This document shows, piece by piece, positions 1 to 64,000 of a stretch of DNA of 64,000 nucleotides. Origin of the DNA: Candidatus Yanofskybacteria bacterium RIFCSPLOWO2_01_FULL_42_49. GTDB lineage: Bacteria > Patescibacteriota > Minisyncoccia > 2-02-FULL-40-12 > GWA2-44-9. The notes under the pieces are model-generated. The model was not told where the DNA came from, did not search any database, and was given only the letters and a program-made list of their open reading frames with translations. Both the position numbers and the translations under genes were made by a program. Position 1 is the stretch's first letter. Each line of letters starts with the position of its first letter. The stretch covers positions 69,380 to 133,379 of the forward strand of contig MGKI01000014.1 in the NCBI GenBank assembly GCA_001795615.1. Direction: 5' to 3'.

Positions 1-236
1 GTAGGATACTCAAAAGACAAAAAGGAGACGAGCTTATTTCCGATCCTACAGATCCGGCTGTTTATGACAGGTTAAAGACCCTCTGGCAAAATATTGGGGT
101 AGATTTCCAATATCCCGGAGAAGATCATGTCGCTTACCTCCAATTCGACAGCGAAAAAAATAAACTCAAAAGAATTATTCCCAGAAAAGGAATGCGGGAA
201 ATCTTCAACCAAATTGAAAAAACATTGAGGTCATAA
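1..236 (+). CDS. 3' end of an upstream ORF (partial, function unknown)
   Basis: Open frame from the window edge to a TAA stop at 234-236 with no internal stop codons. The translation ends ...FNQIEKTLRS. No family is recognisable. Confidence 0.3.
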   Translation, partial: RILKRQKGDELISDPTDPAVYDRLKTLWQNIGVDFQYPGEDHVAYLQFDSEKNKLKRIIPRKGMREIFNQIEKTLRS

Positions 237-240
237 GAAA

Positions 241-900
241 ATGAACACATCCCTATCTCTCATTAAAGCTGTGGGGTTTGATCTGGACAGAACGCTTTAT
301 CCCAATACTCCGGAAATGAACGAGAGGGTAGCTCAAGAAATTTTTAAAGCCATTTTAAAACTCAAACCGGAATTAGAAACAGTAGAAAAAGTTAGAACAA
401 TTTACAAAAAGAGAGGTGAAGAACTTCGCAGTTGGTCAAGGGTCTTAGAAGAGATCGGGATGAAAAATCCCGGAGAAGTAGTAAAAAATTGTTTAGATTC
501 GGCTGACATTACCGATCTAATTAAAGAAGATAAAAAACTGGTCCGAATCATGGAACAGTTAAGCCAAAAATTTTTTCTTTTTTTGGTCACCAGGTCTACT
601 CAAGATCAGGCCACTAAAAAACTGGCCAAGATAGGGATCCGACCGGAACTTTTCCACCTCTCTTCTTTTGGAGACGACCCTCATTCTTTATCTGAAAAAT
701 TTGGCAAGAATTTCCAATATTTCTTGTTCCAGTCGCCTTATCAACCCTATGAACATATTTATATTGGAGATAACCCCCAAACAGATATAATCCCTCCAAA
801 AAATCTCGGCATGAAAACTATTATTGTCGGAAAATATTTAAAAGAAGCGGATTTTTCCGTCGCCAATATCCATGAAATCGAACAACTATTGCTTCCTTAA
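241..900 (+). CDS. HAD-superfamily hydrolase
   Basis: An N-terminal GFDLDRTLY motif (HAD motif I, DxDxT) is followed later by a GDNPQTD-like motif. Length is 219 aa and the gene is followed by a hairpin terminator. Confidence 0.7.
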   Translation: MNTSLSLIKAVGFDLDRTLYPNTPEMNERVAQEIFKAILKLKPELETVEKVRTIYKKRGEELRSWSRVLEEIGMKNPGEVVKNCLDSADITDLIKEDKKLVRIMEQLSQKFFLFLVTRSTQDQATKKLAKIGIRPELFHLSSFGDDPHSLSEKFGKNFQYFLFQSPYQPYEHIYIGDNPQTDIIPPKNLGMKTIIVGKYLKEADFSVANIHEIEQLLLP

Positions 901-923
901 TCCTCGCCAGACGAGGATTTTTA
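900..923 (+). terminator. Rho-independent terminator after the HAD gene
   Basis: A 7 bp stem ATCCTCG/CGAGGAT with loop CCAGA is followed by TTTTT. It overlaps the TAA stop. Confidence 0.6.
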
Positions 924-998
924 CTTTTATGACCTCATTGACAAAACCTAAATAAATTTATAAGTTTTCACGGGACTTTGAAATTTTGAAGGATTCCG

Positions 999-1952
999 GT
1001 GAAATACAGAAAACTGGGCGAGATAATGGTTTCTGAAATTGGGTTTGGAACTTGGGGCATTGGCGGATTAACGGAGGGTGCTTCCTCTTATGGTCCGACC
1101 GACGATTCTGTCTCTAAATTGGCAATTAGAACTGCCCTAGGTCGAGGAATTAATTTTTTCGAAACTTCTGAACTCTACGGCAATGGCCACAGTGAAGAAC
1201 TGCTCGGAGAAGTAATGCGCCAAGACAACTGTCGAGATTCAGCAGTCATAGCTACCAAAGGAGGCCTGACTAAATACCACGGGGATCGTGATCTTTCCAT
1301 AAAAGGCCTAAGAAATTCTCTAACCGGCAGTTTGAGAAGACTAAAGACTAATTATGTGGACCTTTACCAATTACATGATCCGCCGATTGAAATGATCGAT
1401 AAAGAAGTCATCGATACTTTGCAAGAACTTAGAAAAGAGGGATTGATAAAAGAATTCGGCCTTTCATTAAAATCTCCTAAGGATGGCGCTAGAGCCATCG
1501 CCCTAGGTTTTAAGATCTTGCAAATCAACTTCAATCTGGTTGATCAGAGGGCCTGGGACTGCGGATTGCTGGATGAAGCCAAGAGAAGAGAAGTTAAACT
1601 TATCGCCCGCACTCCTTTTTGTTTCGGTTTTTTAACCGGTAAAATAACCAGTTTGAACTTCCACGCCAGAGATCACCGGTCAAGTTGGCCCAAGGCCCAA
1701 TTAGAAAAGTGGCTTGAGGCCGCTGAAATGTTTGACCGAATTAATGAAAATAAGGACAGAGGACTAAACGTTTTGGCTCTTAAATTCTGCCTTATTTCAG
1801 AAGTGTTTTCTTCTGTAATTCCGGGAATACAAACCCCCGATGAGGCCTTGGAAAACGCCGCCGCTTCCCAATGGCCCGATCTGACCCCCGAAGAAATAAA
1901 AGCCATTCGGAACATTTATCAGAAAAATAATTTCCATATCACGGCGACCTAA
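999..1952 (+). CDS. Aldo/keto reductase family oxidoreductase
   Basis: The translation contains GFGTWGIGG and INFFETSELYGNGHSEELLGEVM, typical AKR N-terminal motifs. The track ORF starts at GTG 999; ATG 1026 (MVSEIGFG) is a more likely start. A TTGACA-N17-TAAGTT promoter-like sequence lies at ~939-967. Confidence 0.85.
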   Translation: MKYRKLGEIMVSEIGFGTWGIGGLTEGASSYGPTDDSVSKLAIRTALGRGINFFETSELYGNGHSEELLGEVMRQDNCRDSAVIATKGGLTKYHGDRDLSIKGLRNSLTGSLRRLKTNYVDLYQLHDPPIEMIDKEVIDTLQELRKEGLIKEFGLSLKSPKDGARAIALGFKILQINFNLVDQRAWDCGLLDEAKRREVKLIARTPFCFGFLTGKITSLNFHARDHRSSWPKAQLEKWLEAAEMFDRINENKDRGLNVLALKFCLISEVFSSVIPGIQTPDEALENAAASQWPDLTPEEIKAIRNIYQKNNFHITAT

Positions 1953-2015
1953 GGGTCGCTTTTGTTTTAATAATCTCATTGCTAATTTAATAAACATACT
2001 GTATGCTCATAAAAA

Positions 2016-2892
2016 TTGAACTTTAAAAATGAGGTTGATATGACAGTCTTGAAAGACAAAGCCAGGCAAATTAGATTGTTGGTTTTGGACATGATTTACC
2101 GCGCTAAAACCAGTCATATTGGAACAGCTTTTTCTTGTGCTGATATTTTAGCCGCCCTTTACTTTGGGAATGTCATGAACATACAACCAGAGTCACCATC
2201 TTGGCCCGAAAGAGACAGATTTATTTTAAGCAAAGGCCATGGCTGCTCCGCTTTTTACGCTGCTTTAGCGTTAAAAGGTTATTTTCCCTTAGAAATACTT
2301 GGACAATTTAGCCAGGATGGTTCAAATATTTCTTGTCATTCTACTCTGGGAGTTCTGCCCGGTATTGAAGCTACTGGCGGATCTGGTGGCCATGGTTTAA
2401 GCATCGGCGCGGGTATGGCTTTAGCGGCAAAATTAGATAGCAGAAGTTCTCAAATATTCGTACTAACCGGAGACGGAGAATGCCAGGAAGGTTCAATTTG
2501 GGAAGCAGCCATGTTTGCCGGGCAACATCAACTAAACAACCTAACCCTTATCGTAGATAACAACCAATTGCAAATTCTCGGTAAAACCAGAGAGATAATC
2601 AATCCGGAGCCGTTGCTAGATAAATTTAATGCTTTTAATTGGCAGATTAAACAAAATAAATATCAGGAAAGCCGTTTTTTCTCTTGAAGAACATAGTATT
2701 TACGGCGGTTTGGGAAGCGCGATTGCCGAAGTTATCAGCGAAGCCGGTTTTGAAGGAAAGCCGCCGGTTTTTAGAATGTTAGACGTCAAGGACAAATTCA
2801 CTTCTGTGATCGGTTCCGTAAGAACGCTTAGAAAAGACAATAATATAGACAGCGACAGTATCGTTAAAGAAATCTTACATTTAACGACCTAG
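2016..2892 (+). pseudogene. Transketolase remnant with an internal deletion and frame change
   Basis: ORF 2016-2687 encodes the N-terminal (TPP-binding) part, with GHGCSAFYAALALKGYF and TGDGECQEGSIWEAAMFAGQHQLNNLTLIVDNN. It stops early after FNAFNWQ. The overlapping ORF 2629-2892 in another frame encodes only the extreme C-terminal ~80 aa of the C-terminal subunit (EEHSIYGGLGSAIAEVISEAG...). The whole pyrimidine-binding domain (~250-300 aa) is missing. The likely original start is ATG 2040, with GAGG 7 nt upstream. Confidence 0.55.
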
Positions 2893-2894
2893 AG

Positions 2895-2918
2895 AGCAGC
2901 TTTTTCAGCTGCTTTTTA
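2895..2918 (+). terminator. Rho-independent terminator
   Basis: Stem GCAGCT/AGCTGC with loop TTTTC followed by TTTTT, immediately after the transketolase remnant stop. Confidence 0.5.
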
Positions 2919-2935
2919 TTTATAGAGCTGATGCC

Positions 2936-4003
2936 CTACCTACTTTCTATAAAATCTTTGACAATTTTATAATCAGCAAAATACTTTGATTCCGGCCTAG
3001 TGACATAGTCGGGGGGGTTGAATTTATAGTAGACCTTTTTAAGAAAGGGCTTATTTGAAGCAAAATGTTTCAGTTTTTTAAGTAGATCTAGTTCTGACCA
3101 AACAGACCCTGGTTTCGCAGAAGAAACGGGCTCTTTCTGCCCAATAGACAACCATGTTTTTTCTATAGAATATTGCTGGGCAAGATAAACAATGAACATC
3201 CCCCTAACGGCGAATCGGCTTTCTTTTTCTGATATGCCTTTTTTCCGTATAATTTCCGAGAATCCTTCTTCGCAAATTCTCCACTGCTCGCCGATAGACG
3301 GATGCATCAGAAAATCTTCCGTGAGACTGTGATCAAAGAAAGGCAGGTCGCTTCTTTGCATAATATATCCTAATTTATCAAGCACCTTGGCTTTGCCAGA
3401 AATTATCAGCATATCAAACAATAAAAATTCGAACATGTCCCCGGCTATGGCAAAGTGCTTTGTAATATTGCGTATTTCTCTCTCTGTTTCGGTTCTTGTG
3501 ACCGCAAAACAAATAAAATATTGGTCGGACCAGAAATTTTTTACCCGGGCAAGCATATTCTCGTCTTCAACTGATCTGCCGAATGGCCGAGTTTGTTTCT
3601 CAATAATACCAAAAGGGTTGTTATAATCCTCGCGTCGAAATCGAATATTGATCTGCTTGCCGGCGCAAGTCCCGTAATCGGGATTTTTTTCCAAAAAATC
3701 CGCGCATTCAGAGATGGTCTTTGGAATAATAATATCATCGTCGCATGACCGCACACAGTATTTTTCCTCTATAAAAGGCATCAGATTATATGTATGATCT
3801 TTCCCCGGAGGAGCCCATTGGTAAATTATCTTAAAATTTTTAAATTTCTTTATGCCATTCTTAAGCTTCTCGGCATTCTCCGGATTACTACTGTCTAGAA
3901 TATAAATCGGGTGAGGACTATTCATCAATTCATAGAACTCAAACTGCCTCAACATAAAATCAGGGCGGTTCATGGTGGAAATTATGATGGCCACTTTAAT
4001 CAT
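2936..4003 (-). CDS. Divergent GT-A fold (GT2-like) glycosyltransferase, paralog 1 of 3
   Basis: N-terminus KVAIIISTMNRPDF...PIYILDSSNPEN and a CDDDIIIP (DxD-like) motif. It shares strong protein and DNA similarity with the adjacent gene 3996-5156. Start and stop overlap that neighbour by 8 bp. Confidence 0.55.
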   Translation of the reverse strand: MIKVAIIISTMNRPDFMLRQFEFYELMNSPHPIYILDSSNPENAEKLKNGIKKFKNFKIIYQWAPPGKDHTYNLMPFIEEKYCVRSCDDDIIIPKTISECADFLEKNPDYGTCAGKQINIRFRREDYNNPFGIIEKQTRPFGRSVEDENMLARVKNFWSDQYFICFAVTRTETEREIRNITKHFAIAGDMFEFLLFDMLIISGKAKVLDKLGYIMQRSDLPFFDHSLTEDFLMHPSIGEQWRICEEGFSEIIRKKGISEKESRFAVRGMFIVYLAQQYSIEKTWLSIGQKEPVSSAKPGSVWSELDLLKKLKHFASNKPFLKKVYYKFNPPDYVTRPESKYFADYKIVKDFIESR

Positions 4004-5156
4004 TATGGTTTTTTTCTAAAAAATCTTTAACTACTTTAAAATCGTTAAAATATTTTGACTCCGGTCTGGTCGCATCGTTGGTGGGATGATATTTATAATA
4101 TATACTTTCAAGAAGCGGCCAGCGCGAAACAAAATATCTTGCTTTTTTAAACAAACCTCGTCCCAGCCGGGCAGATGTTGGCCGAGTAGGGGTAGATTTA
4201 AAATGACCGATCGTTTGGGTAACAGGCGGCCAATCGGTCTCCAAAGTAAACTGGCGCGCAAGATAAAGAACAAATATCCATTTGGCAATTTTTAATCCTT
4301 CTTCCTCTGTATACCCTTTTTCTCTTATGATTTCAGCGAATTCCTTATGGGCTATCGCCCATTGGCTGCTCATATTTGGATCTGTCACGACATCAACCGT
4401 TAAACTATGGGTAAAACTGTAACGGTTACTACTCTTTTGCATGACATACCCTAATTTGTCAAGCACTTTAAATTTACCGGAAATTACCAATATAGAAGTT
4501 GATAAAAATTCCAAGATATGTTCAGTCAAAGAAAAATACTTAGTAACATTTCGAATTGATTTTTCCAACTCAACGCTTCTAACCACGAAACAAATAAAAG
4601 CTACGTTTCTGATGGAAACTTCGGAGTTGTTAATCTTTAGATCAAACCAAAACTCCTTAACCCTGGCCAGCATATTATCATCTTCAAGCGACCTGCCATG
4701 CGGCAGTGTCTGACGCTCAATGATGCCGTAGGGCTTATTATAATTTTTCTTCTGAAAACTAAAATTAATCTGCTTTCCGGCGCAAGTTGCATAATCGGGA
4801 TTTTTTTCCAAAAAATCCGCGCATTCAGACATTGTACTGGGAATAAGAAGGTCGTCATCTCCCATCTGAATGCAGTACTTTTCTTTTACTTGGGGCAAAA
4901 GTTGATACAAACAATCTTTCCCCGGCGGAGCCCATTGATATATTATACTTAACTTCTTAAATTTCTTTATCTCTTTTTTTAACTTATCCGCATTCTCTGG
5001 ATTACTACTATCCAAAACATAAATCGGATGGGGACTATTCATCAATTCATAGAACTCAAACTGCCTCAATATAAAATCGGGACGGTTCATTGTTGGAATT
5101 AGGATGGCTACTTTAGTCATTGTTGAATGGTATAATTTGGGTACGATAAAGTCCAT
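3996..5156 (-). CDS. Divergent GT-A fold (GT2-like) glycosyltransferase, paralog 2 (tandem duplicate of paralog 1)
   Basis: TKVAILIPTMNRPDFILRQFEFYELMNSPHPIYVLDSSNPEN is near-identical to paralog 1, and the C-terminus ...TRPESKYFNDFKVVKDF is also conserved. Probable start is MTKVAIL at ~5120. Long nucleotide stretches are shared with paralog 1, for example around 3895-3990 and 5040-5100. Confidence 0.55.
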   Translation of the reverse strand: MDFIVPKLYHSTMTKVAILIPTMNRPDFILRQFEFYELMNSPHPIYVLDSSNPENADKLKKEIKKFKKLSIIYQWAPPGKDCLYQLLPQVKEKYCIQMGDDDLLIPSTMSECADFLEKNPDYATCAGKQINFSFQKKNYNKPYGIIERQTLPHGRSLEDDNMLARVKEFWFDLKINNSEVSIRNVAFICFVVRSVELEKSIRNVTKYFSLTEHILEFLSTSILVISGKFKVLDKLGYVMQKSSNRYSFTHSLTVDVVTDPNMSSQWAIAHKEFAEIIREKGYTEEEGLKIAKWIFVLYLARQFTLETDWPPVTQTIGHFKSTPTRPTSARLGRGLFKKARYFVSRWPLLESIYYKYHPTNDATRPESKYFNDFKVVKDFLEKNHND

Positions 5157-5175
5157 AGTTCTTGTTTATAACACC

Positions 5176-5206
5176 CGTTGATACCTTCTGACACTTTTTG
5201 ATACTG
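5176..5206 (+). promoter_or_regulatory. Phased TGAYAC direct repeats (x3, 10 bp spacing), a promoter/operator-like motif upstream of the HemN-like gene
   Basis: TGATAC at 5179, TGACAC at 5189 and TGATAC at 5199, separated by T-rich spacers. The region can also be read as TTGATA-N16-GATACT (sigma70-like). A GAGGGG SD precedes ATG 5279. The same motif recurs at 6711-6741 and 18454-18493. Confidence 0.5.
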
Positions 5207-5278
5207 ATACAAAGTACTGGACAATATCTGTTAAATTTATTATGATTTTGTCAAAGCTTCTTAAAAACGAGGGGTAAA

Positions 5279-6664
5279 ATGCTCAAGAATGTGAACCCAA
5301 ATATATTACAAATAACCAATGCCTTTATGTATACCGAATACCCCCACAAGAGTTTTTGGTCAACTGATATGGGAAGTGAAGATTGTCATTCGGCGCTACT
5401 TGAATTATTAACCGATGAGCCCAATGTCCCTCTTTTGCTCTATGTCCATATATTGTACTGCACAAAACTTTGCTGGTTCTGTAATTGTCACATAGGAGAG
5501 ATCACCCAAAGCCAAGACAAGAGAAAAGATTATCTTGAGCTTCTTTATTCAGAAATACGATTGTTTAAGAAACTTTTTGACAAACACTCTTTGGCTCCGA
5601 ATTTTACAGAAATACATCTAGGAGGCGGATCTCCTACGGATCTTAGCATGAATGACTTTAGCCGACTGGTAGAAAATTTGAGTTCAATCGTAGATATCAA
5701 AAACTTGAGTGAATTTTCTATTGAAATAGATCCAAGACACAGCAGCAGAGAAATGCTTAGATTTTACCATAACCAAGGAATAAACCGAATTTCCTTTGGA
5801 ATTCAGGACTTTGACCCTGGTGTCCAAAAAGCCATTAACAGAATCCAGCCGATAGAGCTTGTAGAAAAACTTATGGGGCCGGAAATTAGTGATCTTTTCC
5901 CCAATGGTATAAATTTTGACATTATTTGCGGCCTGCCTCATCAAACAACCGAAACAATCAAGAGAACGATGGATGAATGTGTCCGTCTTTCGCCGGATAG
6001 GATTTGCTTCAATTATCTCCACCAGGCTCCCGAATTTTCAAAACATCAGCGACTTATGTCTGACGGTAAATTTGGAAGACCAGATCATCTTCCGGATTAT
6101 TATGAGAGGAAAAAACTCTTCACTATAGCCATGGAAACATTGATTAAAGCCGGCTATATCCGCACCGGATATGACCATTTTGCCAAACCAACTGATGCCG
6201 TGGCCAAGGCGATGGCAGAAGGTAAAATGCAATGGAATGCATTGGGAGTTACTGCGGGAAGATACACCAGTATTATTGGCGTGGGAATCCAGAGTTTTAG
6301 CACAATCGGCAATTATTATTTTCAGAATTTTTATGACTTGAAAAAATACCGGGAATCTTTGAGACAAGGACAATTTCCGATTTTCCGCGGCCATCGGCAA
6401 AACCAAGATGATCTTATCAGAAGAGATGTTATTCAAACTTTAAGAAGTTTCTTTTCTATAGATTTCAGATGTATTGACGAAAAATACGCTATTAATTTTG
6501 AGGAATATTTCGATCCAGAACTTGTGGCATTAGATGATTATGTAAGGGACGGCCTGATAGAAATAAAAGACAGGTCGATTATTATTACTGAGAAAGGGCA
6601 TCAATTCGCTAATACTGTCTGTTATGTATTTGATAAATATAAAAAAAATCGGCCCAAATTTTAA
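5279..6664 (+). CDS. HemN-like radical SAM enzyme (coproporphyrinogen III oxidase-like / class C radical SAM family)
   Basis: CTKLCWFCNC gives the HemN-type CxxxCxxCxC cluster, and HLGGGSPT matches the HemN GGGTP-like motif. Length is 461 aa and a terminator follows. Confidence 0.8.
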   Translation: MLKNVNPNILQITNAFMYTEYPHKSFWSTDMGSEDCHSALLELLTDEPNVPLLLYVHILYCTKLCWFCNCHIGEITQSQDKRKDYLELLYSEIRLFKKLFDKHSLAPNFTEIHLGGGSPTDLSMNDFSRLVENLSSIVDIKNLSEFSIEIDPRHSSREMLRFYHNQGINRISFGIQDFDPGVQKAINRIQPIELVEKLMGPEISDLFPNGINFDIICGLPHQTTETIKRTMDECVRLSPDRICFNYLHQAPEFSKHQRLMSDGKFGRPDHLPDYYERKKLFTIAMETLIKAGYIRTGYDHFAKPTDAVAKAMAEGKMQWNALGVTAGRYTSIIGVGIQSFSTIGNYYFQNFYDLKKYRESLRQGQFPIFRGHRQNQDDLIRRDVIQTLRSFFSIDFRCIDEKYAINFEEYFDPELVALDDYVRDGLIEIKDRSIIITEKGHQFANTVCYVFDKYKKNRPKF

Positions 6665-6682
6665 AATTTGGGCCTTTTTATT
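6651..6682 (+). terminator. Rho-independent terminator
   Basis: A perfect 12 bp palindromic stem GGCCCAAATTTT/AAAATTTGGGCC is followed by TTTTTATT. An A-tract lies upstream. Confidence 0.6.
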
Positions 6683-6710
6683 AAAACTCGCCTATTCGGT
6701 TTACAGCGTC

Positions 6711-6741
6711 CGTTGACACTTTCTGACACTTTTTGATACTC
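6711..6741 (+). promoter_or_regulatory. Phased TGAYAC direct repeats (x3), a promoter/operator-like motif with very short leader to ATG 6752
   Basis: TTGACAC at 6713, TGACAC at 6724 and TGATAC at 6734 at 10 bp spacing. A TAAAAT -10-like hexamer sits at 6743-6748, only 4 nt before the ATG, so the message is leaderless or nearly so. Confidence 0.5.
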
Positions 6742-6751
6742 TTAAAATATC

Positions 6752-7852
6752 ATGGGCAATGAACAAAATACAAAAGTAGCCATATCAATATCCACAATGA
6801 ACCGGCCGGATTTCTTGGCTCGTACTCTTAATTATTACGCAAAATGTAAATCCCCCCACCCGGTCTATTTGTCCGATTCAAGTAGCCCTGAAAATGTTAA
6901 GATAATTAAATCAATTCTGAAAAAACTAGATAATAAATTAGAGATACATTACAACTGGCTCCCGCCCGGGTTAGAACCCCACGAAAGAACGCTTTCTGTG
7001 GTAAAAGAAAAATACGCCCTCATTAACGGAGACGACGACTACGAAATACCGTCCACTTTAACTAAGTGCGCAGAATTTCTAGAGAATAACCCGGACTATA
7101 CTGCAGCTGGGGGTCATGGCATATCTTTTCGACTTAAAACCAGTGGTCCATACGGAGAAATAAAAAGGTTGGCCGACTATCCTTTTTATCCAATTGAAGC
7201 AAATACGGCCTCTCAAAGATTAAATGATTTTTTAAAAAAATGTTTCGTCGTCACATCCGGAGTAAATCGAGTTGAACATTTGAAGAAGATCTGGGTCATT
7301 CCGTTGCCCATAATAAACACCTGGAGCGAACTATTTCAGATAAGCCATTGCGCCGTGTCCGGTAAAATAAAATTGCTGGACTGCCTGGGCATAGTTCGGC
7401 ACATTCATGACCAGCAATATTACCTGACAAGTATGGTTGATTGGCTGACCGAAAAAGAATTCTATAATTATTATACGATATTCCAAGACCACCTTGCTAA
7501 AACAATCGCAAAAATTGACAATGTTTCCATAGACCAGGCAAAACAAACTGTTAAAAACGCCTTCTGGGAATACCTGCAAGTATATATGGCAAACGAAAAA
7601 AAAGGATTGGGGGCTAACAATGAGGAGTTAAAGACAAGCTCCCCTACTTTAAAAACGTTAAGAGTAACGCTCGGAAAGACTTTTCCTGTTTTAAAAACCG
7701 CTTACCGTCAATACTTAAGACCCTTTATCTCTGATAAACAACAGATGCATTATGACGCGATGAACTCACGCTCTCCATATTTTAAAGAGTTTCAGTTTGT
7801 AATGGATTCGTTCACGGGAAAGGATATAAAAACACATGACCAACAACAATAA
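6752..7852 (+). CDS. Divergent GT-A fold (GT2-like) glycosyltransferase, paralog 3
   Basis: TKVAISISTMNRPDFLARTL...PVYLSDSSSPEN and NGDDDYEIP share the architecture of the two paralogs at 2936-5156. It is the first gene of a long + strand operon. Confidence 0.55.
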   Translation: MGNEQNTKVAISISTMNRPDFLARTLNYYAKCKSPHPVYLSDSSSPENVKIIKSILKKLDNKLEIHYNWLPPGLEPHERTLSVVKEKYALINGDDDYEIPSTLTKCAEFLENNPDYTAAGGHGISFRLKTSGPYGEIKRLADYPFYPIEANTASQRLNDFLKKCFVVTSGVNRVEHLKKIWVIPLPIINTWSELFQISHCAVSGKIKLLDCLGIVRHIHDQQYYLTSMVDWLTEKEFYNYYTIFQDHLAKTIAKIDNVSIDQAKQTVKNAFWEYLQVYMANEKKGLGANNEELKTSSPTLKTLRVTLGKTFPVLKTAYRQYLRPFISDKQQMHYDAMNSRSPYFKEFQFVMDSFTGKDIKTHDQQQ

Positions 7853-8981
7853 ACAAAACAAAAGAAGCGTGGGATTTATCCCCTACGGCCGACAATCAAT
7901 TGATAATGATGATATTAAGGCCGTCGTTAATGTCTTGCGTTCGGACTGGTTGACCCAGGGTCCTGCGGTAAAACAATTTGAAGAGTCGCTGGCTAAATAT
8001 TGCAACGCCAAATATGCCGTAGCCGTTTCAAACGGCACGGCCGCTCTTCATTTAGCGTATTTAGCCGCCGATTTAAGCGCCGGTGATGAAGTTATCACAA
8101 CCCCAAATACATTTGCCGCAACTTCAAACATGCTCCTGGCGGTTGGAGCAAAACCTATTTTCTGTGATATACGGCTTGATAACTATAATCTTGACGAAAC
8201 AAAAATAGAAAAACTTGTCACCTCAAAAACAAAAGCCATAGTTCCGGTCCATTTTGGCGGCCATCCGTGCAATATGGACAAAATATTAAGTATGGCCAAA
8301 AAACACAGCCTGCTCGTAATTGAAGATGCTTGCCATGCTCTAGGCGCCTCATTTAAGAATGAGAAGGTTGGCGGCATCGGTGATATGTCGGTTTTCAGTT
8401 TTCATCCGGTCAAATCAATAACTACCGGTGAGGGTGGGGCAATTCTGACAAATAATCCTAAATTTTATAAAAAACTGGCCCATCTCCGAACACATGGCAT
8501 AACCAAAGATGAGGGTGGATTCAATGTTATGACCGCACTAGGTTATAACTACAGAATTACCGATATTCAGACGGCCTTGGGAATAAGTCAGTTGAAGAAA
8601 CTGGATAAATTTGTAAAAGCTAGGCAGAAGATTTTCGATATCTATAAAAAAGAGCTGGCCGGTGTAAAAGAGGTCTTCACTCCCTCTCTGGCCAAAAACT
8701 CCGTTTCTTCAAATCATCTTTTTGTAATAAGGACAAAAGACCCAACAAAAAGAAATCCTCTTGCTAATTTTCTTAAACAAAACGGCATAGGCGTAAATTT
8801 TCACTATCCAACCGTTTATTCCCACCCTTATTACAGAAAAAATGGCTATAAAGATGTAAAACTAGCCAACGCCGATCTATATCATAACTCCTGTATCACG
8901 CTTCCGCTTTATGTAACACTAGAAAAGAGCCAAATAAAATACATATGCAATAAAATAAAGGAATTCTTTAAAAAAGTTTAA
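7836..8981 (+). CDS. DegT/DnrJ/EryC1/StrS-family PLP-dependent sugar aminotransferase (PseC/LegC-like)
   Basis: Contains DWLTQGP and SNGTAALHLA, the Schiff-base lysine context FHPVKSITTGEGGAI, and YNYRITDIQTALG. The ORF overlaps the upstream gene. Confidence 0.85.
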   Translation: MTNNNKQNKRSVGFIPYGRQSIDNDDIKAVVNVLRSDWLTQGPAVKQFEESLAKYCNAKYAVAVSNGTAALHLAYLAADLSAGDEVITTPNTFAATSNMLLAVGAKPIFCDIRLDNYNLDETKIEKLVTSKTKAIVPVHFGGHPCNMDKILSMAKKHSLLVIEDACHALGASFKNEKVGGIGDMSVFSFHPVKSITTGEGGAILTNNPKFYKKLAHLRTHGITKDEGGFNVMTALGYNYRITDIQTALGISQLKKLDKFVKARQKIFDIYKKELAGVKEVFTPSLAKNSVSSNHLFVIRTKDPTKRNPLANFLKQNGIGVNFHYPTVYSHPYYRKNGYKDVKLANADLYHNSCITLPLYVTLEKSQIKYICNKIKEFFKKV

Positions 8982-9090
8982 AGTAGAGAATTAAAAGTTA
9001 AAAATCAAAGTTACAAGTTAAAATTTTTTATATATAACTTTGAATTTAAAACTTTAACTTTCAACTTTACACTTTTAACTTTTTACTTAT
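8982..9090. repeat. Palindromic AT-rich AAGTTAAAAG / AACTTTCAACTT repeat element filling the intergenic gap (copy A)
   Basis: The left arm (AAAAGTTAAAAATCAAAGTTACAAGTTAAAA) and the right arm (AACTTTGAATTTAAAACTTTAACTTTCAACTTTACACTTTTAACTTTTT) are near reverse complements. It shares the k-mers AAGTTAAAAG, ACTTTCAACT and CTTTTAACTT with copy B at 60874-61005. Confidence 0.7.
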
Positions 9091-10950
9091 ATGCAAACAT
9101 ACCTACTTTTTGAGATAGCCAATTCCTGCGCTGGGTCGAGCAAATTGATAGAAAAGTTGATAGATTCCCTACCGCAAGAGGATAATTTTGGCATTAACCC
9201 CCACACTCACTTTAGATATAGCTCAAAGAGCCAAAAACTAAAGCAAGTTAAAGTGAGTGTGGGGGTAAAATTTCAAGTTTATAAGTATAACGAAATTGCC
9301 TTATCCGACTATGAATGGTATCCGGTTTATAAGCAAACCTTCATAAATGCGCAGAATTGGAAAAAGATTTTTGCTCATGCAAAGAGCAAGGGCTTTGATA
9401 TCTGGATAGATGTTTTTGATCTATATAGCGTAGAAGTTATTAAAGATAATCTGCCGTTGGTAACCGGAATAAAACTCCAGTCTTCTGTTTTGAATAACCT
9501 CAAGGTATTGACTGCATTATCTGAAGTAATAAAAAACGGAAAGATTACGGTGATGTTAAATGTTGCCGGCAGAGACCTATCAAACATCAAAGAGTTGCTT
9601 AAAGATATAAGATCAAATTATTTTGACAATAAAATTATACTTCAAGCCGGTTTTCAGGGATATCCCACCGATAAAGAAGATCTAACCGTAAGTAAGGTCC
9701 GGATCTTAAAATCCGAATTTCCTAGTACAATAATATCTTATGCCGATCATGTTGACGGCAGTTCGCCTCTTGCGTTTGATATTCCGGTTTTTGCCGTATT
9801 GGCCGGCGCCGAGCACATAGAAAAGCATGTCTGCTTAGACAGGAAAAATACAAAATACGACTTCCAATCAGCAATTGAGCCCTATGAATGTGATCTATTA
9901 ATTTACAAGCTTAATGAAGCCGAAAAAATATTGGGAACAAAGTTTATACCAGACAAGGAAGCAAATTACCTCAAAACAACAATAGAGAAACCAATCGCTT
10001 CAGTTCATTTGAGAGCCGGCGATATTATAAATTTCAAAAACTTTGACTTTAGAAGAACCGGGCAGGAGGGGCTGACTGTAGCTGAAATAAAAGAATATAT
10101 GGAAAAAAGGTACGTACTGAAAAATGATATAAAGCCCGGGAAACCGATAACAAAAAATGATCTGAAAAAAGCCAGAGTAGGCGTTATTATCGCCTGCCGA
10201 ATGAAGTCAACCCGCTTAAAACATAAAGCCATATTACCCATTCAAGGACTGGCATCAATCGAAAGATGTATTTTGAACGCTAAAAAAATTAAATCGGCTG
10301 ATGAGATAATTTTGGCAACTTCAACCCTTGAAGAAGATCAAATTCTAAAAAAATACGCCTTAAAGCATAGGATCCGTTTTTTTGCCGGAGACCCCGAGGA
10401 TGTCATACTCCGCTATTTAGGCGTAGCTGAAAAATATAATCTTGATGTTACAATCCGAGTTACCGGTGATTGCCCGATAGTGTCGTATGAGATGGCCAAA
10501 TTTTTACTGAAAAGACATTTTGAAAAAGGTAATGATTATACTGGCCCCAAAGAATATTGTACCGGACAAAATAGCGAAATATACAGTGTAAATACATTAA
10601 AAAGAATTATAAAGTACTTGGGTGATGCCAGACATTCCGAATATATGACTTGGTATATGCTTACTAATAAAGACATCTTCCAAGTAGATATGGCCGAATT
10701 GCCCAAAGAATGGATCCGCGCTTACCGGCTAACCCTGGATGTCCAAGAAGACCTTGATATGTTTAATGCCTTATTTGAAAAATTGGGCAAAAAAGAAGTA
10801 AGCATTAAAAATGTATTCGGGGTAATTGACAAGAATCCCTGGATTCACGAACTTAACGATGCCATGGTTCTTAAATACAAATCGGATAAAAAATTAATAG
10901 ACATGCTGAATAAAGAAACGAGGATAAATCCGCCCAAAATTAAAAAATGA
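9091..10950 (+). CDS. Fusion protein: divergent NeuB-like (sialic/nonulosonic acid synthase-like TIM barrel + SAF domain) fused to an acylneuraminate cytidylyltransferase-like domain (SpsE-SpsF-like)
   Basis: N-terminal ~340 aa: the order of blocks matches NeuB (...GIKLQSSVLNNLKVL..., ...ISYADHVDGSSPLAFDIPVFAVLAGAEHIEKHVCLD...) and is followed by a SAF-like segment (VHLRAGDIINFKNFDF). C-terminal ~250 aa: ARVGVIIACRMKSTRLKHKAILPI...ILATS...IRVTGDCPIV is typical of CMP-sugar cytidylyltransferases (NeuA/PseF/SpsF). Confidence 0.6.
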   Translation: MQTYLLFEIANSCAGSSKLIEKLIDSLPQEDNFGINPHTHFRYSSKSQKLKQVKVSVGVKFQVYKYNEIALSDYEWYPVYKQTFINAQNWKKIFAHAKSKGFDIWIDVFDLYSVEVIKDNLPLVTGIKLQSSVLNNLKVLTALSEVIKNGKITVMLNVAGRDLSNIKELLKDIRSNYFDNKIILQAGFQGYPTDKEDLTVSKVRILKSEFPSTIISYADHVDGSSPLAFDIPVFAVLAGAEHIEKHVCLDRKNTKYDFQSAIEPYECDLLIYKLNEAEKILGTKFIPDKEANYLKTTIEKPIASVHLRAGDIINFKNFDFRRTGQEGLTVAEIKEYMEKRYVLKNDIKPGKPITKNDLKKARVGVIIACRMKSTRLKHKAILPIQGLASIERCILNAKKIKSADEIILATSTLEEDQILKKYALKHRIRFFAGDPEDVILRYLGVAEKYNLDVTIRVTGDCPIVSYEMAKFLLKRHFEKGNDYTGPKEYCTGQNSEIYSVNTLKRIIKYLGDARHSEYMTWYMLTNKDIFQVDMAELPKEWIRAYRLTLDVQEDLDMFNALFEKLGKKEVSIKNVFGVIDKNPWIHELNDAMVLKYKSDKKLIDMLNKETRINPPKIKK

Positions 10951-11516
10951 CAACAATATACATACTGGGCGGATTTTTAAAAAAAAATCGTGACGGAAGC
11001 TACGGCAGTGATCAATTAAGTTACATAAGGGTTCTGGCCGGATATTATCTTTACAAAAAATTATCTGGAAAAAACAAGATCGAACTGATTGTTTCTGGAA
11101 GCAGAGGAATTTATAGAGGAACTCCGGGCATTCCTCGAGTGGCAATAGTAATGAAACGGGAGCTGATAGAATTAGGCCTAAGCCCAAAAGAAATAAAAAT
11201 AGATAAAACGGACTTTACTTACAAGGAACTTATCTGGCTAAAAAAATATATAGCTAAAAAAACTGGGAAAGCATTTATTGTATCTAATGCCTACCACTTA
11301 CCCAGGATTAAAACGATGATCGATATTCTTCCAGAATTGAAGGAATTAAAAAATATAATTAAATTAGTCCCCGCGGATAAAATAGCAATTAAATTCGACG
11401 AAAAATTAAAACCCAGAATTAAAAAAGCCAATAAAAGTTCGGAAATGAAAAAAATAATTTCTTCTGAAAAAGAGGGTATACGCGCATTAAGATCAGGTAA
11501 CTATAAATTCAGGTGA
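10947..11516 (+). CDS. DUF218/YdcF(ElyC)-like domain protein
   Basis: ELIVSGSRG, TDFTYKEL and IVSNAYHLPR match the conserved DUF218 blocks. Length is 189 aa and the ORF overlaps both neighbours. Confidence 0.55.
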   Translation: MTTIYILGGFLKKNRDGSYGSDQLSYIRVLAGYYLYKKLSGKNKIELIVSGSRGIYRGTPGIPRVAIVMKRELIELGLSPKEIKIDKTDFTYKELIWLKKYIAKKTGKAFIVSNAYHLPRIKTMIDILPELKELKNIIKLVPADKIAIKFDEKLKPRIKKANKSSEMKKIISSEKEGIRALRSGNYKFR

Positions 11517-12583
11517 TGGAAAAACTCATAGTAAAAATAGGGAATGAGAAAAGGGAGATCGGCCCTAACCAGCCGGCTTTTATAATTGCCGAAATGTCGG
11601 CTAATCATGGACATAACATCAGGAAAGCGTACAAAATAATCGACGAAGTAGCCAAAGCTGGTGCAGATGCAATAAAACTTCAAACCTATACTCCGGACAC
11701 GATAACCATTGATTCAAATAAAAAATACTTCCAAGTAGAAATAAATGATGCTTGGAAAGGTCAGACTCTTTACAGCTTATATAGCAAAGCATACACACCT
11801 TGGGAGTGGATGCCAAAATTAAAAAAATACGCTGAAGACAAGGGACTGGTATTTTTTTCCTCTGTTTTTGACAATACTTCAGTTGATTTTCTAGAGACAA
11901 TTAACGTACCGATCTATAAGGTGGCATCCTTTGAAGTGGTCGATATTCCCCTTCTTAAAAGAATAGGCAGAACAAAAAAACCAGTTATTATATCCCGAGG
12001 TATGTCTACCCTCTCCGAACTGAAGTTAGCTCTTAAAACGTTAAAAAATGCCGGTACTTCTTCAATCGCAATCCTTCATTGTGTAAGTTCTTATCCGGCT
12101 AAATTCGACGAAATGAATATTTATACAATTACCGATCTAATAAAAAAATTCAATCATGTCGTCGGTCTTTCTGATCATTCTCCCGGAGCAACGGCCTCAA
12201 TAGCTGCCGTGAGCTTGGGAGCAAAAGTTATAGAAAAACACATAATTTTGTCCCGTTCCGAAGGCGGACCGGACGCTGCTTTTTCTCTTGAGCCAAATGA
12301 ATTCAAAAAACTTGTTGACTCTGTCCGAAATACTGAGGCTGCGTTGGGTAAGCCTTTTTACGGCTCAGGAATAAAAGAGTCGGAAAATATTGTTTTTAGA
12401 AAGTCACTTTTTGTCGTTGAAAATATTAAAAAGGGTCAAAAATTTACAGCTCAAAATATCCGTTCAATCCGCCCCGGACATGGTCTTGAACCGAAATATT
12501 ATGAGCGGGTTATTGGAAAACTAGCCAAAGTTGACCTAGAAAAAGGCACACCGCTTAAATTAATCCACATAGAAAATGTCTAA
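11513..12583 (+). CDS. N-acetylneuraminate/pseudaminate/legionaminate synthase family (NeuB/PseI/LegI) with C-terminal SAF domain
   Basis: The N-terminus GPNQPAFIIAEMSANHGHNIRKAYKIIDEVAKAGADAIKLQTY is canonical NeuB. It also contains GLSDHSPG, LGAKVIEKH and GPDAAFSLEP, and ends with a SAF-like tail. Confidence 0.85.
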   Translation: MMEKLIVKIGNEKREIGPNQPAFIIAEMSANHGHNIRKAYKIIDEVAKAGADAIKLQTYTPDTITIDSNKKYFQVEINDAWKGQTLYSLYSKAYTPWEWMPKLKKYAEDKGLVFFSSVFDNTSVDFLETINVPIYKVASFEVVDIPLLKRIGRTKKPVIISRGMSTLSELKLALKTLKNAGTSSIAILHCVSSYPAKFDEMNIYTITDLIKKFNHVVGLSDHSPGATASIAAVSLGAKVIEKHIILSRSEGGPDAAFSLEPNEFKKLVDSVRNTEAALGKPFYGSGIKESENIVFRKSLFVVENIKKGQKFTAQNIRSIRPGHGLEPKYYERVIGKLAKVDLEKGTPLKLIHIENV

Positions 12584-13190
12584 AATTGGGGTAATCAACT
12601 ATGGCGTTGGCAATCTGCAATCCGTGAAAAACTCACTGGATTTTTTAGGCATTCCAAACGAAATTGTCGACAAGTCGCAGGAGATAAGTAGTTTTGACAA
12701 AATAATTCTGCCGGGAGTAGGCGCTTTTGGAGCCGCAATAAAAAAATTAAATGACCTTGGTTTTACTGAAGAAATAAGAAAATTCTCCAGCCAAAATAAG
12801 CCAATCCTCGGTATCTGTCTAGGTATGCAGCTTCTATTTGATGAGAGTTACGAACACGGCCACCACCAAGGTTTAGGATTAATAAAGGGAAGGGTTCTGC
12901 CTTTCAATGAAAAAATAAAAAACCTGCCTCTGCCTCAAATCGGTTGGAATAACATAACTAAAGTAGGCGTATCCCCTATTTTAAAAAATGTCGAGGATAA
13001 TTCTTGTTTTTATTTTGTCCATAGTTTTTATTGCGAACCAGAGAAAAAAACTGCCACAATAGCTAGTTCTGATTATGGCATAAAATTTGCGGCAATTATT
13101 AACGAAAATAATATCTTCGGCTGCCAGTTCCACCCGGAAAAAAGCCAGTCGGCCGGACTTCATATATTAAAGAATTTCTCTAGCCTATGA
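12576..13190 (+). CDS. HisH-like glutamine amidotransferase subunit (glycan-associated, WbuY/PseA-partner type)
   Basis: Class I GATase motifs: ILPGVGAFG, GICLGMQLL and the FHPEKS triad. It sits next to HisF-like and PP-loop amidotransferase genes rather than his genes. Confidence 0.8.
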   Translation: MSKIGVINYGVGNLQSVKNSLDFLGIPNEIVDKSQEISSFDKIILPGVGAFGAAIKKLNDLGFTEEIRKFSSQNKPILGICLGMQLLFDESYEHGHHQGLGLIKGRVLPFNEKIKNLPLPQIGWNNITKVGVSPILKNVEDNSCFYFVHSFYCEPEKKTATIASSDYGIKFAAIINENNIFGCQFHPEKSQSAGLHILKNFSSL

Positions 13191-13972
13191 TTAAACGACG
13201 CTTAATACCAGTACTTTATATTAAGAATGGCCTTATCGTAAGAAGCGAGGGATTTTCTTATCACCACAATATAGGCAACGTGGTAAAAGAAGCTGCTCGC
13301 TATAATAGCTGGGATGTTGACGAGTTAATTTATATAGACATAAGTCGAGAAAAACACTACGATCTCCGCCGTGACGATTATAATGTAAACGCCTACAACT
13401 CAATCGGATCCATCATTAAAGAAATATCCAAGGTTTGCTTTATGCCCTTAACCTTTGGAGGGGGCATACGAACTATTGATGATGTCAGTTTCAGGATACA
13501 AAATGGGGCTGATAAAATAACCTTAAACACCGGCGCACTTGAAAATCCAAAATTAATAACTCAAGCAGCTGAGAGATATGGTTCACAAGCCGTGGTGATA
13601 TCTATTGATTATAAAATTATTGAAAACCAACCAATCGTATTCACTGATTTTGGCCAAAAAAATACGAGCAAATCTGTTTACAACTGGGTCAAAGAATGCG
13701 AAAATCTAGGTGCTGGAGAAATATTTATTAACTCGATTGACCGAGATGGAAAAGCCAACGGCTACGATATTGAAACAATCAATAAAACCGTCGCATCTAC
13801 TAAATTACCCACTATCGCTTGCGGCGGAGCTGGAAATCTTGAAGATTTTGTTGAACTGGCGAAACAAACAAATGTTTCAGCCGTAGCCGCTGGAAACATA
13901 TTTCACTTTACCGAGTTAAGTTATCCAAGATCAAAAATATTGCTTAAAAAAAATAATTTAAATTTCCGTTAA
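13187..13972 (+). CDS. HisF-like cyclase subunit (glycan-associated, WbuZ-type)
   Basis: (beta/alpha)8 HisF-like blocks: RLIPVLYIKNG, LTFGGGIRT and IACGGAGNLEDF. Its position fits the acetamidino-sugar trio. Confidence 0.8.
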   Translation: MIKRRLIPVLYIKNGLIVRSEGFSYHHNIGNVVKEAARYNSWDVDELIYIDISREKHYDLRRDDYNVNAYNSIGSIIKEISKVCFMPLTFGGGIRTIDDVSFRIQNGADKITLNTGALENPKLITQAAERYGSQAVVISIDYKIIENQPIVFTDFGQKNTSKSVYNWVKECENLGAGEIFINSIDRDGKANGYDIETINKTVASTKLPTIACGGAGNLEDFVELAKQTNVSAVAAGNIFHFTELSYPRSKILLKKNNLNFR

Positions 13973-13973
13973 C

Positions 13974-15173
13974 ATGACTAAGATAACATACTGCACAAAG
14001 TGCGTTTATCCCTCAAGTTCTGCTGTTCCCCTTGCCTTTGATGAAAAAGGGTTGTGTTCCGGCTGTAGAACCAGCGGAGAAAAAGCACAGATAGATTGGG
14101 ACGATCGCAAGAAAAAATTTGAGGATATTATTGAAGAATACCGCAATAAAGACGGCACTGGTTATGATCTAATAATTCCAGTTTCCGGAGGCAAGGACAG
14201 TTACTTTCAAGTCCATCTTATGAAAAAAATTTATGGACTTAATCCGCTTCTGGTAACCTACAACGGCAACAACTATACTCCGACCGGAATGGAAAATCTC
14301 ATTAACATGAGAAATGTTTTTGGAGTTGATCATATTTTCTTCACGGCCAACATTGATGTGCTGAAAACATTAAATCGCCTCGGTGTCCAAATTTTGGGTG
14401 ATATGCAGTGGCACTACGCTTCGGGCATCTACACATACCCAATAAGGGTAGCCGTAGAGACCAAGACGCCCTTGATGCTCTGGGGCGAACACGGGCATAT
14501 GGATCTTGGCGGAATGCACTCATATAATGACTTGGTGGAATTTACATACAGATATCGGCACGAACATGTAATTCGAGGATACGAGTGGACTGATTTTTTA
14601 AAAAGAGCGCCAGAATTCGGCGAAAAACTAACTAAACAACAACTAATCCCTTGGATGTATCCTTCAGATGAGGAGATAGCTAGTGTTGGTGTTCGGGGTA
14701 TTTATACCGCTAATTATTTTAAATGGGATGCCAATATCCACGGGCCAATGGTAATGGAAAAATACGGTTTTAAGGTACCCGATGAACCTTTTGAAAGGAC
14801 TTATAGAAAGATGTCAAACTTAGACGATATGCATGAGAATGGCGTACATGATTACCTAAAGTTTATAAAATTTGGCTATGGTCGAGCAACTGACCATGTT
14901 TGCAAAGATATCCGATCGGGCATTATGACCCGTGAACGAGGAATTGAATTAGTTAAAAACATGGACCACCTCAAACCAAAAGATACCCAGCGATGGTTAA
15001 AATATGTCGGTTGGACAGAAGAAAAATTTGATAAAATTGCCGATACTTTCCGCGACCAGCGAGTTTGGTGGATCAAAGACGGCCAGTGGTGGAAAGACAA
15101 TCTTTGGAGGGAACCATCTGCTTACGGAAAGGTCCACTTGGACCCGAAACAACAGAAAAAATACTTATTGTAA
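13974..15173 (+). CDS. N-acetyl sugar amidotransferase (PP-loop ATP pyrophosphatase; PseA/WbpG/WbuX-like)
   Basis: An N-terminal Cys-rich segment CTKCVYPSS...CSGCR is followed by the PP-loop SGGKDS. Length is 399 aa and it follows the HisH/HisF homologs. Confidence 0.8.
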   Translation: MTKITYCTKCVYPSSSAVPLAFDEKGLCSGCRTSGEKAQIDWDDRKKKFEDIIEEYRNKDGTGYDLIIPVSGGKDSYFQVHLMKKIYGLNPLLVTYNGNNYTPTGMENLINMRNVFGVDHIFFTANIDVLKTLNRLGVQILGDMQWHYASGIYTYPIRVAVETKTPLMLWGEHGHMDLGGMHSYNDLVEFTYRYRHEHVIRGYEWTDFLKRAPEFGEKLTKQQLIPWMYPSDEEIASVGVRGIYTANYFKWDANIHGPMVMEKYGFKVPDEPFERTYRKMSNLDDMHENGVHDYLKFIKFGYGRATDHVCKDIRSGIMTRERGIELVKNMDHLKPKDTQRWLKYVGWTEEKFDKIADTFRDQRVWWIKDGQWWKDNLWREPSAYGKVHLDPKQQKKYLL

Positions 15174-15231
15174 ATTTTACTTTTAACTCATTCATGCTAT
15201 CATCCTGTTAGTTTTTCAATACCGAGTAAAC

Positions 15232-15672
15232 ATGGGACTAATCATCAGACCAGCACAACTTGATGACGCACAAAGAATTTGGGAGATTAGGAATGAACCC
15301 CAAGCCAGGGCTGTTGCGGCCAACTCAGACGTAATTCCCCTCGCCCAGCATATTAGCTGGTTCGAGAACAAATATTTTAAACCCGAGGGTGATTCTTGTT
15401 TTGTGGCTGAAATTGACGGGAAAGTTATCGGTTATTGCCGTTTTGATTCGGAAGGAGATCATTACTTAAACTCAATCGCCGTTACTTCATCAATGCATGG
15501 CAAGGGAATCGGCACTATCCTACTCGGCCAATCAATAAAACAACTGAAAACAGACAAGCCGATCCACGCTGAGGTAAGGAGATATAATCTAGCATCTGTG
15601 AAAATATTTGAAAGAAACGGTTTTAAGAAAGTGTCCGAAGACAAAAAAAATATATATTATCAATTAACATAA
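15232..15672 (+). CDS. GNAT-family N-acetyltransferase (PseH-like)
   Basis: 146 aa with the GNAT acetyl-CoA pocket block HGKGIGTILL...RNGFKK. It is located inside the nonulosonate module. Confidence 0.7.
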   Translation: MGLIIRPAQLDDAQRIWEIRNEPQARAVAANSDVIPLAQHISWFENKYFKPEGDSCFVAEIDGKVIGYCRFDSEGDHYLNSIAVTSSMHGKGIGTILLGQSIKQLKTDKPIHAEVRRYNLASVKIFERNGFKKVSEDKKNIYYQLT

Positions 15673-15674
15673 AA

Positions 15675-15691
15675 GACCCCGAGAAGGGGTC
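15675..15691. terminator. Bidirectional hairpin between convergent genes
   Basis: GACCCC-GAGAA-GGGGTC. On the - strand it is followed by TTTTATG. It overlaps the stop codons of both flanking genes. Confidence 0.5.
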
Positions 15692-16761
15692 TATCGCTTA
15701 TAGTAATTTAAGACAGCTTGAGCAACACGCTCACCATTAAGCCCGTCTGCCTGAAAATATTTCTGCTGGGCTTGCAGCATAGCCGCTGTATCGCCGACAA
15801 GTATTCTCTTTAAACAGTTCCTGACTTCTTCTATGCTTTCTGCTTTTAAAGATGCGCCGAGATTAGTAATTGGCCATTCGGTCATAATGTTACTTCTTGC
15901 TTCTGAAAGCAATTGACCGATTTCAGGAGTCCAAATAGTAATTAGTGGTTTCCGTAAATAACACGCCTCAACCGTCATGGTTGAATATATTCCGACAACA
16001 ATGTCCGAGCCTGCCATAATTTCGCCGCTGGTAAGACCGCTGGGATTAACAACCTTGCCCATCCGTAAACAACTTAATTCCTTCCGATATTCTAAATAAA
16101 TCTTTTTAAACTCTTCTGTTGCCCCAGAAGAAACAACAGATGGATGATCTGCTAAGATAAGATAGATCGGATTATCAAAATTATTCACGGCCTCGACAAA
16201 CATTTTGACAGCTTTGGGCATTCCCCAAGCTTGACCGGCAAAAAATACCACCGGCCAGTTTTCTCTAAGCCTCAAAACATCATGTAATGCATATCGTGCA
16301 ATTTCAGTTTCAACTTCGGCATACTTATCAAAAAAAGGCATACCGGTTACATGAATATTAGATTCTGGATAGTTGGGCCACGACCTAAGAATCAGGCATT
16401 TCGCAAATTCATCCACGACGCAAACACCGTCCGGCAAGATATCCCACTTAAACGAAGCATGCCCTCCCCATACCTCCTCGACCAGAACGGTCGGCAGATT
16501 TCTTTGTTTAGCTTCTTTATTTAAACCTATTGGTATAGACCCGCCCTTGATAGCAACCGTTAAAATGACCAATGACGGCCCGAGGGAATTGAGTAAATCA
16601 CTTATTTTTTGTTCAGGAAAGAATAAAAGCTTGTCTTTCAAATATTCGGGCGCCAATCCTTCAGCATAAACAGATACTGGAATTCCTTTATCTTTAAGTA
16701 TGTTTATCACCGATAGACAAGCATTTACAGAACCGGTATCCCGTAACCCGAAAAGAACCAC
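15691..16761 (-). CDS. GT-B fold protein, candidate UDP-sugar hydrolase/2-epimerase of the nonulosonate pathway (PseG/NeuC-like)
   Basis: 356 aa with two Rossmann-like halves and a C-terminal G-rich loop ...AGSDIVVGIYSTMTVEA.... The assignment rests mainly on context and fold-level resemblance. Confidence 0.4.
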   Translation of the reverse strand: MVLFGLRDTGSVNACLSVINILKDKGIPVSVYAEGLAPEYLKDKLLFFPEQKISDLLNSLGPSLVILTVAIKGGSIPIGLNKEAKQRNLPTVLVEEVWGGHASFKWDILPDGVCVVDEFAKCLILRSWPNYPESNIHVTGMPFFDKYAEVETEIARYALHDVLRLRENWPVVFFAGQAWGMPKAVKMFVEAVNNFDNPIYLILADHPSVVSSGATEEFKKIYLEYRKELSCLRMGKVVNPSGLTSGEIMAGSDIVVGIYSTMTVEACYLRKPLITIWTPEIGQLLSEARSNIMTEWPITNLGASLKAESIEEVRNCLKRILVGDTAAMLQAQQKYFQADGLNGERVAQAVLNYYKR

Positions 16762-16829
16762 AAAATACTACCTTTTCAAGGAACTTTGAGCAATAATACC
16801 TCAATCGCCTAAAATAGCAATTTTAGAGA

Positions 16830-17306
16830 TTATCTAGCCTTTACTGACCAAACATCGCCCCATTTGTAAGGGTCGAAGCGCTTGTCATCTTTAAGAGACT
16901 CCTGGGTAGTGGAGGTTGAAGCGCAGATGAGAATTGTATCATCGGAAAGAGAAACCCAGCCATTGGCATAGAATGGGGGTATTATTATGAGATTATTTTT
17001 TCTTACCGAGCTGACGAATTGGAATTTATCGTCTGGTTTATCAGGATCTAATGCGACAAATTTAGCCGAACCGGACACGATAACAAAAAATTTCCATTCT
17101 TTTTCGTGATAATGAAACCCGCGGACAACCTCCTTGCTATCGTTACAAACATAATACATTCTCTTAATAACGCCTGCCTTGGGAGCTATTTCTTCCAAAC
17201 CATTTATAAACGGGGCAAAAGTCCCCCGATCATCGGCAAAAACAGGATATTCAACGGCTCGAGGTTGATTGTGATTCACTTTTTTCATTCTTTTTGTTTG
17301 CTTCAT
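16830..17306 (-). CDS. Cupin-fold sugar-nucleotide isomerase/epimerase (FdtA/WxcM C-terminal domain / RmlC-like)
   Basis: Cupin motif RGFHYHEKEWKFFVIVSGSAKF, of the form G-x-H-x-H...E...G. Length is 158 aa. Confidence 0.5.
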   Translation of the reverse strand: MKQTKRMKKVNHNQPRAVEYPVFADDRGTFAPFINGLEEIAPKAGVIKRMYYVCNDSKEVVRGFHYHEKEWKFFVIVSGSAKFVALDPDKPDDKFQFVSSVRKNNLIIIPPFYANGWVSLSDDTILICASTSTTQESLKDDKRFDPYKWGDVWSVKAR

Positions 17307-17315
17307 GTGGGATTT

Positions 17316-17436
17316 ATCCCGTTAGAGGTCCGACCCGCCTGAAAGGCGTGGTTCTCGGAGTGTGGGCATCCCCACTCCTGGGGAACTCTGTCGGCAGACG
17401 ACCCCGACTTGAGTCGGGGCGTCTTACCTCTAACGG
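17316..17436. ncRNA. GC-rich highly structured intercistronic element (candidate cis-regulatory RNA / sRNA / attenuator)
   Basis: A closing helix of 12 perfect bp (CCCGTTAGAGGT ... ACCTCTAACGGG) encloses CCGAC/GTCGG, a CGCC-TGAAA-GGCG hairpin, a GGAGTG/CACTCC hairpin and an AGACG-[CCCCGAC-TTGA-GTCGGGG]-CGTCT stem. The region is roughly 60% GC against AT-rich flanks. On the - strand it lies between the SDR stop (inside the helix) and the cupin start codon 11 nt away. On the + strand it is followed by ACCATATTTTTTT. Confidence 0.35.
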
Positions 17437-18443
17437 GACCATATTTTTTTATTATCCTTCATCAAACCCGCCAAATGTTTTTCGTTAAAGTGAACTGTCT
17501 CTTCTGAGGATGTTCTATTAAAACTGGCTAAAGATGCCATTTCTTTTATGCCATGGTCTAAATTATACCTCAACCCCTTAAGGAGTCCTGCTCTTTTTGC
17601 CTTATCTGCATTAACATGATAATTGCGCTCGTCTTGAAATGGCTGTTCAGTTGACTCAACTTTACAGTTTGTTAATTTGCTAACTCTGTCCGCCAAGTCC
17701 TTTATTTGAGAATTTTCGGTGACAAGATTGTAAATTCCTTTTGCGCTGTTATCAAGACCGTTAACAAAAGCCATGGCAATATCTTTCACATGAATAAATG
17801 GCCTCCACTGGGTACCGCCAAAGTAAGTTAGCTTACCCTCACCAATGGCCTTAAAACTCAAGAAGTTAACGGCTAGATCCAGACGGACCCTGGAGTGACT
17901 ATCGGAAATACCATAGGCAGTACCGATCCGATACATTAAAACATTCGGATGTTTAATGAGGAACGATTCTACTTCCAGCTTGCTTCTGGCGTAAAGCGAG
18001 AGTGGATTTGTCGGCGATGATTCAGTAAGCATTGAATCGCTCTTGCCATAAACAGAACAAGTTGAAGCAAAAAGTATCCGTCCTTTGTAATTTTTTACCA
18101 GCCACTTAACGGGTTCGACATTGACTGCCCTGGTCATCCATTCATCTATCTGGCAGCCCGGATCGCCGACAATTGCCGCTAGCCAAATAATGTGAGTATA
18201 TTTAGGCAATACGGACTTGAGTTTCTTATAATCCCTAACGTCACCATATACAAAATCAACCGGTTTTAAATACTGATGCTCGTAAACAAGCTTGTCGTAA
18301 ACGCTAAAAGGAATTCTTTTGGCAACCAAAATATCGGTTATAGCACCGCCAATATAACCGGCTCCACCGACAACAAGAACTTTGATTTTGCTGTTGTTTC
18401 CCATATAATTTTTATATAATAACAAAGATAAGCTGTAATGCAA
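17430..18443 (-). CDS. NAD-dependent sugar-nucleotide dehydratase/epimerase (extended SDR; PseB/LegB candidate)
   Basis: Rossmann motif VLVVGGAGYIGG and catalytic YARSK (YxxxK). Probable start is MGNNSKIKVL at ~18404. Confidence 0.8.
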   Translation of the reverse strand: MHYSLSLLLYKNYMGNNSKIKVLVVGGAGYIGGAITDILVAKRIPFSVYDKLVYEHQYLKPVDFVYGDVRDYKKLKSVLPKYTHIIWLAAIVGDPGCQIDEWMTRAVNVEPVKWLVKNYKGRILFASTCSVYGKSDSMLTESSPTNPLSLYARSKLEVESFLIKHPNVLMYRIGTAYGISDSHSRVRLDLAVNFLSFKAIGEGKLTYFGGTQWRPFIHVKDIAMAFVNGLDNSAKGIYNLVTENSQIKDLADRVSKLTNCKVESTEQPFQDERNYHVNADKAKRAGLLKGLRYNLDHGIKEMASLASFNRTSSEETVHFNEKHLAGLMKDNKKIWSR

Positions 18444-18453
18444 TATCTATTAT

Positions 18454-18493
18454 GTTGATATCTGTTGACACCTTTTGACATCTTTTGATACTC
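18454..18493 (+). promoter_or_regulatory. Phased TGAYAY direct repeats (x4, exact 10 bp spacing), promoter/operator-like
   Basis: TGATAT at 18456, TGACAC at 18466, TGACAT at 18476 and TGATAC at 18486, with CTTTT spacers. An AGAGG SD lies ~10 nt before ATG 18521. Confidence 0.5.
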
Positions 18494-18520
18494 TTTATGT
18501 AGGTCAGAGGTCAAAACTTT

Positions 18521-19414
18521 ATGCTAATAAGTACCGTCCAAAAACTCAAAGCCATTCCAAGTTATCTTTACAGGAATTATGCCGCTCCTAAATTTTACAG
18601 TATCCGAGACAGAATGATCCTGTCAAGAAATTTGGAACTTAAAAATAAATATGTCGGCCGGCGTTGTTTTATTCTTGGCGCCGGACCCTCTATAGCTGAC
18701 ACTGATCTTTCGCGGCTGAGACAAGAGCATGTTTTTGTAGTTAACGAGTTTGAGAAGAATAAACAGCATCGCTCTTTAACGCCGACATTTCACATCATAT
18801 CGGAATCAAATTATTTTAACGAAAACGGACCGGAGTATTGGCGCAACCGCTTTAAGGAAAAGAATAAATACATATCTGCCGACACAACTATTATAACCAA
18901 CTTGGCAGCAATACCATTCATTCAGAAACATGACTTGTTTAAAGAGCATAGGATATACTATACAGGCACACAGGGAATTTTCAGCAATAATCTGCCTTTT
19001 AGTATAGATCTTAATCACTATGTTCCCAATCCCAAAAATTCAATTTTAATGTGCATGATTGCGGCCACTTGGATGGGTTTTAATAAAATTTATCTTCTTG
19101 GCTGCGAACACAGTTTCCTGGCTCAACCTTTGGGTAAAAATAAATCTCTCGGGTTCGGTCATAGCTATGAAGATGAAACATCTAGCCTTGATAATGCCGA
19201 CAATGCAACCCTGAAGAAATATATTGATGCCAAAGAACTGAATTTTACCTACGAGATGAGCATCGCCAACATATTGCAATTATTTAAAAATTACCGCTTA
19301 TTTTACTCTAAAGCGCGCAGAATCCATCCAGATTTACAAATATTCAACGCCACGCCTAATAGTTTTCTGGATGTTTTTCCTATGATAAATTTTGAAGATA
19401 TAATGGGACTATGA
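18521..19414 (+). CDS. DUF115 / motility-accessory-factor (Maf)-like protein, candidate nonulosonic acid transferase
   Basis: FILGAGPSIADTDL...VFVVNEF and a C-terminal ...IYLLGCEH... resemble the MptE-like/Maf family. It is the first gene downstream of the shared promoter motif. Confidence 0.4.
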   Translation: MLISTVQKLKAIPSYLYRNYAAPKFYSIRDRMILSRNLELKNKYVGRRCFILGAGPSIADTDLSRLRQEHVFVVNEFEKNKQHRSLTPTFHIISESNYFNENGPEYWRNRFKEKNKYISADTTIITNLAAIPFIQKHDLFKEHRIYYTGTQGIFSNNLPFSIDLNHYVPNPKNSILMCMIAATWMGFNKIYLLGCEHSFLAQPLGKNKSLGFGHSYEDETSSLDNADNATLKKYIDAKELNFTYEMSIANILQLFKNYRLFYSKARRIHPDLQIFNATPNSFLDVFPMINFEDIMGL

Positions 19415-20136
19415 AACATATCCGATATAACAATATAGAGGTTGTATATAAAGAAAAGCTACATGGCGGAGGAATTAGATTCGGACAGCAATTTATTCCC
19501 ATAGTAAAGGAAAGGTTCGGCCATGTTGGCCACATATTTGAATTTTGTGCTGGACCTGGATTCATCGGATTTTCACTGCTTGCAAATAATCTCTGCGATA
19601 AATTAACTGTGGCCGATATAAACCCGGAAGCTGTTAAGGTGTTAAGTGAGACGGTCAAAAAAAATGGCCTAGAGTCAAAGGTTGCCGTCTATCTTTCCGA
19701 CTGTCTGGATAGCATACCTGAGACAGAAAAGTGGGATCTGGTCGTCAGTAACCCACCTCATGTTTTTTGCGCAAATGAAGATGAGCACAAAAAAAATATA
19801 ATTTTATTTGACCCTAATTTTAACATACATAAACGATTCTATAGGGATATCAAAAAATTTTTAAAGCCAACCGGTTCAGTGCTGCTTCAGGAACACACAG
19901 AATCAACAAACATAGACGATTTCAAAAGTATGATAGAAGAGAACGGGCTTAAAATAGTTGATGTTTTTACATATACTTCCCCAGTTAAAGTTATCGGCCC
20001 TAAAAACACTCTCGGTTTTAACTTTCCAACTCTGCGCAAAATTTTTAATCCGTTTAAAGTTTATAGGGCCGCAAAAAGACGGCTCTGGCCGAATAAGCCC
20101 AGGAACTATTATTTTATCCACGCTAAAATAGCATGA
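19411..20136 (+). CDS. Class I SAM-dependent methyltransferase
   Basis: FEFCAGPGFIG (motif I-like), DINPEA and VVSNPPH (NPPY-like motif IV). Confidence 0.7.
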   Translation: MKHIRYNNIEVVYKEKLHGGGIRFGQQFIPIVKERFGHVGHIFEFCAGPGFIGFSLLANNLCDKLTVADINPEAVKVLSETVKKNGLESKVAVYLSDCLDSIPETEKWDLVVSNPPHVFCANEDEHKKNIILFDPNFNIHKRFYRDIKKFLKPTGSVLLQEHTESTNIDDFKSMIEENGLKIVDVFTYTSPVKVIGPKNTLGFNFPTLRKIFNPFKVYRAAKRRLWPNKPRNYYFIHAKIA

Positions 20137-21983
20137 AGATTTTAGGTTTAAAAATTATTGACCACGACACGGGTGCCGCTCTCTTGGTGGATAACCAGGT
20201 AATAGCCATATCTCAAGAACGTCTAGATAGGAAGAAGTATTCCATGGCATTCCCGAAAGAATCTATTGATTACTGTTTGTCTGCGGCTGGCATAAAAAGT
20301 ATCGATGAAATAGATTCAGTCGCAGTTGAGCAAATAGATGCAACGCCTGCATCATTAATAAACCTGCTTAAACAACATGACTTGTGGGATAAGATCGCTC
20401 ACAAAACTATATTTGTTAACCATCATGATGCTCACGCAGCCAGTGCCTTTTTTTGTTCACCATTTGATGACGCGGCGGTTATGGTAGTTGATAGCGCCGG
20501 CCAAAAGGAAAAATTAGCAACGGGATTAATAGGCGTAGAGACGGAAACATTTTACAAAGGTAATAAAAATGGACTGTATCGGATCGTCCGCAATCATGCG
20601 CCAGTTAACCAATTTACCGGCCGGCTCTTGGATTTTTCCGGGATCGGCAATTTGTATTCACAGGTCACTTATTTTCTCGGGTTCGGCAAACATGAAGAGG
20701 GTAAAACAATGGGCCTAGCACCTTACGGAAAAGGTAGGTTAATTTCAGAGATTCCGGAAGAACAGTTCTTAAAAAAGGTAGACCAATTCCGTTATATCTT
20801 CCCTACTCGCCTAGAACCACACTCAGACATGGGCCTAAAATATCTCTTCAAAAAAACATCCTATTCCAGAAAATCTGCCCTAGTCAGAAAAATAAAATTA
20901 ATTATGCATTCTTTTTCTAAAAAGGGCTTGGCTTATGAAAAACCAGCACATTTCCCAAAGACGCCAGAGATTTTCTTTAAACACCCACGCGCAAATAAAA
21001 ATATCAAGCTTCCAGACAACTTTTACCCCCACACCCAGCCAGCGAATATTTATGATCGCCAAGAAGGCAATCGCCGGCTAGGTGTGGGGGTTTATACGGA
21101 ATTGGCTTACTGGGCACAGTTCTATTTAGAAAAAGTTATGACTGACTACGCTATATGTTTACACAATGTCACAAATTCAAAGAATCTTTGTATCGCCGGA
21201 GGCGTAGGCTTAAACAGTGTGGCCAACAAAAAGATCCTGGACAATACTCCTTTTGAAAATATTTTCATCCAACCCGCTTCCGGCGATTCCGGCTTGGCAT
21301 TGGGAGCAGCTTTGTGGGCCAATCACCAGTTCAATAAAAATCCGGTTGAGTGGAAAATGGATAACGCCTATCTTGGCAGAGAATATGGAGAGAAAGAAAT
21401 ATTGAATACCATCCAAGGATATCAATATGAAAAATTATCAAGTCCAGCCCAAACAGCGGCAAAATTACTGGCAGACGGAAAAATAATTGGCTGGTTTCAG
21501 GGTAAAAGTGAGCATGGCCCCAGAGCCTTGGGCAATAGAAGCATCCTATGCTCTCCCATTCCGCCCGGAATGAAAGACAAGCTGAACGCACAAGTAAAGC
21601 ATCGCGAATCATTTCGCCCATTTGCTCCAGCATGCCTCGAAGAATCTGCCGATGAATATTTTGAGCTTGATTGTCCAAGCCCGTTCATGCTTCTTGTTGC
21701 TAAGGTAAAAAAGGATAATATTCCCGCAGTAACCCACATAGACGGGACCGCCCGCGTCCAGACCGTCAATAGTAGTCAAAATCCGAAATTTTATTCGCTT
21801 ATAAAAGAATTCCAAAAACTAACCGGCGTACCAGTTGTATTAAATACATCGTTCAATGACTCTGGCGAACCCATTGTTGAAACGCCTGAAGACGCGATAA
21901 AAACTTTCAAATCCACAAACATTGACGCTCTCATCATCGGCGGCTATCTTCTCTTGCCGAACAATGACAAAATTAATACATAA
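20133..21983 (+). CDS. Carbamoyltransferase (NodU/CmcH family)
   Basis: N-terminal MKILGLKIIDHDTGAALL and FVNHHDAHAASAFF, and a C-terminal HIDGTARVQTV motif. Length is 616 aa. Confidence 0.85.
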   Translation: MKILGLKIIDHDTGAALLVDNQVIAISQERLDRKKYSMAFPKESIDYCLSAAGIKSIDEIDSVAVEQIDATPASLINLLKQHDLWDKIAHKTIFVNHHDAHAASAFFCSPFDDAAVMVVDSAGQKEKLATGLIGVETETFYKGNKNGLYRIVRNHAPVNQFTGRLLDFSGIGNLYSQVTYFLGFGKHEEGKTMGLAPYGKGRLISEIPEEQFLKKVDQFRYIFPTRLEPHSDMGLKYLFKKTSYSRKSALVRKIKLIMHSFSKKGLAYEKPAHFPKTPEIFFKHPRANKNIKLPDNFYPHTQPANIYDRQEGNRRLGVGVYTELAYWAQFYLEKVMTDYAICLHNVTNSKNLCIAGGVGLNSVANKKILDNTPFENIFIQPASGDSGLALGAALWANHQFNKNPVEWKMDNAYLGREYGEKEILNTIQGYQYEKLSSPAQTAAKLLADGKIIGWFQGKSEHGPRALGNRSILCSPIPPGMKDKLNAQVKHRESFRPFAPACLEESADEYFELDCPSPFMLLVAKVKKDNIPAVTHIDGTARVQTVNSSQNPKFYSLIKEFQKLTGVPVVLNTSFNDSGEPIVETPEDAIKTFKSTNIDALIIGGYLLLPNNDKINT

Positions 21984-22818
21984 AACGACTAAGAACCTCT
22001 TGCGCAAACTGCCCATTTTCCTTCCAGCTAAAAAACTGCATTATTTAGCGCGCAGATTCATATTTAAAATTTATAACGCTCTATTCCCAACCGCAACGAT
22101 ACTTCTTTACCATCGGATATCAGATTCAAAAAATGACCCTCATCGGCTTTGCGTATCGCCGGAAAATTTCCGCGAACAGATAAAATTTTTAAAAGAAAAT
22201 TTCCGCGTTATACCCCTGGTCCAGCTTGTCAGGGAAGTTCGTTCTAAAAAATTAAAAAGCAAGACCGTGGTCATTACCTTTGATGACGGCTATTCTGATA
22301 ATCTCCACAATGCCTTACCGGTTCTCCAAGAACTCGACATCCCAGCCACCATATTTTTTACGGCCGGTTATGTTGGCTCGAATAAGCTCTTTTATTGGGA
22401 CTTATATGCACAAACAGGCGAAAATACGCCCCCAGAAGACCAAGGTAGGCCATTGACCCTAGATGAGGCTAAAACCCTCTCTACGGCCCGTATAATCGAA
22501 ATTGGAGGCCATACTATAAACCACCCCAAACTAGCTAAAATACCCCCAAATGAGCAGTTTGTGGAAATATTCAAAGGGAAAATAATCGTTGAAGAAATGC
22601 TTGATATTCCCCTTTTAAGTTTTGCCTATCCGTTTGGAGGCAGGGACAGCTTTGATAAAAACACAATTGAACTGGTCAAAAAAGCCGGATTCCAATACGC
22701 TTGCTCCAACACACACAAAAGAGTGACAAATAATTCTAATATATATGCCTTACCCCGTTATGTGGTAAGAAATTGGAATTTAGAAGAATTTAAGAAAGAA
22801 TTCACTAAATTTATTTAA
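21922..22818 (+). CDS. Polysaccharide deacetylase (NodB-homology domain, CE4)
   Basis: TFDDGY, HTINHP and a later ...YPFGG... block. Likely start is MTKLIHK at ~21964, which overlaps the upstream stop. Confidence 0.8.
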   Translation: MTLSSSAAIFSCRTMTKLIHKTTKNLLRKLPIFLPAKKLHYLARRFIFKIYNALFPTATILLYHRISDSKNDPHRLCVSPENFREQIKFLKENFRVIPLVQLVREVRSKKLKSKTVVITFDDGYSDNLHNALPVLQELDIPATIFFTAGYVGSNKLFYWDLYAQTGENTPPEDQGRPLTLDEAKTLSTARIIEIGGHTINHPKLAKIPPNEQFVEIFKGKIIVEEMLDIPLLSFAYPFGGRDSFDKNTIELVKKAGFQYACSNTHKRVTNNSNIYALPRYVVRNWNLEEFKKEFTKFI

Positions 22819-22830
22819 TATTTACTCGGG

Positions 22831-24027
22831 ATGAATATTATCCAAATCAACACAATAGATAAAAAGGGTGGGGCAGCAATGGTTGCTTATTCTTTACAAC
22901 AAGAACTGGGAAAAAGGGGCCACACAATATCGATGTTTGTCGGGAGAAAGTATTCTGAGGAGAGTAATATTAAATTGCTTAACGACATGCGTTCTATCTC
23001 AGGTAAAGTCCGACGGAAACTTGCTTACTGGCTAGCTAATGACATCGATGTTTTTTCTTCTGACCACATTTTAAAAACTCCGGAATTTAAAAATGCCGAT
23101 ATCGTTCATTGCCACAATCTGCATAGCAACTACTTCAATCTGGGAACCTTGGAAAAAATGTCTCGCCTTAAGCCGGTTGTTTGGACATTCCATGATATGT
23201 GGCCGATTACCGCCCATTGTGGCCACGCTTTTAACGGTAAAATCAACAAGAATGGTTTTTTTACTTGTCCGGCCTTAAATATACCACCGGCTATCGCCTG
23301 GCACAACGAAAAATACCTAGAGAATAAAAAAACAAAAATATACAAAAACTCAAACTTTCACATTGTCACTCCCTCAAAATGGTTGGCGGAAAAAGTGGGT
23401 CAAAGTATTTTAAAAAATAAACCAATATCAATTATTTATAACGGCATTAACACAAACGCATTCAGCCCCTTACCCAAAGAGCAATGCCGCAAAGAACTAA
23501 ACCTGCCCTTGAACAAGAAGATTATTTTATCTGTTATTAAAAAACAAGATGACCAATGGAAAGGATGGGCGTTCGTAGTTGAAACTGCTGAACAATTCAA
23601 AAACAACAAAGATATTGTTTTTATAAACATCGGCAGAATCACCAGCAATAAGAACAATTTATTAGGACTTCCACCCATTAGCGAAGAAGGAGTGTTGAAA
23701 AAATACTATTCCGCCACCGATATTCTTCTCTATCCTTCAATAGCCGACAACTGTCCCTTGGTAGTCTTAGAAGCGATGGCTTGCGGTTTACCGATTGTCT
23801 CATTTAACACCGGCGGCATACCGGAGTTGATAGAACATAAAGCAAACGGATATATAGCCAAACATAAAGACACTGACGATCTCAAAAACGGTATAGAGTA
23901 TTTACTAAACTTGTCTAATCAAGAGTCAGAACAAATGAGACAACATTCAATAAAAAAAATAAAAAATGGATTTACGACGGAGAAAACGACTAACGAATAT
24001 ATTGAGCTTTACAATCACATCTTATAG
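22831..24027 (+). CDS. GT4-family (GT-B) glycosyltransferase
   Basis: C-terminal EAMACGLPIVSFNTGGIPELIE, with an E-x7-E-like donor-binding region. Confidence 0.8.
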   Translation: MNIIQINTIDKKGGAAMVAYSLQQELGKRGHTISMFVGRKYSEESNIKLLNDMRSISGKVRRKLAYWLANDIDVFSSDHILKTPEFKNADIVHCHNLHSNYFNLGTLEKMSRLKPVVWTFHDMWPITAHCGHAFNGKINKNGFFTCPALNIPPAIAWHNEKYLENKKTKIYKNSNFHIVTPSKWLAEKVGQSILKNKPISIIYNGINTNAFSPLPKEQCRKELNLPLNKKIILSVIKKQDDQWKGWAFVVETAEQFKNNKDIVFINIGRITSNKNNLLGLPPISEEGVLKKYYSATDILLYPSIADNCPLVVLEAMACGLPIVSFNTGGIPELIEHKANGYIAKHKDTDDLKNGIEYLLNLSNQESEQMRQHSIKKIKNGFTTEKTTNEYIELYNHIL

Positions 24028-25521
24028 ATTGTGCGGCTGTATTTCTTTAAATTTATATGGTTCTTGAAAAGAGGACCAGTAAATTTTATTGGGCAGTAGT
24101 CCTAATTCGGTTCCGAAATATTGGTCAAAAATAAAACGAAAAGTGTTTACATTAGAAACACTCTTGGACAATATGTTTTTTGACTTCCCCGGCAGATAAA
24201 ACGCGCTGAAATTTGAAACCATGGTCAAGGGGTCAACCGATTCCGGATTAAATCCATGATCGGATTGAATAATAATGACTGGCGGAATTTCCGAGTTTGA
24301 AATTATCAACTCAACAGTCTCCATTATTTTTCTGTTTGTATATTGCAATTGGCCCAGGTAATACTCTTTTTCTTTAACTAAATCCATTTCTTCCGTGTCA
24401 GAAAATTTAGCGGCAACTTTTTCTCCGTTAGGACCGAATAAATACGGCCAGTGCGGAACAGGCAGATGAGCATAAATAAATTTAGGACCCCCCAAATTAA
24501 GTTCCGGCATTTCTCCCAATCTTTTAAAAGCAAGGTCAATAACCGTTCTCATTCTATAATTTAAATAATCCCTAAATATGTTGCGACGATTACTAACCAA
24601 TCTGATCAGGGTTGAGTCTAACAATTTATAACTAAATTCGCCAACAGGCGGTCGTCCTATTTCTGCATCAACGTTAGAGATCGGCCAGCCAACACGAAAA
24701 CTAACTATTTTATAACCCCGCTGTTTCAAAAACCCCACAACCTTGTTTTTTCGTATCATGTCCAACAGAAACCTTGTGTCGGCTTGGGATTCCAGCAACA
24801 TTCCGTCTCCCAAGTATTTCATGTTAAGGACCGAGGGCAAAGAAAGAAGTGTTTGGGAATAGTTGCTCCGGCTTTCATCGGAAATTATAAAACCTTTTTC
24901 TTCAAGAAAGTCCGAAAATTCTTTATTGTCATAGCCGAAAAAATTTTTTAAAATTCCATTGCCCGCATATCTGTCCGGGATAATGTAATAAATATCCGGT
25001 AAATTAGCAGTCGCACTGTTTCCCTTGTCGATAGTTTGTAAAATGTCAGTTTTTATCCCTCCAACCCCACCAATCCCATATATAACTATGCTTATAAGCG
25101 GTATCAGCACAAGAACAACCGATGACAGATTAAGAATTTTTGTAAACGGTAACAGATATTTTTTAGTTTTGAGAACAAAAAACCCACCCGACAAAATCAT
25201 AACGAACCACACCGGAAATAAAAATTTGTGTCTTCCGACCAAAAGATCGGCCATTTTAACGCCATGAAAAATATCGTAAAAAATGCCGTAATAAAGGAAA
25301 AAAACAACGACGAGAGAGCTTATTATGCCAGCTTTATGACAGTCCGGAATTAACATTTTTAAAACAAAAAAGGCCGTGGCCGCAAATAAAAGAGCAACGA
25401 ATATCGGTACTAAAACTACATCAAATGCGATATGATTTCCAAGTTCACTAATGTTGTGAGCAAATAAAAAAACAATGAAAGAAACAGAAAGCAAAAAGGG
25501 GTGGAAAATGTATTTAGCCAC
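24022..25521 (-). CDS. Membrane-anchored sulfatase/alkaline-phosphatase-superfamily protein (LtaS/MdoB-like), tandem paralog A
   Basis: About 5 N-terminal TM helices, then an extracytoplasmic domain with LPDIYYIIPDRYAG and IIIQSDHGF (sulfatase-type metal/substrate motifs). It is paralogous to 25525-27096. Confidence 0.55.
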   Translation of the reverse strand: MAKYIFHPFLLSVSFIVFLFAHNISELGNHIAFDVVLVPIFVALLFAATAFFVLKMLIPDCHKAGIISSLVVVFFLYYGIFYDIFHGVKMADLLVGRHKFLFPVWFVMILSGGFFVLKTKKYLLPFTKILNLSSVVLVLIPLISIVIYGIGGVGGIKTDILQTIDKGNSATANLPDIYYIIPDRYAGNGILKNFFGYDNKEFSDFLEEKGFIISDESRSNYSQTLLSLPSVLNMKYLGDGMLLESQADTRFLLDMIRKNKVVGFLKQRGYKIVSFRVGWPISNVDAEIGRPPVGEFSYKLLDSTLIRLVSNRRNIFRDYLNYRMRTVIDLAFKRLGEMPELNLGGPKFIYAHLPVPHWPYLFGPNGEKVAAKFSDTEEMDLVKEKEYYLGQLQYTNRKIMETVELIISNSEIPPVIIIQSDHGFNPESVDPLTMVSNFSAFYLPGKSKNILSKSVSNVNTFRFIFDQYFGTELGLLPNKIYWSSFQEPYKFKEIQPHNL

Positions 25522-25524
25522 AGT

Positions 25525-27096
25525 TTATAACAGGCCCCATGGAACCTGTTTTATATTTTTAAAATCTGAGTGATTCTTTAAAAGCAAATAATCATAATAC
25601 TTATAAATCTTATCCTCCAAGAGATCATAATCGGCATTAAAATAGTTCTTAAAAATAAAACGGAAAGTGTTTACATTTGTGAGATTATCCGGCAAAAGCG
25701 TCTTTTTGCCGCCCGGTAAATAGAGTGCGCTAAAATTCTTGCCGCTTGCCCTAGTTGCTGTGGTAAATGTTTCTAACTCAAAAAAACGGTCGGACAAATC
25801 GTTCATCCAAAATACATAACCATGATCTGACTGAATTATAATAATAGGTTCCGTTTTAGACTTAGCTAATATCTCGTCAACAACCAAACTCAACTGTTTA
25901 TTTGCAAAGATAAGCTGGTCCAGCCAAAAACGACCATACTCCTCTTCTGTTAAAATAGAGGCCTCTTCAACGTTTACTTCTTCACCGTTACGATCGAATA
26001 AAAACGGCGGATGTGGAAGGAAAAGATGAAGAAAGACAAATTTGGGTCCGCCAACATCCAACTCTGGAATTTCTTTTAACTTCTCAAAACTGTATAAAAT
26101 TCTTTTTCTTTCCTCGTTATTTATGCTAAATCCAAAAAACTGTCTTTTGCTTACAAAGTATTTAAGCAATGAAGTTTCAATTATCCGATGGGAAAAATTA
26201 TTAAGACGACTTGGATTAAATCTTATATCGGCATACTTGTTATAGCTTGTTATGCCTAGGCCGGAATCAAACTGTATAATTTTATAACCCTGTGCCTTGA
26301 GAAATTGCTGAACACGGTTATTGTGGATTAGATTCGCTATGTCGTTCTTCTCTATAGTTTCAGGAAGCAGGTTATCCAAATAATCCATATTCATCGTTGC
26401 GGGTATGGACAGAACGGTATTTTGATAATTTGAATGGTTTTTCGAAAGAACCGAAAACCCTTTTTTCTTTAAAAAATTAATGAACTCACTATTGTCGTAA
26501 TTATGTACTTCTTTAAGTATATCCACGCGAGCATATGAGTCAGGAACAATATAATAAATATCGGGCAAATTTTGGTCTTGATTTAAACCTGTTTGAACCG
26601 CACCATCTTCAAAAACAACACTGCTTCGGCTATTTGAATAAGCGCTGAAACCAATACTTACAAAAGAAAAAGCAATTAACGCAAATCCAGCGGTTCTAAA
26701 AAACTTATATACAGCTCCCAAATCCTTGGATCTCATAATAAAATAGCTGGCCGATATAAAAGAAAAAATTCCCAAAGGATATAAATATTTGTCCCTGACA
26801 ATGCCTATATCTATCAGCCATCCAACAGAAAGAAGCAGTTCTTTAAAATTCCCGTATGACAGAAAAACTATAAAAAACAAAGAAAGAATCAACCCCGACT
26901 TTATATAATCTTTAACAAAGATACTTAAAATAATGGTAAAAACCAGAACTATAAAAGTAACAATGAAAAGAGGCAACCACAGCATCTCATACTTCAATTC
27001 GCTTATATTGTGGGCAAAAAGAAAAAGTATGGGAAAAATTCCATACAATAACGGCAGATATGGGATATTTTTGATAAAATCTTTAATTTTTATCAT
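25525..27096 (-). CDS. Membrane-anchored sulfatase/alkaline-phosphatase-superfamily protein (LtaS/MdoB-like), tandem paralog B
   Basis: Same architecture as paralog A: LPDIYYIVPDSYAR, IIIQSDHGY and N-terminal TM helices. Confidence 0.55.
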   Translation of the reverse strand: MIKIKDFIKNIPYLPLLYGIFPILFLFAHNISELKYEMLWLPLFIVTFIVLVFTIILSIFVKDYIKSGLILSLFFIVFLSYGNFKELLLSVGWLIDIGIVRDKYLYPLGIFSFISASYFIMRSKDLGAVYKFFRTAGFALIAFSFVSIGFSAYSNSRSSVVFEDGAVQTGLNQDQNLPDIYYIVPDSYARVDILKEVHNYDNSEFINFLKKKGFSVLSKNHSNYQNTVLSIPATMNMDYLDNLLPETIEKNDIANLIHNNRVQQFLKAQGYKIIQFDSGLGITSYNKYADIRFNPSRLNNFSHRIIETSLLKYFVSKRQFFGFSINNEERKRILYSFEKLKEIPELDVGGPKFVFLHLFLPHPPFLFDRNGEEVNVEEASILTEEEYGRFWLDQLIFANKQLSLVVDEILAKSKTEPIIIIQSDHGYVFWMNDLSDRFFELETFTTATRASGKNFSALYLPGGKKTLLPDNLTNVNTFRFIFKNYFNADYDLLEDKIYKYYDYLLLKNHSDFKNIKQVPWGLL

Positions 27097-27102
27097 CCTT
27101 AT

Positions 27103-28500
27103 TTATAACCCCTGGATCTTCCTCATAAGATAGAGCACTCTGTTGGAGTCTTCGATCTGATGCACCTTTTCGATTTTAAAATATAGGCTGAATGTTTTTT
27201 CAAACGATTCTTTGTCGTAATTAAAAAATACATCTTTTCGCGTAGAAAGCAATCTCTGAACCTGGGAATCTTCTTTCGACACAAATTCAATAATAAGCGA
27301 GTTGCCTATCCGGCTGAAGAATTCGGCGATAATCGAAAACGGCAAATTATTTGAAATGGCTAAATGGTGAACTAGCGCCAACGCAAAAACAACATCTGCC
27401 GGACCTCTTTCAACCAAAGACATTCTTTCTTTTAGTGCCCAGCCAATGGCAGGCGAGGGATTAAACAAGTCCGCGATAAGAGGCAAAATATTTTTTTCTT
27501 TGTTTTTTCGTAATCCAATATAATTCTGTTCAACTGCCGCAGGATCAATGTCAAATGCTATAGTAAAAATGTTATTGTCGGAAGCGAGACGACTAAACAG
27601 GCCATTATTAGCCCCAAGATCCCAAACCGAATTTGGTTCAATAATCTTCAAAAATTCAGATATCGTCCTTTTCTTATCTTCAAACCCTCTAACGGAGTAA
27701 TTAGTCTTGTCGTAGTAATCAGCCCATTCCGTATTTTTCGCTTCCCATTTAAACCCTTTAATGGCACGCTCCAAGTTATCAATTAGCACCAACAATCTCT
27801 GACGGCTTAAATAAACCTTTTTATCCTTCAGGGTCTTGTTTGAAAAATATTTCTGGGTTTTAGCGTGAAGATGAATGTGAGATAAAATGGAAAGAATAAA
27901 ACGGGTTTTTAGCGGCAATAATGAACTTGCCAAATCCAGAGGAACGCCGTCTATATAAATCCTGAACAGCTGGCTCAGTCGGACATCTCGATAACTCATA
28001 AGGGCAAGCGGGGCAAGAAAGTGCTGGCAGAATTGCTTATAAGCAACCCAGGGCTCTCCTTCCTTATACTTTTCAAAAGAAAGCGTATCAATTAAAATCG
28101 GCTTGCTGTCTTTAAACTGGATATTATAAGCACTGGCATCTTTCAAGGACATACCGAATTCAAGCGCCTTTTTCTGAATTTTAAGAGTTAGCAGGGCCGC
28201 GTCTTTTAACTGACTAAAGCACCACTCGTAGGGATAAGAAATAAAGGGTACTAATTCTGGTTTTATTATTTTATATCCCCCTTTAGACATCGGGACTCCC
28301 TCAGCAATCTCTTCGTGGCCTATTATAAAATCATCATTTAAAAGAGCCCCATAGAGGCCAGAGGATAAAAAATAATCAAAATTATCTTTGTGGGAAAGAT
28401 TAATTTGACGCAAAAGTGTTCTTTCGCTATAAAAAATGAATCCGCTTGGATCCCTAAAAGAGCTAGACAATTTGTCATTGTTAGCTTTATCGTTCTCCAT
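27103..28500 (-). CDS. Protein with C-terminal class I SAM-methyltransferase domain and uncharacterised N-terminal domain
   Basis: The C-terminal half contains VWDLGANNGLFSRLA...IAFDIDPAAV (motif I / post-I). The N-terminal ~250 aa (FRDPSGFIF...) match no family recognisable by eye. Confidence 0.5.
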   Translation of the reverse strand: MENDKANNDKLSSSFRDPSGFIFYSERTLLRQINLSHKDNFDYFLSSGLYGALLNDDFIIGHEEIAEGVPMSKGGYKIIKPELVPFISYPYEWCFSQLKDAALLTLKIQKKALEFGMSLKDASAYNIQFKDSKPILIDTLSFEKYKEGEPWVAYKQFCQHFLAPLALMSYRDVRLSQLFRIYIDGVPLDLASSLLPLKTRFILSILSHIHLHAKTQKYFSNKTLKDKKVYLSRQRLLVLIDNLERAIKGFKWEAKNTEWADYYDKTNYSVRGFEDKKRTISEFLKIIEPNSVWDLGANNGLFSRLASDNNIFTIAFDIDPAAVEQNYIGLRKNKEKNILPLIADLFNPSPAIGWALKERMSLVERGPADVVFALALVHHLAISNNLPFSIIAEFFSRIGNSLIIEFVSKEDSQVQRLLSTRKDVFFNYDKESFEKTFSLYFKIEKVHQIEDSNRVLYLMRKIQGL

Positions 28501-28696
28501 CTTTATTTCGTTTAAAAAACTTGTTCTGAAAATGCTGGATTTTACTTTTAAATTTAGTCCAGTAAATTTTTGTTGAAAATAAAAATCCGGCCATAGTAGC
28601 TATTATTATTTGAATAATAAAACTGCCGGTACCCGGATCAAGATAGGCATGAGTATTAAAGGGAATGATAAGCAACACAATAACTATAATTATCAT
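28487..28696 (-). CDS. Small hydrophobic protein (possible membrane peptide)
   Basis: 69 aa with two predicted hydrophobic segments. It overlaps the start of the downstream gene by 14 bp and a TATAAT sits ~15 nt upstream on the - strand. It could be spurious. Confidence 0.3.
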   Translation of the reverse strand: MIIIVIVLLIIPFNTHAYLDPGTGSFIIQIIIATMAGFLFSTKIYWTKFKSKIQHFQNKFFKRNKDGER

Positions 28697-28758
28697 AAAT
28701 ATAATTTATCATTATAGTCCCATGCATGCAAGGGGTTTCCTGATTAAAATTTGAACAT

Positions 28759-28790
28759 AAAAAAAATAAAAACCCTCTAATCTGAGGGTT
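28759..28790 (-). terminator. Rho-independent terminator of the radical SAM gene 28789-30369
   Basis: On the - strand, AACCCTCAGATTAGAGGGTT is followed by TTTATTTTTTTT. It overlaps the stop codon. Confidence 0.65.
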
Positions 28791-30369
28791 ACATATTCCG
28801 CTGTTTGGGCACCATTGAGCGAATAATATCAATCCTTTCCGGCTTATTTAAATACTCCCAAACTTTTCTGGAAACAAATTCCAGATAATTAGGGTCGACC
28901 CGTGTTTGAATGGATGGGTGCAACCAGTCCAAATCCGCTATATCAATTCCCGGCAGAAGTAAATTATTTTGAATAACATAGTCGTAGAGAACTGTGCCCG
29001 GAAAAGGAGTTACTATGGTAAAATTAACATATTCAGAACCGGCATCCATATGTTTTTTGGCAACCAAGATCGTCATTAGTAATTCTTCATAGGTCTCATC
29101 CGGATAACCAATGAGATAGCAACTGGAGACCAGAATGCCCAACGAATTTGCTTTTTTTATTAAAGCAGATATGTCATAGGTTTCATGGCTAATTTTACCG
29201 GCAGCCCACTTATCTATAATCCTTTGGGAACCGGACTCGACGGGGAATGAAAGCCGATTAAATCCGGCCTCGGCCATTGTTTCCAGCATCTCATCATCTA
29301 TTACTATCCGGCCAGTGCCGTCATTTTTGTGCAGATGTGATAAATTTACTCCATTAACATCGCCCAGCTTGAATCCAAATTTTATAAACATCTTAAAAAT
29401 GGCCAATGCTCTTTTTTTCTTGGCTAAAAGAGAATCGTCTTCAATATAAATATATTTAGCACCAAGCTCTTTAATGGCTAACGCTTCTCTTTCAACACGC
29501 TCGACTGATTGATATCGGAATTTTCCAATATTACCCATGGGCGAACCTTCTATCTCTGTGGAAATATGACAAAAACTGCAATCATAAGGACAACCCCTGG
29601 ATGTCGTTAATGATACATATGGTTGCGGCTTGTTTAGTTGGCCAACCCTGAGAACACTGCCGTGAGGACGATTTATTTCTGCAATACGATCCATGGGTAG
29701 TAAGTCTCTGGCTGGAATTGGTAGCCTATCTAAATCGTTATCAATTAGCCCCATTGGGTTGATTTTAATTCTACCATTACGCATAAAAGCAACGCCTGAT
29801 ATGTTTGAGAAATCGTGGCTTCCCCGGCGAAGAACATTACCAACTTCAACAATCGTTCTTTCCGCTTCTGAAAGACAAATGAGGTTAGCGCCGGCATCAA
29901 AAAATCTCTTCATCTGTGTCCTGGCATTTATGCCGCCCATCATAATAAATTTATCAGGATAGGCTTCCGAAATTGATCTAACCGTTTCTTCAACCATATA
30001 TGTCTGGGGGGTGAAGATAGAGCTTATGCCGATAACATCAAATTCTCGAGCTTCTTTGAGAATCATTTCTGGCGCAAGACCAACCCTCACCTTGCCAGCA
30101 GAAAGAGGAGTAACACGGTTAAAAGCTTCCTCCATCGTGTGGTGTTTACTGCCAATACAACAATCGAGAATATCTACCTCAAAACTATTTTCACGCAAGG
30201 CGGCAGCCAGATAGAGATTACCCAAAGATACTTCCGGTTTAACCGCACCATATTTTGGATCATGGCGTTGAGGCGAATACATCAGAAGAAATTTGGGGTC
30301 TTTGATATTTTTTATCAATGGCGGTGATTCTTGCTTTTTTTGTATCTTAATACCCGTCTGTATTTCCAT
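28789..30369 (-). CDS. B12-binding domain radical SAM protein (class B radical SAM family)
   Basis: The N-terminal Rossmann-like B12-binding region LLMYSPQ...LGNLYLAAAL...ILDCCIGS is followed by CPYDCSFC (CxxxCxxC). Length is 526 aa. Confidence 0.8.
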   Translation of the reverse strand: MEIQTGIKIQKKQESPPLIKNIKDPKFLLMYSPQRHDPKYGAVKPEVSLGNLYLAAALRENSFEVDILDCCIGSKHHTMEEAFNRVTPLSAGKVRVGLAPEMILKEAREFDVIGISSIFTPQTYMVEETVRSISEAYPDKFIMMGGINARTQMKRFFDAGANLICLSEAERTIVEVGNVLRRGSHDFSNISGVAFMRNGRIKINPMGLIDNDLDRLPIPARDLLPMDRIAEINRPHGSVLRVGQLNKPQPYVSLTTSRGCPYDCSFCHISTEIEGSPMGNIGKFRYQSVERVEREALAIKELGAKYIYIEDDSLLAKKKRALAIFKMFIKFGFKLGDVNGVNLSHLHKNDGTGRIVIDDEMLETMAEAGFNRLSFPVESGSQRIIDKWAAGKISHETYDISALIKKANSLGILVSSCYLIGYPDETYEELLMTILVAKKHMDAGSEYVNFTIVTPFPGTVLYDYVIQNNLLLPGIDIADLDWLHPSIQTRVDPNYLEFVSRKVWEYLNKPERIDIIRSMVPKQRNM

Positions 30370-30440
30370 TTTTAAAGAACCCTCTTAAAAATAAGTACTT
30401 GGGTCAAAAATAGCAAAAAGAGCTCTAAATAACAATCCAC

Positions 30441-30465
30441 ATAAAAAGCCCTGATTATAGGGCTT
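30441..30465 (-). terminator. Rho-independent terminator of the radical SAM gene 30485-32614
   Basis: On the - strand, AAGCCCTATAATCAGGGCTT is followed by TTTATGTGG. Confidence 0.6.
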
Positions 30466-30484
30466 GTACGGCCGCCTGTTTAAA

Positions 30485-32614
30485 TTAGTGATGGCCGGCA
30501 ATTTCTATATAAGGATTTTTACTGCCATACAGATATGCTCCGCGGCGGTTACAATACCAAACCATTTTTTGGCACCACTCTTCCCATGAATCCCATCTTT
30601 CGGTCGTACGGTCTATGCAGTAGCTATAATTTCCGGGTTTATAATCAGCAGTTCCGCCAAGTAATACGGTACGATAAACATCCCAAATATTGTAATTCAG
30701 TTCAAGATTTAAATCTTCATTTTTAAAAGGTAACTTAATAAGAGATCGGTTCAACTTCAGTGAGTCAAGGAGAACGTCAACCGGTTTATCGGAAGTCATA
30801 AACTGCATCATTACCATTTCCGCTTCCCGATAAAAAGCTTCCAGCTTATTTTCAGCGCAAAGTTTGATAAGTATATATTCTTCCGGCGGCCAATAAATGT
30901 TGAGCCATTCCTCAGAATGAAAATATTCTCCGGAACATCCCGCCTGTATGTCACGGGCCAAGTTAGCAAAAAATCTGTAAATCTCGGATAAAATGGGTAA
31001 CTCCCCGGAACAACTTGAATTTTTTACAAATGCTTCGAGCGCCTGACCATATGACACACCATAATATTCGTGCAGAGTCATGATGGGTATTTGTAAAAGC
31101 TTGTTAAAGTAGATGAGGCTGGTCATCCAGCAAAATACCCAAGCCTTGATCCATTCTTCTTTGGGCATAGTGTTGGTGGCTACAACCAGTTCCTGATATT
31201 CTTCCACGCCGCTGATAGAATCGTTGCGTTTGCCGTGATGACTGATCATTTTTGTACGAACTATCTCATATCCATAACGTTCCTGATATTCCGGATTACC
31301 CATCTCCGTATTGCGTAGAATGGTGAGAAAGTTGAGTTGGATATGATTATGCTGACCATTAGTGATGAGTGTAGAGGTTCCGTCAACAATGCTTTGATAT
31401 GTTTCTTCAGGCATCGGGAGAATAATATCAGTCATAGTATAAACACCTTCTGCGGCCAGCTGTTTCTGCATTACATAATATTCATCGAGTTTCATATTAT
31501 CCCTGCGCACCGCCTTAAGTGTCGCTGGGTTTAAAGACTGTTGAGACATAACTGTAACCCTGTTTAAACCGGCCTTGGCAAGAATTTTAAGAGCTTCAAT
31601 GGTATGCTTTTTGGGATTCTTGGAATTTTGAGTAGAGACTGCTTCCAGATAACCATACTTCGCCCTTGTTTCGGCGAAATATTCGGCGATCTGAATGTCC
31701 CGCTCAAGAATTCCAAAATTGGCATTACACAGAAATATATACGGAATCCTGTGTTCACCGACCCACATGATATCGCCGTAAATTTGTTCTAGTAAAAACC
31801 TGCTAACCCTGTCTTCGGTGGCTCCTCCCCAATCGCAATATGTACATTGAAAGGGGCAGCCCCGATCAGTTTCATACATCAGAACCCATTTTTGATCAGG
31901 AAAAACAGTCATGAGTTTGTCAAAGACACCGGTTGTAAACGGCGACGGAGCCTGGGCTAGCTCTTTGTCATTCATTCTTTCAACCTTAGGATTGAAATGA
32001 AAAATACCATTAGCGTCAACATAGCTGGCCGAGGGAATTAGACTTTTATCGTGGCAACTATCGATAGCCATCTGTTCAAGAATATATTTGAACACTCTTT
32101 CGCCTTCTCCGTGTACACAAATATCAATTTCCGGATTTAAATGGTGGAAATCCTCAGTGAAATTCATCCGCTTGCGCAGACTTTCCTTGGAACTCAAATC
32201 GACAGTTCTAACTCTTCTGAACTGTTTTTTGCTGTCAGGCACTTGCGGGCCGCCAAAAACAATAACAACCTCCGGTTTTCTCCTCTTTAGCTCCCGGGCA
32301 ATATCTAGAGAGTTCTCAAAATTCCACATGTATATACTGAAACCAACAATATCTGCATCACTGAGAAATTCAGCAGCCTCTTGAATGCGCATGAATGTAT
32401 AAATAGGCGCAAAAAATTCATAATCATCAGAGTGAGTCAAATGCTTTTGGGCATAAGCCTGGAGCATTCCCACCGAAAGAGGCAAATAGCACTGGCCGGA
32501 GAAACTGTTATTGATCTGGACAAAACCTATTTTTATTTTCTTATCAGGTTTTTTTGATTTAAACTCTAGTAAATTATCGTTTATAGTCCTAAGCGAAATT
32601 ATTCCCAAACTCAT
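30485..32614 (-). CDS. B12-binding domain radical SAM protein with long C-terminal extension
   Basis: The N-terminal B12-like region IKIGFVQINNSFSGQCYLPLSVGML is followed by GCPFQCTYC (CxxxCxxC). The protein is 709 aa, with ~300 aa of uncharacterised C-terminal region. Confidence 0.8.
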   Translation of the reverse strand: MSLGIISLRTINDNLLEFKSKKPDKKIKIGFVQINNSFSGQCYLPLSVGMLQAYAQKHLTHSDDYEFFAPIYTFMRIQEAAEFLSDADIVGFSIYMWNFENSLDIARELKRRKPEVVIVFGGPQVPDSKKQFRRVRTVDLSSKESLRKRMNFTEDFHHLNPEIDICVHGEGERVFKYILEQMAIDSCHDKSLIPSASYVDANGIFHFNPKVERMNDKELAQAPSPFTTGVFDKLMTVFPDQKWVLMYETDRGCPFQCTYCDWGGATEDRVSRFLLEQIYGDIMWVGEHRIPYIFLCNANFGILERDIQIAEYFAETRAKYGYLEAVSTQNSKNPKKHTIEALKILAKAGLNRVTVMSQQSLNPATLKAVRRDNMKLDEYYVMQKQLAAEGVYTMTDIILPMPEETYQSIVDGTSTLITNGQHNHIQLNFLTILRNTEMGNPEYQERYGYEIVRTKMISHHGKRNDSISGVEEYQELVVATNTMPKEEWIKAWVFCWMTSLIYFNKLLQIPIMTLHEYYGVSYGQALEAFVKNSSCSGELPILSEIYRFFANLARDIQAGCSGEYFHSEEWLNIYWPPEEYILIKLCAENKLEAFYREAEMVMMQFMTSDKPVDVLLDSLKLNRSLIKLPFKNEDLNLELNYNIWDVYRTVLLGGTADYKPGNYSYCIDRTTERWDSWEEWCQKMVWYCNRRGAYLYGSKNPYIEIAGHH

Positions 32615-32691
32615 ACTGTCATATTTACCTTTTAAGTTTTTAATGTTCTTACTGTTAGTTATAAACTAATAATTTATTTCTTACAATAAAA

Positions 32692-33741
32692 CTATAGTTG
32701 CTTCACCCTGTCTAGTAAATTTTTGGCTAAAATATGAGATTTCAAATAACTTTGATATAGCCTATAACCATTTTCAGCCACCCTTTCAGAGATTGAATAA
32801 TTATTCTTAACCCATAAGATCTTATTGGCTAAAGATCTGAAATCAGCCGGCTTACAAGTAATACAAGTTTCTCCATCCTTTAAAAGCTCGAGAATGCCAG
32901 TATTTGCAGCTGTCAGATATGGCAACTTCATAGCCAACGATTCGTAGGCCTTATGGGGAATAGTCCGCTGAAGACGTTCGTGGTCAGATAATTGGCCTAA
33001 ACTCACATGGCATTTCCCCATTAATATTCTTAGTTCTTCGGTCGGTAAAAAATCAAAAAAATATTCAATGTTATTTGGCCTTAATTCTTCGATCAAAACT
33101 TTTAGCTTACCGACCAGCTGACCGCCTACATGCATGATAAATCTTACGTCTTCTCCTTTAAGTAGTTCGGCTGCTCGAACCACATATTCTGCGCCGGTTT
33201 CAGGCTGTAACGCTCCCCGGAACAAAACTGTGAATTTATCAGGCTTATTTATGATTGGATCATAAAAAAACTTATCTTCATCAACGCCAATCCAACTTCT
33301 AAAAATTTTATTTTTAGAAACCTTAAATAACTTTTTAAAATACTCGGCTTGATTATATGACTCCACAACAGTTAAATTTGCAAAATGTACAGCCGCAAAA
33401 TCAAGCAGCCAATAATAAATAGCTTTCTTCGAAAAAGGGGAAGCTAACTCTCTGGAAACTATTAAACCTTCATATAATGAGCGAAATGCAACATAAATTA
33501 TTTTTTTATTGCAAAATGGGCGCATAAAAATTACCAGCAATGGACTGTCAAAGCCAATAAAAACATAATCTGTATCTGATTTATTTTTTCTAAAAAAACT
33601 TAGGGCCTCAAGATACCCGCGAACACCCCCGGATGCAACTCTGAACGACTCGACCCTGACACCATTCTCCTTCAATCCTTTTATATAAACGACATTTAAA
33701 GACGAGCCAACTCTAGTTCTGCTTATATATAATATTTTCAT
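32692..33741 (-). CDS. GT-B fold glycosyltransferase (GT4-like)
   Basis: The C-terminal block ...HKAYESLAMKLPYLTAANTGILELLKDGETCI is a GT4-type donor-binding region. It overlaps the upstream gene by 4 bp. Confidence 0.6.
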   Translation of the reverse strand: MKILYISRTRVGSSLNVVYIKGLKENGVRVESFRVASGGVRGYLEALSFFRKNKSDTDYVFIGFDSPLLVIFMRPFCNKKIIYVAFRSLYEGLIVSRELASPFSKKAIYYWLLDFAAVHFANLTVVESYNQAEYFKKLFKVSKNKIFRSWIGVDEDKFFYDPIINKPDKFTVLFRGALQPETGAEYVVRAAELLKGEDVRFIMHVGGQLVGKLKVLIEELRPNNIEYFFDFLPTEELRILMGKCHVSLGQLSDHERLQRTIPHKAYESLAMKLPYLTAANTGILELLKDGETCITCKPADFRSLANKILWVKNNYSISERVAENGYRLYQSYLKSHILAKNLLDRVKQL

Positions 33742-34514
33742 CTATTTTGTTTTAACAAACTCAACTCTTTCTGCCAATTATAATCCCCCCAATGTCTATA
33801 TCTCATCTTAATGTCCTCGTTTCTGTGGCCCGGATGACAACCAAGTTCAACAATTTTATCTGAATGTTCTTCGGCTAATTTTTTAGCTTTATCTATGTCT
33901 TTTTTGCCTAATTTACCGGCATTCACAAAACCGACAAAGTAATCGTTGCACTGCAGACCAGCCCTGCGTATCTTGTTCTTCGCCGCCGTTGACAAGAAAT
34001 TTAAAAATAACAGTTGAAGTTTTCTAAACAACTTGCCACCAGACAAATTAAACGGTTCATTAACAACTCTTATATACGGGATATTATACTCTATGGCCAA
34101 TTTTATGCATATATTCATGATCCCCGGCAACAAGTGCAAATGTTGATTGCCGTTTATAAAAGTTGGCTTTATTCCGGCCTGAATAACTTTTTTAATCTGC
34201 GCCTCAAGCTCTTGCCGAATATGATCTTTTTTAACCAGCCCTAAAATATATTTTAGAAAAAAAACACGATGATTTTTATACATTAACCCCCCAGAAACGA
34301 TCGACCTTTGTTCAACTAGATTTAAATGGGCTCCGATATTCTCAAGTCTCGCATCTAGAATTTGTTGGACGGCATCGTCAAACGCTTCCCCGTTAGCCAT
34401 TAAAGATGCCCCGCTGATTTTATTTTCTTTCAATAAAAAAATTATTCCGTCGTTAACGGACTCGTGGAGACCAAGGTCGTCAGCAATAATTTTTAAATTA
34501 GGGGGTTCGATCAT
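33738..34514 (-). CDS. YdjC/ChbG/HpnK-family carbohydrate deacetylase (NaxD-like candidate)
   Basis: N-terminal IIADDLGLHESVNDGI (ADDxG), and later LHLLP and CHPG blocks. Length is 258 aa and it overlaps the GT2 gene upstream. Confidence 0.7.
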   Translation of the reverse strand: MIEPPNLKIIADDLGLHESVNDGIIFLLKENKISGASLMANGEAFDDAVQQILDARLENIGAHLNLVEQRSIVSGGLMYKNHRVFFLKYILGLVKKDHIRQELEAQIKKVIQAGIKPTFINGNQHLHLLPGIMNICIKLAIEYNIPYIRVVNEPFNLSGGKLFRKLQLLFLNFLSTAAKNKIRRAGLQCNDYFVGFVNAGKLGKKDIDKAKKLAEEHSDKIVELGCHPGHRNEDIKMRYRHWGDYNWQKELSLLKQNR

Positions 34515-35484
34515 TCTCTAGATTTTTAGTTTCAGAAACTATATATACCGGGCGGCCTTTTATTTCGTTGAACATTTTATATAAGTACTCACCCATAATA
34601 CCAATGACCATAAGTTGAATACTGCCCAACGCCAGAACAACAATCGTTAAAGAAGAAAGACCCTCAATAAGATGTTCCGGATACAAGTATTTTTCTATAA
34701 CAACGGATAAGCCATAACCGATGCTCCCCAGAAAGATTACCAAACCTATCCAAAAAGAGATTCGGAGAGGAAAGGCGGAAAATGAGGTTACTCCGTTCAA
34801 AATAAAACTAAATAACCTTTTAACGGAGATTGGCTGGCCATATTTGCGGGCCCTTACTGCGTAAGGAACGTATTTTTTCTTAAAACCGACCCATTGAGCC
34901 AATCCTCTGAAAAATTTCTCTCTCTCGGGTAATTTTTTAATCACATCAACAACCCGTCTTTTATACAAAACAAAATCGCTGGCGTTTTTAAATTCAAGTC
35001 CTGTCATAGTGCTTAAAAATTTATAGATAGCCCTGCCCGCGACTTCCCTGAAAAAAGAATTTTGTTCATTGGTTATCCTCTCTCCGATAACAATATCGTG
35101 TCCTGCTTCGGCTTGTTTTATGAATTCTGAAATTACTTGTGGTGGATGCTGTAAATCGCTATCCATAGTTACCACCATTTCTCCGCTTGAAGCATCTATT
35201 CCGGCGCTTAAAGCCGCTTGATGCCTGAAATTCCTTGAAAAACGGATGATCTTGACCCTTGGGTCCTTGTCTGCGTATTCGTTCAAGATTTCCGAGGTTC
35301 TATCGCGAGAACAGTCGTCAACAAAAATTATCTCATAACTTTTACCGATAGAATCGCAAACAGAGTAAAGCTCCTTCATCAATTCCGGAAGGGACTTTTC
35401 TTCATTGAAAATAGGCAAAACTACCGATAAATAGATGGCCTTTGGTTGACTAATCATTTGTATAATTATACATAGCCAACCCAA
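34498..35484 (-). CDS. Polyprenyl-phosphate glycosyltransferase (GT2; ArnC/GtrB/FlmF2/DPM1-like) with C-terminal TM helices
   Basis: LSVVLPIFNEE, FVDDCSRDRT and MDSDLQHPP (DxD / QxxRW-region equivalents), plus two C-terminal hydrophobic helices. Confidence 0.8.
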   Translation of the reverse strand: MGWLCIIIQMISQPKAIYLSVVLPIFNEEKSLPELMKELYSVCDSIGKSYEIIFVDDCSRDRTSEILNEYADKDPRVKIIRFSRNFRHQAALSAGIDASSGEMVVTMDSDLQHPPQVISEFIKQAEAGHDIVIGERITNEQNSFFREVAGRAIYKFLSTMTGLEFKNASDFVLYKRRVVDVIKKLPEREKFFRGLAQWVGFKKKYVPYAVRARKYGQPISVKRLFSFILNGVTSFSAFPLRISFWIGLVIFLGSIGYGLSVVIEKYLYPEHLIEGLSSLTIVVLALGSIQLMVIGIMGEYLYKMFNEIKGRPVYIVSETKNLENDRTP

Positions 35485-35494
35485 GATTGTCTAG

Positions 35495-37192
35495 TCAGTT
35501 TATAGTCAGAGAACGGCAGTCAAAGATGTATGAATCTATATATTTATCAGTGAATTTTTTGTTCAGTTCGCATCTGGATATTAATTTCCAATACAAGCTG
35601 TTTTTGTCAATAGCCGGAAAATCAACTATCATATAGTACCCCCTGTGATAAGTGAGTCTTTGGCTGTAATCACGAGAAGGAGCTGTGTAAAATCTTCCTG
35701 TGTACTTATCTGCTATTTTTAAATAATAGACTCCCGCGTCATAATATGTAACAACATCGTTAATCTCTTCATCATTGACCACGCGCTCAACAGACGCTTT
35801 AGTAATATTGTTTACGCTACCATAAAAAGCGCCCATTAAATTTTCACTTGAAAGCAGGAGATTATAACCAACACCGAAAACAACAAAAAAGGCAATCGCT
35901 AATTTTTTCTTATTAAACAAAAGCCACAGAAAACCCACAGCCCATATCCACAAAACAAACTGCGCTGAAACATAAAATCCTATCGGCCCCGAACCTCCTG
36001 TCATAGGAATAAGAAAGTTAAAGTCCAGATCTTTGACTTTTTGCACATAGGCCTCCTTTGGGTTAAGGGGCACAATGTCGTGAGCGATAAAAAGAGTAAA
36101 GGCCAAAAGAACCGCAAAACCTAATATACTTAATAAAAGTCGTTTCTTGTCCAACCCTGAAAGCAATGAATAAATGACATGGCCGCTTATAATAACCGCC
36201 GGCGCTATTATGAACATAAAGTATCTCTCTATCGGAAGCCGGGCAAAGTCAAAAATTACAAGATAGAAAATAAAATTGAATAAAGTATAGATATACCAAA
36301 TACGATATTTTATGAAAAAATCTTTTTTTCCGCCGACGGAGACCCGGCTATGCACGGGTCCCTCTCCAGGCAAAGCGGATCCGCCTCCAGCAGAGAATAA
36401 TCCATACACCATCGGCAAAAATAAAAGCGGAGAGAACCAGATAAAAAACTTAACTAGGCGGAGAAGCAACTCAAAATAAGCTCTTGATGCAAAATCAAAT
36501 ATCTTAAAGTTGGTAGAATACTCTACAAATCTCGGATCGGTCTTTCCGTAAAATAAATAGAGCCCGGCAATAAAAACTCCTGAAATACCCAGGATCAGAC
36601 CCGCTCTTTTTATCTCCTGTGTAAATTTGCCCTTATCATACAAAGTCCACAGATACTCGATTGCCAACGCTCCGACAAAAATCACAAAACTCAACTTCGT
36701 TAACAAACCGGCAATTATCACCACGGCCAGCGGCAGAATAAATTTTTTATCGCCGTCCTTAACTGTTCTGATGTAAAAATAGTATGTTAAAAGAACAAAA
36801 AACGGCAAAACGGCGCCGTCAATGTCTATCATCAGGTTGGCGATAAGACCATAAACACTGATAACATAAAGACCCGATGAAAGATAAGCGATCTTTCTGT
36901 TATCGGTGATCTTTAGAGAAACCGCATAAATAAGAAGAAGATTTAAAATACCAAAAACAAAAGGTACTACCCTCAAGTTATCATAGCCAAACATCTTGCC
37001 GACCAGCGAAAGAGTACTCTGCATTATCGGCGGATGGGGAGAGTCAACTTCGCCGAATTCTGCCGTATATACTTGAGAAACCCACCTGTATTCATCCTGA
37101 TGATATAACTGGTCCAAGCCCAAAAATCTAGTGGCGATAAACAACAAAACCAACAGCCAAAGCCAGTAATTATTTTTTAGTATTACTGTCAT
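35495..37192 (-). CDS. GT-C fold polytopic membrane glycosyltransferase (ArnT/PMT/FlmK-like)
   Basis: 565 aa with more than 10 predicted TM helices. An acidic DE motif sits in the first extracytoplasmic loop (LYHQDEYRW), as in the GT39/GT83 families. Confidence 0.55.
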   Translation of the reverse strand: MTVILKNNYWLWLLVLLFIATRFLGLDQLYHQDEYRWVSQVYTAEFGEVDSPHPPIMQSTLSLVGKMFGYDNLRVVPFVFGILNLLLIYAVSLKITDNRKIAYLSSGLYVISVYGLIANLMIDIDGAVLPFFVLLTYYFYIRTVKDGDKKFILPLAVVIIAGLLTKLSFVIFVGALAIEYLWTLYDKGKFTQEIKRAGLILGISGVFIAGLYLFYGKTDPRFVEYSTNFKIFDFASRAYFELLLRLVKFFIWFSPLLFLPMVYGLFSAGGGSALPGEGPVHSRVSVGGKKDFFIKYRIWYIYTLFNFIFYLVIFDFARLPIERYFMFIIAPAVIISGHVIYSLLSGLDKKRLLLSILGFAVLLAFTLFIAHDIVPLNPKEAYVQKVKDLDFNFLIPMTGGSGPIGFYVSAQFVLWIWAVGFLWLLFNKKKLAIAFFVVFGVGYNLLLSSENLMGAFYGSVNNITKASVERVVNDEEINDVVTYYDAGVYYLKIADKYTGRFYTAPSRDYSQRLTYHRGYYMIVDFPAIDKNSLYWKLISRCELNKKFTDKYIDSYIFDCRSLTIN

Positions 37193-38093
37193 TTTTTTGG
37201 AGAATCAATTCTAACTCATCTTTAAGATTAGGCATTTTAAGGCCAAGTTTAGCGGCTTTATCAATATTAAACCACATCTCCTTGGGCCGAGCAGCAAAAT
37301 TTCCAGGCATATTATCAACAGAGATTATCTTGGCTTCACCAGAAAAATTAGGAAATTTACTAATAACCACCTGCCCTATTTCAGCTTTGGACAATCGATC
37401 CCTGCTTCCGATATGAAGAATCCCTTTTGACAGAACTTCTGGGACTTTTAACAACAGTCCTGCGAGAGTTTTAGCGCTTATCGCGTTAATATATACATCG
37501 CTAAAAAGGTTGAACGACCTATTGTTGCTAACTGAATCCACAAGCCACTCTATAAAATTAGCTTGGGGTCGGCCAATACTGTGAATACCAATGGGTACGA
37601 CCCTGACCACTATTCCTTGATTGTAAGCTAAAACAGCTTCTTCTCCCAACAACTTGGTCCATGAGTAAAAATTTTTAGGATCCGGCGTGTCGCTTTCTTT
37701 ATAGTTCCCTTTCACTCCAGAAAAAACGGAACCAGTTGATATGTATATTAATTTCGCCCCCTGCTTCTTTGCCAATTCGGTAATATTTCTCGTCCCCACA
37801 ACATTGACTCGCCAACAATCCTCTCTGTTTTTCTCGCACTTATCAATATTTGTCATTGATGCACAATGAAATATCGTATTGATTTTACCTATTTTCTTAT
37901 CTAAAAAATTAACGGCTTTGGCGACACCAATGTCGCATTTTAAGTTTACATAATCCTTATCAGTTAAATTTGGATTCTCGTTATAAGTACCGATCACACC
38001 ATAACCGCTTTTCTTGGCGCAACGAGTCAACTCCAAACCCAAAAGACCGCTTGCTCCGGTTACTAAAATTTTATTTTTTGTTGATCTTTTCAT
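37170..38093 (-). CDS. RmlD-like NAD(P)-dependent sugar-nucleotide reductase (dTDP-4-dehydrorhamnose reductase family), paralog 1
   Basis: KILVTGASGLLG Rossmann motif, length ~300 aa, and a conserved C-terminal block shared with 43949-44845. Confidence 0.6.
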   Translation of the reverse strand: MKRSTKNKILVTGASGLLGLELTRCAKKSGYGVIGTYNENPNLTDKDYVNLKCDIGVAKAVNFLDKKIGKINTIFHCASMTNIDKCEKNREDCWRVNVVGTRNITELAKKQGAKLIYISTGSVFSGVKGNYKESDTPDPKNFYSWTKLLGEEAVLAYNQGIVVRVVPIGIHSIGRPQANFIEWLVDSVSNNRSFNLFSDVYINAISAKTLAGLLLKVPEVLSKGILHIGSRDRLSKAEIGQVVISKFPNFSGEAKIISVDNMPGNFAARPKEMWFNIDKAAKLGLKMPNLKDELELILQKNDSNTKK

Positions 38094-38259
38094 TAAAAAA
38101 GTATTATCCGAATATTACTGTAAAAACTAAATTTTATCAACTGACAGAGAGAGACGCCGCTAAGGTATTGAGCCCGTTAAAGGAGCATGTGACAAATATA
38201 GTTAGTTATGTTAGAGTAATTCGAAATCGTTCTTAAACAACAAGGCGGAAAGGATAGCT

Positions 38260-39273
38260 ATGAAAAAAGACGTTCCGTCAATTTTGCTTGTTGGTGTAGG
38301 GTGGTGGGGCGGAAACCATTTGCGAATTTTGCTCAAGTTGCAAGCCATGAAGCTTTGCCGCTTGGTGGGCGTTCAGGCTAATAATCAGAACGTACTCCAA
38401 TACGTTGGCGGAGAATTTGGGGTCAAGACATTTTGCAATGATCAAGGACTAGAAGAAGCTGACGCTGTTGTTATCGCAACTCCAACGCACAACCACTTTG
38501 CAATAGCAGAGAAAGCGTTATTGGCAGGAAAAGATGTGCTTATAGAAAAACCACTGACCCAAACCCTAGAAGAAGCGTATAAGCTCAAAAAAATTCATGC
38601 CAATTCCTCGCAGATATTTATGGTGGGCCACACCTTTCGCTATAATCCGGCTGTGGATTGTGTCAAGAAACTTCTGTCAGATGGGGAAATAGGAAACATC
38701 CGATTTTTCCGAGGGCATTTCATGGGTCTTAGATCCAAAGAACAAGACGCTGGAATTCTCGCCACGGTTGCAATTCATTTTATTTACACATCAAATTATT
38801 TCATAGGCAGACTTCCAAAAAAGGTGTGGGCAAAAACAAATTACTTTCTGGATTCAAAACTAGAAGACCATTGCCTTGTACGGCTTGATTATAATCCGGA
38901 ATTTAGTCTTATTGAATCGGACTACTTTACTCCGGGCAAGTGGAGAACGTTTGATATCATCGGAACACAGGGAGCCATCTTCCTAGACGCACTTAACCAA
39001 AAAGTAGAATTGCACCAAAAAAGACACATATACACGGAATGTGGGTTTGAAGTATATGACGGAAATACAATGTATCCTAATTTAGAGTTTCAAGAACCCC
39101 TATATTTGGAACTTAGCCACTTCGTGAAATGTGTCCAACAAAGGACAGAACCTCTTACTGGGATTGAAGAGAGTATAAATGTTTTGGAAATTATTGAAGC
39201 AGCTTACGAATCGTCCCGTTCCGACCAAACAGTAATACTTGACACCCGGCCAACAACAGAAAGGAGAAGGTAG
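38260..39273 (+). CDS. Gfo/Idh/MocA-family NAD(P)-dependent oxidoreductase
   Basis: N-terminal ILLVGVGWWGGNHLR Rossmann fold and the EKPL motif (LIEKPLTQT). An AAAGGA SD precedes the start. Confidence 0.75.
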   Translation: MKKDVPSILLVGVGWWGGNHLRILLKLQAMKLCRLVGVQANNQNVLQYVGGEFGVKTFCNDQGLEEADAVVIATPTHNHFAIAEKALLAGKDVLIEKPLTQTLEEAYKLKKIHANSSQIFMVGHTFRYNPAVDCVKKLLSDGEIGNIRFFRGHFMGLRSKEQDAGILATVAIHFIYTSNYFIGRLPKKVWAKTNYFLDSKLEDHCLVRLDYNPEFSLIESDYFTPGKWRTFDIIGTQGAIFLDALNQKVELHQKRHIYTECGFEVYDGNTMYPNLEFQEPLYLELSHFVKCVQQRTEPLTGIEESINVLEIIEAAYESSRSDQTVILDTRPTTERRR

Positions 39274-40506
39274 ATGTCAAAGAAAAGCGTTCGTTGTCAA
39301 ATATGTGAAAGCACCACAAAGCAATTTTTAGACCTAGGCGAACATCCTCCATGCAACTTTCTAAACGAGCACGAACTGCAGCAGGAAATTTTGTACCCCA
39401 TGGTAGTCCATTTTTGCCCAGTGTGCAGTCTCGTACAATTAGGCAAACCTGTTAACCAGGAAGCGCTTTTTTTGCCTCATACTGGCTATCACCATATAGC
39501 CGCATTGTCATCAAGCTTCTCAAAACACCTTGATGTTCTGGCTTCTAAAACAGCAAAGAAATTTAATCTTAAGCCAAAAGATCTGGTAGTTGAGATCGGA
39601 GCAAACGACGGCGCCTTGCTTGAAGCGTTCCAAAAGAAAAATGTAAGAGTACTAGGAGTTGATCCGTCTGATATTGCCGAAATCGCCGCCAATAGAGGAC
39701 TCCCCGTCTTAAAGAAGTTCTTCAATGAGGAAATTGCATCTGAAATAGTCGACACCTGTGGCCAAGCAAGAATTATGACTGCATTAAATGTTTTTGCCCA
39801 CTTATCTTCGCTTCACTCTGTTGTAAGAGGAATTGAAAAATTACTTACCGCTGATGGAGTTTTTGTCAGTGAAAATGGTTACATATTGGATCTGATCAGA
39901 GATATGCAGTATGACTTCATCTATCAAGAACATCTGCGTTATTATTCCTTGCATGCATTAATTTACTTGTTTAACATGTCTGGTATGGATGTGTTTGATG
40001 TAGAACGGATCCCTGAACACGGCGGTTCCATAAGAGTATTTGCCTGCAAAAAAGGTGCTTATCGGATCTCGAATTCGGTAACAGTTCTCCTTAAAGAAGA
40101 GGTGCGATTCGGACTTAATACATTTGACACTTATATGGAATTTTCCAAAAAGGTCAAAGATCATCGAAAAAGTTTAAGAAAGATGTTGGAAAAAATTCGA
40201 GCAGAAGGCGGAACAATTGCCGGTCTTACATTTCCAGCCAGAGCAGAAACGCTTCTTACTTATTGCGGAATTGGTCCAAAAATAATTAGTTATGTTACCG
40301 AGTGGAGCGACATTAAAATTGGCAAGTTCACTCCGGGAACCCACATCAAGGTTGTGGACCAGGACATACTCTTCGGCGACAAAGCACCAGACTATGGCCT
40401 CATGCTATCCTGGCACATTCAAGAAGAGCTTATAGCTCGCTTTAGGAAAAACGGTTTCAAGGGAAAATTCATTATCCCCTTGCCGACACCGGCTATTATA
40501 TCCTGA
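39274..40506 (+). CDS. NDP-hexose C-methyltransferase (TylC3/Methyltransf_13-14 architecture)
   Basis: An N-terminal Cys4 zinc-ribbon CQIC...CNFL...CPVC is followed by the SAM motif VVEIGANDGALL and the family-typical C-terminal domain. Confidence 0.7.
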   Translation: MSKKSVRCQICESTTKQFLDLGEHPPCNFLNEHELQQEILYPMVVHFCPVCSLVQLGKPVNQEALFLPHTGYHHIAALSSSFSKHLDVLASKTAKKFNLKPKDLVVEIGANDGALLEAFQKKNVRVLGVDPSDIAEIAANRGLPVLKKFFNEEIASEIVDTCGQARIMTALNVFAHLSSLHSVVRGIEKLLTADGVFVSENGYILDLIRDMQYDFIYQEHLRYYSLHALIYLFNMSGMDVFDVERIPEHGGSIRVFACKKGAYRISNSVTVLLKEEVRFGLNTFDTYMEFSKKVKDHRKSLRKMLEKIRAEGGTIAGLTFPARAETLLTYCGIGPKIISYVTEWSDIKIGKFTPGTHIKVVDQDILFGDKAPDYGLMLSWHIQEELIARFRKNGFKGKFIIPLPTPAIIS

Positions 40507-40508
40507 TA

Positions 40509-40556
40509 TAAAACATCACCCCCACTCCACGAAACGGATCAGGGGGTTTTATGTTT
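40509..40556. terminator. Bidirectional hairpin between convergent genes
   Basis: AAAAC-ATCA-CCCCC...GGGGG-TTTT. The loop is long, so this is a weaker call. Confidence 0.4.
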
Positions 40557-40572
40557 ATATTGGCTCCGATAT

Positions 40573-41514
40573 TTATTCGCCTGCCGACATCTTCTTTATC
40601 TTCTTTCTTGCAATATCTATGCCATAAGCAAAGAAGTCATATCTCCTGGGGCTTGTAAAATGTTTCATAACTGTGTTTTCACCGGGCCTACCTTTAATTA
40701 TATATGTGTCGACTGGAAAAAAATCAAAATTAACCTGAGATATTAATGACCCCCAACCGGACATACCCACAAGATAGTCTTTAACTTCTCTTTTTGTGTT
40801 TCTAAAATAATTTACGAACATATCCAGCGTAAATTTTTTTCTATTAATTAATATGAGTCCGGAGTTCATAAAATCAGCATGCTTTTCTATTAACTGATGT
40901 CTTTGCTCATATTCCTTACTAACCATTAAATCATAGACCCCCTGACGAGAAACCAGGGCATCAAATTGACTTTTTCCGTTAACAAAATTGATAATCTCAT
41001 CGGGCCTCTTGAAGAAAAGTATATCCGTATCGCATATCATTACTTTTTTAGCGCTACTTAACAAGAAGAGGTCAAAAAACTCCAATATTACCGCATGCCC
41101 ACCACCCCTATACTTTCTTATATCGTCCGGCAAGCCGGGATATTTTTCAATAAGCCGATCCGCCTCAACCTTGAATAAAACCTTCAAATTTCTAAACCTC
41201 TTCTCTAAAACAGAAGCTGATTTTTTATTAAATGACCCGTCGTCGTGGACAATAATATTAGGGCATAATTTAGAAAAATACAAAAAAGATTTCAATGCCC
41301 ACTCCAACATTCTAATATCACTTTTTTGACACAGAACATGGATTTCAAAACCAGGATCAGCGGAACATTCCTGTCCGAGCAACTTGGGCAGAAACAGATG
41401 ACTAAAGAGTTTATTCTTAAAATAGTTGAAATAATCTATGGCATGATATTTCTGACTAAACAACCTCCTTATAAAAAAGAGCTCTATCTTTATTTTTTTA
41501 AATATAGCTAACAT
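40573..41514 (-). CDS. Uncharacterised protein, possibly a GT-A-like nucleotide-sugar transferase
   Basis: 313 aa. The call rests on an IVHDDGS segment resembling a GT2 DxD region. No other family signature was recognised. Confidence 0.3.
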   Translation of the reverse strand: MLAIFKKIKIELFFIRRLFSQKYHAIDYFNYFKNKLFSHLFLPKLLGQECSADPGFEIHVLCQKSDIRMLEWALKSFLYFSKLCPNIIVHDDGSFNKKSASVLEKRFRNLKVLFKVEADRLIEKYPGLPDDIRKYRGGGHAVILEFFDLFLLSSAKKVMICDTDILFFKRPDEIINFVNGKSQFDALVSRQGVYDLMVSKEYEQRHQLIEKHADFMNSGLILINRKKFTLDMFVNYFRNTKREVKDYLVGMSGWGSLISQVNFDFFPVDTYIIKGRPGENTVMKHFTSPRRYDFFAYGIDIARKKIKKMSAGE

Positions 41515-41605
41515 CGTTATTATTATTAAATATTTATTATTTTACTTGATTTGTTGTCTTCCCTTTGATACCATGCCACCATATCACAAGATTACATTTA
41601 AATAA

Positions 41606-42808
41606 ATGACCGGCATTACAACGGCGGGGAATGTCACTAAAATGGTAGATAAACATAAAAAAAACAACGATGTTAAGATCCTTAGAGATAACCCTAAACA
41701 AGTTGTCGGCATTATTGGGGGTGGTATTTTTGGAATTCTAACAGCTCTCGAAGTGGCGAAGAAGGGCTATTCAGTTATTATTTTTGAAAAAGAAAAAGAT
41801 GTCATAACGGGAGCATCGCTTGTCAACCATTGTAGGGTTCATATGGGCTATCATTATCCCAGAGATAAAAAAACTGTCACACAAAGCTTAAAAGCTAAAA
41901 CACCATTTGAAAATTTCTTTGGTAAATCGATAGTAAGAAAAATAAATAATTACTATATGGTCGCGAAGGAAGGAAGCATGACCGACCATAGAGATTTCTT
42001 GTCATTTTGTAAAAAAACAAACTTGCCACATAAAATATCATGGCCTTCTGGCTTAAAAATATCGAAAGAAAAAATAGCCGTTAGCGTCAAGGTGCCGGAA
42101 AAAGTTTTTGATGCTAACAGAAAAAGAGATTTTCTTCTTAAAAAAATATCGAGGGAAAAAAATATCACCCTACTGACAGATGCGGAGGTTGTAGACATCA
42201 AAAAAAGTAACGACGGATTTGTAGTAAGCCACGGATTAGGTGAAAACAAAAAAATTACCAACTGCACAGCCTTGGTAAATGCAACATACAGCGCGATAAA
42301 TCATATTAACAATCTGCTTGGCTTGCCGCTCCAAACATTTCAGTATGAGCTATGTGAATTGCCTGTGGCCCTTGCACCGTGGAAAGGTACCGGTTGGATG
42401 ATTATGGATGGACCGTTTTTCAGTGCAATGCCTTTTGGTTACTCAAAAAACCATCTTTTTTATGATGTTGAACTTTCTGTTTTAGAAAGAACCATCGGCA
42501 AAACTCCAAATTTCAAATTCGGAATAGATTACTATGATACTAAAAAAAGAAGGCTGGAAAGATTCAATAAATACAAAGAAAAGTGGAAATATTGGATTGG
42601 AGAAATTAAGGGTTGCAGATATCTTTATTCCATGTACACCACAAGGGTTGTTTTACCAAAAGTAGAAAAAACAGACATGCGCCCTACCATAATAAAAGAA
42701 CTTATGCCCGGTTTTTGGCAGATTTTTTCTGGAAAAGTTACTACCAGTGTACCAGGATCAATAGAAATTAGTAACAAAATCGATAGATTCCTAAAAAGAA
42801 AGTCCTAG
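41606..42808 (+). CDS. FAD-dependent oxidoreductase
   Basis: N-terminal dinucleotide-binding VVGIIGGGIFGILTALEVAKKGYSVIIFEKE. Length is 400 aa. Confidence 0.6.
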   Translation: MTGITTAGNVTKMVDKHKKNNDVKILRDNPKQVVGIIGGGIFGILTALEVAKKGYSVIIFEKEKDVITGASLVNHCRVHMGYHYPRDKKTVTQSLKAKTPFENFFGKSIVRKINNYYMVAKEGSMTDHRDFLSFCKKTNLPHKISWPSGLKISKEKIAVSVKVPEKVFDANRKRDFLLKKISREKNITLLTDAEVVDIKKSNDGFVVSHGLGENKKITNCTALVNATYSAINHINNLLGLPLQTFQYELCELPVALAPWKGTGWMIMDGPFFSAMPFGYSKNHLFYDVELSVLERTIGKTPNFKFGIDYYDTKKRRLERFNKYKEKWKYWIGEIKGCRYLYSMYTTRVVLPKVEKTDMRPTIIKELMPGFWQIFSGKVTTSVPGSIEISNKIDRFLKRKS

Positions 42809-43945
42809 GTAAGCTCCGATTCTTTCTGCTCTTTTCTGCCAAGTATAATTCTTAACATCTTCAAGCCCTTTGGCAGATATCTGATTACATATATCCTGAT
42901 GTTCTAGAGCCTTTATTATGCCATTGGATAAGTCTAAGTTATCATCCGGTTTTACTAAAATAGCATTGTTTTGATTCAAAATTTCTCCTATCGACTCAAG
43001 GTTAGATGCAACTATTGGTCTCCCTGAAGCCATATATTCGAAAAGTTTAAGCGGCGAGGTGTAGCTTGATATCTTATTACTGGCCGAATTAGGTAGAACC
43101 AAAATGTCGGCTGCTTTCAAAAATAACGGCATCTCTTTGTGTGGTTTCTGTCCCAATATCAAAGTGTTGCTCAGGCCTTCAGCTTTTTTTTTAAATTGTT
43201 TTAGGTCATATTCCGTCCCTCCAACAAAAACGAACAGAATGCCTCCTTTTTTCTCAAAATCAGAAATTCTAAATTCAAAATTACGCGCTACTTCTAGCAG
43301 CACATCAGCCCCCTTCCAATCAAATAAATGTCCGGCATACATAATGATCTTCTGATCTTTTGGTAAATTAGTTTTTGACCGAGCTTCTTCTTTGGGAATG
43401 TCCACATCAAATAAGTCCATATCAACGCCGTCATGGGCAACCAAAATACTTACCGGAAAACCAAACTTAACAAAATCTTTTTTTATTGCTTCTGAGATAA
43501 CTACGACCCTAACGCCTTTTTTCTTAAATCGATTGTAAAAAGATTTTCTCTTTGGTGAAAATCTGTGCGCTTCAAAAATTAAGTTGTTTTTAAAAAAACT
43601 CAAAAAATATATCGGCCATTCATCGCGGGAATAGATAAAATCGGCACCAGAAAATAAACCATAAAAAGCTAGAAAAAGGGCAGAGATAAAACTTTTCACG
43701 ACAACTGAAATTTTATCTAAAGAACCAGACAAATAAAAATCAACGGCCGGAATTACTTTAATTTTAAAATTCTTTTTGATACCATAATAATTAAAAAAAT
43801 CTCTATGGGGATTTTTCCTATAGGGATATGCTAGTAAAACCTCCAAACCGATGCCAGCAAAAGCCGAACACATTTCCGCAATTTGAATGCCATATGCTTT
43901 TTCTGTCGGTAATCGCAAATTTGATAAATAAAGAAGTTTTTTCAC
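42791..43945 (-). CDS. GT4-family glycosyltransferase
   Basis: C-terminal EYMASGRPIVASNLESIGEIL. Confidence 0.75.
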   Translation of the reverse strand: MKKLLYLSNLRLPTEKAYGIQIAEMCSAFAGIGLEVLLAYPYRKNPHRDFFNYYGIKKNFKIKVIPAVDFYLSGSLDKISVVVKSFISALFLAFYGLFSGADFIYSRDEWPIYFLSFFKNNLIFEAHRFSPKRKSFYNRFKKKGVRVVVISEAIKKDFVKFGFPVSILVAHDGVDMDLFDVDIPKEEARSKTNLPKDQKIIMYAGHLFDWKGADVLLEVARNFEFRISDFEKKGGILFVFVGGTEYDLKQFKKKAEGLSNTLILGQKPHKEMPLFLKAADILVLPNSASNKISSYTSPLKLFEYMASGRPIVASNLESIGEILNQNNAILVKPDDNLDLSNGIIKALEHQDICNQISAKGLEDVKNYTWQKRAERIGAYLGLSF

Positions 43946-43948
43946 TTT

Positions 43949-44845
43949 TTAATTATTCGAAATTTCCTTTAAAACTAGCCCCACTTCATCTTTCCAATCT
44001 GGCAAAGAAAAACCCATATCAGTAGCTTTTTGTACATTTAACCACATCTCATGCGGACGCAAAGCAACCTTTCCGGCTTGAGTTTTATTCACGCTTAACC
44101 TAGTTACTTTGCCGGAATAATTTGGAAACAGTTTTACTACCTCTTCCCATATTTGTGCCTTATTAACTCGGTTTTTGCTGCCTAAATGCAAAACGCCAGG
44201 CCTGAAATTATTAATAACATCGCCGATAATCAAAGCCAGAGTTGCAGTACTAATCGGATTTATCACCACATCCGTAAATAAGCTGAATGAGCGATTGTTT
44301 GACGCCATATCAACAAACCACTGCATAAAACTGGGATGAGCGCCCAGTGGTCGTTTGCCTATGGGATTTGCCCTTAAAACAAGGCCCTTTTTATATTTTA
44401 TGACAATTTTCTCCGCTTCATTTTTAGTTTTACCGTAATAGTTAACCGGATCAGTTTTATCATTTTCAACATAGTTGCCTTTTTTCCCAGAAAACACCAT
44501 CGGCGTAGAAATATAAATAAAATGAGCACCTAAAGATTCAGCCAAATCTAACAAATTTTCAGTTCCATAAATATTTACTTTACGGCAAATAGATTTGTTT
44601 AATTCGCAAAAATTAACATCTGTAACTGCGGCGCAGTGAATTATGGTTTGGATATTTTTAAACCAGCGGGGATGTACTTTTTCAGTTATATCAAGGCTAA
44701 CCTTGCTAATGTGTTTGCCGCTAGGAACAAATTCTTCGTTGGAATTATAAGCCGCCAGAACAGGAAATCCTTTTCTGGCTAAAATATCTGAGATTTTAGA
44801 GCCCAGCATTCCGCTGGCCCCGGTAATTAATATTTTTTGTTTCAT
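43949..44845 (-). CDS. RmlD-like sugar-nucleotide reductase, paralog 2
   Basis: KILITGASGMLG. It shares its architecture and a C-terminal block with 37170-38093. Confidence 0.6.
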   Translation of the reverse strand: MKQKILITGASGMLGSKISDILARKGFPVLAAYNSNEEFVPSGKHISKVSLDITEKVHPRWFKNIQTIIHCAAVTDVNFCELNKSICRKVNIYGTENLLDLAESLGAHFIYISTPMVFSGKKGNYVENDKTDPVNYYGKTKNEAEKIVIKYKKGLVLRANPIGKRPLGAHPSFMQWFVDMASNNRSFSLFTDVVINPISTATLALIIGDVINNFRPGVLHLGSKNRVNKAQIWEEVVKLFPNYSGKVTRLSVNKTQAGKVALRPHEMWLNVQKATDMGFSLPDWKDEVGLVLKEISNN

Positions 44846-46023
44846 AAAGAATTAAGGAACTTCTCCATCCGTTCAGCCGTAGAACGATGGCTAAAATGTT
44901 CAACAACATATTTTCTACCCGCCTTACCCATGGTTTCTCTCAAATTATCATCCATAATAATTTTTTTCATCGCTCTATAAATATCATCGGGCTCGCTTTT
45001 TTCCACTAATATTCCTGTCTTACCATCTAAAACAGTTTCTTCTAGTGACCCGGTTTTGCTTGTAATAACCGGGGTGCCGCAAGCTTGTGCTTGAAGCATC
45101 AAAAGCCCCCACTGTTCCTCCCAACCCTCAAAAGGAACTGATGGGTGAACCATTATATCCGATTGGGCATAAATGGGAGCCAATTCATTTAGTGGCTGCC
45201 AAGGTAGCAGTGTAACCCTGTTTTTAATACCAGATTCTTCTATTATCTGCCTGACCCTGGATTCTAATTCGCCGGTTCCTATAATTACTAAATGGGCATC
45301 GATAATCTCTCTAGAAAGCATCTTGAATGCTTCAATGGTTTGTAAAGTTCCCTTCCTAGATGTAAATGTGGCTGAATAGGTAATAACTTTTTTGCCAATT
45401 AGACCGTATTTTACTCTAAAATCATTTTCGGCTTCTGGATTAAAGGTGTCCGTATCCACTCCGGCTTGGTTGAATACAGCAATTTTTATATTTGGATTAT
45501 ATCTTTCGAAATAATCTTTATGTATCTCATACGCTTTCTGCATTCCGCAAACTCCGGCTGCACTTAATTCTATATTCTTTTTTAACAACCACTCTATTAA
45601 TTTCAACTTAAAACCTGATAGCCGGCCGCGATAAGGAACATTCTGCCAAGTAAAAAAAACATGTTTAAGCTTTAAATTTTTAGCAATAAGACCATAAATA
45701 TATGTAACCAGCAGATTTGGCTCATAGGCACTAAAAAAAATATCGCCTGGCCTTGATTCCTTTTTTAATATAAACCAAAGCATCGGCATCCAACCCTTCA
45801 ACTGTCCTCTGATAATCGGGTACTTAGAATGATAAAATAATGTCGAAGCGGAAATAACTTTGATGTTTTTTAATTTTGGAGAAAAGACCGTCTTTTTACT
45901 ACCCTTGGTTGATTTCCATTTTTTAGGCACAACCAAGACAAGGTTGTTTTTGTTTATAAAGTAATCAAAGACTCGGTAATTATGGTCGTATATGTAAGTA
46001 TAGGAAGTAGAAAAAATTCGCAT
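44842..46023 (-). CDS. GT4-family glycosyltransferase
   Basis: C-terminal QAQACGTPVITSKTGSLEETV. Confidence 0.75.
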   Translation of the reverse strand: MRIFSTSYTYIYDHNYRVFDYFINKNNLVLVVPKKWKSTKGSKKTVFSPKLKNIKVISASTLFYHSKYPIIRGQLKGWMPMLWFILKKESRPGDIFFSAYEPNLLVTYIYGLIAKNLKLKHVFFTWQNVPYRGRLSGFKLKLIEWLLKKNIELSAAGVCGMQKAYEIHKDYFERYNPNIKIAVFNQAGVDTDTFNPEAENDFRVKYGLIGKKVITYSATFTSRKGTLQTIEAFKMLSREIIDAHLVIIGTGELESRVRQIIEESGIKNRVTLLPWQPLNELAPIYAQSDIMVHPSVPFEGWEEQWGLLMLQAQACGTPVITSKTGSLEETVLDGKTGILVEKSEPDDIYRAMKKIIMDDNLRETMGKAGRKYVVEHFSHRSTAERMEKFLNSL

Positions 46024-46041
46024 GTGTGTCGAGGATTAATT

Positions 46042-46668
46042 TTAGGACCGCTTTGGTTTTAAATAAAAACAAACCTGAAAACCGAAAAGATTTGGCCAAA
46101 TATCACGCAATATTTTTCTTCCATTGGAAGAACATATCTCTTTTACCTCAAACCCAGAGTTTTCAGCGGTTTTTATAAAATCATTGACTGACCAGTATCT
46201 TAGATGCTCTTCTGGGGCAATTGCCCATTGCTTAGGAAATTTACCCGATAAAAGCTGGAGACGGAATTTCCAATAAGCAATGTTGGGTATTGATATCAGA
46301 ACACCTTTTTTAGCTATTCGGCCAACAACCCTAAGGACTTCCTCTGAATTAGGAATATGTTCAATAAATTCGGACATAATCACAAAATCAAAACTTTCTG
46401 GGTCAAATTTGCTTATATCGCTTGAAGCGTCAAGTTGAATAACTTTCAAACCCCGGCTTCTGGCTGAATTTAGAGCGGTTTCAGAAATATCAGCACCAGT
46501 ATAATCTACTTTTTTGTTACTAACCAAAAATTCCCCGAAATATCCATCGCCACAGCCAATGTCAAGAACTTTTGAACCGGATGGCATCCAATTAGAAAAA
46601 ATATGATAACGGGGTCGATTGCCTGATTTTCCTCTTTTTCGCCAATAATTCTCGTAGAAAATTTTCAT
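46042..46668 (-). CDS. Class I SAM-dependent methyltransferase
   Basis: VLDIGCGDGYFG (motif I). Length is 208 aa. Confidence 0.75.
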   Translation of the reverse strand: MKIFYENYWRKRGKSGNRPRYHIFSNWMPSGSKVLDIGCGDGYFGEFLVSNKKVDYTGADISETALNSARSRGLKVIQLDASSDISKFDPESFDFVIMSEFIEHIPNSEEVLRVVGRIAKKGVLISIPNIAYWKFRLQLLSGKFPKQWAIAPEEHLRYWSVNDFIKTAENSGFEVKEICSSNGRKILRDIWPNLFGFQVCFYLKPKRS

Positions 46669-47708
46669 CAGATTAACTTTTCAGTCCAAGTTTTAGGAGT
46701 TTTAGGGTGTTCAAGCTCTAAACTTTTCAAATAAAAAAACGGTTGCTTGCCTATAGATTTAGCCCATTTCATCATTTTTTCAACTCCATTTGACAAATCG
46801 ACTTTGGGCCTAAATCCTAAGAGTTTCTCAGCCACTTTATGCTCACAATAAGCATATTTAACCTCACGGGGTCGATCGGGTACATTCTTGGGAAGAATCG
46901 TTTTAGGAACATTTTTCATATCGCCATAAAATGTTTTTAATACAATTTCGGCTAATTCCTTTAAGGTTACTGGTTTATCAGAACCAATATTTATAATCTT
47001 GCCTTCGCATTCTTTTTTAAAAGCAGCTTTTACGGTAGCCGGCGCCACATCATCAATATAAGAAAATGCTCTTTTTTGCATCCCGTCACCATAAATATAA
47101 AAATTCCGACCGTGAAGTAAACTGTTAATAAAAATTCCGACAACATTTCTGTAGGGATCGGACAAATTTTGTCTGGGACCATACACATTATGTGGCCTGA
47201 TAATGACATATTTAAAACCATAAACATCAGACAAGACATGAGTCGTCTTTTCCATGGACATTTTAGAAATACCATAAATATCTTCCGGCTGAGGTATCAT
47301 ACTCTCCCTGAATGGAACTTGCTGCGCTCCGTATACACTCATTGAGCTGGTCAATATAATTTTCTTCAAACCGTGTTTGATGGCCGGAACGAGAAGATTT
47401 ATATAAGCGACAATATTTCTATCAATAGCGCTGAATGGGGTAAACTGGCTTCTGCCCTCGGTTGCGTCGGCAGCAAAATGAAAAATGATGTCTGGCTTTA
47501 GTTTTGCAATATAATTTGCAGTTTTTATTCGATCTCGTAAATCAAGTTTCGTGAAGAATTTTTTTTGCGAAACATTTCTCATAAATCCTCCCGAGAGATC
47601 ATCCACTCCATAAACTCGACAACCCATATTAAAAAGCAGATCATAGACATGACTCCCTATAAAACCAGCCGAACCGGTGACTAAAATTTTTGGTTTATTC
47701 AAGCTCAT
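46668..47708 (-). CDS. NAD-dependent sugar-nucleotide epimerase/dehydratase (extended SDR)
   Basis: ILVTGSAGFIGSH and YGISK (YxxxK). Confidence 0.8.
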   Translation of the reverse strand: MSLNKPKILVTGSAGFIGSHVYDLLFNMGCRVYGVDDLSGGFMRNVSQKKFFTKLDLRDRIKTANYIAKLKPDIIFHFAADATEGRSQFTPFSAIDRNIVAYINLLVPAIKHGLKKIILTSSMSVYGAQQVPFRESMIPQPEDIYGISKMSMEKTTHVLSDVYGFKYVIIRPHNVYGPRQNLSDPYRNVVGIFINSLLHGRNFYIYGDGMQKRAFSYIDDVAPATVKAAFKKECEGKIINIGSDKPVTLKELAEIVLKTFYGDMKNVPKTILPKNVPDRPREVKYAYCEHKVAEKLLGFRPKVDLSNGVEKMMKWAKSIGKQPFFYLKSLELEHPKTPKTWTEKLI

Positions 47709-48738
47709 TAATTATATCTTTGAACTTTCCACCCAATATAAGCGGGGAAGCATTATTTTTAAACTTCTCATAACCATTAGCGGCTATTTTATTCATTAGT
47801 GCTGGATCTTGTTTCAGGCGTAAAATAGCATCGGCCAAAGATTCTGGATTTGCCGGTTCCACCAATATTAAATCTCCTTCATTAAACAACTCTCTCACTG
47901 CCGGTGTATTAGCCGTAACAATCGGTTTCTTCATAGCCAAACACTCATAGACTTTATTAGGAATAACTCTCTGCGTTTTTTGAGTATTACCAAATATCCC
48001 TAGACAAACATCGGCCTTGGCAATATTTTCTCTTATCCATTCCTGGCTCATAAAATCCGTGAATTCGACATTTTTTAAACCAAGTTTATCAGACAACTCT
48101 ACCATCTTTTTTTTCTCTTGTCCATCCCCAATAATAAGGAATTCGATGTCGTCTTTTTGGCATATTTTTGCCGCTCTTAAAATATACTCGATCCCCTGCA
48201 GGGGTATAAACGACCCATGAAAAACAATGAGAAATTTACCAGAATTTAACTGTGGCATAGGATAAAACACGCTATCCCTTGCCCCTATCCATATTCTTCT
48301 AAACTTTCTTGTTTTTATTCCAAATTCTTCCGATGCATATTGGATATGCTGATCAGTATCAAATAAAACGATATCAGCCAGTCGCATAGACAGCCAATCT
48401 AAAACCCAATAATAAAAAGCTCTTAGGGAACCCGCCCTTACTGTTTTACGGTCAAAGACATTTGAGTCATAAAGGGATAGGAACGCATCAAAAACAATAG
48501 GCTTTCTTGAGATCAGCTTTGCAAAAGGCACAATTTGCTGCCCTAAAAAACCGACCACCATCACATCATATTTATTTTTTAATCGTCTATGTTTTTGGTA
48601 AAGTTTTATGAATTTACCAATTCCGGGTGAATCATCCCTACACTCAATTACCTCAACATCATTCTGCTTTAAGCCATCTATCAAAACTCTATTTCTGGAA
48701 TAATCCGGATTGTACGATCCAAAATATAAAACTCTCAT
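47695..48738 (-). CDS. GT-B fold glycosyltransferase (GT4-like)
   Basis: The C-terminal block ...NKVYECLAMKKPIVTANTPAVRELF... and overall architecture resemble 32692-33741. Confidence 0.65.
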   Translation of the reverse strand: MRVLYFGSYNPDYSRNRVLIDGLKQNDVEVIECRDDSPGIGKFIKLYQKHRRLKNKYDVMVVGFLGQQIVPFAKLISRKPIVFDAFLSLYDSNVFDRKTVRAGSLRAFYYWVLDWLSMRLADIVLFDTDQHIQYASEEFGIKTRKFRRIWIGARDSVFYPMPQLNSGKFLIVFHGSFIPLQGIEYILRAAKICQKDDIEFLIIGDGQEKKKMVELSDKLGLKNVEFTDFMSQEWIRENIAKADVCLGIFGNTQKTQRVIPNKVYECLAMKKPIVTANTPAVRELFNEGDLILVEPANPESLADAILRLKQDPALMNKIAANGYEKFKNNASPLILGGKFKDIINELE

Positions 48739-49796
48739 GACATTATCATCTCACTGATTTTATCAATTAACTTATAGAGATTATGATTTTCTATAACATA
48801 ATTTCTTAGGTCTGGATTAGCTTGCTGTTTGGCTATAATAACTATTTTATCGGCCAAATCCATCGGATTATTTTCAAATAAAAACAATCCTGTCGACATA
48901 AAAGCTCGAGCAGCGTCACTTGAACTTAGAATTTTCATACCACACGAGATAGCCTCAAGCATAGTTTTGTCTAAACTACCGGTTTTGCTTAAGTGGATAA
49001 ACAAATCATGGGACTGATAATATCGAGGCAAATCGTCATGACCTACTTTACCTAAAAATTTAAAACAGCTTTCCAGTCCCAGACTCTTTATTTTTGATTT
49101 TAAATCTTTTTCATAAGTTTTATCTTCTTCAAGTGCGGGCTCACCAATCATTGTAACTTGAAAATTTATATTCCAACCTTTGAGCAATTTGCATGCATCT
49201 ACTAATATTTCATAATTTTTGACTGGCGCTATTCTACCCACGCTTAGTATTTTGAGTTTTTCAGGTTCTAGTTTTGGCCGATTGCTTGGCTTAAATAATT
49301 CTGTATCAATTCCATGACCAGTAACAATAACTTTATTTGATTTCAAGCGGAAGCTTTCGGGAGAAGCGGTAAAAATAGTATCCGCAAACTTTTCAGCCCA
49401 CCTTAACTGAAATGTCACTCCTCCACTCGTATACCAAAAAAAACTTCTCTTGCCCAATAACTTCCATAACATACCGCCCGCTATCATCCAGATAGGATTC
49501 ATGTGGACAAAGACCGCGTCGTATTCACGACGACGAGTAGAGAGTAGGAAGTATAAAGTATAAAGTTGTCGAATCTTTGAATGGCCTTTATCTTTACCTA
49601 AACTTAGAACTTCAACATTTTCTGGTAAATTAAAACCGCTTTTTTCAAGACAAAAAACGGTCACTTTTTCAAACTTCTTTGAAAATAATCTTATCCACTC
49701 AATGAAAAAACCGAGCAACTGGTCGTTTTCATCGACGGTTTTAGTTGTAATTAAAAGATTCATTGTTGCATTGCCGTATTGCTGAATTGCTAACAA
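48735..49796 (-). CDS. GT-B fold glycosyltransferase (GT4-like)
   Basis: C-terminal ...LEAISCGMKILSS.... The track start is a TTG; ATG at ~49763 (MNLLITTK) is more plausible. The gene contains a degenerate 7-nt periodic tract at 49537-49564. Confidence 0.6.
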   Translation of the reverse strand: MLAIQQYGNATMNLLITTKTVDENDQLLGFFIEWIRLFSKKFEKVTVFCLEKSGFNLPENVEVLSLGKDKGHSKIRQLYTLYFLLSTRRREYDAVFVHMNPIWMIAGGMLWKLLGKRSFFWYTSGGVTFQLRWAEKFADTIFTASPESFRLKSNKVIVTGHGIDTELFKPSNRPKLEPEKLKILSVGRIAPVKNYEILVDACKLLKGWNINFQVTMIGEPALEEDKTYEKDLKSKIKSLGLESCFKFLGKVGHDDLPRYYQSHDLFIHLSKTGSLDKTMLEAISCGMKILSSSDAARAFMSTGLFLFENNPMDLADKIVIIAKQQANPDLRNYVIENHNLYKLIDKISEMIMS

Positions 49797-49830
49797 TGTA
49801 ACAATTTAACAATATAACAATTTTAAGATT
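49764..49830. repeat. Leader region with 8-nt periodic ATTGTTAN x4 and CAATNCNN x3 repeats upstream of gene 48735-49796
   Basis: Read on the - strand: AATTGTTATATTGTTAAATTGTTACATTGTTAGCAATTCAGCAATACGGCAATGCAACAATG. Confidence 0.7.
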
Positions 49831-51018
49831 TCAGTCCTCTAAAATCTTGAAGAGTTTATCAGCATAATTCTTGACCATAATTTTCCTCTCAAACTTACTG
49901 GCAAGTTCGACTCCAGTTGCCGATAACCTCTCTCTTTCTTCGCCATTTTCTAAAAGTTCTCTGGCTTTTTGGGCGATATCTTCGGCATTCCAGTCAATTA
50001 TTTTGGCCACATTCTTTTCGGCAAAATCAGGTATCAAGCCGACATTAGTCGCTAAAACCGGCACGCCACAAGCCATTGCTTCTAAAATAACTCTCGGTCC
50101 GCCTTCGTTGTAGGAGGGCATAATTAGAATTTTGGACTTATTCATAAGTTCGGCTATTTCTTTCTGGTCTTTCGCCCAGCCGTAATTGGTAATTGGTAAT
50201 TGGTAATTGGTAATTTGCGATTGTACCCAATCACGAAGTGCTCCATCCCCAACAACTAAACATTTGATTCTTGATTCTTGATTCTTGAAATTTCTTATCA
50301 CTTCAAGCAATAAGGTGATCCCTTTGTTATTTTCTAGCCGACCAACAAATATCAGATCGTATTCTTTGAATAAACTTAAAGGTTTAAAAATGTCCAAATC
50401 AATATACATTGACGGGATATAAACAATTTTTTCTTTTGGCACACCTGATTTTATAAGAAATTCAGGAACCTGAATTTGATTTACCACCCTAACCGCTAGT
50501 GCCCTTGAAACATCAAATTTTGTAAACCACCTCATTAAATTCCGATAAACGCTTTCTTTAAAACTTGCTGCTTTAGGGTATCCGGGAATGTGATGAATTT
50601 CTAAAACATATGGCACACGGATTTTCCACCACAACAACCTCGCCCCGATACCGTTATAAAACGGGGGGAATTCGTGAACTGTCATCAGGTCAAATTTTTG
50701 TTCTTTGTAAATCTCCAGGCTCTTTTTTAAAAACCAAAACGGATGAAAAATTAACGGCCACGGAGAAATGTGGACATAAACGTTTCCGAATAAGTTTATA
50801 ATTTGAGATTTGGTCCGCCAGTTGGCGGATTGAATTTGTTTAGAGTTTAGAGTTTCGAGTTTAGAGTTTCCCGAATTGATATTATTTGTTTTGGGACAAA
50901 TAATATCAATTCGGGTCCAGTATTTGCTAAACTCTTCCAGAGTATTATAAAATGCCCCTTTCCTGCCGGAAGCTAAGTCTCTCGCACTGCCTAAACCGGT
51001 TATCATGAGCAGTTTCAC
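49831..51018 (-). CDS. GT4-family glycosyltransferase containing three in-frame heptanucleotide tandem-repeat tracts
   Basis: C-terminal EAMACGVPVLATNVGLIPD. The coding sequence contains (GTAATTG)x4, (TTGATTC)x3 and (GTTTAGA/GTTTCGA)x4. Confidence 0.75.
   Translation of the reverse strand: MKLLMITGLGSARDLASGRKGAFYNTLEEFSKYWTRIDIICPKTNNINSGNSKLETLNSKQIQSANWRTKSQIINLFGNVYVHISPWPLIFHPFWFLKKSLEIYKEQKFDLMTVHEFPPFYNGIGARLLWWKIRVPYVLEIHHIPGYPKAASFKESVYRNLMRWFTKFDVSRALAVRVVNQIQVPEFLIKSGVPKEKIVYIPSMYIDLDIFKPLSLFKEYDLIFVGRLENNKGITLLLEVIRNFKNQESRIKCLVVGDGALRDWVQSQITNYQLPITNYGWAKDQKEIAELMNKSKILIMPSYNEGGPRVILEAMACGVPVLATNVGLIPDFAEKNVAKIIDWNAEDIAQKARELLENGEERERLSATGVELASKFERKIMVKNYADKLFKILED
50183..50217. 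repeat. Heptanucleotide tandem repeat (GTAATTG)x4 plus partial unit, inside the GT4 coding sequence
   Basis: Perfect copies at 50183-50210 encode ...ITNYQLPITNY... on the - strand. The unit length is not a multiple of 3. Confidence 0.85.
50264..50284. repeat. Heptanucleotide tandem repeat (TTGATTC)x3 inside the GT4 coding sequence
   Basis: Perfect copies, about 45 nt from the GTAATTG tract. Confidence 0.8.
50838..50868. repeat. Heptanucleotide tandem repeat (GTTTAGA)x4, one variant unit, in the 5' coding region of the GT4 gene
   Basis: GTTTAGA GTTTAGA GTTTCGA GTTTAGA GTTTCCC. Confidence 0.8.
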
Positions 51019-51077
51019 TGCTTAATGTACAATTTACAACATACAATATACAATCTTTTATTGTTGATTGTCGATTG
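51019..51077. repeat. Leader region of GT4 gene 49831-51018 with 7-nt periodic repeats (ATTGTAN x4; CAATCNA x3)
   Basis: On the - strand: ...CGATTAACAATCGACAATCAACAATAAAAGATTGTATATTGTATGTTGTAAATTGTACATT.... Confidence 0.75.
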
Positions 51078-52241
51078 TTAATCGTTAGTTAGTATCTTTA
51101 TTGTTTCCTCTACCATTCTATTCGAACTGAATCTGGCAACGGTGTCTTTGCCTGACTCCGTAAGTCCTTCTTTAAATTCAGGGTTTTGCCAAATTGTTTT
51201 AATCGCCTCCACCAGATTAAATTCGTCATTATATTTAACTAAAAAGCCGTTATCTCCTTGCGTTATTAACTCCCTGTTACCGCCCACCGCAGACGCAATC
51301 ACCGGTATGCCGCAGGTCATTGCTTCCAAAATCTGATGGGAAAAGCCCTCATAGCCGCTATTAAGAACAAACATATCTGCAGCCGCCAGATATGTGGCAA
51401 GTTCCTCTCTTGGTTTTTTTCCGGCCAGAAAAACTTTTTTGTCCAAATTCAAATTGTTAATCATCAAGTTCAGGGATTCCCGATCCGGACCATCACCGAT
51501 AATTACAAGGCGCGCAAATTGATTTAAATTCAGAAGTTGAGGCATTATTTTTATAAGCATCCTGAAACCTTTCCACGGAACCAGCCGACCGACCGAAAGA
51601 ATTATGTTACCATGAATGCCAATCTTGCTCCTTGCTTCTTCTTTTGACAAATCTGACGGCTTAAAATCAACGCCGTTATAAACGATTTTGATTTTGGTTT
51701 CCGGCACCCCCCAGCCCTTCACAATACCGTTTAAATATTTCGAGGGAACAATTACCAAATCCGATTTTTTACAAACCCAACCCTGTAATTTATACAAAAG
51801 GCCAATCCAACCCTTTTTCTTGGATTCCTGGAAATCATCAATAAGAAGCTTCACCTTACCATTCCCCACTCCAACTTCCCAGGCATAATCGCCAACGATC
51901 CTTACAATGAATTTTTTTCTGAGGATTTTAGAAACAACCAGGGACGGAAACCCCGCACTCCAGACATTCAGGGCAAGAATAATATCACTCTTTCGGGCTA
52001 GCCCCAGAAGCTTAATCCCAAAAATAAAATGTTTAATCCAAATCGGCCACTTTCCCCAGACACGAACAATCTTAAATTTGTATTTAGAATCGAAATTGCT
52101 AGTTCTAAATTTTCTTGAATAAGTTAACACGCCAACATTAAATCCCCTGCCATTTAAAGCACCGGCCATAAACCCGGCATAAGACGCCGGACCGCCTATG
52201 TCGGGAGGGAAAATTCCCGTTGTAATTAAAATTTTATTCAT
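51078..52241 (-). CDS. GT4-family glycosyltransferase
   Basis: EAMTCGIPVIASAVGGNRELI. Confidence 0.75.
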   Translation of the reverse strand: MNKILITTGIFPPDIGGPASYAGFMAGALNGRGFNVGVLTYSRKFRTSNFDSKYKFKIVRVWGKWPIWIKHFIFGIKLLGLARKSDIILALNVWSAGFPSLVVSKILRKKFIVRIVGDYAWEVGVGNGKVKLLIDDFQESKKKGWIGLLYKLQGWVCKKSDLVIVPSKYLNGIVKGWGVPETKIKIVYNGVDFKPSDLSKEEARSKIGIHGNIILSVGRLVPWKGFRMLIKIMPQLLNLNQFARLVIIGDGPDRESLNLMINNLNLDKKVFLAGKKPREELATYLAAADMFVLNSGYEGFSHQILEAMTCGIPVIASAVGGNRELITQGDNGFLVKYNDEFNLVEAIKTIWQNPEFKEGLTESGKDTVARFSSNRMVEETIKILTND

Positions 52242-53077
52242 TTTCGGATAAATAAATTGTATCTGATTATATGATAAATCGCCGCAATTCCATCCTTCCA
52301 GTTTATTTTCTTTCCTTCCTCATAAGTCCGACCCTCATAAGAAACAGGTACTTCAACTATTTTTAAATCCAATTTTCCAACCCAAGCGGTCAGCTCCGGA
52401 TCAATACCAAATCTTTTAGAATCAAGGCGGGGATAAATCTGGTTGATTGCCTCTCTGGTAAATACTTTATAGCAAGTATACATGTCTGTTAACCAAATAC
52501 CGCTTAAAAAATTAGACAGCCAATTTAATATCTGACTAACAATATAACCTTGCTTATAAACGATTTTATTCCCCAGCCTTGGATCAAGAAACCGCGAACC
52601 GTAAACGACATCAGCCTTGCCGTCCAAAATCGGTTTTATTAAAGTTGGATAATCTTGCGGATTGTATTCTAAATCAGCGTCCTGAATAAGCACAACATCT
52701 CCTGTCGCCTCCTGAAAGCCTTTTTTAACTGCCACCCCTTTGCCCATATTCTTATCTAAAAACAAAACCATGATCTCTTGTGAGAGGTTGTGTGGAGGGG
52801 CATCCTCCACACTTTTGGAAATGTGTTGTAGTATTTCCCGCGATCCGTCAGTTGAACAATCGTCCACCATTATTATTTCTTTATCCAATGATATTTCAAT
52901 TTTTCTTATTGCGGCCAAAATTGCCGGGATAGTCTTCCTTTCGTTAAATACGGGAATTATTATGCTTAACTTTTTGTGTGATTCACTGTTCATTGTTCGA
53001 AGCCTCCAGATATAATTCTCTAAATTTATCAGATATTTTATCCCAAGTATATTTCGCTTCCACCAGTTTACGACCAT
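52238..53077 (-). CDS. GT2 polyprenyl-phosphate sugar synthase-like (DPM1/Ppm1-like, soluble type)
   Basis: LSIIIPVFNERKTI, MVDDCSTDGSREIL and a later DxD block IQDADLEY. No C-terminal TM helices. Likely start is MNSESHKK at ~52993. Confidence 0.7.
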   Translation of the reverse strand: MVVNWWKRNILGIKYLINLENYIWRLRTMNSESHKKLSIIIPVFNERKTIPAILAAIRKIEISLDKEIIMVDDCSTDGSREILQHISKSVEDAPPHNLSQEIMVLFLDKNMGKGVAVKKGFQEATGDVVLIQDADLEYNPQDYPTLIKPILDGKADVVYGSRFLDPRLGNKIVYKQGYIVSQILNWLSNFLSGIWLTDMYTCYKVFTREAINQIYPRLDSKRFGIDPELTAWVGKLDLKIVEVPVSYEGRTYEEGKKINWKDGIAAIYHIIRYNLFIRK

Positions 53078-54143
53078 TTGTTATTAATCTGTTCCTTAGG
53101 TTGTCATCGGACAATATCGTATTTATTTTTTCTGCGATATCTTCCGGATCGCCTACCTTGCAGAAAAGGCCCGTCTCGCCATCTTTAAGAAAGTCGGGAA
53201 TACCACCGACTGGCGTGGCGACAACCGGTAAACCGGCCGCCATTGCCTCTAAAAATGCTATGCCTAGGCCTTCGGAAAGAGATGGGCGGACAAAAATACT
53301 TGCTTTGGCTAAATACTGGGGCAGTAAGTCATTTGGAACCTCACCTATAAATTCAATGTTGTTTTCTAATCCCAGCAACGACGATTTTGTTTTTAATTCT
53401 TTTGCTTGTTCTCCGCTGCCGACAACAAGAAGTTTAATATCGGGAACTTCTTTTTTAACTACAGCAATCGCGTCAACCAAGTCCCCTATACCGTTCTTTT
53501 TAACCAAACGGGAGCTTGTGATAATAACTTTCGAATTATGCTCACCTTCCGGCTTAAATTTACTAACATCAACTCCGTTTGGAATTATTGATATCGGCAC
53601 CTTTGAATTTTGAGACCTAACATACTGCGCCAAATAGTTGCTGATAACAGTAATGACATCGGCTTTTCTAAAAATAAAATGCCTTAAAAATCTCATAAGC
53701 CACGGCTGCCTGTTTAAATCTTTGCCCTCCTGGATTGTCAGTAAAAAAGGGGTTTTTGGATAAACCCACTTCAATAACCATCCCCCTCCCGCTGCCTGTG
53801 AGGCTTGGTAGGCGTGTATGACATCATAGTGCCCCTGTTTGCGTATCAGTTTTACTGCTTTCAAAAAAACAGAGATGGGAAAGAAGTTTTTGGGCAACAA
53901 AAAAGAAGAGAGGCCCATTATTTCGCCAACGCGATAGACATTTACATCGCCGATCCTTTCATATTCTGGAACGTCTTTAGACAACTGGGATGTTATCAGA
54001 TCAAACTTAATTTCCGGCAAACGATCTGTGGTATTTTTTATAGCAAGTTCTGAACCACCAATCTGGGGCAAATAAGCCGTGGTAAGTATCAAAACCCTTG
54101 TTTTTTCTAGCATTTGTGCTATTATGTTAACAAAAATGGACAC
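52983..54143 (-). CDS. GT4-family glycosyltransferase
   Basis: LEAMAAGLPVVATPVGGIPDFL. The track start is GTG at 54143; ATG at ~54113 (MLEKTRVLIL) is more plausible. Confidence 0.75.
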   Translation of the reverse strand: MSIFVNIIAQMLEKTRVLILTTAYLPQIGGSELAIKNTTDRLPEIKFDLITSQLSKDVPEYERIGDVNVYRVGEIMGLSSFLLPKNFFPISVFLKAVKLIRKQGHYDVIHAYQASQAAGGGWLLKWVYPKTPFLLTIQEGKDLNRQPWLMRFLRHFIFRKADVITVISNYLAQYVRSQNSKVPISIIPNGVDVSKFKPEGEHNSKVIITSSRLVKKNGIGDLVDAIAVVKKEVPDIKLLVVGSGEQAKELKTKSSLLGLENNIEFIGEVPNDLLPQYLAKASIFVRPSLSEGLGIAFLEAMAAGLPVVATPVGGIPDFLKDGETGLFCKVGDPEDIAEKINTILSDDNLRNRLITNGRKLVEAKYTWDKISDKFRELYLEASNNEQ

Positions 54144-55407
54144 TCAAATCAATGCCCCAGAACACAATACTATAGACTCCAAACAAAAGGTTTTATTTGT
54201 GATAACTCAGTCCGAACTCGGAGGTGCTCAAAGGTTTTTGCGCACATTGGTTAATCGTTTAGACAAGAACCAATACAAGCTGCTCGTTGCCGCAGGACCG
54301 ATCTACACAGGACACAGGATACAGGACACAGAACACAAAAGTTACGATTTATTAGATCAACTAGAAACAGAGGGGCTTAAAACAGCCAGATTAAGACACC
54401 TTCACAGAGAAATAAGACCCCTTTCTGACTTAAGAGCCATTTTAGAACTAAGAAAAATAATAAAAGAATTCAAGCCAGACACGCTTTTCCTCTTAAGCTC
54501 CAAGGCCGGCTTCATTGGCTCTCTAGCCGCTCGAAATATCAAAATACCTGTCCGTCCGGCAGGCGAGTCGAAATATCGAAATATCGAGGTCGTCTATCGT
54601 ATCGGCGGCTGGACCTTCAACGACCCGTGGCCGGCATGGAAGAAAAAATTATGGGTATTTTTGGAAAGAATAAGCGCAAAATGGAAAGACGTGATAATCG
54701 TTAACAATAAGCACGACCTAGAACAAGCACACGAATTAAAAATAAAACCGAGAAAAGAAATAAAACTAATTCACAACGGTCTCGATGTTTATAAAATAGA
54801 TTTCCTGCCCAAAGAAGAAGCAAGGCTAAAATTATTCGAAAAAGCATCAAGACAATCCGGAAGAATATTCAACGCCGGAATAATCGTGGGCACTGTCGCA
54901 AATTTTTATCCGACTAAGGGCCTTGAATATCTCATTAGCGCGGCAGAACATTTCAAAAATAATGACGACATTACTTTCGTTGTTATTGGTGACGGAACAG
55001 AACGGTCCCATCTTGAACATTTAATCGCTGACAAGGGCCTTGATAAAAAAGTCCTCTTGTTGGGCCAGTTGCCTGATGCCTACCGGGTTATCCCGGCATT
55101 TGATATTTTCATCCTGTCTTCGGTAAAAGAAGGCTTTCCGTGGGCTGTAATTGAAGCCATGGCTGCGAAAGTGCCGGTTATCGCTACGAGAGTCGGAGCA
55201 ACACCGGAAATCATAGAAGATGATAAAAACGGCATGCTTGTAGAACCAGGCCGGCCAGAACAAATAGCCAAGAAGATACAAGAACTGGTGGCCAACGAAC
55301 ACCTAAGGCAGGAACTGGGCATACAAGCCCACCAAACGGTTTTGTTTAAATTTTCACTCGACAAGATGATAAAAGAAATCGAATCGGCAATGAGCAATAA
55401 TCAATAG
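54079..55407 (+). CDS. GT4-family glycosyltransferase
   Basis: IEAMAAKVPVIATRVGATPEII. Probable start is ATG 54124 or 54136. It diverges from 52983-54143 with almost no spacer. It contains a heptamer tract at 54306-54340. Confidence 0.75.
   Translation: MVSIKTLVFSSICAIMLTKMDTQINAPEHNTIDSKQKVLFVITQSELGGAQRFLRTLVNRLDKNQYKLLVAAGPIYTGHRIQDTEHKSYDLLDQLETEGLKTARLRHLHREIRPLSDLRAILELRKIIKEFKPDTLFLLSSKAGFIGSLAARNIKIPVRPAGESKYRNIEVVYRIGGWTFNDPWPAWKKKLWVFLERISAKWKDVIIVNNKHDLEQAHELKIKPRKEIKLIHNGLDVYKIDFLPKEEARLKLFEKASRQSGRIFNAGIIVGTVANFYPTKGLEYLISAAEHFKNNDDITFVVIGDGTERSHLEHLIADKGLDKKVLLLGQLPDAYRVIPAFDIFILSSVKEGFPWAVIEAMAAKVPVIATRVGATPEIIEDDKNGMLVEPGRPEQIAKKIQELVANEHLRQELGIQAHQTVLFKFSLDKMIKEIESAMSNNQ
54306..54340. 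repeat. Degenerate heptanucleotide tandem repeat (CACAGGA-like x5) in a GT4 coding sequence
   Basis: CACAGGA CACAGGA TACAGGA CACAGAA CACAAAA, encoding ...YTGHRIQDTEHK.... Confidence 0.75.
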
Positions 55408-55462
55408 AAAATCCGCCCCACAAGAGCGGATTTTCTATCTTTATGATTGTCCTGTTTCTTAA

Positions 55463-57724
55463 TTACAATTCTCTCCCCAAACTTCTTAAAAACATCCTGG
55501 CATCCGGTTCAAAAGACGGATCAACTTGAACCGCTTTGCGAGCCATAGCCACCGCGTCATCAATTCTTCCTAAATTGGCATATGCAGCGGCCAGTGAAGC
55601 ATAATGTTGAGGATCTCTCGGATTTACGGCAATAAGTCGTTCAAATGTTCGAGCTATATTAGGACGGTCATTTAATTCGACATAAACAGAAAGCATCCTT
55701 GAATATTCCTGTTCGCTCGGCATGTATCTGTTTTTAACCTCCAGAGACCTCTCCAGGTTCTTAATCCCGCTTTTATCGCCAGCCTGAAGTTTAGCCACCC
55801 CCAAATACCAATGAGATATTCCAGTATCAGGATTTAAGTCAACGGCTCTTTGGAAATATTCTATGGCCTTAACAAGATCTTTCTTGTTAAGATATGCTTG
55901 GGCTATTTCAAAATAAGTCCTGACAAAAGTTGGCGATAGTTCAAGAGCTTTAAGAGAATATTCAAGAGACTTATCGTTATATAATGACTCGGGATCATGC
56001 TGACCAAGCATAATATTTAACCTCGAACCGTATAAATAGGGCAGATAATCAATCGAGTTTTCTCTAATATTTTTGTCGATTTCTTCCAAAACATAAAGAT
56101 AGATCTGTCTGACCTTTTCTTCTTTCACGCTTGGGCCGCCCGCACCAACCAAGTATTGTGCAAGACGGTGTCTATAGTCATATTTACCAGGCACATCATA
56201 TAACAAGGATTCTTTATATTTATTAATAGCTCCATCAAAATCACCCTGCCAGCCCCTAACAATAGCTCTTGTGGTCGCATAGTTGGCTTTGGCTGGCAAA
56301 ATATTCGTTTTATATATCAACCATGGAATAAATATAACCAAAACTATCACAATAGTATTAAATAGGATTTTATTTGGTTTTCTAAGATTTTTAATTCGTT
56401 GCGTCTGCGCATCATTCGTATTATATCCACGCGCAAGCGCGGAAATAAGGCCCAAAATAGTAAAGAAAATAATAAAATTAGCCGAAGTATCGAAGATAAA
56501 AGAGTTATGAATTATATAGGCAACAACCAGCGGTATAAAACCGACCCCATAAATTACAAGTTCCGAATTTCTTAACCATCTGCGCAAATAAATAAACATC
56601 GCCGTGAAAATACCGAGATAAGACAGAAGGCCGGTCAGTCCCATTGTTACAAGAACCTCTACAAACATATTGTGAGCTCTGTCGAACAGTGTCTCCGCTC
56701 CCTGCCCGGCGTAAAATTTGGGGTTAAAGTATTTGGAAAACGGAATATTGAAATTCTCCGGCCCCCAACCGAGAAGAATAGTTTTAGGGCTGTCGGTCCA
56801 ACCCTTGAGTCCCGCTTCCCAGGCCCAAAAACGGGTTTCAGTTGTTTGTGATCTTAAGGACAGATCGGTTATCCTGCTCAAATATTTTGACTTTTCTATA
56901 AATTGGGAGTTCCCAAAAAGAAGCGAAAAAATAATAAAAAGAGCCGCAAAGCCAATTAAATAACTAAATGCCAATCGTCCAAAACGAGATTTCTTGTATA
57001 CTCCCCATAAAAACGCAAAAACCGTGATCCCGACCGCGTAGGCCAAAACAGACCCCCTGACTGCAGTCATTAAAGCGGCGATAGAAGTAACGGCAAAAGC
57101 AAACGCGTAGAATATTTTACGATTCTTGGTATTTTGGGAACTGAAAAATAGCGTAAGAGACAGAAATACCGCGAAAAGCTGGGAACCAGCAAATAAGGCC
57201 GCATTGCCGGTAGTACCGAATATTCTTGTCCTGTTACCGGACCCGACAAAAAACTCAATATCAGTTTTTTGTCCAAACCCATAAAATGCCGACAATACCC
57301 CGGCAACAATGGTAATGTCCAAAATTCTTTGCCAATGCTCCTTTTTTGTTAATACGGAGGTTAAGATTATATAAAATAGAAAATAGTGCCAGAATGTCCA
57401 AAGTCCGCCCATTCTTTCAAGTGTTCCCCAAAAACTAGGATATCTTAAAACACTGGTAGTGGTGGTTAAAGTAAATGCCGCGACAAAAAACAAAAACGCC
57501 CAGAATATCTTATCCCGGCGCGGTAAATAAGACCTGTCTTTCAATATCAGAATAAGATAAGCCGCTCCCAGAATTTCTATTAAACTCCTGAATACGACAA
57601 CTTTCCCGAAATGAAACGGGGAGATAAAATCCTTAAATATCACAAGCGGCACTAAAGCCGTCAGATATATACCAAAACGTAAAAATTTTATTAAACCTGA
57701 TTCTTTTTGATTGCTTCTCTCCAT
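55463..57724 (-). CDS. O-antigen ligase/Wzy_C-like polytopic membrane protein with C-terminal TPR repeats
   Basis: About 12 TM helices with a large external loop in the N-terminal ~450 aa. C-terminal TPR-like repeats follow (AQAYLNKKDLVKAIEYFQRAVDLNP...). Confidence 0.6.
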   Translation of the reverse strand: MERSNQKESGLIKFLRFGIYLTALVPLVIFKDFISPFHFGKVVVFRSLIEILGAAYLILILKDRSYLPRRDKIFWAFLFFVAAFTLTTTTSVLRYPSFWGTLERMGGLWTFWHYFLFYIILTSVLTKKEHWQRILDITIVAGVLSAFYGFGQKTDIEFFVGSGNRTRIFGTTGNAALFAGSQLFAVFLSLTLFFSSQNTKNRKIFYAFAFAVTSIAALMTAVRGSVLAYAVGITVFAFLWGVYKKSRFGRLAFSYLIGFAALFIIFSLLFGNSQFIEKSKYLSRITDLSLRSQTTETRFWAWEAGLKGWTDSPKTILLGWGPENFNIPFSKYFNPKFYAGQGAETLFDRAHNMFVEVLVTMGLTGLLSYLGIFTAMFIYLRRWLRNSELVIYGVGFIPLVVAYIIHNSFIFDTSANFIIFFTILGLISALARGYNTNDAQTQRIKNLRKPNKILFNTIVIVLVIFIPWLIYKTNILPAKANYATTRAIVRGWQGDFDGAINKYKESLLYDVPGKYDYRHRLAQYLVGAGGPSVKEEKVRQIYLYVLEEIDKNIRENSIDYLPYLYGSRLNIMLGQHDPESLYNDKSLEYSLKALELSPTFVRTYFEIAQAYLNKKDLVKAIEYFQRAVDLNPDTGISHWYLGVAKLQAGDKSGIKNLERSLEVKNRYMPSEQEYSRMLSVYVELNDRPNIARTFERLIAVNPRDPQHYASLAAAYANLGRIDDAVAMARKAVQVDPSFEPDARMFLRSLGREL

Positions 57725-57774
57725 TCAAAATATCATACCACTATTTTCCCTTAATTCCTAGAAAATAAATAATA

Positions 57775-59589
57775 CTAAAATTCCCCCAAAATAACCACCT
57801 CAGACCCCTCGAATGTTCTAATAAAATCCTCCATGCTTGTTTTTGGGTCTTTAACTTGCTCAAAATATCTGTACGCTGATTCTTTGTCTCCCTTATTAAA
57901 GTAGGCCCACCCTAAGGCAAATCTAAGCTCTTTCTGCTGAGGGTTATCGCCAAAATGTTTATGAATAAGCTCAATTGCCTCCTCCGGTTTTTCAAGGCTC
58001 ACTTTTGTCAAAGCTAAAAATAAAACTTCCGACCACCGCGGATAAATATCAACGGAATCAACTAAGACATTCTCAGCCGATTCAAAATATCCGTTTTCAT
58101 AATATAAAACTCCTAAACTTAAATAAGCCCTCAGGTAGTCAGCCCTTAACTCTATGGCTTTCTTCCACAATTCTTCCGACTTTTGGAGCTGACCTAATTT
58201 TTTGTAATTCTGTCCGGCAAGATTGAGAGCGGGAACATGTTCCGGGGCCAAATACAGTATCTTGTTTAATATCTCCTCTGCTTCCATGTACTTACCGGCT
58301 TTAAATTCCAAGTAGGCTTTGTTAGTCTGATTTACAATGCTATCAGGAGCCGCGGCATATGCGCTTTCGTATAGATTAGCGTCATTAAGCCAGTCTCGAT
58401 TCCTGTCTAGTATCAAGAACCCATAAAAAACCAAAATTATTGACACACATCCATATAAAACACGGGTATTTTTGACCCTAGGACCCAGCCACACAAAAAC
58501 AGCTCCAATCATAAAAGCAAGGCCAAGCGAGGGCATATAAAGCAACCGTTCCGCCATTATTGTGCCAGTTTTAAAAACCCAGTTGGAGATCACGAAATAA
58601 GAAGACAGGAAAATTATAATCCCGGATCGCATTAAAATATCTTTTCCCCTAAAGAGCAGCAGAACAACCAAACAGAATATAGCGATTCCCAGCATTGCTT
58701 CAAGCGAAGCAACGAGAGTTTTCACTGGTGGTATTTGGCCGAAAGAATAGTCGCTGGAAAGGTGAATCGGGAAAAAGGTCTTCACAAGATATAGATAAAA
58801 AACTTTAAACGATGTCCAAAGTCCGCTGAAAAAAGACGCAAATTTAATAGGATTGTAGACCGCCGTTGCGTCATTCTTCAAAAAATGTTCTCCCAAAGCT
58901 ATATAACGCAGGACGGCATAAAAAATAACAGATGGGATAAAATAATAAATATTTTTTACGGCTTTTTGGAAGCCAGGCTTCCAGCTGGAAGCCTGGCTTC
59001 CGGAACTAAATAATTCTAGGAACAAAAATATCGGCAAAAACGCTACGGCCATTTCCTTGCTCAATAAGCCAAGGAAGAACAAGGTAGAAGCAAAAATATA
59101 CCTTTGTTTAAGAGCAAGCAGCAGCGCTCCGATAACGAAAAGCAGAGAAAGAATCTCGGCCCTGCCTACTATTGATGTCACTGCTTCAGTATGGATCGGC
59201 AGAAACATAAAAAATAAAAAGCCGGCGAAGGCGGCTATTTTTGAAACGCTCAAACGATATAACAGAACAAACGCTAAAAAAGAAGTAAGGGCGTGAAGAA
59301 AAATATTGACAACATGAAAACCGACCGGAGAAGAGCCAAGTACAAAAGCGTTTAGAGAATAACTGGCAATAGTTAATGGCCTATAAAGCCCCGGGTGTGG
59401 CTGATAGGCGAAATAGGGGGTAATAAAAATCTTCCCAAACCCACCAAGCTGTCCGTCAATAAAAGGATTACCGACAATTACAATAGTATCGTCAAAAACA
59501 AAATCACCCCCTATCCCGTTGCCGAAAAGGACAAATGATAAAATAAGAGCCAAAACGGCAGCTAAAATTAGATCCTTAGTTCTGCCCAT
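57775..59589 (-). CDS. TMTC/PMT-like GT-C membrane glycosyltransferase with C-terminal TPR repeats, paralog A
   Basis: N-terminal GNGIGGDFVFDDTIVIVGNPFI (loop-1 acidic DD motif), ~11 TM helices, and a C-terminal TPR array (AYLEFKAGKYMEAEEILNKILYLAP...). Confidence 0.6.
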   Translation of the reverse strand: MGRTKDLILAAVLALILSFVLFGNGIGGDFVFDDTIVIVGNPFIDGQLGGFGKIFITPYFAYQPHPGLYRPLTIASYSLNAFVLGSSPVGFHVVNIFLHALTSFLAFVLLYRLSVSKIAAFAGFLFFMFLPIHTEAVTSIVGRAEILSLLFVIGALLLALKQRYIFASTLFFLGLLSKEMAVAFLPIFLFLELFSSGSQASSWKPGFQKAVKNIYYFIPSVIFYAVLRYIALGEHFLKNDATAVYNPIKFASFFSGLWTSFKVFYLYLVKTFFPIHLSSDYSFGQIPPVKTLVASLEAMLGIAIFCLVVLLLFRGKDILMRSGIIIFLSSYFVISNWVFKTGTIMAERLLYMPSLGLAFMIGAVFVWLGPRVKNTRVLYGCVSIILVFYGFLILDRNRDWLNDANLYESAYAAAPDSIVNQTNKAYLEFKAGKYMEAEEILNKILYLAPEHVPALNLAGQNYKKLGQLQKSEELWKKAIELRADYLRAYLSLGVLYYENGYFESAENVLVDSVDIYPRWSEVLFLALTKVSLEKPEEAIELIHKHFGDNPQQKELRFALGWAYFNKGDKESAYRYFEQVKDPKTSMEDFIRTFEGSEVVILGEF

Positions 59590-59592
59590 CTT

Positions 59593-60180
59593 TTAAAAAC
59601 TGATTCTTACTTCAGCTTGGCCGGAACAGTTGACTTCTTTTACTTTTAAGTCCCCCCCCATAAACTGGCCATAAGTAACCGAAGCAGTAAGCAAATATGT
59701 CTTTGAAACTGGTTTTTCCGGCAAACGAATAGTCAAATTTTCATATTGTCCGTCAGGGACGATTAGATTGGCAAATAGATTCGGCCCGATGATCAAACTG
59801 TCATTCGGGATGATACGCCAATTTATTAAACGGCCTTGACTGTCTACATTCTGCCAGGATATTTTAGTATTAGAGGAATATAATCTGGGTTCAGAGAATT
59901 CAGCTTCGCCACTTACTTGGCAAGTGGCCGGTGACTTTATGCCATTAGGCCCAATGAAGGGTTCCCCTGTCGTAGCTGTTGGTTTTATTGTCATAGCAGG
60001 TGTCAAGGTAGGGATAGGCGCTGAAGAAGAACTTTGAACAACGTTTGGTCCGGTTGTGGGTTCAGCTGTTTGTTCAATATACTCCGCCGGTTTCGCAAAG
60101 TAAACAACCGAAATAATTCCTAGCACAAGGACCGCTACACTCCCCCACAACATAAAATTTCTCTTATTTTCCATCTCCAA
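59593..60180 (-). CDS. Signal-anchored secreted protein with Ser/Thr/Pro-rich linker
   Basis: N-terminal TM (LWGSVAVLVLGIISVVYF), a linker SSSSAPIPTLTPAMTIKPTATTGEP, then a ~130 aa beta-rich domain with 2 Cys. It lies 3 nt from the paralog A GT-C gene. Confidence 0.45.
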   Translation of the reverse strand: MEMENKRNFMLWGSVAVLVLGIISVVYFAKPAEYIEQTAEPTTGPNVVQSSSSAPIPTLTPAMTIKPTATTGEPFIGPNGIKSPATCQVSGEAEFSEPRLYSSNTKISWQNVDSQGRLINWRIIPNDSLIIGPNLFANLIVPDGQYENLTIRLPEKPVSKTYLLTASVTYGQFMGGDLKVKEVNCSGQAEVRISF

Positions 60181-60216
60181 ATACTATCAAATATGACCAA
60201 TTAAATCAACTTCGGC

Positions 60217-62055
60217 TCAGATATCTATGTTAAATATTTTTGTACTCTTTAAGTTCCAAAAGAACGCATCTTCAGACAAAGCCGGATCCTTCAATCCCAA
60301 AAGCAGTTCTCTCGCCCTTAAATCATCGTCTAGCTTTAAATACGCTACACCGAGGATAAATCTTAATTCATATATTTTAGGTTTTATGCCGAATTTTTCT
60401 TCAATCAAACTTATGACTTCACGGTATTCTCCTAAACCAATCTTATTAAAGGACAGGAGAGTGGTCACATTTGGAGTATCGTACATTTCTTTTGCCTTAT
60501 GGAGTATTTCTTTACCAGATCCAAAGTCACCTCTTTTATAATATAATGCCCCCAAACTAAGATACGGATAGAGATAATCCGGTTGAGCTATGGTTGCTTT
60601 CCGCCACCATTCTTCGGCAATTTTATCTTCGCCTATTCTTTTATAAATTTGTCCGCCCAGGTGTAGCGTTGGGCTGTTTTTTGGTTCAATCTCTAGGGCC
60701 TTGTTTATTTTTTCCAACGCTTCTTCGTTTTTGCCCTCTCGAAAAAGTATACTTGCCACATTGGTTATATTTACAACACTATTAGGCGCTACTGCATAGG
60801 CGCTCTCAAAAAGATTCTTTTCATTAAGCCAATCTCTGTTCCGGTCAATAATCACATATCCATACCAAACAAATAAAGTTAAAAGTGGAAAATATAAAGT
60901 TAAAAGTGAAAGTTTTAAGTTAAAAATTTTAAACCTTGAGCTTTGATTTTCCCTCGACCTGAGCTCGGGACGAAGGTTAACTTTTAACTTCAAACTTTCA
61001 ACTCCAGCTGCTATCAGCATAACCAGCCCTAGTGATGGCATATACATCAGCCGTTCGGCCATTATCGTGCCGATTTTGACAAATAAGTTGGAAACGACTA
61101 GATAAGAAAATAGGAAAATCGTTGCTCCTAACCCAACCAAACTATTGTGTTTTGATATGGACAGATAACCAATGGCCACAAAAATGCCAATTCCCGCCAG
61201 CGCTTGCCACGAATCAAATAAATTGTTTACAGCAGTGATCTGGTTGTAGGAGTAATCAGATGAAAAATAGATCGGAAAAATGATCTTCTGAGCATAAAGA
61301 CAGGCGACCTTAAAGGCCGTCCATAAACCTGGCAGAATATCCATCGCCGCAATAGGATTAAAGAAGGAGTAGGTGTTAGTGTTGATAAAGTATTCAAAGC
61401 CCAACGCATTATACCGAAGCACCGCATAAACAGCCAACGACGGAATAAAATACACGATTTTTTTAAACAAACCCATGACCGATTCTTTTCTCTGCACAAA
61501 TTCAAAGAATAAAAATATCGGAATAAAGGCAATGCCGGTTTCTTTGCTCAACAAAGACAGAAAGAAAAAAACGGCAGCTGTCTTATAATAACCCTTCTTG
61601 ATTGATAAAAACGAGGCCAAGAAAAATAAGAACATCAAAAGTTCGCTCCTACCGGCAATCGAAGTCACTGCCTCAACATGAATAGGTAAAAATAAAAACA
61701 ACAACGAACTGACAATGGCCGTCGTTCTGTTTTTAAATCCTGACACGATTAAATAGATTAAAAATGAGGCGACGGCGTGAAGAAATATGTTAACCAAATG
61801 AAAACTTTGAGGTTGTCCGGGGGAAATACGCCAATTTAAAACATAACTGGCTATAGTTAGGGGACGATAAAGCCCTGATTGAAGCCGATCATAGTGATAA
61901 GGATGTAAAAAGGTCTTAAATACTCCAACAGAATCTTCCATTAGCGGATTGTCGGTAACTACCGAATGATCGTCAAACACAAAATCGCCATTAATACCGT
62001 TGCCGAAGAGAACAAGTGACAGAACAATAATAAGCGAGAAAATTAATTTATCCAT
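60217..62055 (-). CDS. TMTC/PMT-like GT-C membrane glycosyltransferase with C-terminal TPR repeats, paralog B
   Basis: GNGINGDFVFDDHSVVTDNPLM, ~11 TM helices and a C-terminal TPR array. It carries an in-frame ~22 aa insertion relative to paralog A, encoded by repeat copy B. Confidence 0.6.
   Translation of the reverse strand: MDKLIFSLIIVLSLVLFGNGINGDFVFDDHSVVTDNPLMEDSVGVFKTFLHPYHYDRLQSGLYRPLTIASYVLNWRISPGQPQSFHLVNIFLHAVASFLIYLIVSGFKNRTTAIVSSLLFLFLPIHVEAVTSIAGRSELLMFLFFLASFLSIKKGYYKTAAVFFFLSLLSKETGIAFIPIFLFFEFVQRKESVMGLFKKIVYFIPSLAVYAVLRYNALGFEYFINTNTYSFFNPIAAMDILPGLWTAFKVACLYAQKIIFPIYFSSDYSYNQITAVNNLFDSWQALAGIGIFVAIGYLSISKHNSLVGLGATIFLFSYLVVSNLFVKIGTIMAERLMYMPSLGLVMLIAAGVESLKLKVNLRPELRSRENQSSRFKIFNLKLSLLTLYFPLLTLFVWYGYVIIDRNRDWLNEKNLFESAYAVAPNSVVNITNVASILFREGKNEEALEKINKALEIEPKNSPTLHLGGQIYKRIGEDKIAEEWWRKATIAQPDYLYPYLSLGALYYKRGDFGSGKEILHKAKEMYDTPNVTTLLSFNKIGLGEYREVISLIEEKFGIKPKIYELRFILGVAYLKLDDDLRARELLLGLKDPALSEDAFFWNLKSTKIFNIDI
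60874..61005. repeat. Palindromic AAGTTAAAAG / ACTTTCAACT repeat element (copy B) located in-frame inside the GT-C gene
   Basis: AAAGTTAAAAGTGGAAAATATAAAGTTAAAAGTGAAAGTTTTAAGTTAAAAA ... GGTTAACTTTTAACTTCAAACTTTCAACTCC, with inverted-repeat arms around a GAGCTC-centred core. It is related to copy A at 8982-9090. Confidence 0.7.
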
Positions 62056-62078
62056 TTAAACAAAATACAAAAAAACAA

Positions 62079-62113
62079 ACTAAAATAAAAGGCTCATCGT
62101 GATAAGCCTTTTA
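62079..62113. terminator. Hairpin terminator downstream of - strand gene 62133-63374
   Basis: AAGGCT-CATCGTGATA-AGCCTT flanked by A-tract/T-tract on both sides. Confidence 0.45.
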
Positions 62114-62132
62114 TTATTCAAATTTTTAGTTT

Positions 62133-63374
62133 TTAGATCTTTTCCAAATAATCACCATGAACCCACCCTTCTTTGCCCTCAAATGTTATCTTGTGCCATA
62201 AACCACTTTTGCCCAAACTCGTTACTTTGTCGCCAGCATCAAGCTGTCCCAAAATTGAACCTGCGGTACTAGCCGATGATCTGACGTTAAGGAACCCAAC
62301 ACTAGAAACAATCTTGTACTGATTGGCTGTTGATACGGTAGTTCCAGAAGATGCAGTTCCAGAAGATGAGGTAGCTTTTCTTGTATAATCGGGTATTTGA
62401 TTTACGGAAGTATAATCAGATCCCTTTGGGTACCAATTAAACTCTTTAGTATTTATACAGAAAACCTTTTTAAAGAAATTGGGATCGTCGGCAACAGCTT
62501 GCGCTCCGGTAGTGTTAACCCAGTGAAGTTTCCCTGTATCTTCGCCGGTGGTTTCCACACCATAAACTTTTACATCATTAGTTTCGCAATTTCTGAAAAG
62601 ACCAGAGGTTACGAACACATCCCTCGTCGTAGATGTAGCGCTTTTAATCTTGGAAAATCCGCCAAGATGGCCATAGAATCCAAATATCGCAGGATTTAAG
62701 AATAACCTTTTATAACCATGCGGGTTAACTATATAAACATCGGGGTCACTTGAACCGGCGGCACTAATGACATCACCGTCTTTTAAGCTTACGGCCGCCA
62801 AGCTGACGAACCCTTGTGAGGCCGGGGTTGGCTTGCTTGTTGAAACAGATGTGGGCGACACAGTCGGGGTCGGCGTCACTGAAACCGCCGGACTCACTGT
62901 CGGAGTTGGAGTCGGAGTTGGAGTTGCCGTAGTCGTGGTCGTGGTTGTAGTTGTGGTCGTTCCGCCTCCACCACCACCTCCACCACCACTATTTCCTGCG
63001 GTACCGCAAGCATTCGAGCTGGGTGTTATTATTACCGTTTTTGTAGAACTAGGAGCTATCGTCAATTCCGACTTATCGCTGAAACATTCGTATTCAAAAG
63101 CGCTGTCATTGGTCAACAATTTCCTATCAGACGATCGAAGCTTAAATGTCTGACCAGAGGTAATCTCAATGGTTATGGTGGTATTGGTAGTTATTATCGA
63201 ATTTACCACGGAACCGTCTACTATCGTCATGTTTCCCACATCAAGAGCAACAGTTGTGTCTCCAGTAGAAGTGGCGGTTGTAGCATTGGTTTTGTTTACT
63301 CCGACCAATAGCAGTCCTGCCATTAAAACAATAACGAGTAACGGCAGAAAAAAGTTAGTTTTTAATAATTTCAT
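62133..63374 (-). CDS. Secreted protein with Gly9-Thr11-(Thr-Pro)n linker and C-terminal SH3b-like domain
   Basis: Signal peptide MKLLKTNFFLPLLVIVLMAGLLLVG, then the linker GGGGGGGGGTTTTTTTTTTTATPTPTPTPTVSPAVSVTPTPTVSPTSVSTSKPTP. The C-terminus ...GFLNVRSSASTAGSILGQLDAGDKVTSLGKSGLWHKITFEGKEGWVHGDYL is SH3_3-like. Confidence 0.6.
   Translation of the reverse strand: MKLLKTNFFLPLLVIVLMAGLLLVGVNKTNATTATSTGDTTVALDVGNMTIVDGSVVNSIITTNTTITIEITSGQTFKLRSSDRKLLTNDSAFEYECFSDKSELTIAPSSTKTVIITPSSNACGTAGNSGGGGGGGGGTTTTTTTTTTTATPTPTPTPTVSPAVSVTPTPTVSPTSVSTSKPTPASQGFVSLAAVSLKDGDVISAAGSSDPDVYIVNPHGYKRLFLNPAIFGFYGHLGGFSKIKSATSTTRDVFVTSGLFRNCETNDVKVYGVETTGEDTGKLHWVNTTGAQAVADDPNFFKKVFCINTKEFNWYPKGSDYTSVNQIPDYTRKATSSSGTASSGTTVSTANQYKIVSSVGFLNVRSSASTAGSILGQLDAGDKVTSLGKSGLWHKITFEGKEGWVHGDYLEKI
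62860..63000. repeat. Low-complexity tandem repeats in DNA encoding the Thr/Pro linker and poly-Gly
   Basis: GTCGGAGTTGGAGTCGGAGTTGGAGTTGCC, GTCGTGGTCGTGGTTGTAGTTGTGGTCGTT and CCGCCTCCACCACCACCTCCACCACC on the + strand. Confidence 0.8.
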
Positions 63375-63394
63375 TTGTGGTGATTAGATTATTT

Positions 63395-63802
63395 TTATTT
63401 TTGTTGCTGAATACTCTGAATCGTTTTGACAACTTGAGAGTCAAGCCTCATATTTTCCCAAAATAGAACTTGATCTTGGTTTACTATCATTTCGTCCTTA
63501 GGGCCATGAGGCTCGCCTACGCCAAGCTTAACAAGTTGGCCAGCGCCACTTTCATTTATCTTAACATAATAAACATCGGATAAGATCAAATAATCTGAAC
63601 TGATATTCTTCAAGCGTCCAAAGTATATCTGGTCATTTGTTAAGAACACTGCTTGGTATGTATCCGAATCAATAAATTTACTTCTATCGTAACTGTCATA
63701 CTTTAACCAATTGGTTAGAAAAGATGATCCAATAACACCGACAACAAATCCGACTACAACCAAACCGACAGTGACAATTGGAACATACTTAATCTTAGGC
63801 AT
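63395..63802 (-). CDS. Small signal-anchored protein of unknown function
   Basis: 135 aa. N-terminal TM helix VPIVTVGLVVVGFVVGVIGSSFL, then a soluble beta-rich domain. Confidence 0.4.
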   Translation of the reverse strand: MPKIKYVPIVTVGLVVVGFVVGVIGSSFLTNWLKYDSYDRSKFIDSDTYQAVFLTNDQIYFGRLKNISSDYLILSDVYYVKINESGAGQLVKLGVGEPHGPKDEMIVNQDQVLFWENMRLDSQVVKTIQSIQQQK

Positions 63803-63820
63803 GGACTATGTTTCAATTAA

Positions 63821-64000
63821 TTAATGGCATCGAACAGTACTGAGGGTCGGCGTGGTAGAACCTTGATTAAAGCGCATATATATCCATGCTCCTGTTGAAG
63901 ATTTCAATTGAAAACAAGTGCCTAGAGTCGCAGTATTCCCGCCGCCGAAGTAAAAACTAGCCGTACCCGTACCAGGACCAACAAACTGCGCAGTATAACC
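63821..64000 (-). CDS. 3' end of a - strand ORF running off the window (partial; Gly/Thr-rich secreted-like C-terminus)
   Basis: Open frame ending at stop TAA (63821-63823 on +). The translation reads ...GYTAQFVGPGTGTASFYFGGGNTATLGTCFQLKSSTGAWIYMRFNQGSTTPTLSTVRCH. Confidence 0.3.
   Translation of the reverse strand, partial: GYTAQFVGPGTGTASFYFGGGNTATLGTCFQLKSSTGAWIYMRFNQGSTTPTLSTVRCH

What the first reader, a model, noticed from the sequence alone, without database searches (positions are those of the whole stretch)
28789..32614. Two adjacent B12-binding radical SAM enzymes make three radical SAM proteins in one glycan supercluster
Both ORFs have an N-terminal cobalamin-binding Rossmann-like region followed by CxxxCxxC (CPYDCSFC and CPFQCTYC). 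Class B radical SAM enzymes typically methylate unactivated carbons, as GenK and Fom3 do on sugars and phosphonates. This locus also carries a HemN-like radical SAM protein, a TylC3-like C-methyltransferase and four conventional SAM methyltransferases. The glycan made here is therefore predicted to be unusually heavily C- and O-methylated or otherwise radically tailored. Each B12-rSAM gene has its own terminator, so they are separately transcribed. The 709 aa protein has a ~300 aa uncharacterised C-terminal extension.
Basis: partly seen in the sequence, partly recalled or inferred. Interest (0 to 1): 0.75.

Follow-up and report, generated by a model that had tools for sequence, protein, structure and literature searches.

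The report
Two unrelated B12 radical-SAM sugar enzymes
Two neighbouring genes in the cell-surface sugar locus of a tiny-genome (CPR, Yanofskybacteria) bacterium do encode vitamin-B12-type radical enzymes, but they are unrelated, were brought together by a gene insertion, and one belongs to a widespread unstudied family related to antibiotic-pathway methylases that normally sits in heptose-sugar operons.

Summary
ORFs 28789-30369(-) (526 aa, "rSAM-A") and 30485-32614(-) (709 aa, "rSAM-B") each carry a B12-binding domain, a radical-SAM core and an invariant CxxxCxxC. Each is followed by a terminator hairpin that is conserved in relatives. The window is 100% identical to a Candidatus Yanofskybacteria (CPR) genome.

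The two genes are not a functional pair. rSAM-B is a full-length homologue of the iterative C-methylases TokK and CysS, so its "C-terminal extension" is their third domain. Its family spans many phyla and normally sits in NDP-heptose synthesis and tailoring operons. A 56%-identical paralogue occupies that position just left of the window. The window copy is a leader-gene-terminator unit inserted between GT4 and rSAM-A.

rSAM-A belongs to an unnamed class-B subfamily. It is the last gene of a conserved GT-C / GT2 (PgfS/ArnC-like) / YdjC (HpnK-like) / GT4 module, and its chemistry is open: C-methylation, or HpnJ-like rearrangement.

Both genes are under purifying selection (dN/dS about 0.07-0.09). 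Substrates, products and cobalamin use are inferred only.

The parts
28789..30369 (-). rSAM-A, 526 aa: class-B radical SAM of an unnamed subfamily; last gene of the GT-C/GT2/YdjC/GT4 module
   Evidence: ORF. Pfam B12-binding and Radical_SAM. No NCBIfam cut-off met. AF2 model pLDDT 85.8. Generic class-B fold. dN/dS about 0.09 against L168.
29842..30228 (-). rSAM-A B12-binding Rossmann domain (residues 48-176), with S116-x-I and invariant G145-G146
   Evidence: Pfam PF02310 at 44.7 bits. G145 invariant and G146 >=90% conserved across 110 distant representatives. No conserved His in the loop after strand 1.
29569..29592 (-). rSAM-A [4Fe-4S] motif C260-PYD-C264-SF-C267
   Evidence: Invariant in A2, A3 and A4.
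30370..30419 (-). Conserved rSAM-A leader (TTTTTGCTAT...GAGG..CTTTAAAA-ATG)
   Evidence: The same leader lies upstream of rSAM-A in L167 (rSAM-B present) and in L081 and L168 (rSAM-B absent).
28771..28790 (-). Terminator-like hairpin plus T-run ending the rSAM-A unit
   Evidence: An equivalent hairpin follows rSAM-A in L168.
30485..32614 (-). rSAM-B, 709 aa: TokK/CysS-type three-domain class-B radical SAM, predicted methylcobalamin-dependent C-methylase (lineage B paralogue)
   Evidence: phmmer against TokK E 4.8e-76 and CysS E 1.4e-46. Foldseek against TokK TM 0.78/0.84 over 686 columns. KedN5 family 216 bits, below the 700 cut-off. dN/dS about 0.07 against L167.
32213..32497 (-). rSAM-B B12-binding domain (residues 40-134), including W97 (codon 32324-32326), the equivalent of TokK Trp76 and CysS Trp75 under the corrin
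   Evidence: Pfam. Residue mapping from the alignment and the TokK and CysS papers. W97 present in 79 of 79 family members across phyla.
31829..31858 (-). rSAM-B cluster motif C253-PFQ-C257-TY-C260, then D-W262 (equivalent of TokK Trp215 and CysS Trp206)
   Evidence: Cysteines 79/79 and W262 78/79. Alignment. Papers.
30524..31297 (-). rSAM-B C-terminal domain (about residues 440-697), the TokK/CysS-type substrate-binding third domain
   Evidence: Confidently folded. Included in the full-length superposition on TokK and CysS. Conserved to about residue 700 in homologues from many phyla.
30446..30465 (-). Terminator-like hairpin plus T-run 20 nt after the rSAM-B stop
   Evidence: A structurally equivalent hairpin with a different stem sequence is in L167.
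32615..32691 (-). rSAM-B leader, with a promoter-like TTTACT-17-TATAGT at 32719-32691
   Evidence: 85% identical over 60 nt to L167, although the adjacent GT4 protein is only 64% identical. Promoter-like match.
32692..38093 (-). rSAM-A's conserved module: RmlD-like reductase (37170-38093), PMT_2 GT-C (35495-37192), PgfS/ArnC-like GT2 (34498-35484), HpnK-like YdjC deacetylase (33738-34514), GT4 (32692-33741); the genes overlap or nearly abut
   Evidence: Pfam. NCBIfam. The same order ending in rSAM-A is found in L081, L168, L169 and L171; L167 has GT2-YdjC-GT4-rSAM-B-rSAM-A (its upstream genes have no Pfam hit and the locus starts at the contig end).
241..2883 (+). Right-hand end of the canonical rSAM-B-type sugar cassette: HAD phosphatase (241-900), aldo-keto reductase (999-1952), and a degraded transketolase (2016-2883)
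   Evidence: Pfam. An AKR lies directly next to rSAM-B homologues in 22 loci. TK remnant. The cassette continues left of the window with rSAM-B'.
5279..6664 (+). HemN-type radical SAM; its homologues lie directly upstream of rSAM-B homologues in several phyla
   Evidence: Pfam. NCBIfam hemN 364 bits against a 325 cut-off. Adjacency in L010, L012, L015, L021 and L036.

Best explanation
The two genes are independent class-B radical SAM tailoring enzymes that ended up side by side through a gene insertion.

rSAM-B (709 aa) is a TokK/CysS-type enzyme. Mechanism inferred from those solved homologues: one SAM methylates cob(I)alamin held base-off and His-off over Trp97. A second SAM is cleaved at the [4Fe-4S] cluster (C253/C257/C260) to give a 5'-deoxyadenosyl radical. 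That radical abstracts H from an sp3 carbon of the substrate, which is held between the barrel and the C-terminal domain. The substrate radical then takes the methyl group from methylcobalamin, possibly more than once.

The family's ancestral job is tailoring a nucleotide-activated heptose-derived sugar. The window copy is a diverged paralogue that moved, with its own leader and terminator, into the site between GT4 and rSAM-A.

rSAM-A (526 aa) is the final cytoplasmic tailoring step of a module in which a PgfS/ArnC-like GT2 loads a HexNAc onto polyprenyl phosphate, a YdjC enzyme de-N-acetylates it, a GT4 adds to it, and a GT-C transfers it outside the cell. rSAM-A most likely modifies that lipid-linked aminosugar or the GT4 donor by radical chemistry. 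C-methylation is the single most likely reaction (about 50%).

Shown: domain content, homology, fold, conservation, gene contexts, the insertion, and purifying selection.
Inferred: cofactor use, substrates and reactions.
For: - Class-B identity of both proteins.
- rSAM-B is TokK/CysS-type: sequence E 4.8e-76 and 1.4e-46; full-length fold match TM 0.78/0.84; the clade-specific Trp76 and Trp215 equivalents W97 and W262 are present in 79/79 and 78/79 members across phyla.
In 75 loci the neighbours are SDRs (45), a TK or E1 TPP enzyme (28-32), GHMP kinase (26), short-chain dehydrogenase (25), AKR (23, of which 22 adjacent), DegT (23), nucleotidyltransferase (21) and SIS (9). The best solved matches of the SIS, GHMP and NTP representatives are GmhA, heptose-phosphate kinase and the HddC-type 6-deoxy-mannoheptose pathway protein.
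- Paralogue rSAM-B' (56% identical) sits in that cassette about 1.3 kb left of the window, in the same genome. Two CPR lineages exist. A 65%-identical lineage-B member sits in the canonical cassette.
- Insertion: GT2-YdjC-GT4-rSAM-A without rSAM-B in L081, L168, L169 and L171; with rSAM-B only in the window and L167. The rSAM-A leader is unchanged either way, and the terminators are conserved. The rSAM-B leader is 85% identical where the flanks are much more diverged.
- Module partners: GT2 matches PgfS at 236 bits and ArnC at 179 bits; YdjC matches HpnK at 95 bits and ChbG at 80 bits.
- Both genes are constrained: dN/dS 0.07 and 0.09.
Against: - No experiment, product or cofactor measurement exists.
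- rSAM-B misses the KedN5 subfamily cut-off (216 against 700).
- rSAM-B replaces the substrate-anchoring TokK Arg280 / CysS Trp271 with Ser327, so the substrate cannot be read off from homologues.
- In this genome the window copy is detached from the heptose genes. No GHMP kinase, SIS or nucleotidyltransferase was seen in the window or in the 10 kb to its left, and the transketolase is degraded.
- rSAM-A's reaction type is undetermined. Its nearest named families are a P-methylase, HpnJ, ApyD and BchE, all at about 60-107 bits. AprD4, a non-Cbl dehydratase, and OxsB match its fold as well as the methylases do.
- YdjC linkage is absent in rSAM-A orthologues at 52-64% identity, and in L170 at 74%.
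- Corrinoid supply in this CPR organism could not be checked.
Confidence: 0.6

Rival explanations
1. One reading: the two B12-rSAM enzymes are a functional pair of C-methylases acting in sequence on the same sugar, producing an unusually heavily C-methylated glycan.
For: The genes are adjacent and co-oriented, here and in L167. Both are class B. The locus is rich in other methyltransferases, including a TylC3-type C-MT and a HemN-type rSAM.
Against: They share 21% identity. Each has its own terminator and leader. rSAM-A orthologues in L081, L168, L169, L170 and L171 lack rSAM-B next door. Apart from the window and L167, sampled rSAM-B relatives lack an rSAM-A orthologue next door; the only hits are paralogues at 21-29% identity.
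Confidence: 0.15
2. rSAM-A is not a methylase. Like HpnJ or calditol synthase it would contract or rearrange the ring of a lipid-linked glucosamine. Alternatively, like AprD4 paired with a reductase, it would deoxygenate it.
For: The GT2, HpnK-like YdjC and B12-rSAM trio mirrors HpnI/HpnK/HpnJ. HpnJ is rSAM-A's second-best NCBIfam hit at 102 bits. AprD4 and OxsB are among its best fold matches. An RmlD-like reductase opens the module.
Against: The HpnJ score is far below its cut-off of 578, and none of the 95 nearest representatives is an HpnJ. There are no hopanoid genes. YdjC linkage is lost in orthologues at 52-64% identity. Most characterised class-B enzymes are methylases (review statement).
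Confidence: 0.25
3. One or both proteins keep the B12-like Rossmann domain but do not use cobalamin, as with AprD4, because a minimal-genome CPR bacterium cannot rely on a corrinoid supply.
For: AprD4 is a precedent within the same fold set. There are no cobalamin transport or salvage genes and no B12 riboswitch in the window.
Against: rSAM-B keeps the Trp that sits under the corrin in TokK and CysS, and the GG motif, in 79 of 79 members. Only 64 kb plus 10 kb of the genome was inspected. One groundwater survey lists cobalamin among the few vitamin pathways not missing in most Patescibacteria MAGs.
Confidence: 0.15
4. The window's rSAM-B is a redundant duplicate of rSAM-B' on its way to being lost.
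For: A paralogue exists 30 kb away. The nearby transketolase is a deletion remnant.
Against: dN/dS is about 0.07 against L167. All catalytic residues are intact. Orthologues at 80-86% identity occur on at least nine other contigs.
Confidence: 0.05

Closest known systems
TokK / ThnK (carbapenem C6 alkylation; PDB 7KDX, 7KDY)
   Same: The same three-domain architecture over the full length (TM 0.78/0.84). The same cluster motif context (RGCP..C..CDWG). Trp under the corrin and the active-site Trp are conserved.
   Different: 24% identity in the structural alignment. The carboxylate anchor Arg280 is Ser327. There are no carbapenem, NRPS or pantetheine-related genes nearby; the context is nucleotide-sugar and glycan genes. 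Iterativity is unknown.
CysS (cystobactamid alkoxy extension; PDB 9N1B-D)
   Same: Homologous through the Cbl-binding and radical-SAM domains by sequence (E 1.4e-46; residues 30-451), with a full-length fold match (TM 0.66/0.74). Trp75 and Trp206 equivalents are conserved, and the Phe238 equivalent F294 is conserved.
   Different: The gate and substrate-contact residue Trp271 is Ser327, and His371 is Asn428. The substrate class and genomic context are different.
KedN5 family (NCBIfam NF033712, methylcobalamin-dependent C-methyltransferases)
   Same: Best NCBIfam hit for rSAM-B (216 bits, E 7e-64).
   Different: The score is far below the 700-bit family cut-off, so it is a sister group at best.
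GenK / GenD1 / Fom3-type class-B methylases acting on sugars or phosphonates
   Same: They set a precedent that class-B rSAMs C-methylate unactivated sugar carbons.
   Different: None appeared among the NCBIfam or PDB hits.
HpnJ with HpnI and HpnK (hopanoid glucosamine to cyclitol ether)
   Same: The gene logic of a GT2, a YdjC-type deacetylase and a B12-rSAM. The window's YdjC protein's best hit is HpnK, and HpnJ is rSAM-A's second-best hit.
   Different: Scores are far below cut-offs (102 against 578; 95 against 233). There are no hopanoid genes. The lipid here would be polyprenyl phosphate, and a GT-C and a GT4 are part of the module.
AprD4 (B12-domain radical SAM diol dehydratase acting on an aminosugar; PDB 6FD2)
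   Same: Among the best fold matches of rSAM-A (TM 0.65/0.75). It acts on a glucosamine-containing substrate together with a reductase.
   Different: 17% identity. NCBIfam AprD4 scores 43 bits against a cut-off of 500.

Membership tests
Class B (B12-binding domain) radical SAM enzymes | N-terminal Rossmann-type B12-binding domain | tested here: met
   PF02310 is above its gathering score in both proteins. The SxL-like and GG elements have the canonical spacing of about 28 residues (rSAM-A S116...G145G146; rSAM-B S93...G121G122), read from the sequences.
Class B (B12-binding domain) radical SAM enzymes | CxxxCxxC cluster motif in a partial TIM-barrel radical SAM core | tested here: met
   PF04055 is above cut-off. 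The cysteines are invariant. The AF2 models match class-B structures.
Class B (B12-binding domain) radical SAM enzymes | Actual cobalamin binding and use | not testable with these tools
   AprD4 shows that the domain can exist without Cbl. For rSAM-B the TokK and CysS corrin-face Trp is conserved. For rSAM-A there is no diagnostic residue.
TokK/ThnK/CysS clade of iterative Cbl-dependent C-methylases (rSAM-B) | Three domains, including the large C-terminal substrate-binding domain | tested here: met
   Foldseek against 7KDX: E 2e-43, 686 aligned columns, TM 0.78/0.84. Against 9N1B: TM 0.66/0.74.
TokK/ThnK/CysS clade of iterative Cbl-dependent C-methylases (rSAM-B) | Trp below the cobalt (TokK W76, CysS W75) and the active-site Trp (W215, W206), stated to be clade-specific | tested here: met
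   W97 and W262, from the alignment and the papers. Present in 79/79 and 78/79 members.
TokK/ThnK/CysS clade of iterative Cbl-dependent C-methylases (rSAM-B) | Pantetheinylated or carrier-linked natural-product substrate and its anchoring residues | tested here: not met
   TokK R280 / CysS W271 is Ser327. The neighbours are sugar-pathway genes, not NRPS, PKS or carbapenem genes.
TokK/ThnK/CysS clade of iterative Cbl-dependent C-methylases (rSAM-B) | Iterative (multiple) methyl transfer | not testable with these tools
   Requires an enzyme assay.
KedN5 family, NCBIfam NF033712 (rSAM-B) | Whole-protein score at or above the curated 700-bit cut-off | tested here: not met
   216 bits.
HpnJ, NCBIfam TIGR03471 (rSAM-A) | Score at or above the 577.6-bit equivalog cut-off | tested here: not met
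   101.9 bits. The best among the 95 nearest representatives is E 1e-77, still below the cut-off.
HpnJ, NCBIfam TIGR03471 (rSAM-A) | Hopanoid biosynthesis gene context (shc, hpnH and others) | tested here: not met
   None among the window ORFs. Only the GT2 and YdjC analogy holds.
Sden_1168 / PhpK P-methyltransferases (rSAM-A) | Score at or above the cut-offs (575 and 600 bits) | tested here: not met
   107 and 63.9 bits. There are no phosphonate genes in the window.
BchE anaerobic Mg-protoporphyrin cyclase (rSAM-A; some source annotations use this name) | Score at or above the 481-bit cut-off, and a bacteriochlorophyll context | tested here: not met
   58.9 bits. The JGI names are over-annotation.
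NDP-heptose (GmhA/HddA/GmhB/HddC-type) pathway as the home context of the rSAM-B family | SIS isomerase, GHMP heptose kinase, HAD phosphatase and nucleotidyltransferase co-located with the gene | tested here: met
   Met for the family: GHMP in 26, NTP-transferase in 21, SIS in 9 and HAD in 4 of 75 loci. The best PDB matches are heptose enzymes. For the window copy itself only HAD is present; GHMP, SIS and NTP-transferase were not found within the window or the 10 kb to its left.

The most novel reading that the evidence does not exclude
rSAM-A is not a methylase. It would be an HpnJ- or calditol-synthase-like rearrangement enzyme, or an AprD4-like deoxygenating one, working on a polyprenyl-phosphate-linked glucosamine. 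That substrate would be made by the adjacent PgfS/ArnC-like GT2 and the HpnK-like YdjC deacetylase. On this reading, CPR bacteria would export, through the module's GT-C, a carbocyclic or otherwise radically rearranged aminosugar onto their surface. That would be a lipid-carrier version of cyclitol chemistry known only from hopanoids and archaeal calditol lipids.
Probability: 0.15. Interest if true: 0.8.

Novelty: new variant of a known kind. Interest (0 to 1): 0.5.

Why it matters
1. A large, cross-phylum family is defined. Its members have TokK/CysS architecture but live in NDP-heptose tailoring operons. That gives enzymologists a concrete substrate class to test for a family known so far only from antibiotic pathways. 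It also raises the possibility of radical, perhaps iterative, carbon addition to primary cell-surface sugars.

2. A bacterium from a lineage with minimal genomes devotes at least five radical SAM genes, four of them B12-type, to a single surface-glycan locus. This implies dependence on externally supplied corrinoid for building its surface, which is relevant to how episymbiotic CPR cells interact with hosts.

3. The result corrects the natural reading that adjacent similar-looking genes act as a pair. Here the adjacency is an insertion.

4. rSAM-A, with its GT-C/GT2/YdjC/GT4 module, is a defined and testable unit of unknown chemistry.

Tried and rejected
- The metagenome-contig scan with the rSAM-A alignment returned mostly distant B12-rSAM paralogues (38% identity or less), because the back-translated motifs were generic. 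It was not usable for orthologue context, so I used ten targeted contig look-ups instead.
I repeated it with 95.
- The afdb50 fold library was unavailable, so I could not test whether annotated HpnJ models are structurally nearer to rSAM-A.
- A fuzzy-regex leader search timed out. I replaced it with blastn-short.
- I considered a cobalamin riboswitch or other structured RNA in the intergenic regions. There are no Rfam hits.
- I considered GAACxTTAAAA as a regulatory motif. It is not enriched in the window (18 matches against 17 expected).
- I considered the 501-aa B12-rSAM next to a lineage-B gene in L173 as evidence for an ancient rSAM-B/rSAM-A pair. It is only 21% identical to rSAM-A and belongs to a different family.
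- I considered the antisense ORFs inside the two genes (29693-29962 and 32088-32384, plus strand). They have no support and lie within strongly constrained coding sequence.
- Literature searches for CPR or Patescibacteria with cobalamin radical SAM, and for class-B rSAMs in polysaccharide or nucleotide-sugar C-methylation, found no prior description.

Full report
**What is there.** Both exceed Pfam's gathering scores for the B12-binding domain and for the Radical_SAM core. The motifs CPYDCSFC (C260/264/267) and CPFQCTYC (C253/257/260) are invariant in family alignments. Both proteins are 100% identical to "hypothetical proteins" A2651_00440 and A2651_00445 of a Candidatus Yanofskybacteria MAG, on contigs up to 188.7 kb. 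The window therefore comes from a CPR/Patescibacteria genome. No tRNA or Rfam family is present.

**Surroundings.** Almost the whole window is glycan biosynthesis:
- a HAD phosphatase, an AKR and a transketolase remnant;
- a HemN-type rSAM (5279-6664);
- DegT, two NeuB-type genes and a CMP-transferase;
- HisH/HisF-like genes, a carbamoyltransferase and a TylC3-type C-methyltransferase (39274-40506);
- many GT4s and GT2s, a GT-C, and Wzy_C/TPR proteins.

Only two conventional SAM methyltransferases are firm (19411-20136 and 46042-46668). 27103-28500 is a weak third.

**rSAM-B is a TokK/CysS-type enzyme.** phmmer against PDB sequences gives TokK at E 4.8e-76 (query residues 41-528) and CysS at 1.4e-46. 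An AlphaFold2 model (pLDDT 85.9) superposes on TokK over about 686 columns (TM 0.78/0.84) and on CysS (TM 0.66/0.74). The "about 300 aa uncharacterised C-terminal extension" is therefore the third domain, which in TokK and CysS forms part of the substrate channel.

TokK's Trp76 (CysS Trp75) lies 3.8 Å under the cobalt. Trp215 (CysS Trp206) lines the active site. The TokK paper describes both as shared by TokK, ThnK and CysS but not by other characterised class-B methylases. In rSAM-B they are W97 and W262, conserved in 79/79 and 78/79 family members from many phyla. The substrate-contact position (TokK Arg280, CysS Trp271) is Ser327, so the substrate differs. The best NCBIfam model is the KedN5 family, but at 216 bits against a 700 cut-off. 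This is a related group, not a member.

**Home context of the rSAM-B family.** The 80 best cover CPR groups, Brocadia and other Planctomycetota, Elusimicrobia, Nitrospirae, Methanoperedens, Thermoplasmatales, Woesearchaeota, Rhodospirillales and Magnetospirillum, Pelagibacteraceae, Sericytochromatia, Flavobacterium and Clostridia. Most align through to about residue 700 (a Sericytochromatia/Flavobacterium subset stops near residue 650).

I searched the window's proteins against these loci, and I clustered the neighbours de novo. rSAM-B homologues do not travel with the window's local neighbours: GT4_32692, YdjC, GT2_34498 and the GT-C appear in 0-2 loci each. They travel instead with the following families:

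| Partner | Loci (of 75) |
|---|---|
| SDR epimerase/dehydratases | 45 |
| Two-subunit transketolase or E1-type TPP enzyme | 28-32 |
| GHMP kinase | 26 |
| Short-chain dehydrogenase | 25 |
| Aldo-keto reductase | 23 (22 directly adjacent) |
| DegT aminotransferase | 23 |
| Nucleotidyltransferase | 21 |
| Second B12-rSAM | 21 |
| SIS isomerase | 9 |
| HAD phosphatase | 4 |

TylF-type O-methyltransferases, RmlC-like epimerases and, in several phyla, a HemN-type rSAM directly upstream also recur. The best solved relatives of the SIS, GHMP and nucleotidyltransferase representatives are phosphoheptose isomerase GmhA (E 1.6e-40), D-glycero-D-manno-heptose phosphate kinase (5e-39) and the HddC-type "6-deoxy-D-mannoheptose pathway protein" (1e-34). 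The family's ancestral setting is therefore an operon that makes and tailors a nucleotide-activated heptose.

**A second copy just outside the window.** I fetched the DNA around the window's first gene. The region is 100% identical over 10,660 bp, so it is the same genome. Immediately left of the window it carries SDR, NUDIX, adh_short, SDR, SDR, PhyH, a 625-aa B12-rSAM, a 709-aa rSAM-B paralogue (rSAM-B', CPYQCTYC, 56% identical), adh_short and a kinase. The window's own HAD, AKR and transketolase remnant follow. The supercluster thus holds at least five radical SAM genes.

CPR genomes carry two paralogue lineages:
- Lineage B is the window's copy. It includes AKR-adjacent members at 58-59% identity and a 65% member inside a canonical cassette (L173).
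- Lineage B' matches L006, L009 and L017 at 72-86%.

Both lineages are equally distant (about 40-46%) from non-CPR homologues.

**rSAM-A and its module.** rSAM-A has only weak sequence matches to solved structures. Its model (pLDDT 85.8) matches TsrM, CysS, MgmA, AprD4, OxsB and TokK about equally (TM 0.57-0.65). Its best NCBIfam hits are all far below their cut-offs: the Sden_1168 P-methyltransferase (107 bits), HpnJ (102), ApyD (82), PhpK (64) and BchE (59).

An exhaustive search of 1.84 billion representatives shows a compact orthologous group. Scores fall from 511 to about 235 bits, then plateau near 150. None of the 95 nearest representatives reaches any equivalog cut-off. rSAM-A is therefore an unnamed class-B subfamily.

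Its gene context is consistent. The order RmlD-like reductase, (methyltransferase), GT-C, GT2, YdjC, GT4, rSAM-A occurs in L081 (72%), L168 (85%), L169 (73%) and L171 (59%), with no rSAM-B. L170 (74%) keeps the GT4-rSAM-A pair. Only L167 (rSAM-A 74%, rSAM-B 86%) shares the window's GT4, rSAM-B, rSAM-A order. More distant orthologues (51-64%) sit next to GT2, GT4, NUDIX, cytidylyltransferase or RmlC-like genes, and one lies in a Bacteroidota-like island.

The GT2 is PgfS/ArnC-like, meaning a polyprenyl-phosphate sugar synthase type. The YdjC protein's best hit is HpnK.

**The adjacency is an insertion.**
- The rSAM-A leader is conserved whether or not rSAM-B lies upstream.
- A GC hairpin with a T-run follows rSAM-B in both the window and L167, with different stem sequences. 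Another follows rSAM-A in the window and L168.
- Between the window and L167, rSAM-B (86% aa, dS about 1.0) and its 60-nt leader (85%) are more similar than the flanking GT4 (64%, dS about 1.6) and rSAM-A (74%, dS saturated). This suggests the leader-gene-terminator unit was exchanged more recently than its surroundings. The dS values are near saturation, so this point is tentative.
- Both genes are under strong purifying selection (dN/dS about 0.07 and 0.09).

**Mechanism (inferred).** For rSAM-B I infer the TokK/CysS ping-pong. SAM methylates cob(I)alamin, which is held base-off and His-off above Trp97. A second SAM is cleaved at the cluster, the 5'-deoxyadenosyl radical abstracts an sp3 hydrogen, and the substrate radical takes the methyl from methylcobalamin (mechanism). 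The substrate is most likely a heptose-derived nucleotide sugar or a close derivative. Whether methylation is iterative is unknown.

For rSAM-A I infer radical tailoring of the lipid-linked aminosugar made by the GT2 and YdjC enzymes, or of the GT4 donor or product, before GT-C-mediated export. C-methylation is the most likely reaction. An HpnJ- or Cds-like ring rearrangement, or an AprD4-like dehydration, remains open.

**Cobalamin.** rSAM-B passes the clade-specific version. rSAM-A cannot be judged. No corrinoid transport or salvage gene and no B12 riboswitch is present in the 74 kb inspected. The rest of the genome could not be read.

**Novelty and score.** I found no description of these families or of B12-rSAMs in CPR glycan loci in the held literature. 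Both proteins are new variants of a known enzyme class. The main additions are:
- the link between a TokK-type family and heptose operons across phyla;
- the definition of the rSAM-A module;
- the demonstration that the two genes are not a pair.

Class-B rSAMs are already known to be numerous and diverse, and no chemistry is demonstrated here, so interest is moderate at 0.5.

Noticed in passing
window 5279-6664 (+): The HemN-type radical SAM scores above NCBIfam's true hemN (coproporphyrinogen III oxidase) equivalog cut-off (364 against 325 bits). Yet it sits in a CPR glycan locus, and its homologues lie directly upstream of rSAM-B homologues in Elusimicrobia, Nitrospirae and Magnetospirillum loci (L010, L012, L015, L021, L036). 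A non-haem, sugar-related role seems likely.
   Followed up: partly
window 2016-2883 (+): The transketolase is a deletion remnant. About 215 residues of the N-terminal subunit are followed, out of frame, by the last 76 residues or so of the C-terminal subunit. Intact two-gene versions occur in related loci.
   Followed up: partly
L172 4365-8451 (same genome, ending about 1.3 kb left of window position 1): Two further B12-rSAM genes lie here: a 625-aa one, and the 709-aa rSAM-B' (56% identical to rSAM-B). They sit with PhyH, SDRs and NUDIX. The supercluster therefore has at least five radical SAM genes, and Yanofskybacteria glycan loci carry at least five distinct class-B families (also 501-503 aa and 646 aa types in L173, L167 and L170).
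   Followed up: partly
window 28487-28696 (-): A 69-aa hydrophobic small ORF (MIIIVIVLLIIPFNTHAYLDPGTGS...) lies in the 288-bp gap downstream of rSAM-A and overlaps the start of 27103-28500. It has no homologue in any locus held, so it may not be a gene.
   Followed up: partly
window 24022-28500 (-): Compared with the syntenic locus L169, three genes form a second insertion immediately downstream of rSAM-A: a sulfatase-like 499-aa protein, a 523-aa membrane protein with no Pfam hit, and a 465-aa protein with a weak methyltransferase-like C-terminus.
   Followed up: no
L076-L080 (Acutalibacteraceae / Clostridia MAGs): These loci carry tandem arrays of three to five rSAM-B-like paralogues (26-29% identical to rSAM-B) in a row. 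That organisation is very different from the single-copy sugar-operon pattern elsewhere.
   Followed up: no
L086 10001-11485: A 51%-identical rSAM-A orthologue lies in what looks like a Bacteroidota genome (Por_Secre_tail and LptF/G nearby). It sits next to a phage-type integrase and many small unknown genes, so it may be on a mobile island.
   Followed up: no
window 32638-32648 (-), 2018-2028 (+); L172 about 6295-6320: The only two exact GAACxTTAAAA matches in the window sit at the starts of rSAM-B and the transketolase remnant. A third precedes rSAM-B'. Upstream regions of lineage-B and B' genes in other loci share a layout of terminator, TTGCCAAA, about 17 nt, a TATAA-like box and GAAC.TTAAAA. 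The motif is not enriched overall (18 against 17 expected).
   Followed up: partly
L050, L051, L053, L054, L066 (Pelagibacteraceae): SAR11 single-cell genomes carry rSAM-B homologues (35-37% identical) with AKR, PhyH, TK/E1, GHMP and SDR genes. The B12-dependent sugar-tailoring cassette is thus present in one of the most abundant and most streamlined marine lineages.
   Followed up: no
(source annotations): Public names for members of both families include "YgiQ (UPF0313) family" and [quoted passage not shown]. Neither is supported: the BchE model scores 59 bits against a cut-off of 481.
   Followed up: yes

Follow-up and report, generated by a model that had tools for sequence, protein, structure and literature searches.

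What use would a bacterium proposed to have no outer membrane make of three enzyme classes that, in Francisella, put the positively charged amino sugar galactosamine on lipid A? The question is raised by a 64,000-nucleotide (64-kb) stretch of DNA, called the window here, whose host is an ultra-small Candidatus Yanofskybacteria (CPR/Patescibacteria). Within the window, the span 33738-37192 on the minus strand is filled exactly by three consecutive ORFs:

35495..37192, minus strand: GT-C fold membrane glycosyltransferase, ArnT/PMT-like, 565 aa (Pfam PMT_2, TM segments, AF2 fold match)
34498..35457, minus strand: GtrB/ArnC-type polyprenyl-phosphate GT2, 319 aa from the ATG start that gene callers use
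33738..34514, minus strand: YdjC-family (ChbG/HpnK/NaxD superfamily) N-acetylhexosamine deacetylase, 258 aa, predicted to be cytoplasmic

These genes probably encode a three-step lipid-carrier pathway that decorates the cell surface with a free-amine sugar, and this sugar probably goes to something other than lipid A. A preliminary description had presented them as consecutive FlmF2-, NaxD- and FlmK-like genes. The trio stands, but not the order in which it was named, since transcription runs 5' to 3' through GT-C, then GT2, then YdjC. An alternative TTG start at 35484 would give a GT2 of 328 aa (34498-35484). The trio lies in a glycan island, and the window is packed throughout with glycosyltransferases and sugar-modifying enzymes. 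The features around the trio that matter here are the following:

40573..41514, minus strand: 313-aa protein with faint GT8/nucleotide-diphospho-sugar transferase similarity
37170..38093, minus strand: RmlD-like SDR of the NDP-sugar reductase family (Pfam RmlD_sub_bind, E 3.3e-45)
35465..35493, minus strand: sigma-70-like match TAGACA-17-TATAAT in the GT-C/GT2 intergenic gap, the best match of the region
32692..33741, minus strand: GT4 glycosyltransferase, GT-B fold (Pfam Glycos_transf_1, E 1.1e-16)
30485..32614, minus strand: B12-binding radical SAM enzyme, KedN5-like C-methyltransferase (NCBIfam KedN5, 216 bits, below cutoff)
30465-30446, minus strand: terminator-like hairpin beyond the last gene, 30485..32614
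28789-30369, downstream of the module: 526-aa B12-radical-SAM enzyme (HpnJ model, 101.9 bits)
21922-22818, same island: separate PF01522 deacetylase

The SDR is likely the first gene of the operon. Its frame overlaps that of GT-C by 23 nt, the GT2 and YdjC frames overlap by 17 nt, and the YdjC stop and the GT4 start overlap by 4 nt, all of which suggests co-translation. The -10 box of the sigma-70-like match stops 7 nt ahead of the GT2 ATG, so that the match may be an internal, near-leaderless promoter; since the promoter count of the region equals chance expectation, we treat it as a lead only.

Is the grouping of the three genes more than an accident of a crowded island? We compared the locus with those of 22 related Patescibacteria species (47-73% YdjC identity). 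In every one of them GT2 immediately precedes YdjC, and a GT-C homologue is found within 10 kb of the GT2-YdjC pair in 20; in the two exceptions, GT-C is separated from the pair by an insertion of about 16 kb or the contig ends. This is far beyond chance. The position of GT-C varies from upstream-adjacent to downstream-adjacent to 6-8 kb off, so the linkage survives rearrangement. In a search of 5.8 billion proteins, 19 YdjC and 19 GT-C matches have identical longest-contig sizes. GT2 and GT-C are thus conserved neighbors of YdjC, and clustering and joint conservation of a GT2, an unmasking enzyme and a GT-C are seen here as in the Flm/NaxD, Lgm and Arn systems. The other genes of the island are more variable partners. 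SDR homologues (42-81% identity) adjoin the module in loci L007, L008, L010, L011, L013, and L015. The 313-aa protein, whose matches to Pfam Nucleotid_trans (E 1e-3) and GT8 (E 1e-2) are both below cutoff, has homologues of 38-51% identity in 12 of the 22 loci and is a conserved neighbor of the module. The radical SAM enzyme at 30485..32614 has no counterpart in the 22 loci and is lineage-specific. In many relatives an extra gene, a SAM methyltransferase, adjoins GT-C.

The GT2 belongs to a well-defined class. It matches Pfam GT2 with E 9.5e-36 and aligns along its length with solved GtrB (5ekp, 220 bits, residues 7-314 of 319) and with ArnC structures (9bhc/8vxh, 169 bits, residues 10-310). 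A hydropathy scan places a C-terminal TM hairpin at about 236-254 and 262-292. The protein therefore has what defines a GtrB/ArnC-type polyprenyl-phosphate glycosyltransferase, namely a GT-A domain, a juxtamembrane region, the hairpin and a full-length alignment, and the earlier call of a polyprenyl-phosphate GT2 with C-terminal TM helices holds. The best NCBIfam match is PgfS (NF047588, full length, 236.5 bits, cutoff 500), and ArnC (NF007986) also matches over the full length with 179 bits (cutoff 529). Both scores are under the curated cutoffs, and we rejected GT2 as an ArnC or PgfS equivalog; GtrB (glucose), ArnC (Ara4FN), and PgfS all stand at a similar distance from it. Since neither equivalog cutoff is reached, the sequence does not fix the donor sugar.

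The second enzyme matches Pfam YdjC (PF04794) with E 8.7e-49 and 167.2 bits (cutoff 29.7), over residues 7-256 and profile positions 2-257 of 266. Its AF2 model (pLDDT 85.6) has EF3048, ChbG, and CmCBDA as best PDB matches (TM 0.64-0.72; ChbG 7vi8, 0.72). The catalytic and metal-binding motifs ADDxG, GxH, HxH, and HP are present. Residues D12, D13, H63, H125, H127, H227, and P228 do not vary among the CPR, Acidobacteriota, HpnK, and E. coli ChbG sequences; E223 is invariant as well, including against HpnK and ChbG. The YdjC fold and the catalytic Asp/His set, for which the preliminary description had proposed an alignment with NaxD and HpnK, are thus borne out by the fold match and by comparison with HpnK and ChbG. 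Among named YdjC models, HpnK scores best (TIGR03473, 95 bits, cutoff 232.6), followed by ChbG (NF002559, 79.7 bits, cutoff 227). These values are far under the cutoffs, identity is about 25% to HpnK and likewise to ChbG, and we rejected both equivalog assignments. The enzyme does not group with the chitobiose deacetylases and forms a clade separate from both HpnK and ChbG. With GT2 and GT-C conserved beside it, the refuting case named in the preliminary description does not apply. No TM segment was detected by hydropathy scan. Compared with E. coli ChbG it has an additional helix (160-184), which is hydrophobic and amphipathic. The enzyme is taken to be soluble and possibly associated with the membrane surface. 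All characterized YdjC enzymes encountered in the analysis deacetylate an N-acetylhexosamine; the substrate of NaxD is undecaprenyl-P-GalNAc (PMC11279074).

The GT-C matches Pfam PMT_2 with E 1.3e-8 and 35.7 bits (cutoff 26.1) and has about 12 hydrophobic/TM segments by hydropathy scan. The closest solved fold to its AF2 model (pLDDT 85.4, pTM 0.87) is ArnT (5ezm/5f15, E 4e-8, TMq 0.54), with a likeness at the fold level only, since identity over the fold alignment is 13%. A PDB sequence search with the family profile gave no match at E up to 10, and hhalign against E. coli ArnT reached E 0.02 over 81 residues only. We therefore rejected assignment to ArnT (GT83) proper. The ArnT/PMT branch of the GT-C fold is nevertheless indicated by the PMT_2 score above cutoff, the multi-spanning topology and an acidic loop-1 motif. 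This motif, HQDEYRW, has Q32, D33, E34, Y35, and W37 invariant in 36 homologues, and in a weak alignment D33-E34 stand opposite DET of E. coli ArnT PDETRYAE. An ArnT/PMT-like GT-C with a DE motif in loop 1, as originally noted, is what we find. Further invariant residues are H53-P54-P55, R74, D123, D125, K166, E322-R323-Y324, C541, and C559; Cys541 and Cys559, a conserved pair of the C-terminal domain, would suit a position outside the cytoplasm. The protein is predicted to move a sugar from polyprenyl phosphate to an acceptor outside the membrane.

How might these enzymes work together? At the cytoplasmic face of the membrane, GT2 would use a nucleotide sugar to load polyprenyl phosphate with an N-acetylhexosamine, giving polyprenyl-P-HexNAc. 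The likeliest donor, tentatively, is UDP-GlcNAc. YdjC, a metallo-deacetylase, would then strip the N-acetyl group at the same face, giving polyprenyl-P-HexN with a free amine. A separate protein would flip the lipid-linked amino sugar, and the ArnT-like GT-C would then attach this one sugar to an acceptor at the outer face. We found no flippase in the window, where no small multi-TM or Wzx/ABC-type ORF was seen; a conserved protein of 117-121 aa with 3-4 TM segments adjoins GT-C in five relatives only. As to the acceptor, Patescibacteria are proposed to be without an outer membrane (PMC12102498; PMC6146748), and the acceptor is for this reason probably not lipid A. The suspicion that it may not be lipid A, raised before the source of the DNA was known, fits the host group. 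No lpx-like gene was found in the window, and most likely this is not a host that makes lipid A and uses it as the acceptor. A glycopolymer or glycoconjugate made by the surrounding 60-kb glycan island is the most likely acceptor, and a surface protein or membrane lipid is possible.

The start of GT4 runs over the stop of YdjC, so the deacetylase might instead work on what GT4 makes. PIG-A/PIG-L and MshA/MshB work in this manner, GlcNAc being added and the resulting GlcNAc-X deacetylated. In a route of this GPI- or mycothiol-like kind, GT4 would add GlcNAc to a lipid or small molecule for YdjC to deacetylate, and GT2 and GT-C would be a donor and transferase pair of their own, attaching an N-acetylated or neutral sugar on the outer side of the membrane. 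Besides the 4-nt overlap, GT4 homologues follow YdjC in loci L007, L008, L012, L013, L015, L016, and L021, and a GT4, a deacetylase, a GT2 and a GT-C together mirror the enzyme classes of the GPI core. We consider this route unlikely, however: GT4 homologues (at least 49% identity) are a frequent but not universal partner, present in just 10 of the 22 loci, whereas GT2 is adjacent in all 22. Contiguous GT2-YdjC-(methyltransferase)-GT-C blocks without any GT4 exist in L010, L022, L023, L026, and L027, and distant YdjC homologues in Acidobacteriota are paired with a GT2 and not with a GT4. hpnI-hpnK is likewise a GT2-YdjC pair, and a hopanoid-like route can be drawn in which GT2 adds GlcNAc to a membrane lipid, YdjC deacetylates it, and the 526-aa radical SAM enzyme, acting like HpnJ, rearranges the glucosamine to a cyclitol-type head group. 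YdjC does score higher with HpnK than with ChbG (95 versus 80 bits), the radical SAM enzyme matches HpnJ and is 71-76% identical in five related loci, and HpnJ-like radical SAM enzymes flank a planctomycete YdjC homologue. But every Hpn model score is far under its cutoff (HpnJ, 101.9 versus 577.6 bits), GT2 is of the full-length GtrB/ArnC polyprenyl-P type and has no HpnI match, and the radical SAM enzyme occurs in just 5 of the 22 loci and is scored equally by P-methyltransferase models. No hopanoid genes were found in the window. We rejected membership in an HpnI/HpnK/HpnJ module, and such a route is extremely improbable.

It is also conceivable that YdjC takes no part in what GT2 and GT-C do. 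As in GacI/GacL or CsbB/YfhO systems, these two would put an intact N-acetylhexosamine or hexose on a wall polymer, and YdjC would have a task of its own, such as recycling amino sugars or acting on a lipid-linked oligosaccharide in the cytoplasm. Pairs of a GT2 and a PMT_2-type GT-C without a deacetylase are common in monoderms, the best NCBIfam match of GT2, PgfS, belongs to a streptococcal glycosylation system, and the island holds the separate PF01522 deacetylase. This division of labor is improbable all the same. No PTS or chitobiose-utilization genes were found in the window, and the GT2-YdjC adjacency, with its overlapping frames, is invariant across 47-73% YdjC identity, which argues for a shared substrate. 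Finally, the three genes might have no dedicated pathway and merely co-reside in a large, fluid island, serving different glycans. The density of sugar enzymes across the whole window would allow for this, as would five loci in which a GT-C lies 6-8 kb from GT2-YdjC and is only 30-33% identical. Yet the linkage outlasts changed gene orders and the loss of most other island genes, frames overlap, and in Francisella these three kinds of gene have been proven to form one pathway; simple co-residence is very unlikely. The synthesis, deacetylation and transfer of a polyprenyl-P amino sugar, as proposed in the preliminary description, is the best explanation, because the enzyme families, the topology, the intact catalytic residues and the conserved linkage (22 of 22 for GT2, 20 of 22 for GT-C) all hold.

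A broader reading of the amino-sugar pathway, which we regard as rather doubtful, would make it a general route in many Paceibacteria-type CPR without an outer membrane. It would place a free amino sugar, in most lineages perhaps N-methylated by the methyltransferase coupled to GT-C, on a surface protein, a wall glycopolymer or a membrane glycolipid and so tune surface charge; the YdjC clade would then be widespread polyprenyl-P-HexNAc deacetylases outside lipid A biology. If this were true, charge tuning would serve host attachment or resistance to cationic agents, and the clade would represent the kind of enzyme that has yet to be found for the arabinogalactan-GalN route of actinobacteria. 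The enzymology itself is of a known kind; the locus matters as a conserved, testable entry point to the cell surface of CPR, about which almost nothing is known.

Among known systems, the FlmF2/NaxD/FlmK route to lipid A galactosamine in Francisella is encoded by adjacent genes of the same three classes. There an ArnC-like GT2 makes undecaprenyl-P-HexNAc, a deacetylase of the YdjC superfamily acts on that lipid-linked sugar, and a GT-C of the PMT family transfers the amino sugar outside the membrane. flmF2 (FTN_0545) and flmK (FTN_0546) are neighboring genes, and FTN_0544, the next locus number, is presumably naxD; a NaxD-dependent route also exists in Acinetobacter baumannii. The likeness of our proteins to NaxD and FlmK is one of enzyme class and gene grouping. 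Francisella is a diderm whose acceptor is a lipid A phosphate, whereas the host here belongs to the Patescibacteria, for which the absence of an outer membrane is proposed, and the methyltransferase beside GT-C in many relatives is a further difference. In Bordetella, LgmA/LgmB/LgmC(/LgmD) put GlcN on lipid A phosphates with an ArnC-like GT2 and an ArnT-like GT-C, and LgmC is the NaxD-like deacetylase. The acceptor is again lipid A, and a fourth gene, lgmD, encodes a putative flippase for which the window has no such gene; LgmB is described in PMC11401268.

The Arn system of E. coli and Salmonella (ArnC-ArnD-ArnT-ArnE/F) shares the logic of a masked amino sugar on undecaprenyl phosphate, cytoplasmic unmasking, flipping and GT-C transfer. 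ArnC is a full-length homologue of GT2 (169-179 bits) and ArnT the best fold match of GT-C. The unmasking enzyme, in contrast, is ArnD, a deformylase by arn operon annotation and a member of the PF01522 family, not YdjC. The sugar is Ara4N, the ArnE/F flippase is without a counterpart in the window, and GT2 reaches 179 bits with the ArnC model against a cutoff of 529. In hopanoid synthesis, a GT2 gene (hpnI) is followed by an overlapping YdjC gene (hpnK) whose product deacetylates lipid-bound GlcNAc, but HpnI is not the same kind of GT2 as ours and glycosylates bacteriohopanetetrol. The monoderm GacI/GacL, CsbB/YfhO, and PgfS systems use a polyprenyl-P-sugar synthase and a GT-C to decorate teichoic acids, rhamnopolysaccharides and adhesins without lipid A; the sugar moved is N-acetylated or neutral, and there is no YdjC step. 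In Mycobacterium and Corynebacterium, arabinogalactan gets GalN via polyprenyl-P-GalNAc and a GT-C (PMC9671496). The deacetylase and the flippase are still unidentified there, the genes are dispersed, and PpgS is a short soluble GT2 with only E 3e-8 to the GT2 of the window. This PpgS/Rv3632 and Rv3779 route is the precedent for bringing a free-amine hexosamine to a cell-wall polysaccharide and not to lipid A.

The interval 33738-37192 holds three consecutive open reading frames (ORFs), all on the minus strand:

35495-37192, minus strand: GT-C, an ArnT-like glycosyltransferase of 565 aa with a Pfam PMT_2 match above the gathering score and about 12 hydrophobic segments
34498-35457 (ATG start, public gene calls) or 34498-35484 (TTG start), minus strand: GT2, the middle ORF, a GtrB/ArnC-type glycosyltransferase
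33738-34514, minus strand: YdjC, a YdjC-family deacetylase of 258 aa with a full-length family match (E 8.7e-49)

The preliminary description of the proteins held up, with matches in family, fold, and topology, and only the gene order had to be corrected: in the genome it is GT-C, GT2, YdjC. The frame of GT-C overlaps that of the upstream RmlD-like gene (SDR, 37170-38093) by 23 nt, GT2 and YdjC overlap by 17 nt, and YdjC overlaps the following glycosyltransferase gene, GT4 (32692-33741), by 4 nt. Promoter and terminator scans gave counts no higher than expected by chance, and we kept only two intergenic hairpins and one promoter-like site. The terminator-like hairpins of this region lie solely in the gaps 3′ of the genes for two B12-radical-SAM enzymes (rSAMs) of 709 and 526 aa. 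Together, the frame overlaps and hairpin positions indicate a transcription unit that likely runs from 38093 to 30485. Among the sigma-70-like matches in this region, the best (11/12) is on the minus strand at 35465-35493, in the gap between GT-C and GT2, and its −10 box ends 7 nt 5′ of the GT2 ATG. This site suggests a possible internal, nearly leaderless GT2-YdjC-GT4 transcript.

The solved polyprenyl-phosphate glucosyltransferase GtrB (5ekp) matches GT2 along the entire protein (220 bits, residues 7-314), as does ArnC (169 bits), and GT2 has the C-terminal transmembrane (TM) hairpin typical of GtrB/ArnC-type enzymes. In YdjC, a search for TM segments detected none. The AF2 model of YdjC (pLDDT 85.6) matches the solved structures of EF3048, ChbG, and CmCBDA (TM-score 0.64-0.72). 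Residues D12, D13, H63, H125, H127, E223, H227, and P228 are invariant in an alignment of 26 CPR homologues and stay so when Acidobacteriota and planctomycete homologues, Paraburkholderia HpnK, and E. coli ChbG are added, so the proposed YdjC fold and catalytic Asp/His residues are confirmed. YdjC scores 95 bits against the HpnK model and 80 bits against the ChbG model, both far under the cutoffs; it therefore stands apart from the cytoplasmic chitobiose deacetylases; a place among them is what the preliminary description had named as speaking against its reading. None of the three proteins reaches an equivalog threshold. Residues 160-184 of YdjC form a hydrophobic, amphipathic helix that is found in HpnK-like and CPR forms and not in E. 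coli ChbG; this helix could hold YdjC at the membrane surface.

The AF2 model of GT-C (pLDDT 85.4, pTM 0.87) has ArnT as its best solved relative in a fold search (E 4e-8, TMq 0.54), ahead of STT3/PglB, Pmt4, and EmbB. When PDB sequences were searched with the GT-C family profile, there was no match at E up to 10. Across 36 homologues the loop-1 motif Q32-D33-E34-Y35-x-W37 does not vary, and D123, D125, K166, E322-R323-Y324, and a Cys pair in the C-terminal alpha/beta domain are also invariant. The DE of this motif aligns, weakly, with PDETRYAE of E. coli ArnT. The window protein carries a Gly/Ser/Pro-rich insertion of about 22 residues (window 36340-36420; GT-C residues ~267-290), within which residues 269-287 have low pLDDT; most homologues do not have it and are 543-551 aa long.

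Relatives were scanned with the YdjC family profile, using one genome per species. YdjC identity is 47-73% in the 22 Patescibacteria loci that this yielded; the other 44 loci (Acidobacteriota, planctomycete, and similar) are at 26-37%. A full-length GtrB-type GT2, 54-86% identical, is directly upstream of YdjC in all 22 Patescibacteria loci, and 20 of these have a GT-C homologue no more than 10 kb away (15 at 44-75% identity, five at 30-33%). The conserved neighborhood that the preliminary description had made decisive is thus present in relatives. GT-C is adjacent upstream in the window and also among relatives, adjacent downstream in L022 and L023, parted from GT2-YdjC only by a SAM methyltransferase gene (MT) in L010, L026, and L027, and 6-8 kb away in L019, L020, L024, and L025. 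Both loci without a nearby GT-C are explained: in L009 and near-identical contigs, an insertion of about 16 kb parts GT-C from GT2-YdjC, and L014 is on a contig that ends right after the MT that precedes GT-C elsewhere. In a close relative (L079 11760-20568/L077 1-8918), the insertion encodes a 1750-aa protein, a PemK toxin, a beta-lactamase-like protein, a PDDEXK_3 protein, and a Big_13 protein. For an independent test, matches in a large protein database were compared: 19 for YdjC and 19 for GT-C agree in the size of the longest contig. The GT4 located downstream of YdjC is present in 10/22 loci, the 526-aa rSAM is found in 5/22, and the 709-aa rSAM is matched in none, which marks it as a lineage-specific operon addition. 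Since GT4 and the rSAMs are patchy whereas GT2-YdjC and GT-C are nearly constant, the conserved core is GT2-YdjC plus a PMT_2-type GT-C. The trio is conserved across Yanofskybacteria, Falkowbacteria, and other Paceibacteria-type CPR lineages.

MT is a class I SAM methyltransferase of about 250 aa with a hydrophobic C-terminal segment. It is directly upstream of GT-C in 14/22 loci and stays with GT-C even at 7 kb from GT2-YdjC; it is missing from the window lineage. A conserved protein of 117-121 aa that has 3-4 TM segments and fits no Pfam family adjoins GT-C or the module in five relatives and has no homologue in the window. The two occur as follows:

L008, 6596-7339: MT
L010, 10755-11507: MT
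L013, 6554-7309: MT
L019, 8941-9681: MT
L020, 16770-17495: MT
L026, 10795-11550: MT
L011, 11689-12048: small TM protein
L018, 8055-8420: small TM protein
L021, 4286-4636: small TM protein
L022, 7321-7671: small TM protein
L070, 1801-2154: small TM protein

Methylation of the sugar, or of the amine freed on it, is a possible role for MT, and the small TM protein is a candidate for a flippase or an accessory subunit. Where the ArnT-like GT-C is displaced, a polytopic membrane protein of 592 aa (L077 10756-12534, equivalent to L009 10753-12528), outside any Pfam family, overlaps the YdjC stop. It has distant copies in L023 and L027 and may be an unclassified membrane glycosyltransferase.

We discarded the Acidobacteriota YdjC homologues (30-37% identity) as support for the trio: their partner is a short soluble GT2, and no such GT-C lies nearby. 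In Thermoanaerobaculia (L028-L072; for example, L036 9279-10759), a soluble GT2 of about 237 aa always precedes the YdjC homologue, which scores 145-181 bits with the HpnK model; this pair is a different, uncharacterized system. An apparent 577-aa GT2-YdjC fusion in L060 was an ORF artefact, with the GT2 match in another reading frame, and the surroundings of a YdjC gene on an Azospirillum plasmid (a DMT transporter and an AMP-binding protein) were uninformative. Matches in the plasmid collection included no Francisella, Bordetella, or Acinetobacter record.

The gene hpnK adjoins and overlaps hpnI, which encodes a GT2 making GlcNAc-bacteriohopanetetrol. Every YdjC enzyme for which we could document a function, NaxD and HpnK among them, is an N-acetylhexosamine (HexNAc) deacetylase; NaxD deacetylates undecaprenyl-P-GalNAc (PMC11279074). 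Taken with the invariant, frame-overlapping GT2-YdjC pairing, this makes it simplest that the GT2 product, polyprenyl-P-HexNAc, would be the YdjC substrate. As both catalytic domains stay inside the cell, deacetylation would occur at the cytoplasmic face, and the de-N-acetylated lipid-linked sugar would then be the donor for GT-C outside the membrane. With the enzyme classes, topology, intact active sites, and linkage observed, we regard a three-enzyme amino-sugar pathway, including its predicted substrates, sugar, flipping, and acceptor, as reasonably probable as a whole.

The 4-nt overlap of YdjC with GT4 would fit another arrangement, in which YdjC serves GT4 by a PIG-A/PIG-L-like logic while GT2 and GT-C add a different sugar, but GT4 is missing in over half of the loci, which makes this arrangement less likely. 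GT2 and GT-C might also transfer an intact HexNAc, as GacI/GacL do, with YdjC acting elsewhere; the invariant coupling of GT2 to YdjC weakens this reading as well. We rate as low a pathway for a lipid head group like that of HpnI/K/J, with participation of the rSAM, given that all model scores are far under the cutoffs and the rSAM is sporadic. A linkage that persists through rearrangements contradicts the reading that the genes only share a glycan island.

YdjC and GT-C are identical to proteins of Candidatus Yanofskybacteria MAGs, with the locus on GCA_001794105.1 contig MGJE01000048. The entire 64-kb window is a glycan-biosynthesis island, with these features:

6752-15672: nonulosonic-acid-type cluster with two NeuB-like synthases, a DegT aminotransferase, a GATase and HisF-like pair, and a GNAT
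24022-25521 and 25525-27096: two tandem sulfatase/LtaS-like membrane proteins, paralogues with 37% identity
28789-30369: 526-aa B12-radical-SAM enzyme; HpnJ and P-methyltransferase models score about equally
30485-32614: 709-aa B12-radical-SAM enzyme, KedN5-like C-methyltransferase (216 bits)
38260-40506: divergent pair, a GFO/IDH/MocA oxidoreductase and an NDP-sugar C-methyltransferase (Methyltransf_13/14)
40573-41514: 313-aa protein with faint GT8/nucleotide-sugar-transferase similarity, near the module in 12/22 loci
55463-62055: a run of three genes for large membrane proteins that end in TPR repeats

One NeuB-like synthase is fused to a cytidylyltransferase (619 aa), and the island also holds a carbamoyltransferase, a PF01522 deacetylase, many GT4 enzymes, epimerases, and methyltransferases. 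The LtaS-like proteins have 4-5 N-terminal TM segments and an external domain, and the Pfam match is significant for one alone. Both could be phospho-alcohol transferases of the GacH/LtaS kind, with further modification of the trio's glycan as their role. The 526-aa rSAM is 71-76% identical in L007, L012, L013, L015, and L016, exceeding the neighboring YdjC and GT-C. The oxidoreductase is UDP-GlcNAc 3-dehydrogenase-like (182 bits to an archaeal model), and its pairing with the C-methyltransferase points, tentatively, to an amino sugar that is branched or C-methylated. The 313-aa protein may represent an unrecognized glycosyltransferase family. The TPR proteins (Wzy_C plus TPR, 753 aa; about 10 TM segments plus TPR, 604 aa; weak PMT_2 plus TPR, 612 aa) may glycosylate a protein or polymer. 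Scans of the window for tRNA and Rfam families were empty. No GtrA/ArnEF/Wzx/ABC-type flippase candidate was found in the 64-kb window, despite several enzymes there that depend on lipid-linked sugars.

For the amino-sugar pathway, lipid A is an unlikely acceptor in view of the organism: the literature on Patescibacteria, a group proposed to be without an outer membrane, speaks for an absence of lpx genes. The genes around the trio suggest that the acceptor is a complex glycopolymer or glycoconjugate. A surface protein is also possible: GT-C belongs to the PMT family, and genes for Wzy_C/TPR and PMT_2/TPR proteins are part of the island. The ArnT-like fold of the model makes a membrane lipid possible. 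There is a precedent for an acceptor other than lipid A: in Mycobacterium and Corynebacterium, arabinogalactan receives GalN from polyprenyl-P-GalNAc via the GT-C Rv3779, with the deacetylase and flippase still unidentified (PMC9671496). YdjC may point to the type of deacetylase missing from the mycobacterial pathway.

We know of almost no experimental work on the surface chemistry of CPR/Patescibacteria. These bacteria are ultra-small and live attached to other cells, and so the surface is central to their biology. A conserved route of three enzymes, which by prediction exposes a cationic amino sugar, offers a concrete, testable entry to this chemistry.

The trio follows the logic of FlmF2/NaxD/FlmK in Francisella, where flmF2 is FTN_0545, flmK is FTN_0546 (annotated as a PMT-family protein), and the adjacent FTN_0544 is naxD. 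The same logic is found in ArnC/ArnD/ArnT and in Bordetella Lgm, of which LgmB is a documented member and LgmC is the deacetylase counterpart. In architecture the trio agrees with Flm/NaxD, Lgm, and Arn; it probably departs from these systems in their defining feature, the lipid A acceptor of a diderm. The enzymology is of a known type, and the advance is in scope and acceptor, not principle: what is new is an amino-sugar unmasking pathway that would reach beyond lipid A. The mechanism is already known from polymyxin resistance in Gram-negative pathogens, and the trio would extend it to bacteria that probably live without lipid A.

What the first reader, a model, noticed from the sequence alone, without database searches (positions are those of the whole stretch)
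37170..40506. C-branched deoxysugar module: RmlD-like reductases, Gfo/Idh/MocA oxidoreductase and TylC3-like C-methyltransferase
The zinc-ribbon plus SAM-domain architecture (CQIC..CNFL..CPVC then VVEIGANDGALL) is characteristic of NDP-hexose C-3 methyltransferases of antibiotic deoxysugar pathways (mycarose/noviose type). It sits with two paralogous RmlD-like 4-ketoreductases (37170-38093 and 43949-44845) and a Gfo/Idh/MocA oxidoreductase. This predicts a C-methyl-branched 6-deoxyhexose in a cell-surface glycan, which is uncommon outside actinomycete natural products.
Basis: partly seen in the sequence, partly recalled or inferred. Interest (0 to 1): 0.55.

Follow-up and report, generated by a model that had tools for sequence, protein, structure and literature searches.

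The report
Dehydrogenase-coupled sugar C-methyltransferase cassette
A candidate-phylum bacterium (Candidatus Yanofskybacteria) carries a real sugar C-methyltransferase, but it is wired to a sugar dehydrogenase rather than to the classical deoxysugar pathway, which suggests an undescribed route to methyl-branched sugars for its cell-surface glycan.

Summary
The genes are real and sit at the stated coordinates. ORF 39274-40506 is a full-length TcaB9/KijD1/TylC3-type sugar C-methyltransferase (CMT) with its zinc cysteines and catalytic Tyr-x-Glu-His intact. ORF 38260-39273 is a Gfo/Idh/MocA oxidoreductase. ORFs 37170-38093 and 43949-44845 are paralogous RmlD-like SDRs.

- The 64-kb window has no RmlA, no RmlB and no 2,3-dehydratase.
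- The RmlD-like genes score below the RmlD equivalog cut-off and are not conserved with the methyltransferase in related loci.
- The conserved unit is Gfo plus CMT. The Gfo stop codon abuts the CMT start codon. The same pair occurs in 15 of 17 sampled members of a clade with 99-100% bootstrap support, and the two are fused into one 740-aa protein in archaea.
- The nearest relatives of this Gfo sit in UDP-GlcNAc 3-dehydrogenase/aminotransferase/acetyltransferase cassettes.

My best reading is that Gfo makes the keto-sugar, probably UDP-linked, and the CMT alkylates it. The product would then be a C-methyl-branched sugar that need not be a 6-deoxyhexose.

The family is also not rare outside actinomycetes: 2,909 clusters at 50% identity score E<=1e-30. 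I class this as a new variant of a known kind. The mechanism is inferred from context only.

The parts
38260..39273 (+). Gfo/Idh/MocA NAD(P)-dependent oxidoreductase, the conserved partner of the methyltransferase. I propose it is an NDP-sugar (probably UDP-HexNAc or UDP-hexose) 3-dehydrogenase that generates the keto-sugar.
   Evidence: Pfam N- and C-terminal domains. Best NCBIfam model is NF040723, archaeal UDP-GlcNAc 3-dehydrogenase, at 2e-53 over the full length, but 182 bits against a cut-off of 450. E96-K97-P98 and H173 are invariant. The profile matches GnnA (7bvj) at 8e-25 over the full length, but KijD10 only at 2e-14 and only in the N-terminal domain. It belongs to a discrete clade of 56 clusters at >=51% identity, followed by a gap down to 36%.
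39274..40506 (+). SAM-dependent NDP-sugar C-methyltransferase of the TcaB9/KijD1/TylC3 family: an N-terminal 4-Cys zinc domain, a class I SAM domain and a Methyltransf_14 C-terminal domain.
   Evidence: C8, C11, C48, C51, H176, Y217, E219 and H220 are conserved in at least 95% of 90 aligned homologues. The ATG directly follows the Gfo TAG stop, and a GGAG Shine-Dalgarno sequence lies inside the end of Gfo.
38094..38259 (.). Divergent intergenic region between the RmlD-like 1/PMT_2 operon (- strand) and the Gfo-CMT operon (+ strand).
   Evidence: Sequence. Promoter-like hexamers occur on both strands (38189-38217 on +, 38140-38112 on -), but their number is no greater than in shuffled sequence.
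37170..38093 (-). RmlD-like SDR 1. It is the first gene of the divergent operon and overlaps the PMT_2 gene. It is a possible ketoreductase for the methylated keto-sugar, but it is not a conserved member of the cassette.
   Evidence: RmlD_sub_bind 3e-45. TIGR01214 scores 135 bits against a cut-off of 224. Best PDB match is 2ggs at 2.5e-32. In L090 and L087 methyltransferases occupy this position.
43949..44845 (-). RmlD-like SDR 2, a paralogue 42% identical to SDR 1, lying between two GT4 genes. It is a possible ketoreductase.
   Evidence: An orthologue (54% identity) sits at the same position in L013.
40573..41514 (-). Conserved 313-aa protein with no significant Pfam match, probably a GT-A-fold glycosyltransferase (HDDGS and DTD motifs). 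It is a candidate transferase for the branched sugar.
   Evidence: Sub-threshold hits only: Nucleotid_trans 1e-3 and Glyco_transf_8 1e-2. No predicted transmembrane segments. Homologues lie next to the pair in L013 (75%) and L090 (79%), and next to a CMT-less Gfo in L174 (38%). The actinomycete pair in L034 is flanked by two GT8 genes.
41606..42808 (+). FAD-dependent oxidoreductase (DAO family). It is conserved beside the pair only in the closest relatives, and its role is unknown.
   Evidence: Pfam DAO 7e-15. 84% identical to the L090 copy and 76% to the L013 copy. No informative PDB or NCBIfam match.
33738..37192 (-). PMT_2 (GT-C, 35495-37192), a GT2 with C-terminal hydrophobic segments (GtrB/ArnC-like, 34498-35484) and a YdjC deacetylase (33738-34514). 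Together they resemble a lipid-carrier glycosylation set, transcribed divergently from Gfo-CMT.
   Evidence: The same trio lies next to the Gfo-CMT pair in L087 and L090.
46668..47708 (-). GalE-like NDP-sugar 4-epimerase. It is not a 4,6-dehydratase.
   Evidence: Best PDB match is UDP-glucose 4-epimerase 4zrm at 4e-47, against 1e-31 or weaker for dTDP-glucose 4,6-dehydratases. Its motif TSSMSVYG...YGISK lacks the Asp/Glu pair.

Best explanation
The core of the finding is a two-gene, translationally coupled cassette: a Gfo/Idh/MocA dehydrogenase (38260-39273) followed by a TcaB9-type SAM-dependent sugar C-methyltransferase (39274-40506).

Proposed mechanism:
1. Gfo oxidises a secondary hydroxyl of an ordinary nucleotide sugar to a ketone. 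By family resemblance the position is C-3, and the substrate is most likely a UDP-HexNAc or UDP-hexose.
2. The CMT deprotonates the carbon next to that ketone, using the conserved His220/Glu219/Tyr217 set, and transfers a methyl group from SAM to the resulting enolate or enediolate. This gives a C-methyl-branched keto-sugar.
3. The ketone is reduced again, either by one of the two RmlD-like SDRs present in this window or by the NAD(P)H left on Gfo.
4. A neighbouring glycosyltransferase passes the branched sugar into the cell-surface glycan of this Yanofskybacteria (CPR) cell.

Shown here: family membership of the CMT, the conserved Gfo-CMT coupling including a natural fusion, and the absence of the dTDP-6-deoxyhexose supply genes from the window. 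Inferred: the direction of the Gfo reaction, the nucleotide, the carbon that is methylated, the reductase and the acceptor.
For: CMT identity:
- Full-length matches to KijD1, TcaB9 and MtmC at 1e-65 to 3e-69, with the zinc cysteines and H176, Y217, E219 and H220 conserved.

Coupling of Gfo and CMT:
- The Gfo stop codon abuts the CMT start codon.
- A Gfo orthologue (51-77% identity) lies directly upstream of the CMT in the window, L013, L090, L007, L087, L091, L088, L092, L089, L093, L009, L010, L175 and L176. The two are fused in L008, and independently sequenced as the 740-aa fusion P0121.
- These CMTs, together with L011 and L012, form a clade with 100/100 and 199/200 bootstrap support.
- At least 23 Gfo-clade clusters have a longest contig of exactly the same length as that of a CMT-clade cluster.

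Direction of the Gfo reaction:
- Its best curated model is UDP-GlcNAc 3-dehydrogenase.
- Its profile matches GnnA over the full length but the 3-ketoreductase KijD10 only in the Rossmann domain.
- Its nearest outgroup (36% identity, L177) sits in a Gfo/acetyltransferase/DegT aminotransferase/UDP-sugar dehydrogenase cassette.
- Of 80 more distant relatives, 43 have a DegT aminotransferase, 35 have a hexapeptide acyltransferase and only 1 has a CMT.

Analogy with other CMT clades:
- In them the gene directly upstream is an SDR of the 4-oxidising kind. It carries an S-S-E...YxxxK motif, and its best named PDB relatives are UDP-glucuronate decarboxylases and 4,6-dehydratases. Of the 87 CMT-selected loci scanned (15 of them Gfo-linked), 41 carry a UDP-glucose dehydrogenase homologue, and none of those 41 is Gfo-linked.

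Absence of the classical route:
- No RmlA, RmlB or 2,3-dehydratase in the 64-kb window.
- No RmlB-like and no UDP-glucose dehydrogenase gene in any of the 15 Gfo-linked loci.
- Minimal loci such as L092 and L175 hold only GT2 + Gfo + CMT, with or without a radical SAM/SPASM gene.
Against: - There is no biochemical evidence. All of this rests on similarity and gene context.
- Gfo/Idh/MocA enzymes run in both directions, and the superfamily includes NDP-hexose 3-ketoreductases (KijD10/TylC1) that act immediately before the C-methyltransferase in mycarose-type pathways. Adjacency and fusion alone fit that order too.
- The Gfo protein scores well below the curated cut-off for UDP-GlcNAc 3-dehydrogenase (182 against 450 bits).
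- RmlA and RmlB could be encoded elsewhere in the genome, which I could not inspect.
- A weak RmlC/FdtA-like cupin (16830-17306) in the window hints at 4-keto-6-deoxy sugar chemistry in this organism.
- Two archaeal members of the same CMT clade (L011, L012) have no Gfo and use SDRs plus a strong RmlD instead.
- One Gfo-clade member (L174) has no CMT.
- All characterised enzymes of the CMT family use dTDP-sugars (from my own knowledge), whereas the 3-dehydrogenase family uses UDP-sugars. One of the two partners must therefore have changed nucleotide preference.
Confidence: 0.5

Rival explanations
1. The CMT methylates C-3 of dTDP-4-keto-6-deoxyglucose (or its 2-deoxy derivative) made by RmlA/RmlB encoded elsewhere. 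Gfo acts as a ketoreductase, either a TylC1/KijD10-like 3-ketoreductase before methylation or a 4-ketoreductase after it. The RmlD-like SDRs finish the 6-deoxyhexose.
For: All solved relatives of the CMT act on dTDP-4-keto-6-deoxy sugars (molecule names, plus my own knowledge of TcaB9, KijD1 and MtmC). KijD10, a Gfo-superfamily 3-ketoreductase, is a detectable relative of the window's Gfo (2.4e-14). Two RmlD-family SDRs flank the pair. A weak RmlC/FdtA-like cupin and another SDR lie at 16830-18443. The archaeal clade member L011 has an NTP_transferase and a strong RmlD next to its CMT. Coxiella LPS offers a precedent for a TylCIII-like enzyme in a 6-deoxy-3-C-methyl sugar pathway (PMC3539893).
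Against: The 64-kb window has no RmlA, RmlB or 2,3-dehydratase (PF03559), and no Gfo-linked locus has an RmlB-like gene. Gfo is much closer to UDP-GlcNAc 3-dehydrogenases than to KijD10. RmlD-like genes are missing from 11 of 15 Gfo-CMT loci, and both window copies fall below the RmlD equivalog cut-off. The SDRs in L011 and L012 carry T/S-S-E motifs and sit beside UDP-glucose dehydrogenase genes, which points to UDP-GlcA chemistry rather than RmlB chemistry.
Confidence: 0.27
2. The pair does not act on a nucleotide sugar. Instead Gfo oxidises a free or lipid- or glycan-bound polyol or sugar, for example an inositol, and the CMT methylates the resulting ketone, giving a C-methyl cyclitol or a post-polymerisation branch.
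For: The best single PDB match of the Gfo profile is annotated myo-inositol 2-dehydrogenase (3cea, 5e-28). The pair lies next to a GtrB-like GT2/YdjC/PMT_2 lipid-carrier set in the window, L087 and L090.
Against: The CMT keeps the complete three-domain architecture of the NDP-sugar enzymes, including the C-terminal Methyltransf_14 domain. The Gfo protein's best curated model and its nearest outgroup contexts are nucleotide-sugar 3-dehydrogenases. A soluble GT2, which uses nucleotide-sugar donors, is the most regular third neighbour.
Confidence: 0.08

Closest known systems
TcaB9 (Micromonospora chalcea), KijD1 (Actinomadura kijaniata), MtmC, and TylC3/EryBIII: NDP-hexose C-3 methyltransferases of antibiotic deoxysugar pathways
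   Same: The same three-domain architecture (4-Cys zinc domain, SAM domain, Methyltransf_14 domain). Full-length similarity at E 1e-65 to 3e-69. The catalytic His/Tyr-x-Glu-His residues are conserved. An enolate-alkylation mechanism next to a keto group is expected.
   Different: It is encoded in a surface-glycan locus of a CPR bacterium rather than in an antibiotic cluster. Its partner is a Gfo-type dehydrogenase rather than RmlB or a 2,3-dehydratase. Clade-specific substitutions lie beside the catalytic motifs: H74 where 91% of other homologues have Tyr, F215, L171, S178, and L318-T319-F320 in place of I-G-A. Substrate and regiochemistry are unknown.
UDP-GlcNAc / UDP-GlcNAcA 3-dehydrogenases (GnnA, WbpB/WlbA, archaeal NF040723 family)
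   Same: The same fold and EKP/His catalytic motifs. This is the best curated model match (2e-53) and there is a full-length profile match to GnnA 7bvj. In those systems too, the keto-sugar product is handed directly to the enzyme encoded by the next gene.
   Different: The score is below the family cut-off (182 against 450 bits). The window's Gfo belongs to a discrete clade separated by a gap from 51% down to 36% identity. The consumer of the keto-sugar is a C-methyltransferase rather than a DegT aminotransferase plus an acetyltransferase.
KijD10 / TylC1 NDP-hexose 3-ketoreductases (Gfo/Idh/MocA superfamily) of the mycarose and digitoxose pathways
   Same: The same superfamily. In those pathways the Gfo-type enzyme acts immediately before the C-3 methyltransferase, so it is a precedent for functional pairing.
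   Different: Only the Rossmann domain aligns (2.4e-14). The required 2,3-dehydratase and 4,6-dehydratase are absent from the window and from the related loci.
Virenose (6-deoxy-3-C-methylhexose) pathway proposed for Coxiella burnetii LPS
   Same: A TylCIII-like C-methyltransferase used for a cell-surface glycan outside the actinomycetes (PMC3539893).
   Different: The Coxiella proposal starts from a 4,6-dehydratase product (GDP- or dTDP-4-keto-6-deoxyhexose). Here no such dehydratase is present, and the partner is a Gfo dehydrogenase.

Membership tests
TcaB9/TylC3-type NDP-sugar C-methyltransferase (Pfam Methyltransf_13 + Methyltransf_14) | N-terminal four-cysteine zinc-binding domain | tested here: met
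   PF08421 at 6e-15. C8, C11, C48 and C51 are invariant.
TcaB9/TylC3-type NDP-sugar C-methyltransferase (Pfam Methyltransf_13 + Methyltransf_14) | Class I SAM-binding domain followed by the C-terminal Methyltransf_14 domain | tested here: met
   PF13489 at 1.3e-12 and PF08484 at 1.4e-41. The glycine-rich motif is VVEIGANDG.
TcaB9/TylC3-type NDP-sugar C-methyltransferase (Pfam Methyltransf_13 + Methyltransf_14) | Active-site His and Tyr-x-Glu-His residues. My recollection is that these are TcaB9 His181, Tyr222, Glu224 and His225; that numbering is from memory. | tested here: met
   H176, Y217, E219 and H220 are conserved in at least 95% of 90 homologues, including KijD1. They align with the corresponding KijD1 residues.
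TcaB9/TylC3-type NDP-sugar C-methyltransferase (Pfam Methyltransf_13 + Methyltransf_14) | Full-length sequence similarity to experimentally solved members | tested here: met
   KijD1 2.9e-69, TcaB9 9.7e-66 and MtmC 3.8e-65, covering residues 6-404.
TcaB9/TylC3-type NDP-sugar C-methyltransferase (Pfam Methyltransf_13 + Methyltransf_14) | Substrate is a dTDP-4-keto-6-deoxyhexose supplied by RmlA/RmlB | tested here: inconclusive
   The 64-kb window has no RmlA or RmlB, and none of the 15 Gfo-linked loci has an RmlB-like gene. The rest of the genome could not be searched.
TcaB9/TylC3-type NDP-sugar C-methyltransferase (Pfam Methyltransf_13 + Methyltransf_14) | Methylation at C-3 | not testable with these tools
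   This needs NMR of the product. Family members also methylate C-5 (NovU, from my own knowledge).
RmlD, dTDP-4-dehydrorhamnose reductase (TIGR01214) | RmlD_sub_bind fold with a YxxxK catalytic motif | tested here: met
   PF04321 at 3e-45 and 1.6e-43. YSWTK and YGKTK motifs.
RmlD, dTDP-4-dehydrorhamnose reductase (TIGR01214) | Score at or above the curated equivalog cut-off | tested here: not met
   135.1 and 141 bits against a cut-off of 224.
RmlD, dTDP-4-dehydrorhamnose reductase (TIGR01214) | Genomic association with rmlA, rmlB and rmlC | tested here: not met
   None in the window apart from a weak cupin 20 kb away (29.8 bits against a cut-off of 155.75).
UDP-GlcNAc 3-dehydrogenase (NF040723 / GnnA / WbpB type) | Gfo/Idh/MocA two-domain fold with the EKP lysine and a catalytic histidine | tested here: met
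   E96-K97-P98 and H173 are invariant in alignment A2.
UDP-GlcNAc 3-dehydrogenase (NF040723 / GnnA / WbpB type) | Score at or above the curated cut-off | tested here: not met
   181.8 bits against 450. Identity to the nearest context-supported member is 36%.
UDP-GlcNAc 3-dehydrogenase (NF040723 / GnnA / WbpB type) | Adjacent aminotransferase that consumes the 3-keto sugar | tested here: not met
   The downstream gene is the C-methyltransferase. The window's only DegT gene (7836-8981) lies 30 kb away in a nonulosonic-acid block.
KijD10/TylC1 NDP-hexose 3-ketoreductase | Close full-length similarity, and a partner 2,3-dehydratase (PF03559) | tested here: not met
   Only residues 15-154 align, at 2.4e-14. 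No ORF scanned in the window hits PF03559.
NDP-hexose 4,6-dehydratase (RmlB) as the identity of SDR 46668-47708 | Thr-Asp-Glu catalytic motif and best similarity to dehydratases | tested here: not met
   The motif is TSSMSVYG. The best PDB match is UDP-glucose 4-epimerase at 4e-47, against 1e-31 or weaker for dehydratases.

The most novel reading that the evidence does not exclude
The Gfo-CMT pair is a self-contained, redox-neutral 'borrowed hydrogen' C-methylation machine. Gfo oxidises a common UDP-hexose or UDP-HexNAc, the CMT methylates the adjacent carbon through the enediolate, and Gfo returns the hydride. This would yield a C-methyl-branched but not deoxygenated sugar nucleotide with no 4,6-dehydratase and no separate reductase. 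It would be an undescribed route to branched sugars, spread through CPR bacteria, Elusimicrobia, Deltaproteobacteria and DPANN archaea, and fused into one polypeptide in some archaea.
Probability: 0.25. Interest if true: 0.75.

Novelty: new variant of a known kind. Interest (0 to 1): 0.55.

Why it matters
C-methyl-branched sugars are known almost only from actinomycete antibiotics and a few LPS structures, and every characterised route starts from a 4,6-dehydratase product.

If a Gfo-type dehydrogenase supplies the keto-sugar here, three things follow:
- Branched-sugar biosynthesis has a second, simpler entry point that works on ordinary UDP-sugars.
- The cell envelopes of uncultured CPR, DPANN and Elusimicrobia organisms, whose glycans are chemically unknown, probably contain methyl-branched sugars.
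- A compact two-enzyme (or single fused) catalyst becomes available for chemo-enzymatic C-methylation of nucleotide sugars.

The result also warns against annotating every Methyltransf_13/14 protein as 'NDP-4-keto-2,6-dideoxyhexose 3-C-methyltransferase'. Most environmental homologues sampled here sit beside UDP-glucose dehydrogenase and UXS-like SDR genes or beside Gfo genes, not beside RmlA/RmlB.

Tried and rejected
1. A metagenome-contig scan with the Gfo alignment A2 was meant as the reciprocal test: does every clade member have a CMT downstream? I re-used those loci as an outgroup census. I ran the reciprocal test on three proteins instead: two have the CMT and one does not.
2. The first NJ tree suggested that the Gfo-linked CMTs are strictly monophyletic, with L011/L012 as sister. 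Bootstrapping rejected this (1/100). L011 and L012 nest inside the clade, which as a whole has 100/100 support.
3. Attempts to read the TcaB9 and KijD1 structure papers for sugar-contact residues failed because the papers are not held. Residue numbering for TcaB9 is therefore from memory, and the methylated carbon could not be addressed.
4. Three literature searches found no paper describing a Gfo/Idh/MocA-C-methyltransferase pair. The library covers open-access papers only, so this is weak evidence of novelty.
5. PmdC (9azo), a high-ranking PDB match of Gfo, turned out to be a lignin-pathway CHMS dehydrogenase and is uninformative.
6. I tested whether the DAO-type flavoprotein (41606-42808) is a UDP-galactopyranose mutase like the Glf gene next to the actinomycete pair in L034. 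It shares only the FAD-binding motif, so I rejected the idea.
7. I considered SDR 46668-47708 as the missing 4,6-dehydratase and rejected it.
8. There are no tRNA genes or signs of a mobile element around the cassette, and no notable GC deviation.

Full report
**Observation**

The coordinates hold three ORFs:
- 37170-38093(-), 307 aa
- 38260-39273(+), 337 aa
- 39274-40506(+), 410 aa

Pfam assigns them as follows:
- The first to RmlD_sub_bind (3e-45).
- The second to GFO_IDH_MocA, N- and C-terminal domains.
- The third to Methyltransf_13 (6e-15), Methyltransf_23 and Methyltransf_14 (1.4e-41).

The second RmlD-like ORF, 43949-44845(-), is also real (1.6e-43) and is 42% identical to the first.

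The exact proteins occur on 19 public contigs. They belong to Candidatus Yanofskybacteria bacterium RIFCSPLOWO2_01_FULL_42_49, a Parcubacteria/CPR organism, where NCBI calls the methyltransferase a hypothetical protein.

**Setting**

The whole 64-kb window (about 38% GC, no tRNA genes) is one glycan locus. It contains:
- at least 14 glycosyltransferases, plus Wzy_C/TPR proteins;
- a nonulosonic-acid block (NeuB, a cytidylyltransferase, DegT, HisH/HisF-like genes);
- a carbamoyltransferase;
- two B12-radical SAM enzymes;
- a GT2/YdjC/PMT_2 trio.

I scanned the window's ORFs of at least 120 aa against Pfam, leaving out three that lie inside or overlap longer ORFs (6038-6436, 52978-53613, 62767-63153). 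No scanned ORF matches NTP_transferase (RmlA), a 4,6-dehydratase or the 2,3-dehydratase family PF03559. The only dehydratase candidate, SDR 46668-47708, is GalE-like. Its best PDB match is UDP-glucose 4-epimerase at 4e-47, and its motif TSSMSVYG...YGISK lacks the Asp/Glu pair.

**The methyltransferase**

It matches KijD1 (2.9e-69), TcaB9 (1e-65) and MtmC (4e-65) from residue 6 to residue 404. In an alignment of 90 homologues, C8, C11, C48 and C51 (zinc) and H176, Y217, E219 and H220 (active site) are conserved in at least 95%.

The family is not rare, however. There are 2,909 representatives of 50%-identity clusters at E<=1e-30. At least 548 genome loci carry it across CPR, DPANN, Elusimicrobia, Planctomycetes, Acidobacteria, Omnitrophota and others.

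**The conserved partner**

I mapped neighbours in 80 genome loci and 10 metagenome contigs. The CMTs closest to the window's (51-77% identity) always have an orthologue of the window's Gfo gene directly upstream on the same strand. This holds for L013, L090, L007, L087, L091, L088, L092, L089, L093, L009, L010, L175 and L176.

In the archaeal locus L008 the two are one 740-aa ORF, with Gfo domains at residues 7-326 and CMT domains at 339-734. An independent 83%-identical fusion, P0121, also exists. In the window the Gfo TAG stop is followed at once by the CMT ATG, and a GGAG sequence lies inside the end of Gfo.

These 15 CMTs, plus two archaeal ones (L011, L012), form a clade with 100/100 and 199/200 bootstrap support. 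On the Gfo side, 56 clusters share at least 51% identity with the window's protein, and the next hit drops to 36-37%. At least 23 of the 56 have a longest contig of exactly the same length as that of a CMT-clade cluster.

There are exceptions:
- L174 has the Gfo gene but no CMT.
- L011 and L012 have the CMT but no Gfo gene.
- A distant actinomycete pair also exists: L034, Streptosporangiaceae, 43% identity for each protein. It is flanked by GT8 genes, an MFS transporter and a UDP-galactopyranose mutase gene.

**What the Gfo enzyme does**

- Its best curated model is the archaeal UDP-GlcNAc 3-dehydrogenase (2e-53 over the full length), though at 182 bits it falls below the 450-bit cut-off.
- A clade profile matches GnnA (7bvj, UDP-GlcNAc 3-dehydrogenase according to the preprint read) at 8e-25 over the full length. 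It matches the NDP-hexose 3-ketoreductase KijD10 only in the Rossmann domain, at 2.4e-14.
- The nearest outgroup (36% identity) lies in a cassette of Gfo, a hexapeptide acetyltransferase, a DegT aminotransferase, a UDP-sugar dehydrogenase and a nucleotidyltransferase.
- Among 80 more distant relatives, 43 loci have DegT, 35 have the acyltransferase and one has a CMT.

The window's Gfo is therefore an offshoot of the keto-sugar-forming 3-dehydrogenases. In this offshoot a C-methyltransferase has taken the place of the aminotransferase as consumer of the ketone.

**The same logic in other clades**

In 39 other CMT loci the gene directly upstream is an SDR with an S-S-E...YxxxK motif. Its best named PDB relatives are UDP-glucuronate decarboxylases (1e-41) and 4,6-dehydratases (1e-38). 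These are enzymes that oxidise C-4.

I scanned 87 CMT-selected loci, 15 of them Gfo-linked, for supply genes:
- 41 contain a UDP-glucose dehydrogenase homologue, and none of those 41 is Gfo-linked.
- Only 10 contain an RmlB-like gene.
- Only 7 contain an RmlA-like gene.

L028 has an FAD oxidoreductase upstream of its CMT. CMT-SDR fusions also exist (P0130, P0131, P0154, P0148). The general rule appears to be 'a keto-forming oxidoreductase, then the CMT'. The classical dTDP-6-deoxy context is the minority among these sampled loci.

**The RmlD-like genes**

Both score below the RmlD equivalog cut-off (135 and 141 bits against 224). An RmlD-like gene occurs in only 4 of the 15 Gfo-linked loci.

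RmlD-like 1 is the first gene of the divergent PMT_2/GT2/YdjC operon. In L090 its position is taken by a methyltransferase, and L087 likewise has a methyltransferase and no RmlD-like gene in that operon. They are plausible reductases for the methylated keto-sugar in this organism, as a strong RmlD is in L011 and L012. They are not part of the conserved unit. Minimal loci (L092, L175) hold only GT2 + Gfo + CMT, with or without a radical SAM/SPASM gene. That leaves open the possibility that Gfo itself re-reduces the product.

**Mechanism proposed**

Step 1 is inferred. Step 2 rests on family-level knowledge of the TcaB9 mechanism. Steps 3 and 4 are inferred.
1. Gfo oxidises a UDP-hexose or UDP-HexNAc, probably at C-3.
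2. The CMT forms the enediolate next to the ketone and transfers a methyl group from SAM. A 3-keto/4-hydroxy sugar and a 4-keto/3-hydroxy sugar give the same 3,4-enediolate, so methylation at C-3 or C-4 (or at C-2) cannot be decided from sequence.
3. The ketone is reduced, either by an RmlD-like SDR or by the NAD(P)H left on Gfo.
4. The sugar is transferred by a neighbouring glycosyltransferase. Candidates are the conserved 313-aa GT-A-like protein, the GT4s, or the GtrB-like GT2 followed by the PMT_2 lipid-carrier route.

Clade-specific substitutions lie next to the catalytic motifs of the CMT: H74 where other homologues have Tyr, F215, L171, S178, and L318-T319-F320 in place of I-G-A. These fit a changed substrate pocket but prove nothing.

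**Rivals**

The classical dTDP-4-keto-6-deoxyhexose route, with Gfo as a ketoreductase, remains possible (confidence about 0.27). Three points keep it open:
- The rest of the genome could not be searched.
- KijD10/TylC1 set a precedent for a Gfo-type enzyme acting just before the CMT.
- A weak RmlC/FdtA-like cupin lies at 16830-17306.

A non-nucleotide substrate such as an inositol is a minor alternative (about 0.08).

**Verdict**

The real unit is a Gfo dehydrogenase plus a TcaB9-type C-methyltransferase. I found no description of this pairing in three literature searches of an open-access library. I class it as a new variant of a known kind. The mechanism rests on context only, and the interest is moderate.

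Noticed in passing
L007-L086 (genome loci of CMT homologues), e.g. L011:3315-10200 and L047:8933-11209: Most environmental CMT homologues outside the Gfo-linked clade have a UXS/ArnA-like SDR (S-S-E...YxxxK motif) directly upstream, and 41 of the 87 CMT-selected loci scanned carry a UDP-glucose dehydrogenase homologue. This suggests C-methylation of a UDP-4-keto-pentose derived from UDP-GlcA. I know of no description of such a pathway.
   Followed up: partly
window 28789-30369 and 30485-32614 (- strand): Two large B12-binding radical SAM proteins lie in the same operon as GT4/YdjC/GT2/PMT_2. Similar B12-radical SAM genes recur beside the Gfo gene in L007, L090 and L174. They could be cobalamin-dependent C-methylases acting on the same glycan.
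   Followed up: no
window 33738-37192 (- strand); L087:1-3757; L090:2334-7101: A GT2 with C-terminal hydrophobic segments (GtrB/ArnC-like), a YdjC-family deacetylase and a PMT_2 GT-C transferase recur together next to the Gfo-CMT pair. This resembles an ArnC/ArnD/ArnT-type lipid-carrier glycosylation with deacetylation.
   Followed up: partly
L174:3901-5993 (Parcubacteria MAG GCA_019662005.1): This is a Gfo-clade member (63% identity) with no C-methyltransferase. It still lies next to a homologue of the 313-aa GT-A-like protein (38%), a GtrB-like GT2 (49%), a B12-radical SAM gene and an amine-oxidase-type flavoprotein. The dehydrogenase can therefore work with other partners.
   Followed up: partly
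L009:11248-13250; L010:11270-13293; L175:2772-4828: A conserved radical SAM/SPASM protein (74-90% identity) and a conserved soluble GT2 (54-58% identity) accompany the Gfo-CMT pair in the Elusimicrobia-type subclade. Together they form a four-gene cassette.
   Followed up: partly
window 5279-15672 (+ strand): A nonulosonic-acid-type block. It contains a NeuB/CTP_transf_3 fusion (9091-10950), a second NeuB with a SAF domain (11513-12583), a DegT aminotransferase, a HisH/HisF-like pair (12576-13972), a GNAT acetyltransferase and several ORFs with no Pfam match (6752-7852, 13974-15173).
   Followed up: no
window 16830-18443 (- strand): A small cupin with weak RmlC/FdtA-like similarity (about 1e-8, far below the cut-offs) lies next to an Epimerase-family SDR. 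This is the only hint of 4-keto-6-deoxy sugar chemistry in the window.
   Followed up: no
window 38260-48738 compared with L013:82-12289: There is near-complete synteny, with 47-77% protein identity, between this Yanofskybacteria locus and a MAG labelled Saccharibacteria. The shared order is Gfo, CMT, GT-A-like, DAO, GT4, RmlD-like 2, GT4, MetW-like methyltransferase, GalE-like SDR, GT4. This suggests lateral transfer of the block among CPR lineages, or mislabelled bins.
   Followed up: no
P0130, P0131 (765 aa), P0154 (850 aa), P0148 (1181 aa); many 500-1100 aa hits: C-methyltransferase domains are often fused to SDR domains, and in one case to an RmlC-like cupin. Fusion to the partner redox enzyme is a recurrent theme in this family.
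   Followed up: no
window 55463-57724 (- strand); L093:4338-6926: A Wzy_C (O-antigen ligase/polymerase-like) domain is fused to C-terminal TPR repeats. The fusion is present both in the window and beside another Gfo-CMT pair.
   Followed up: no
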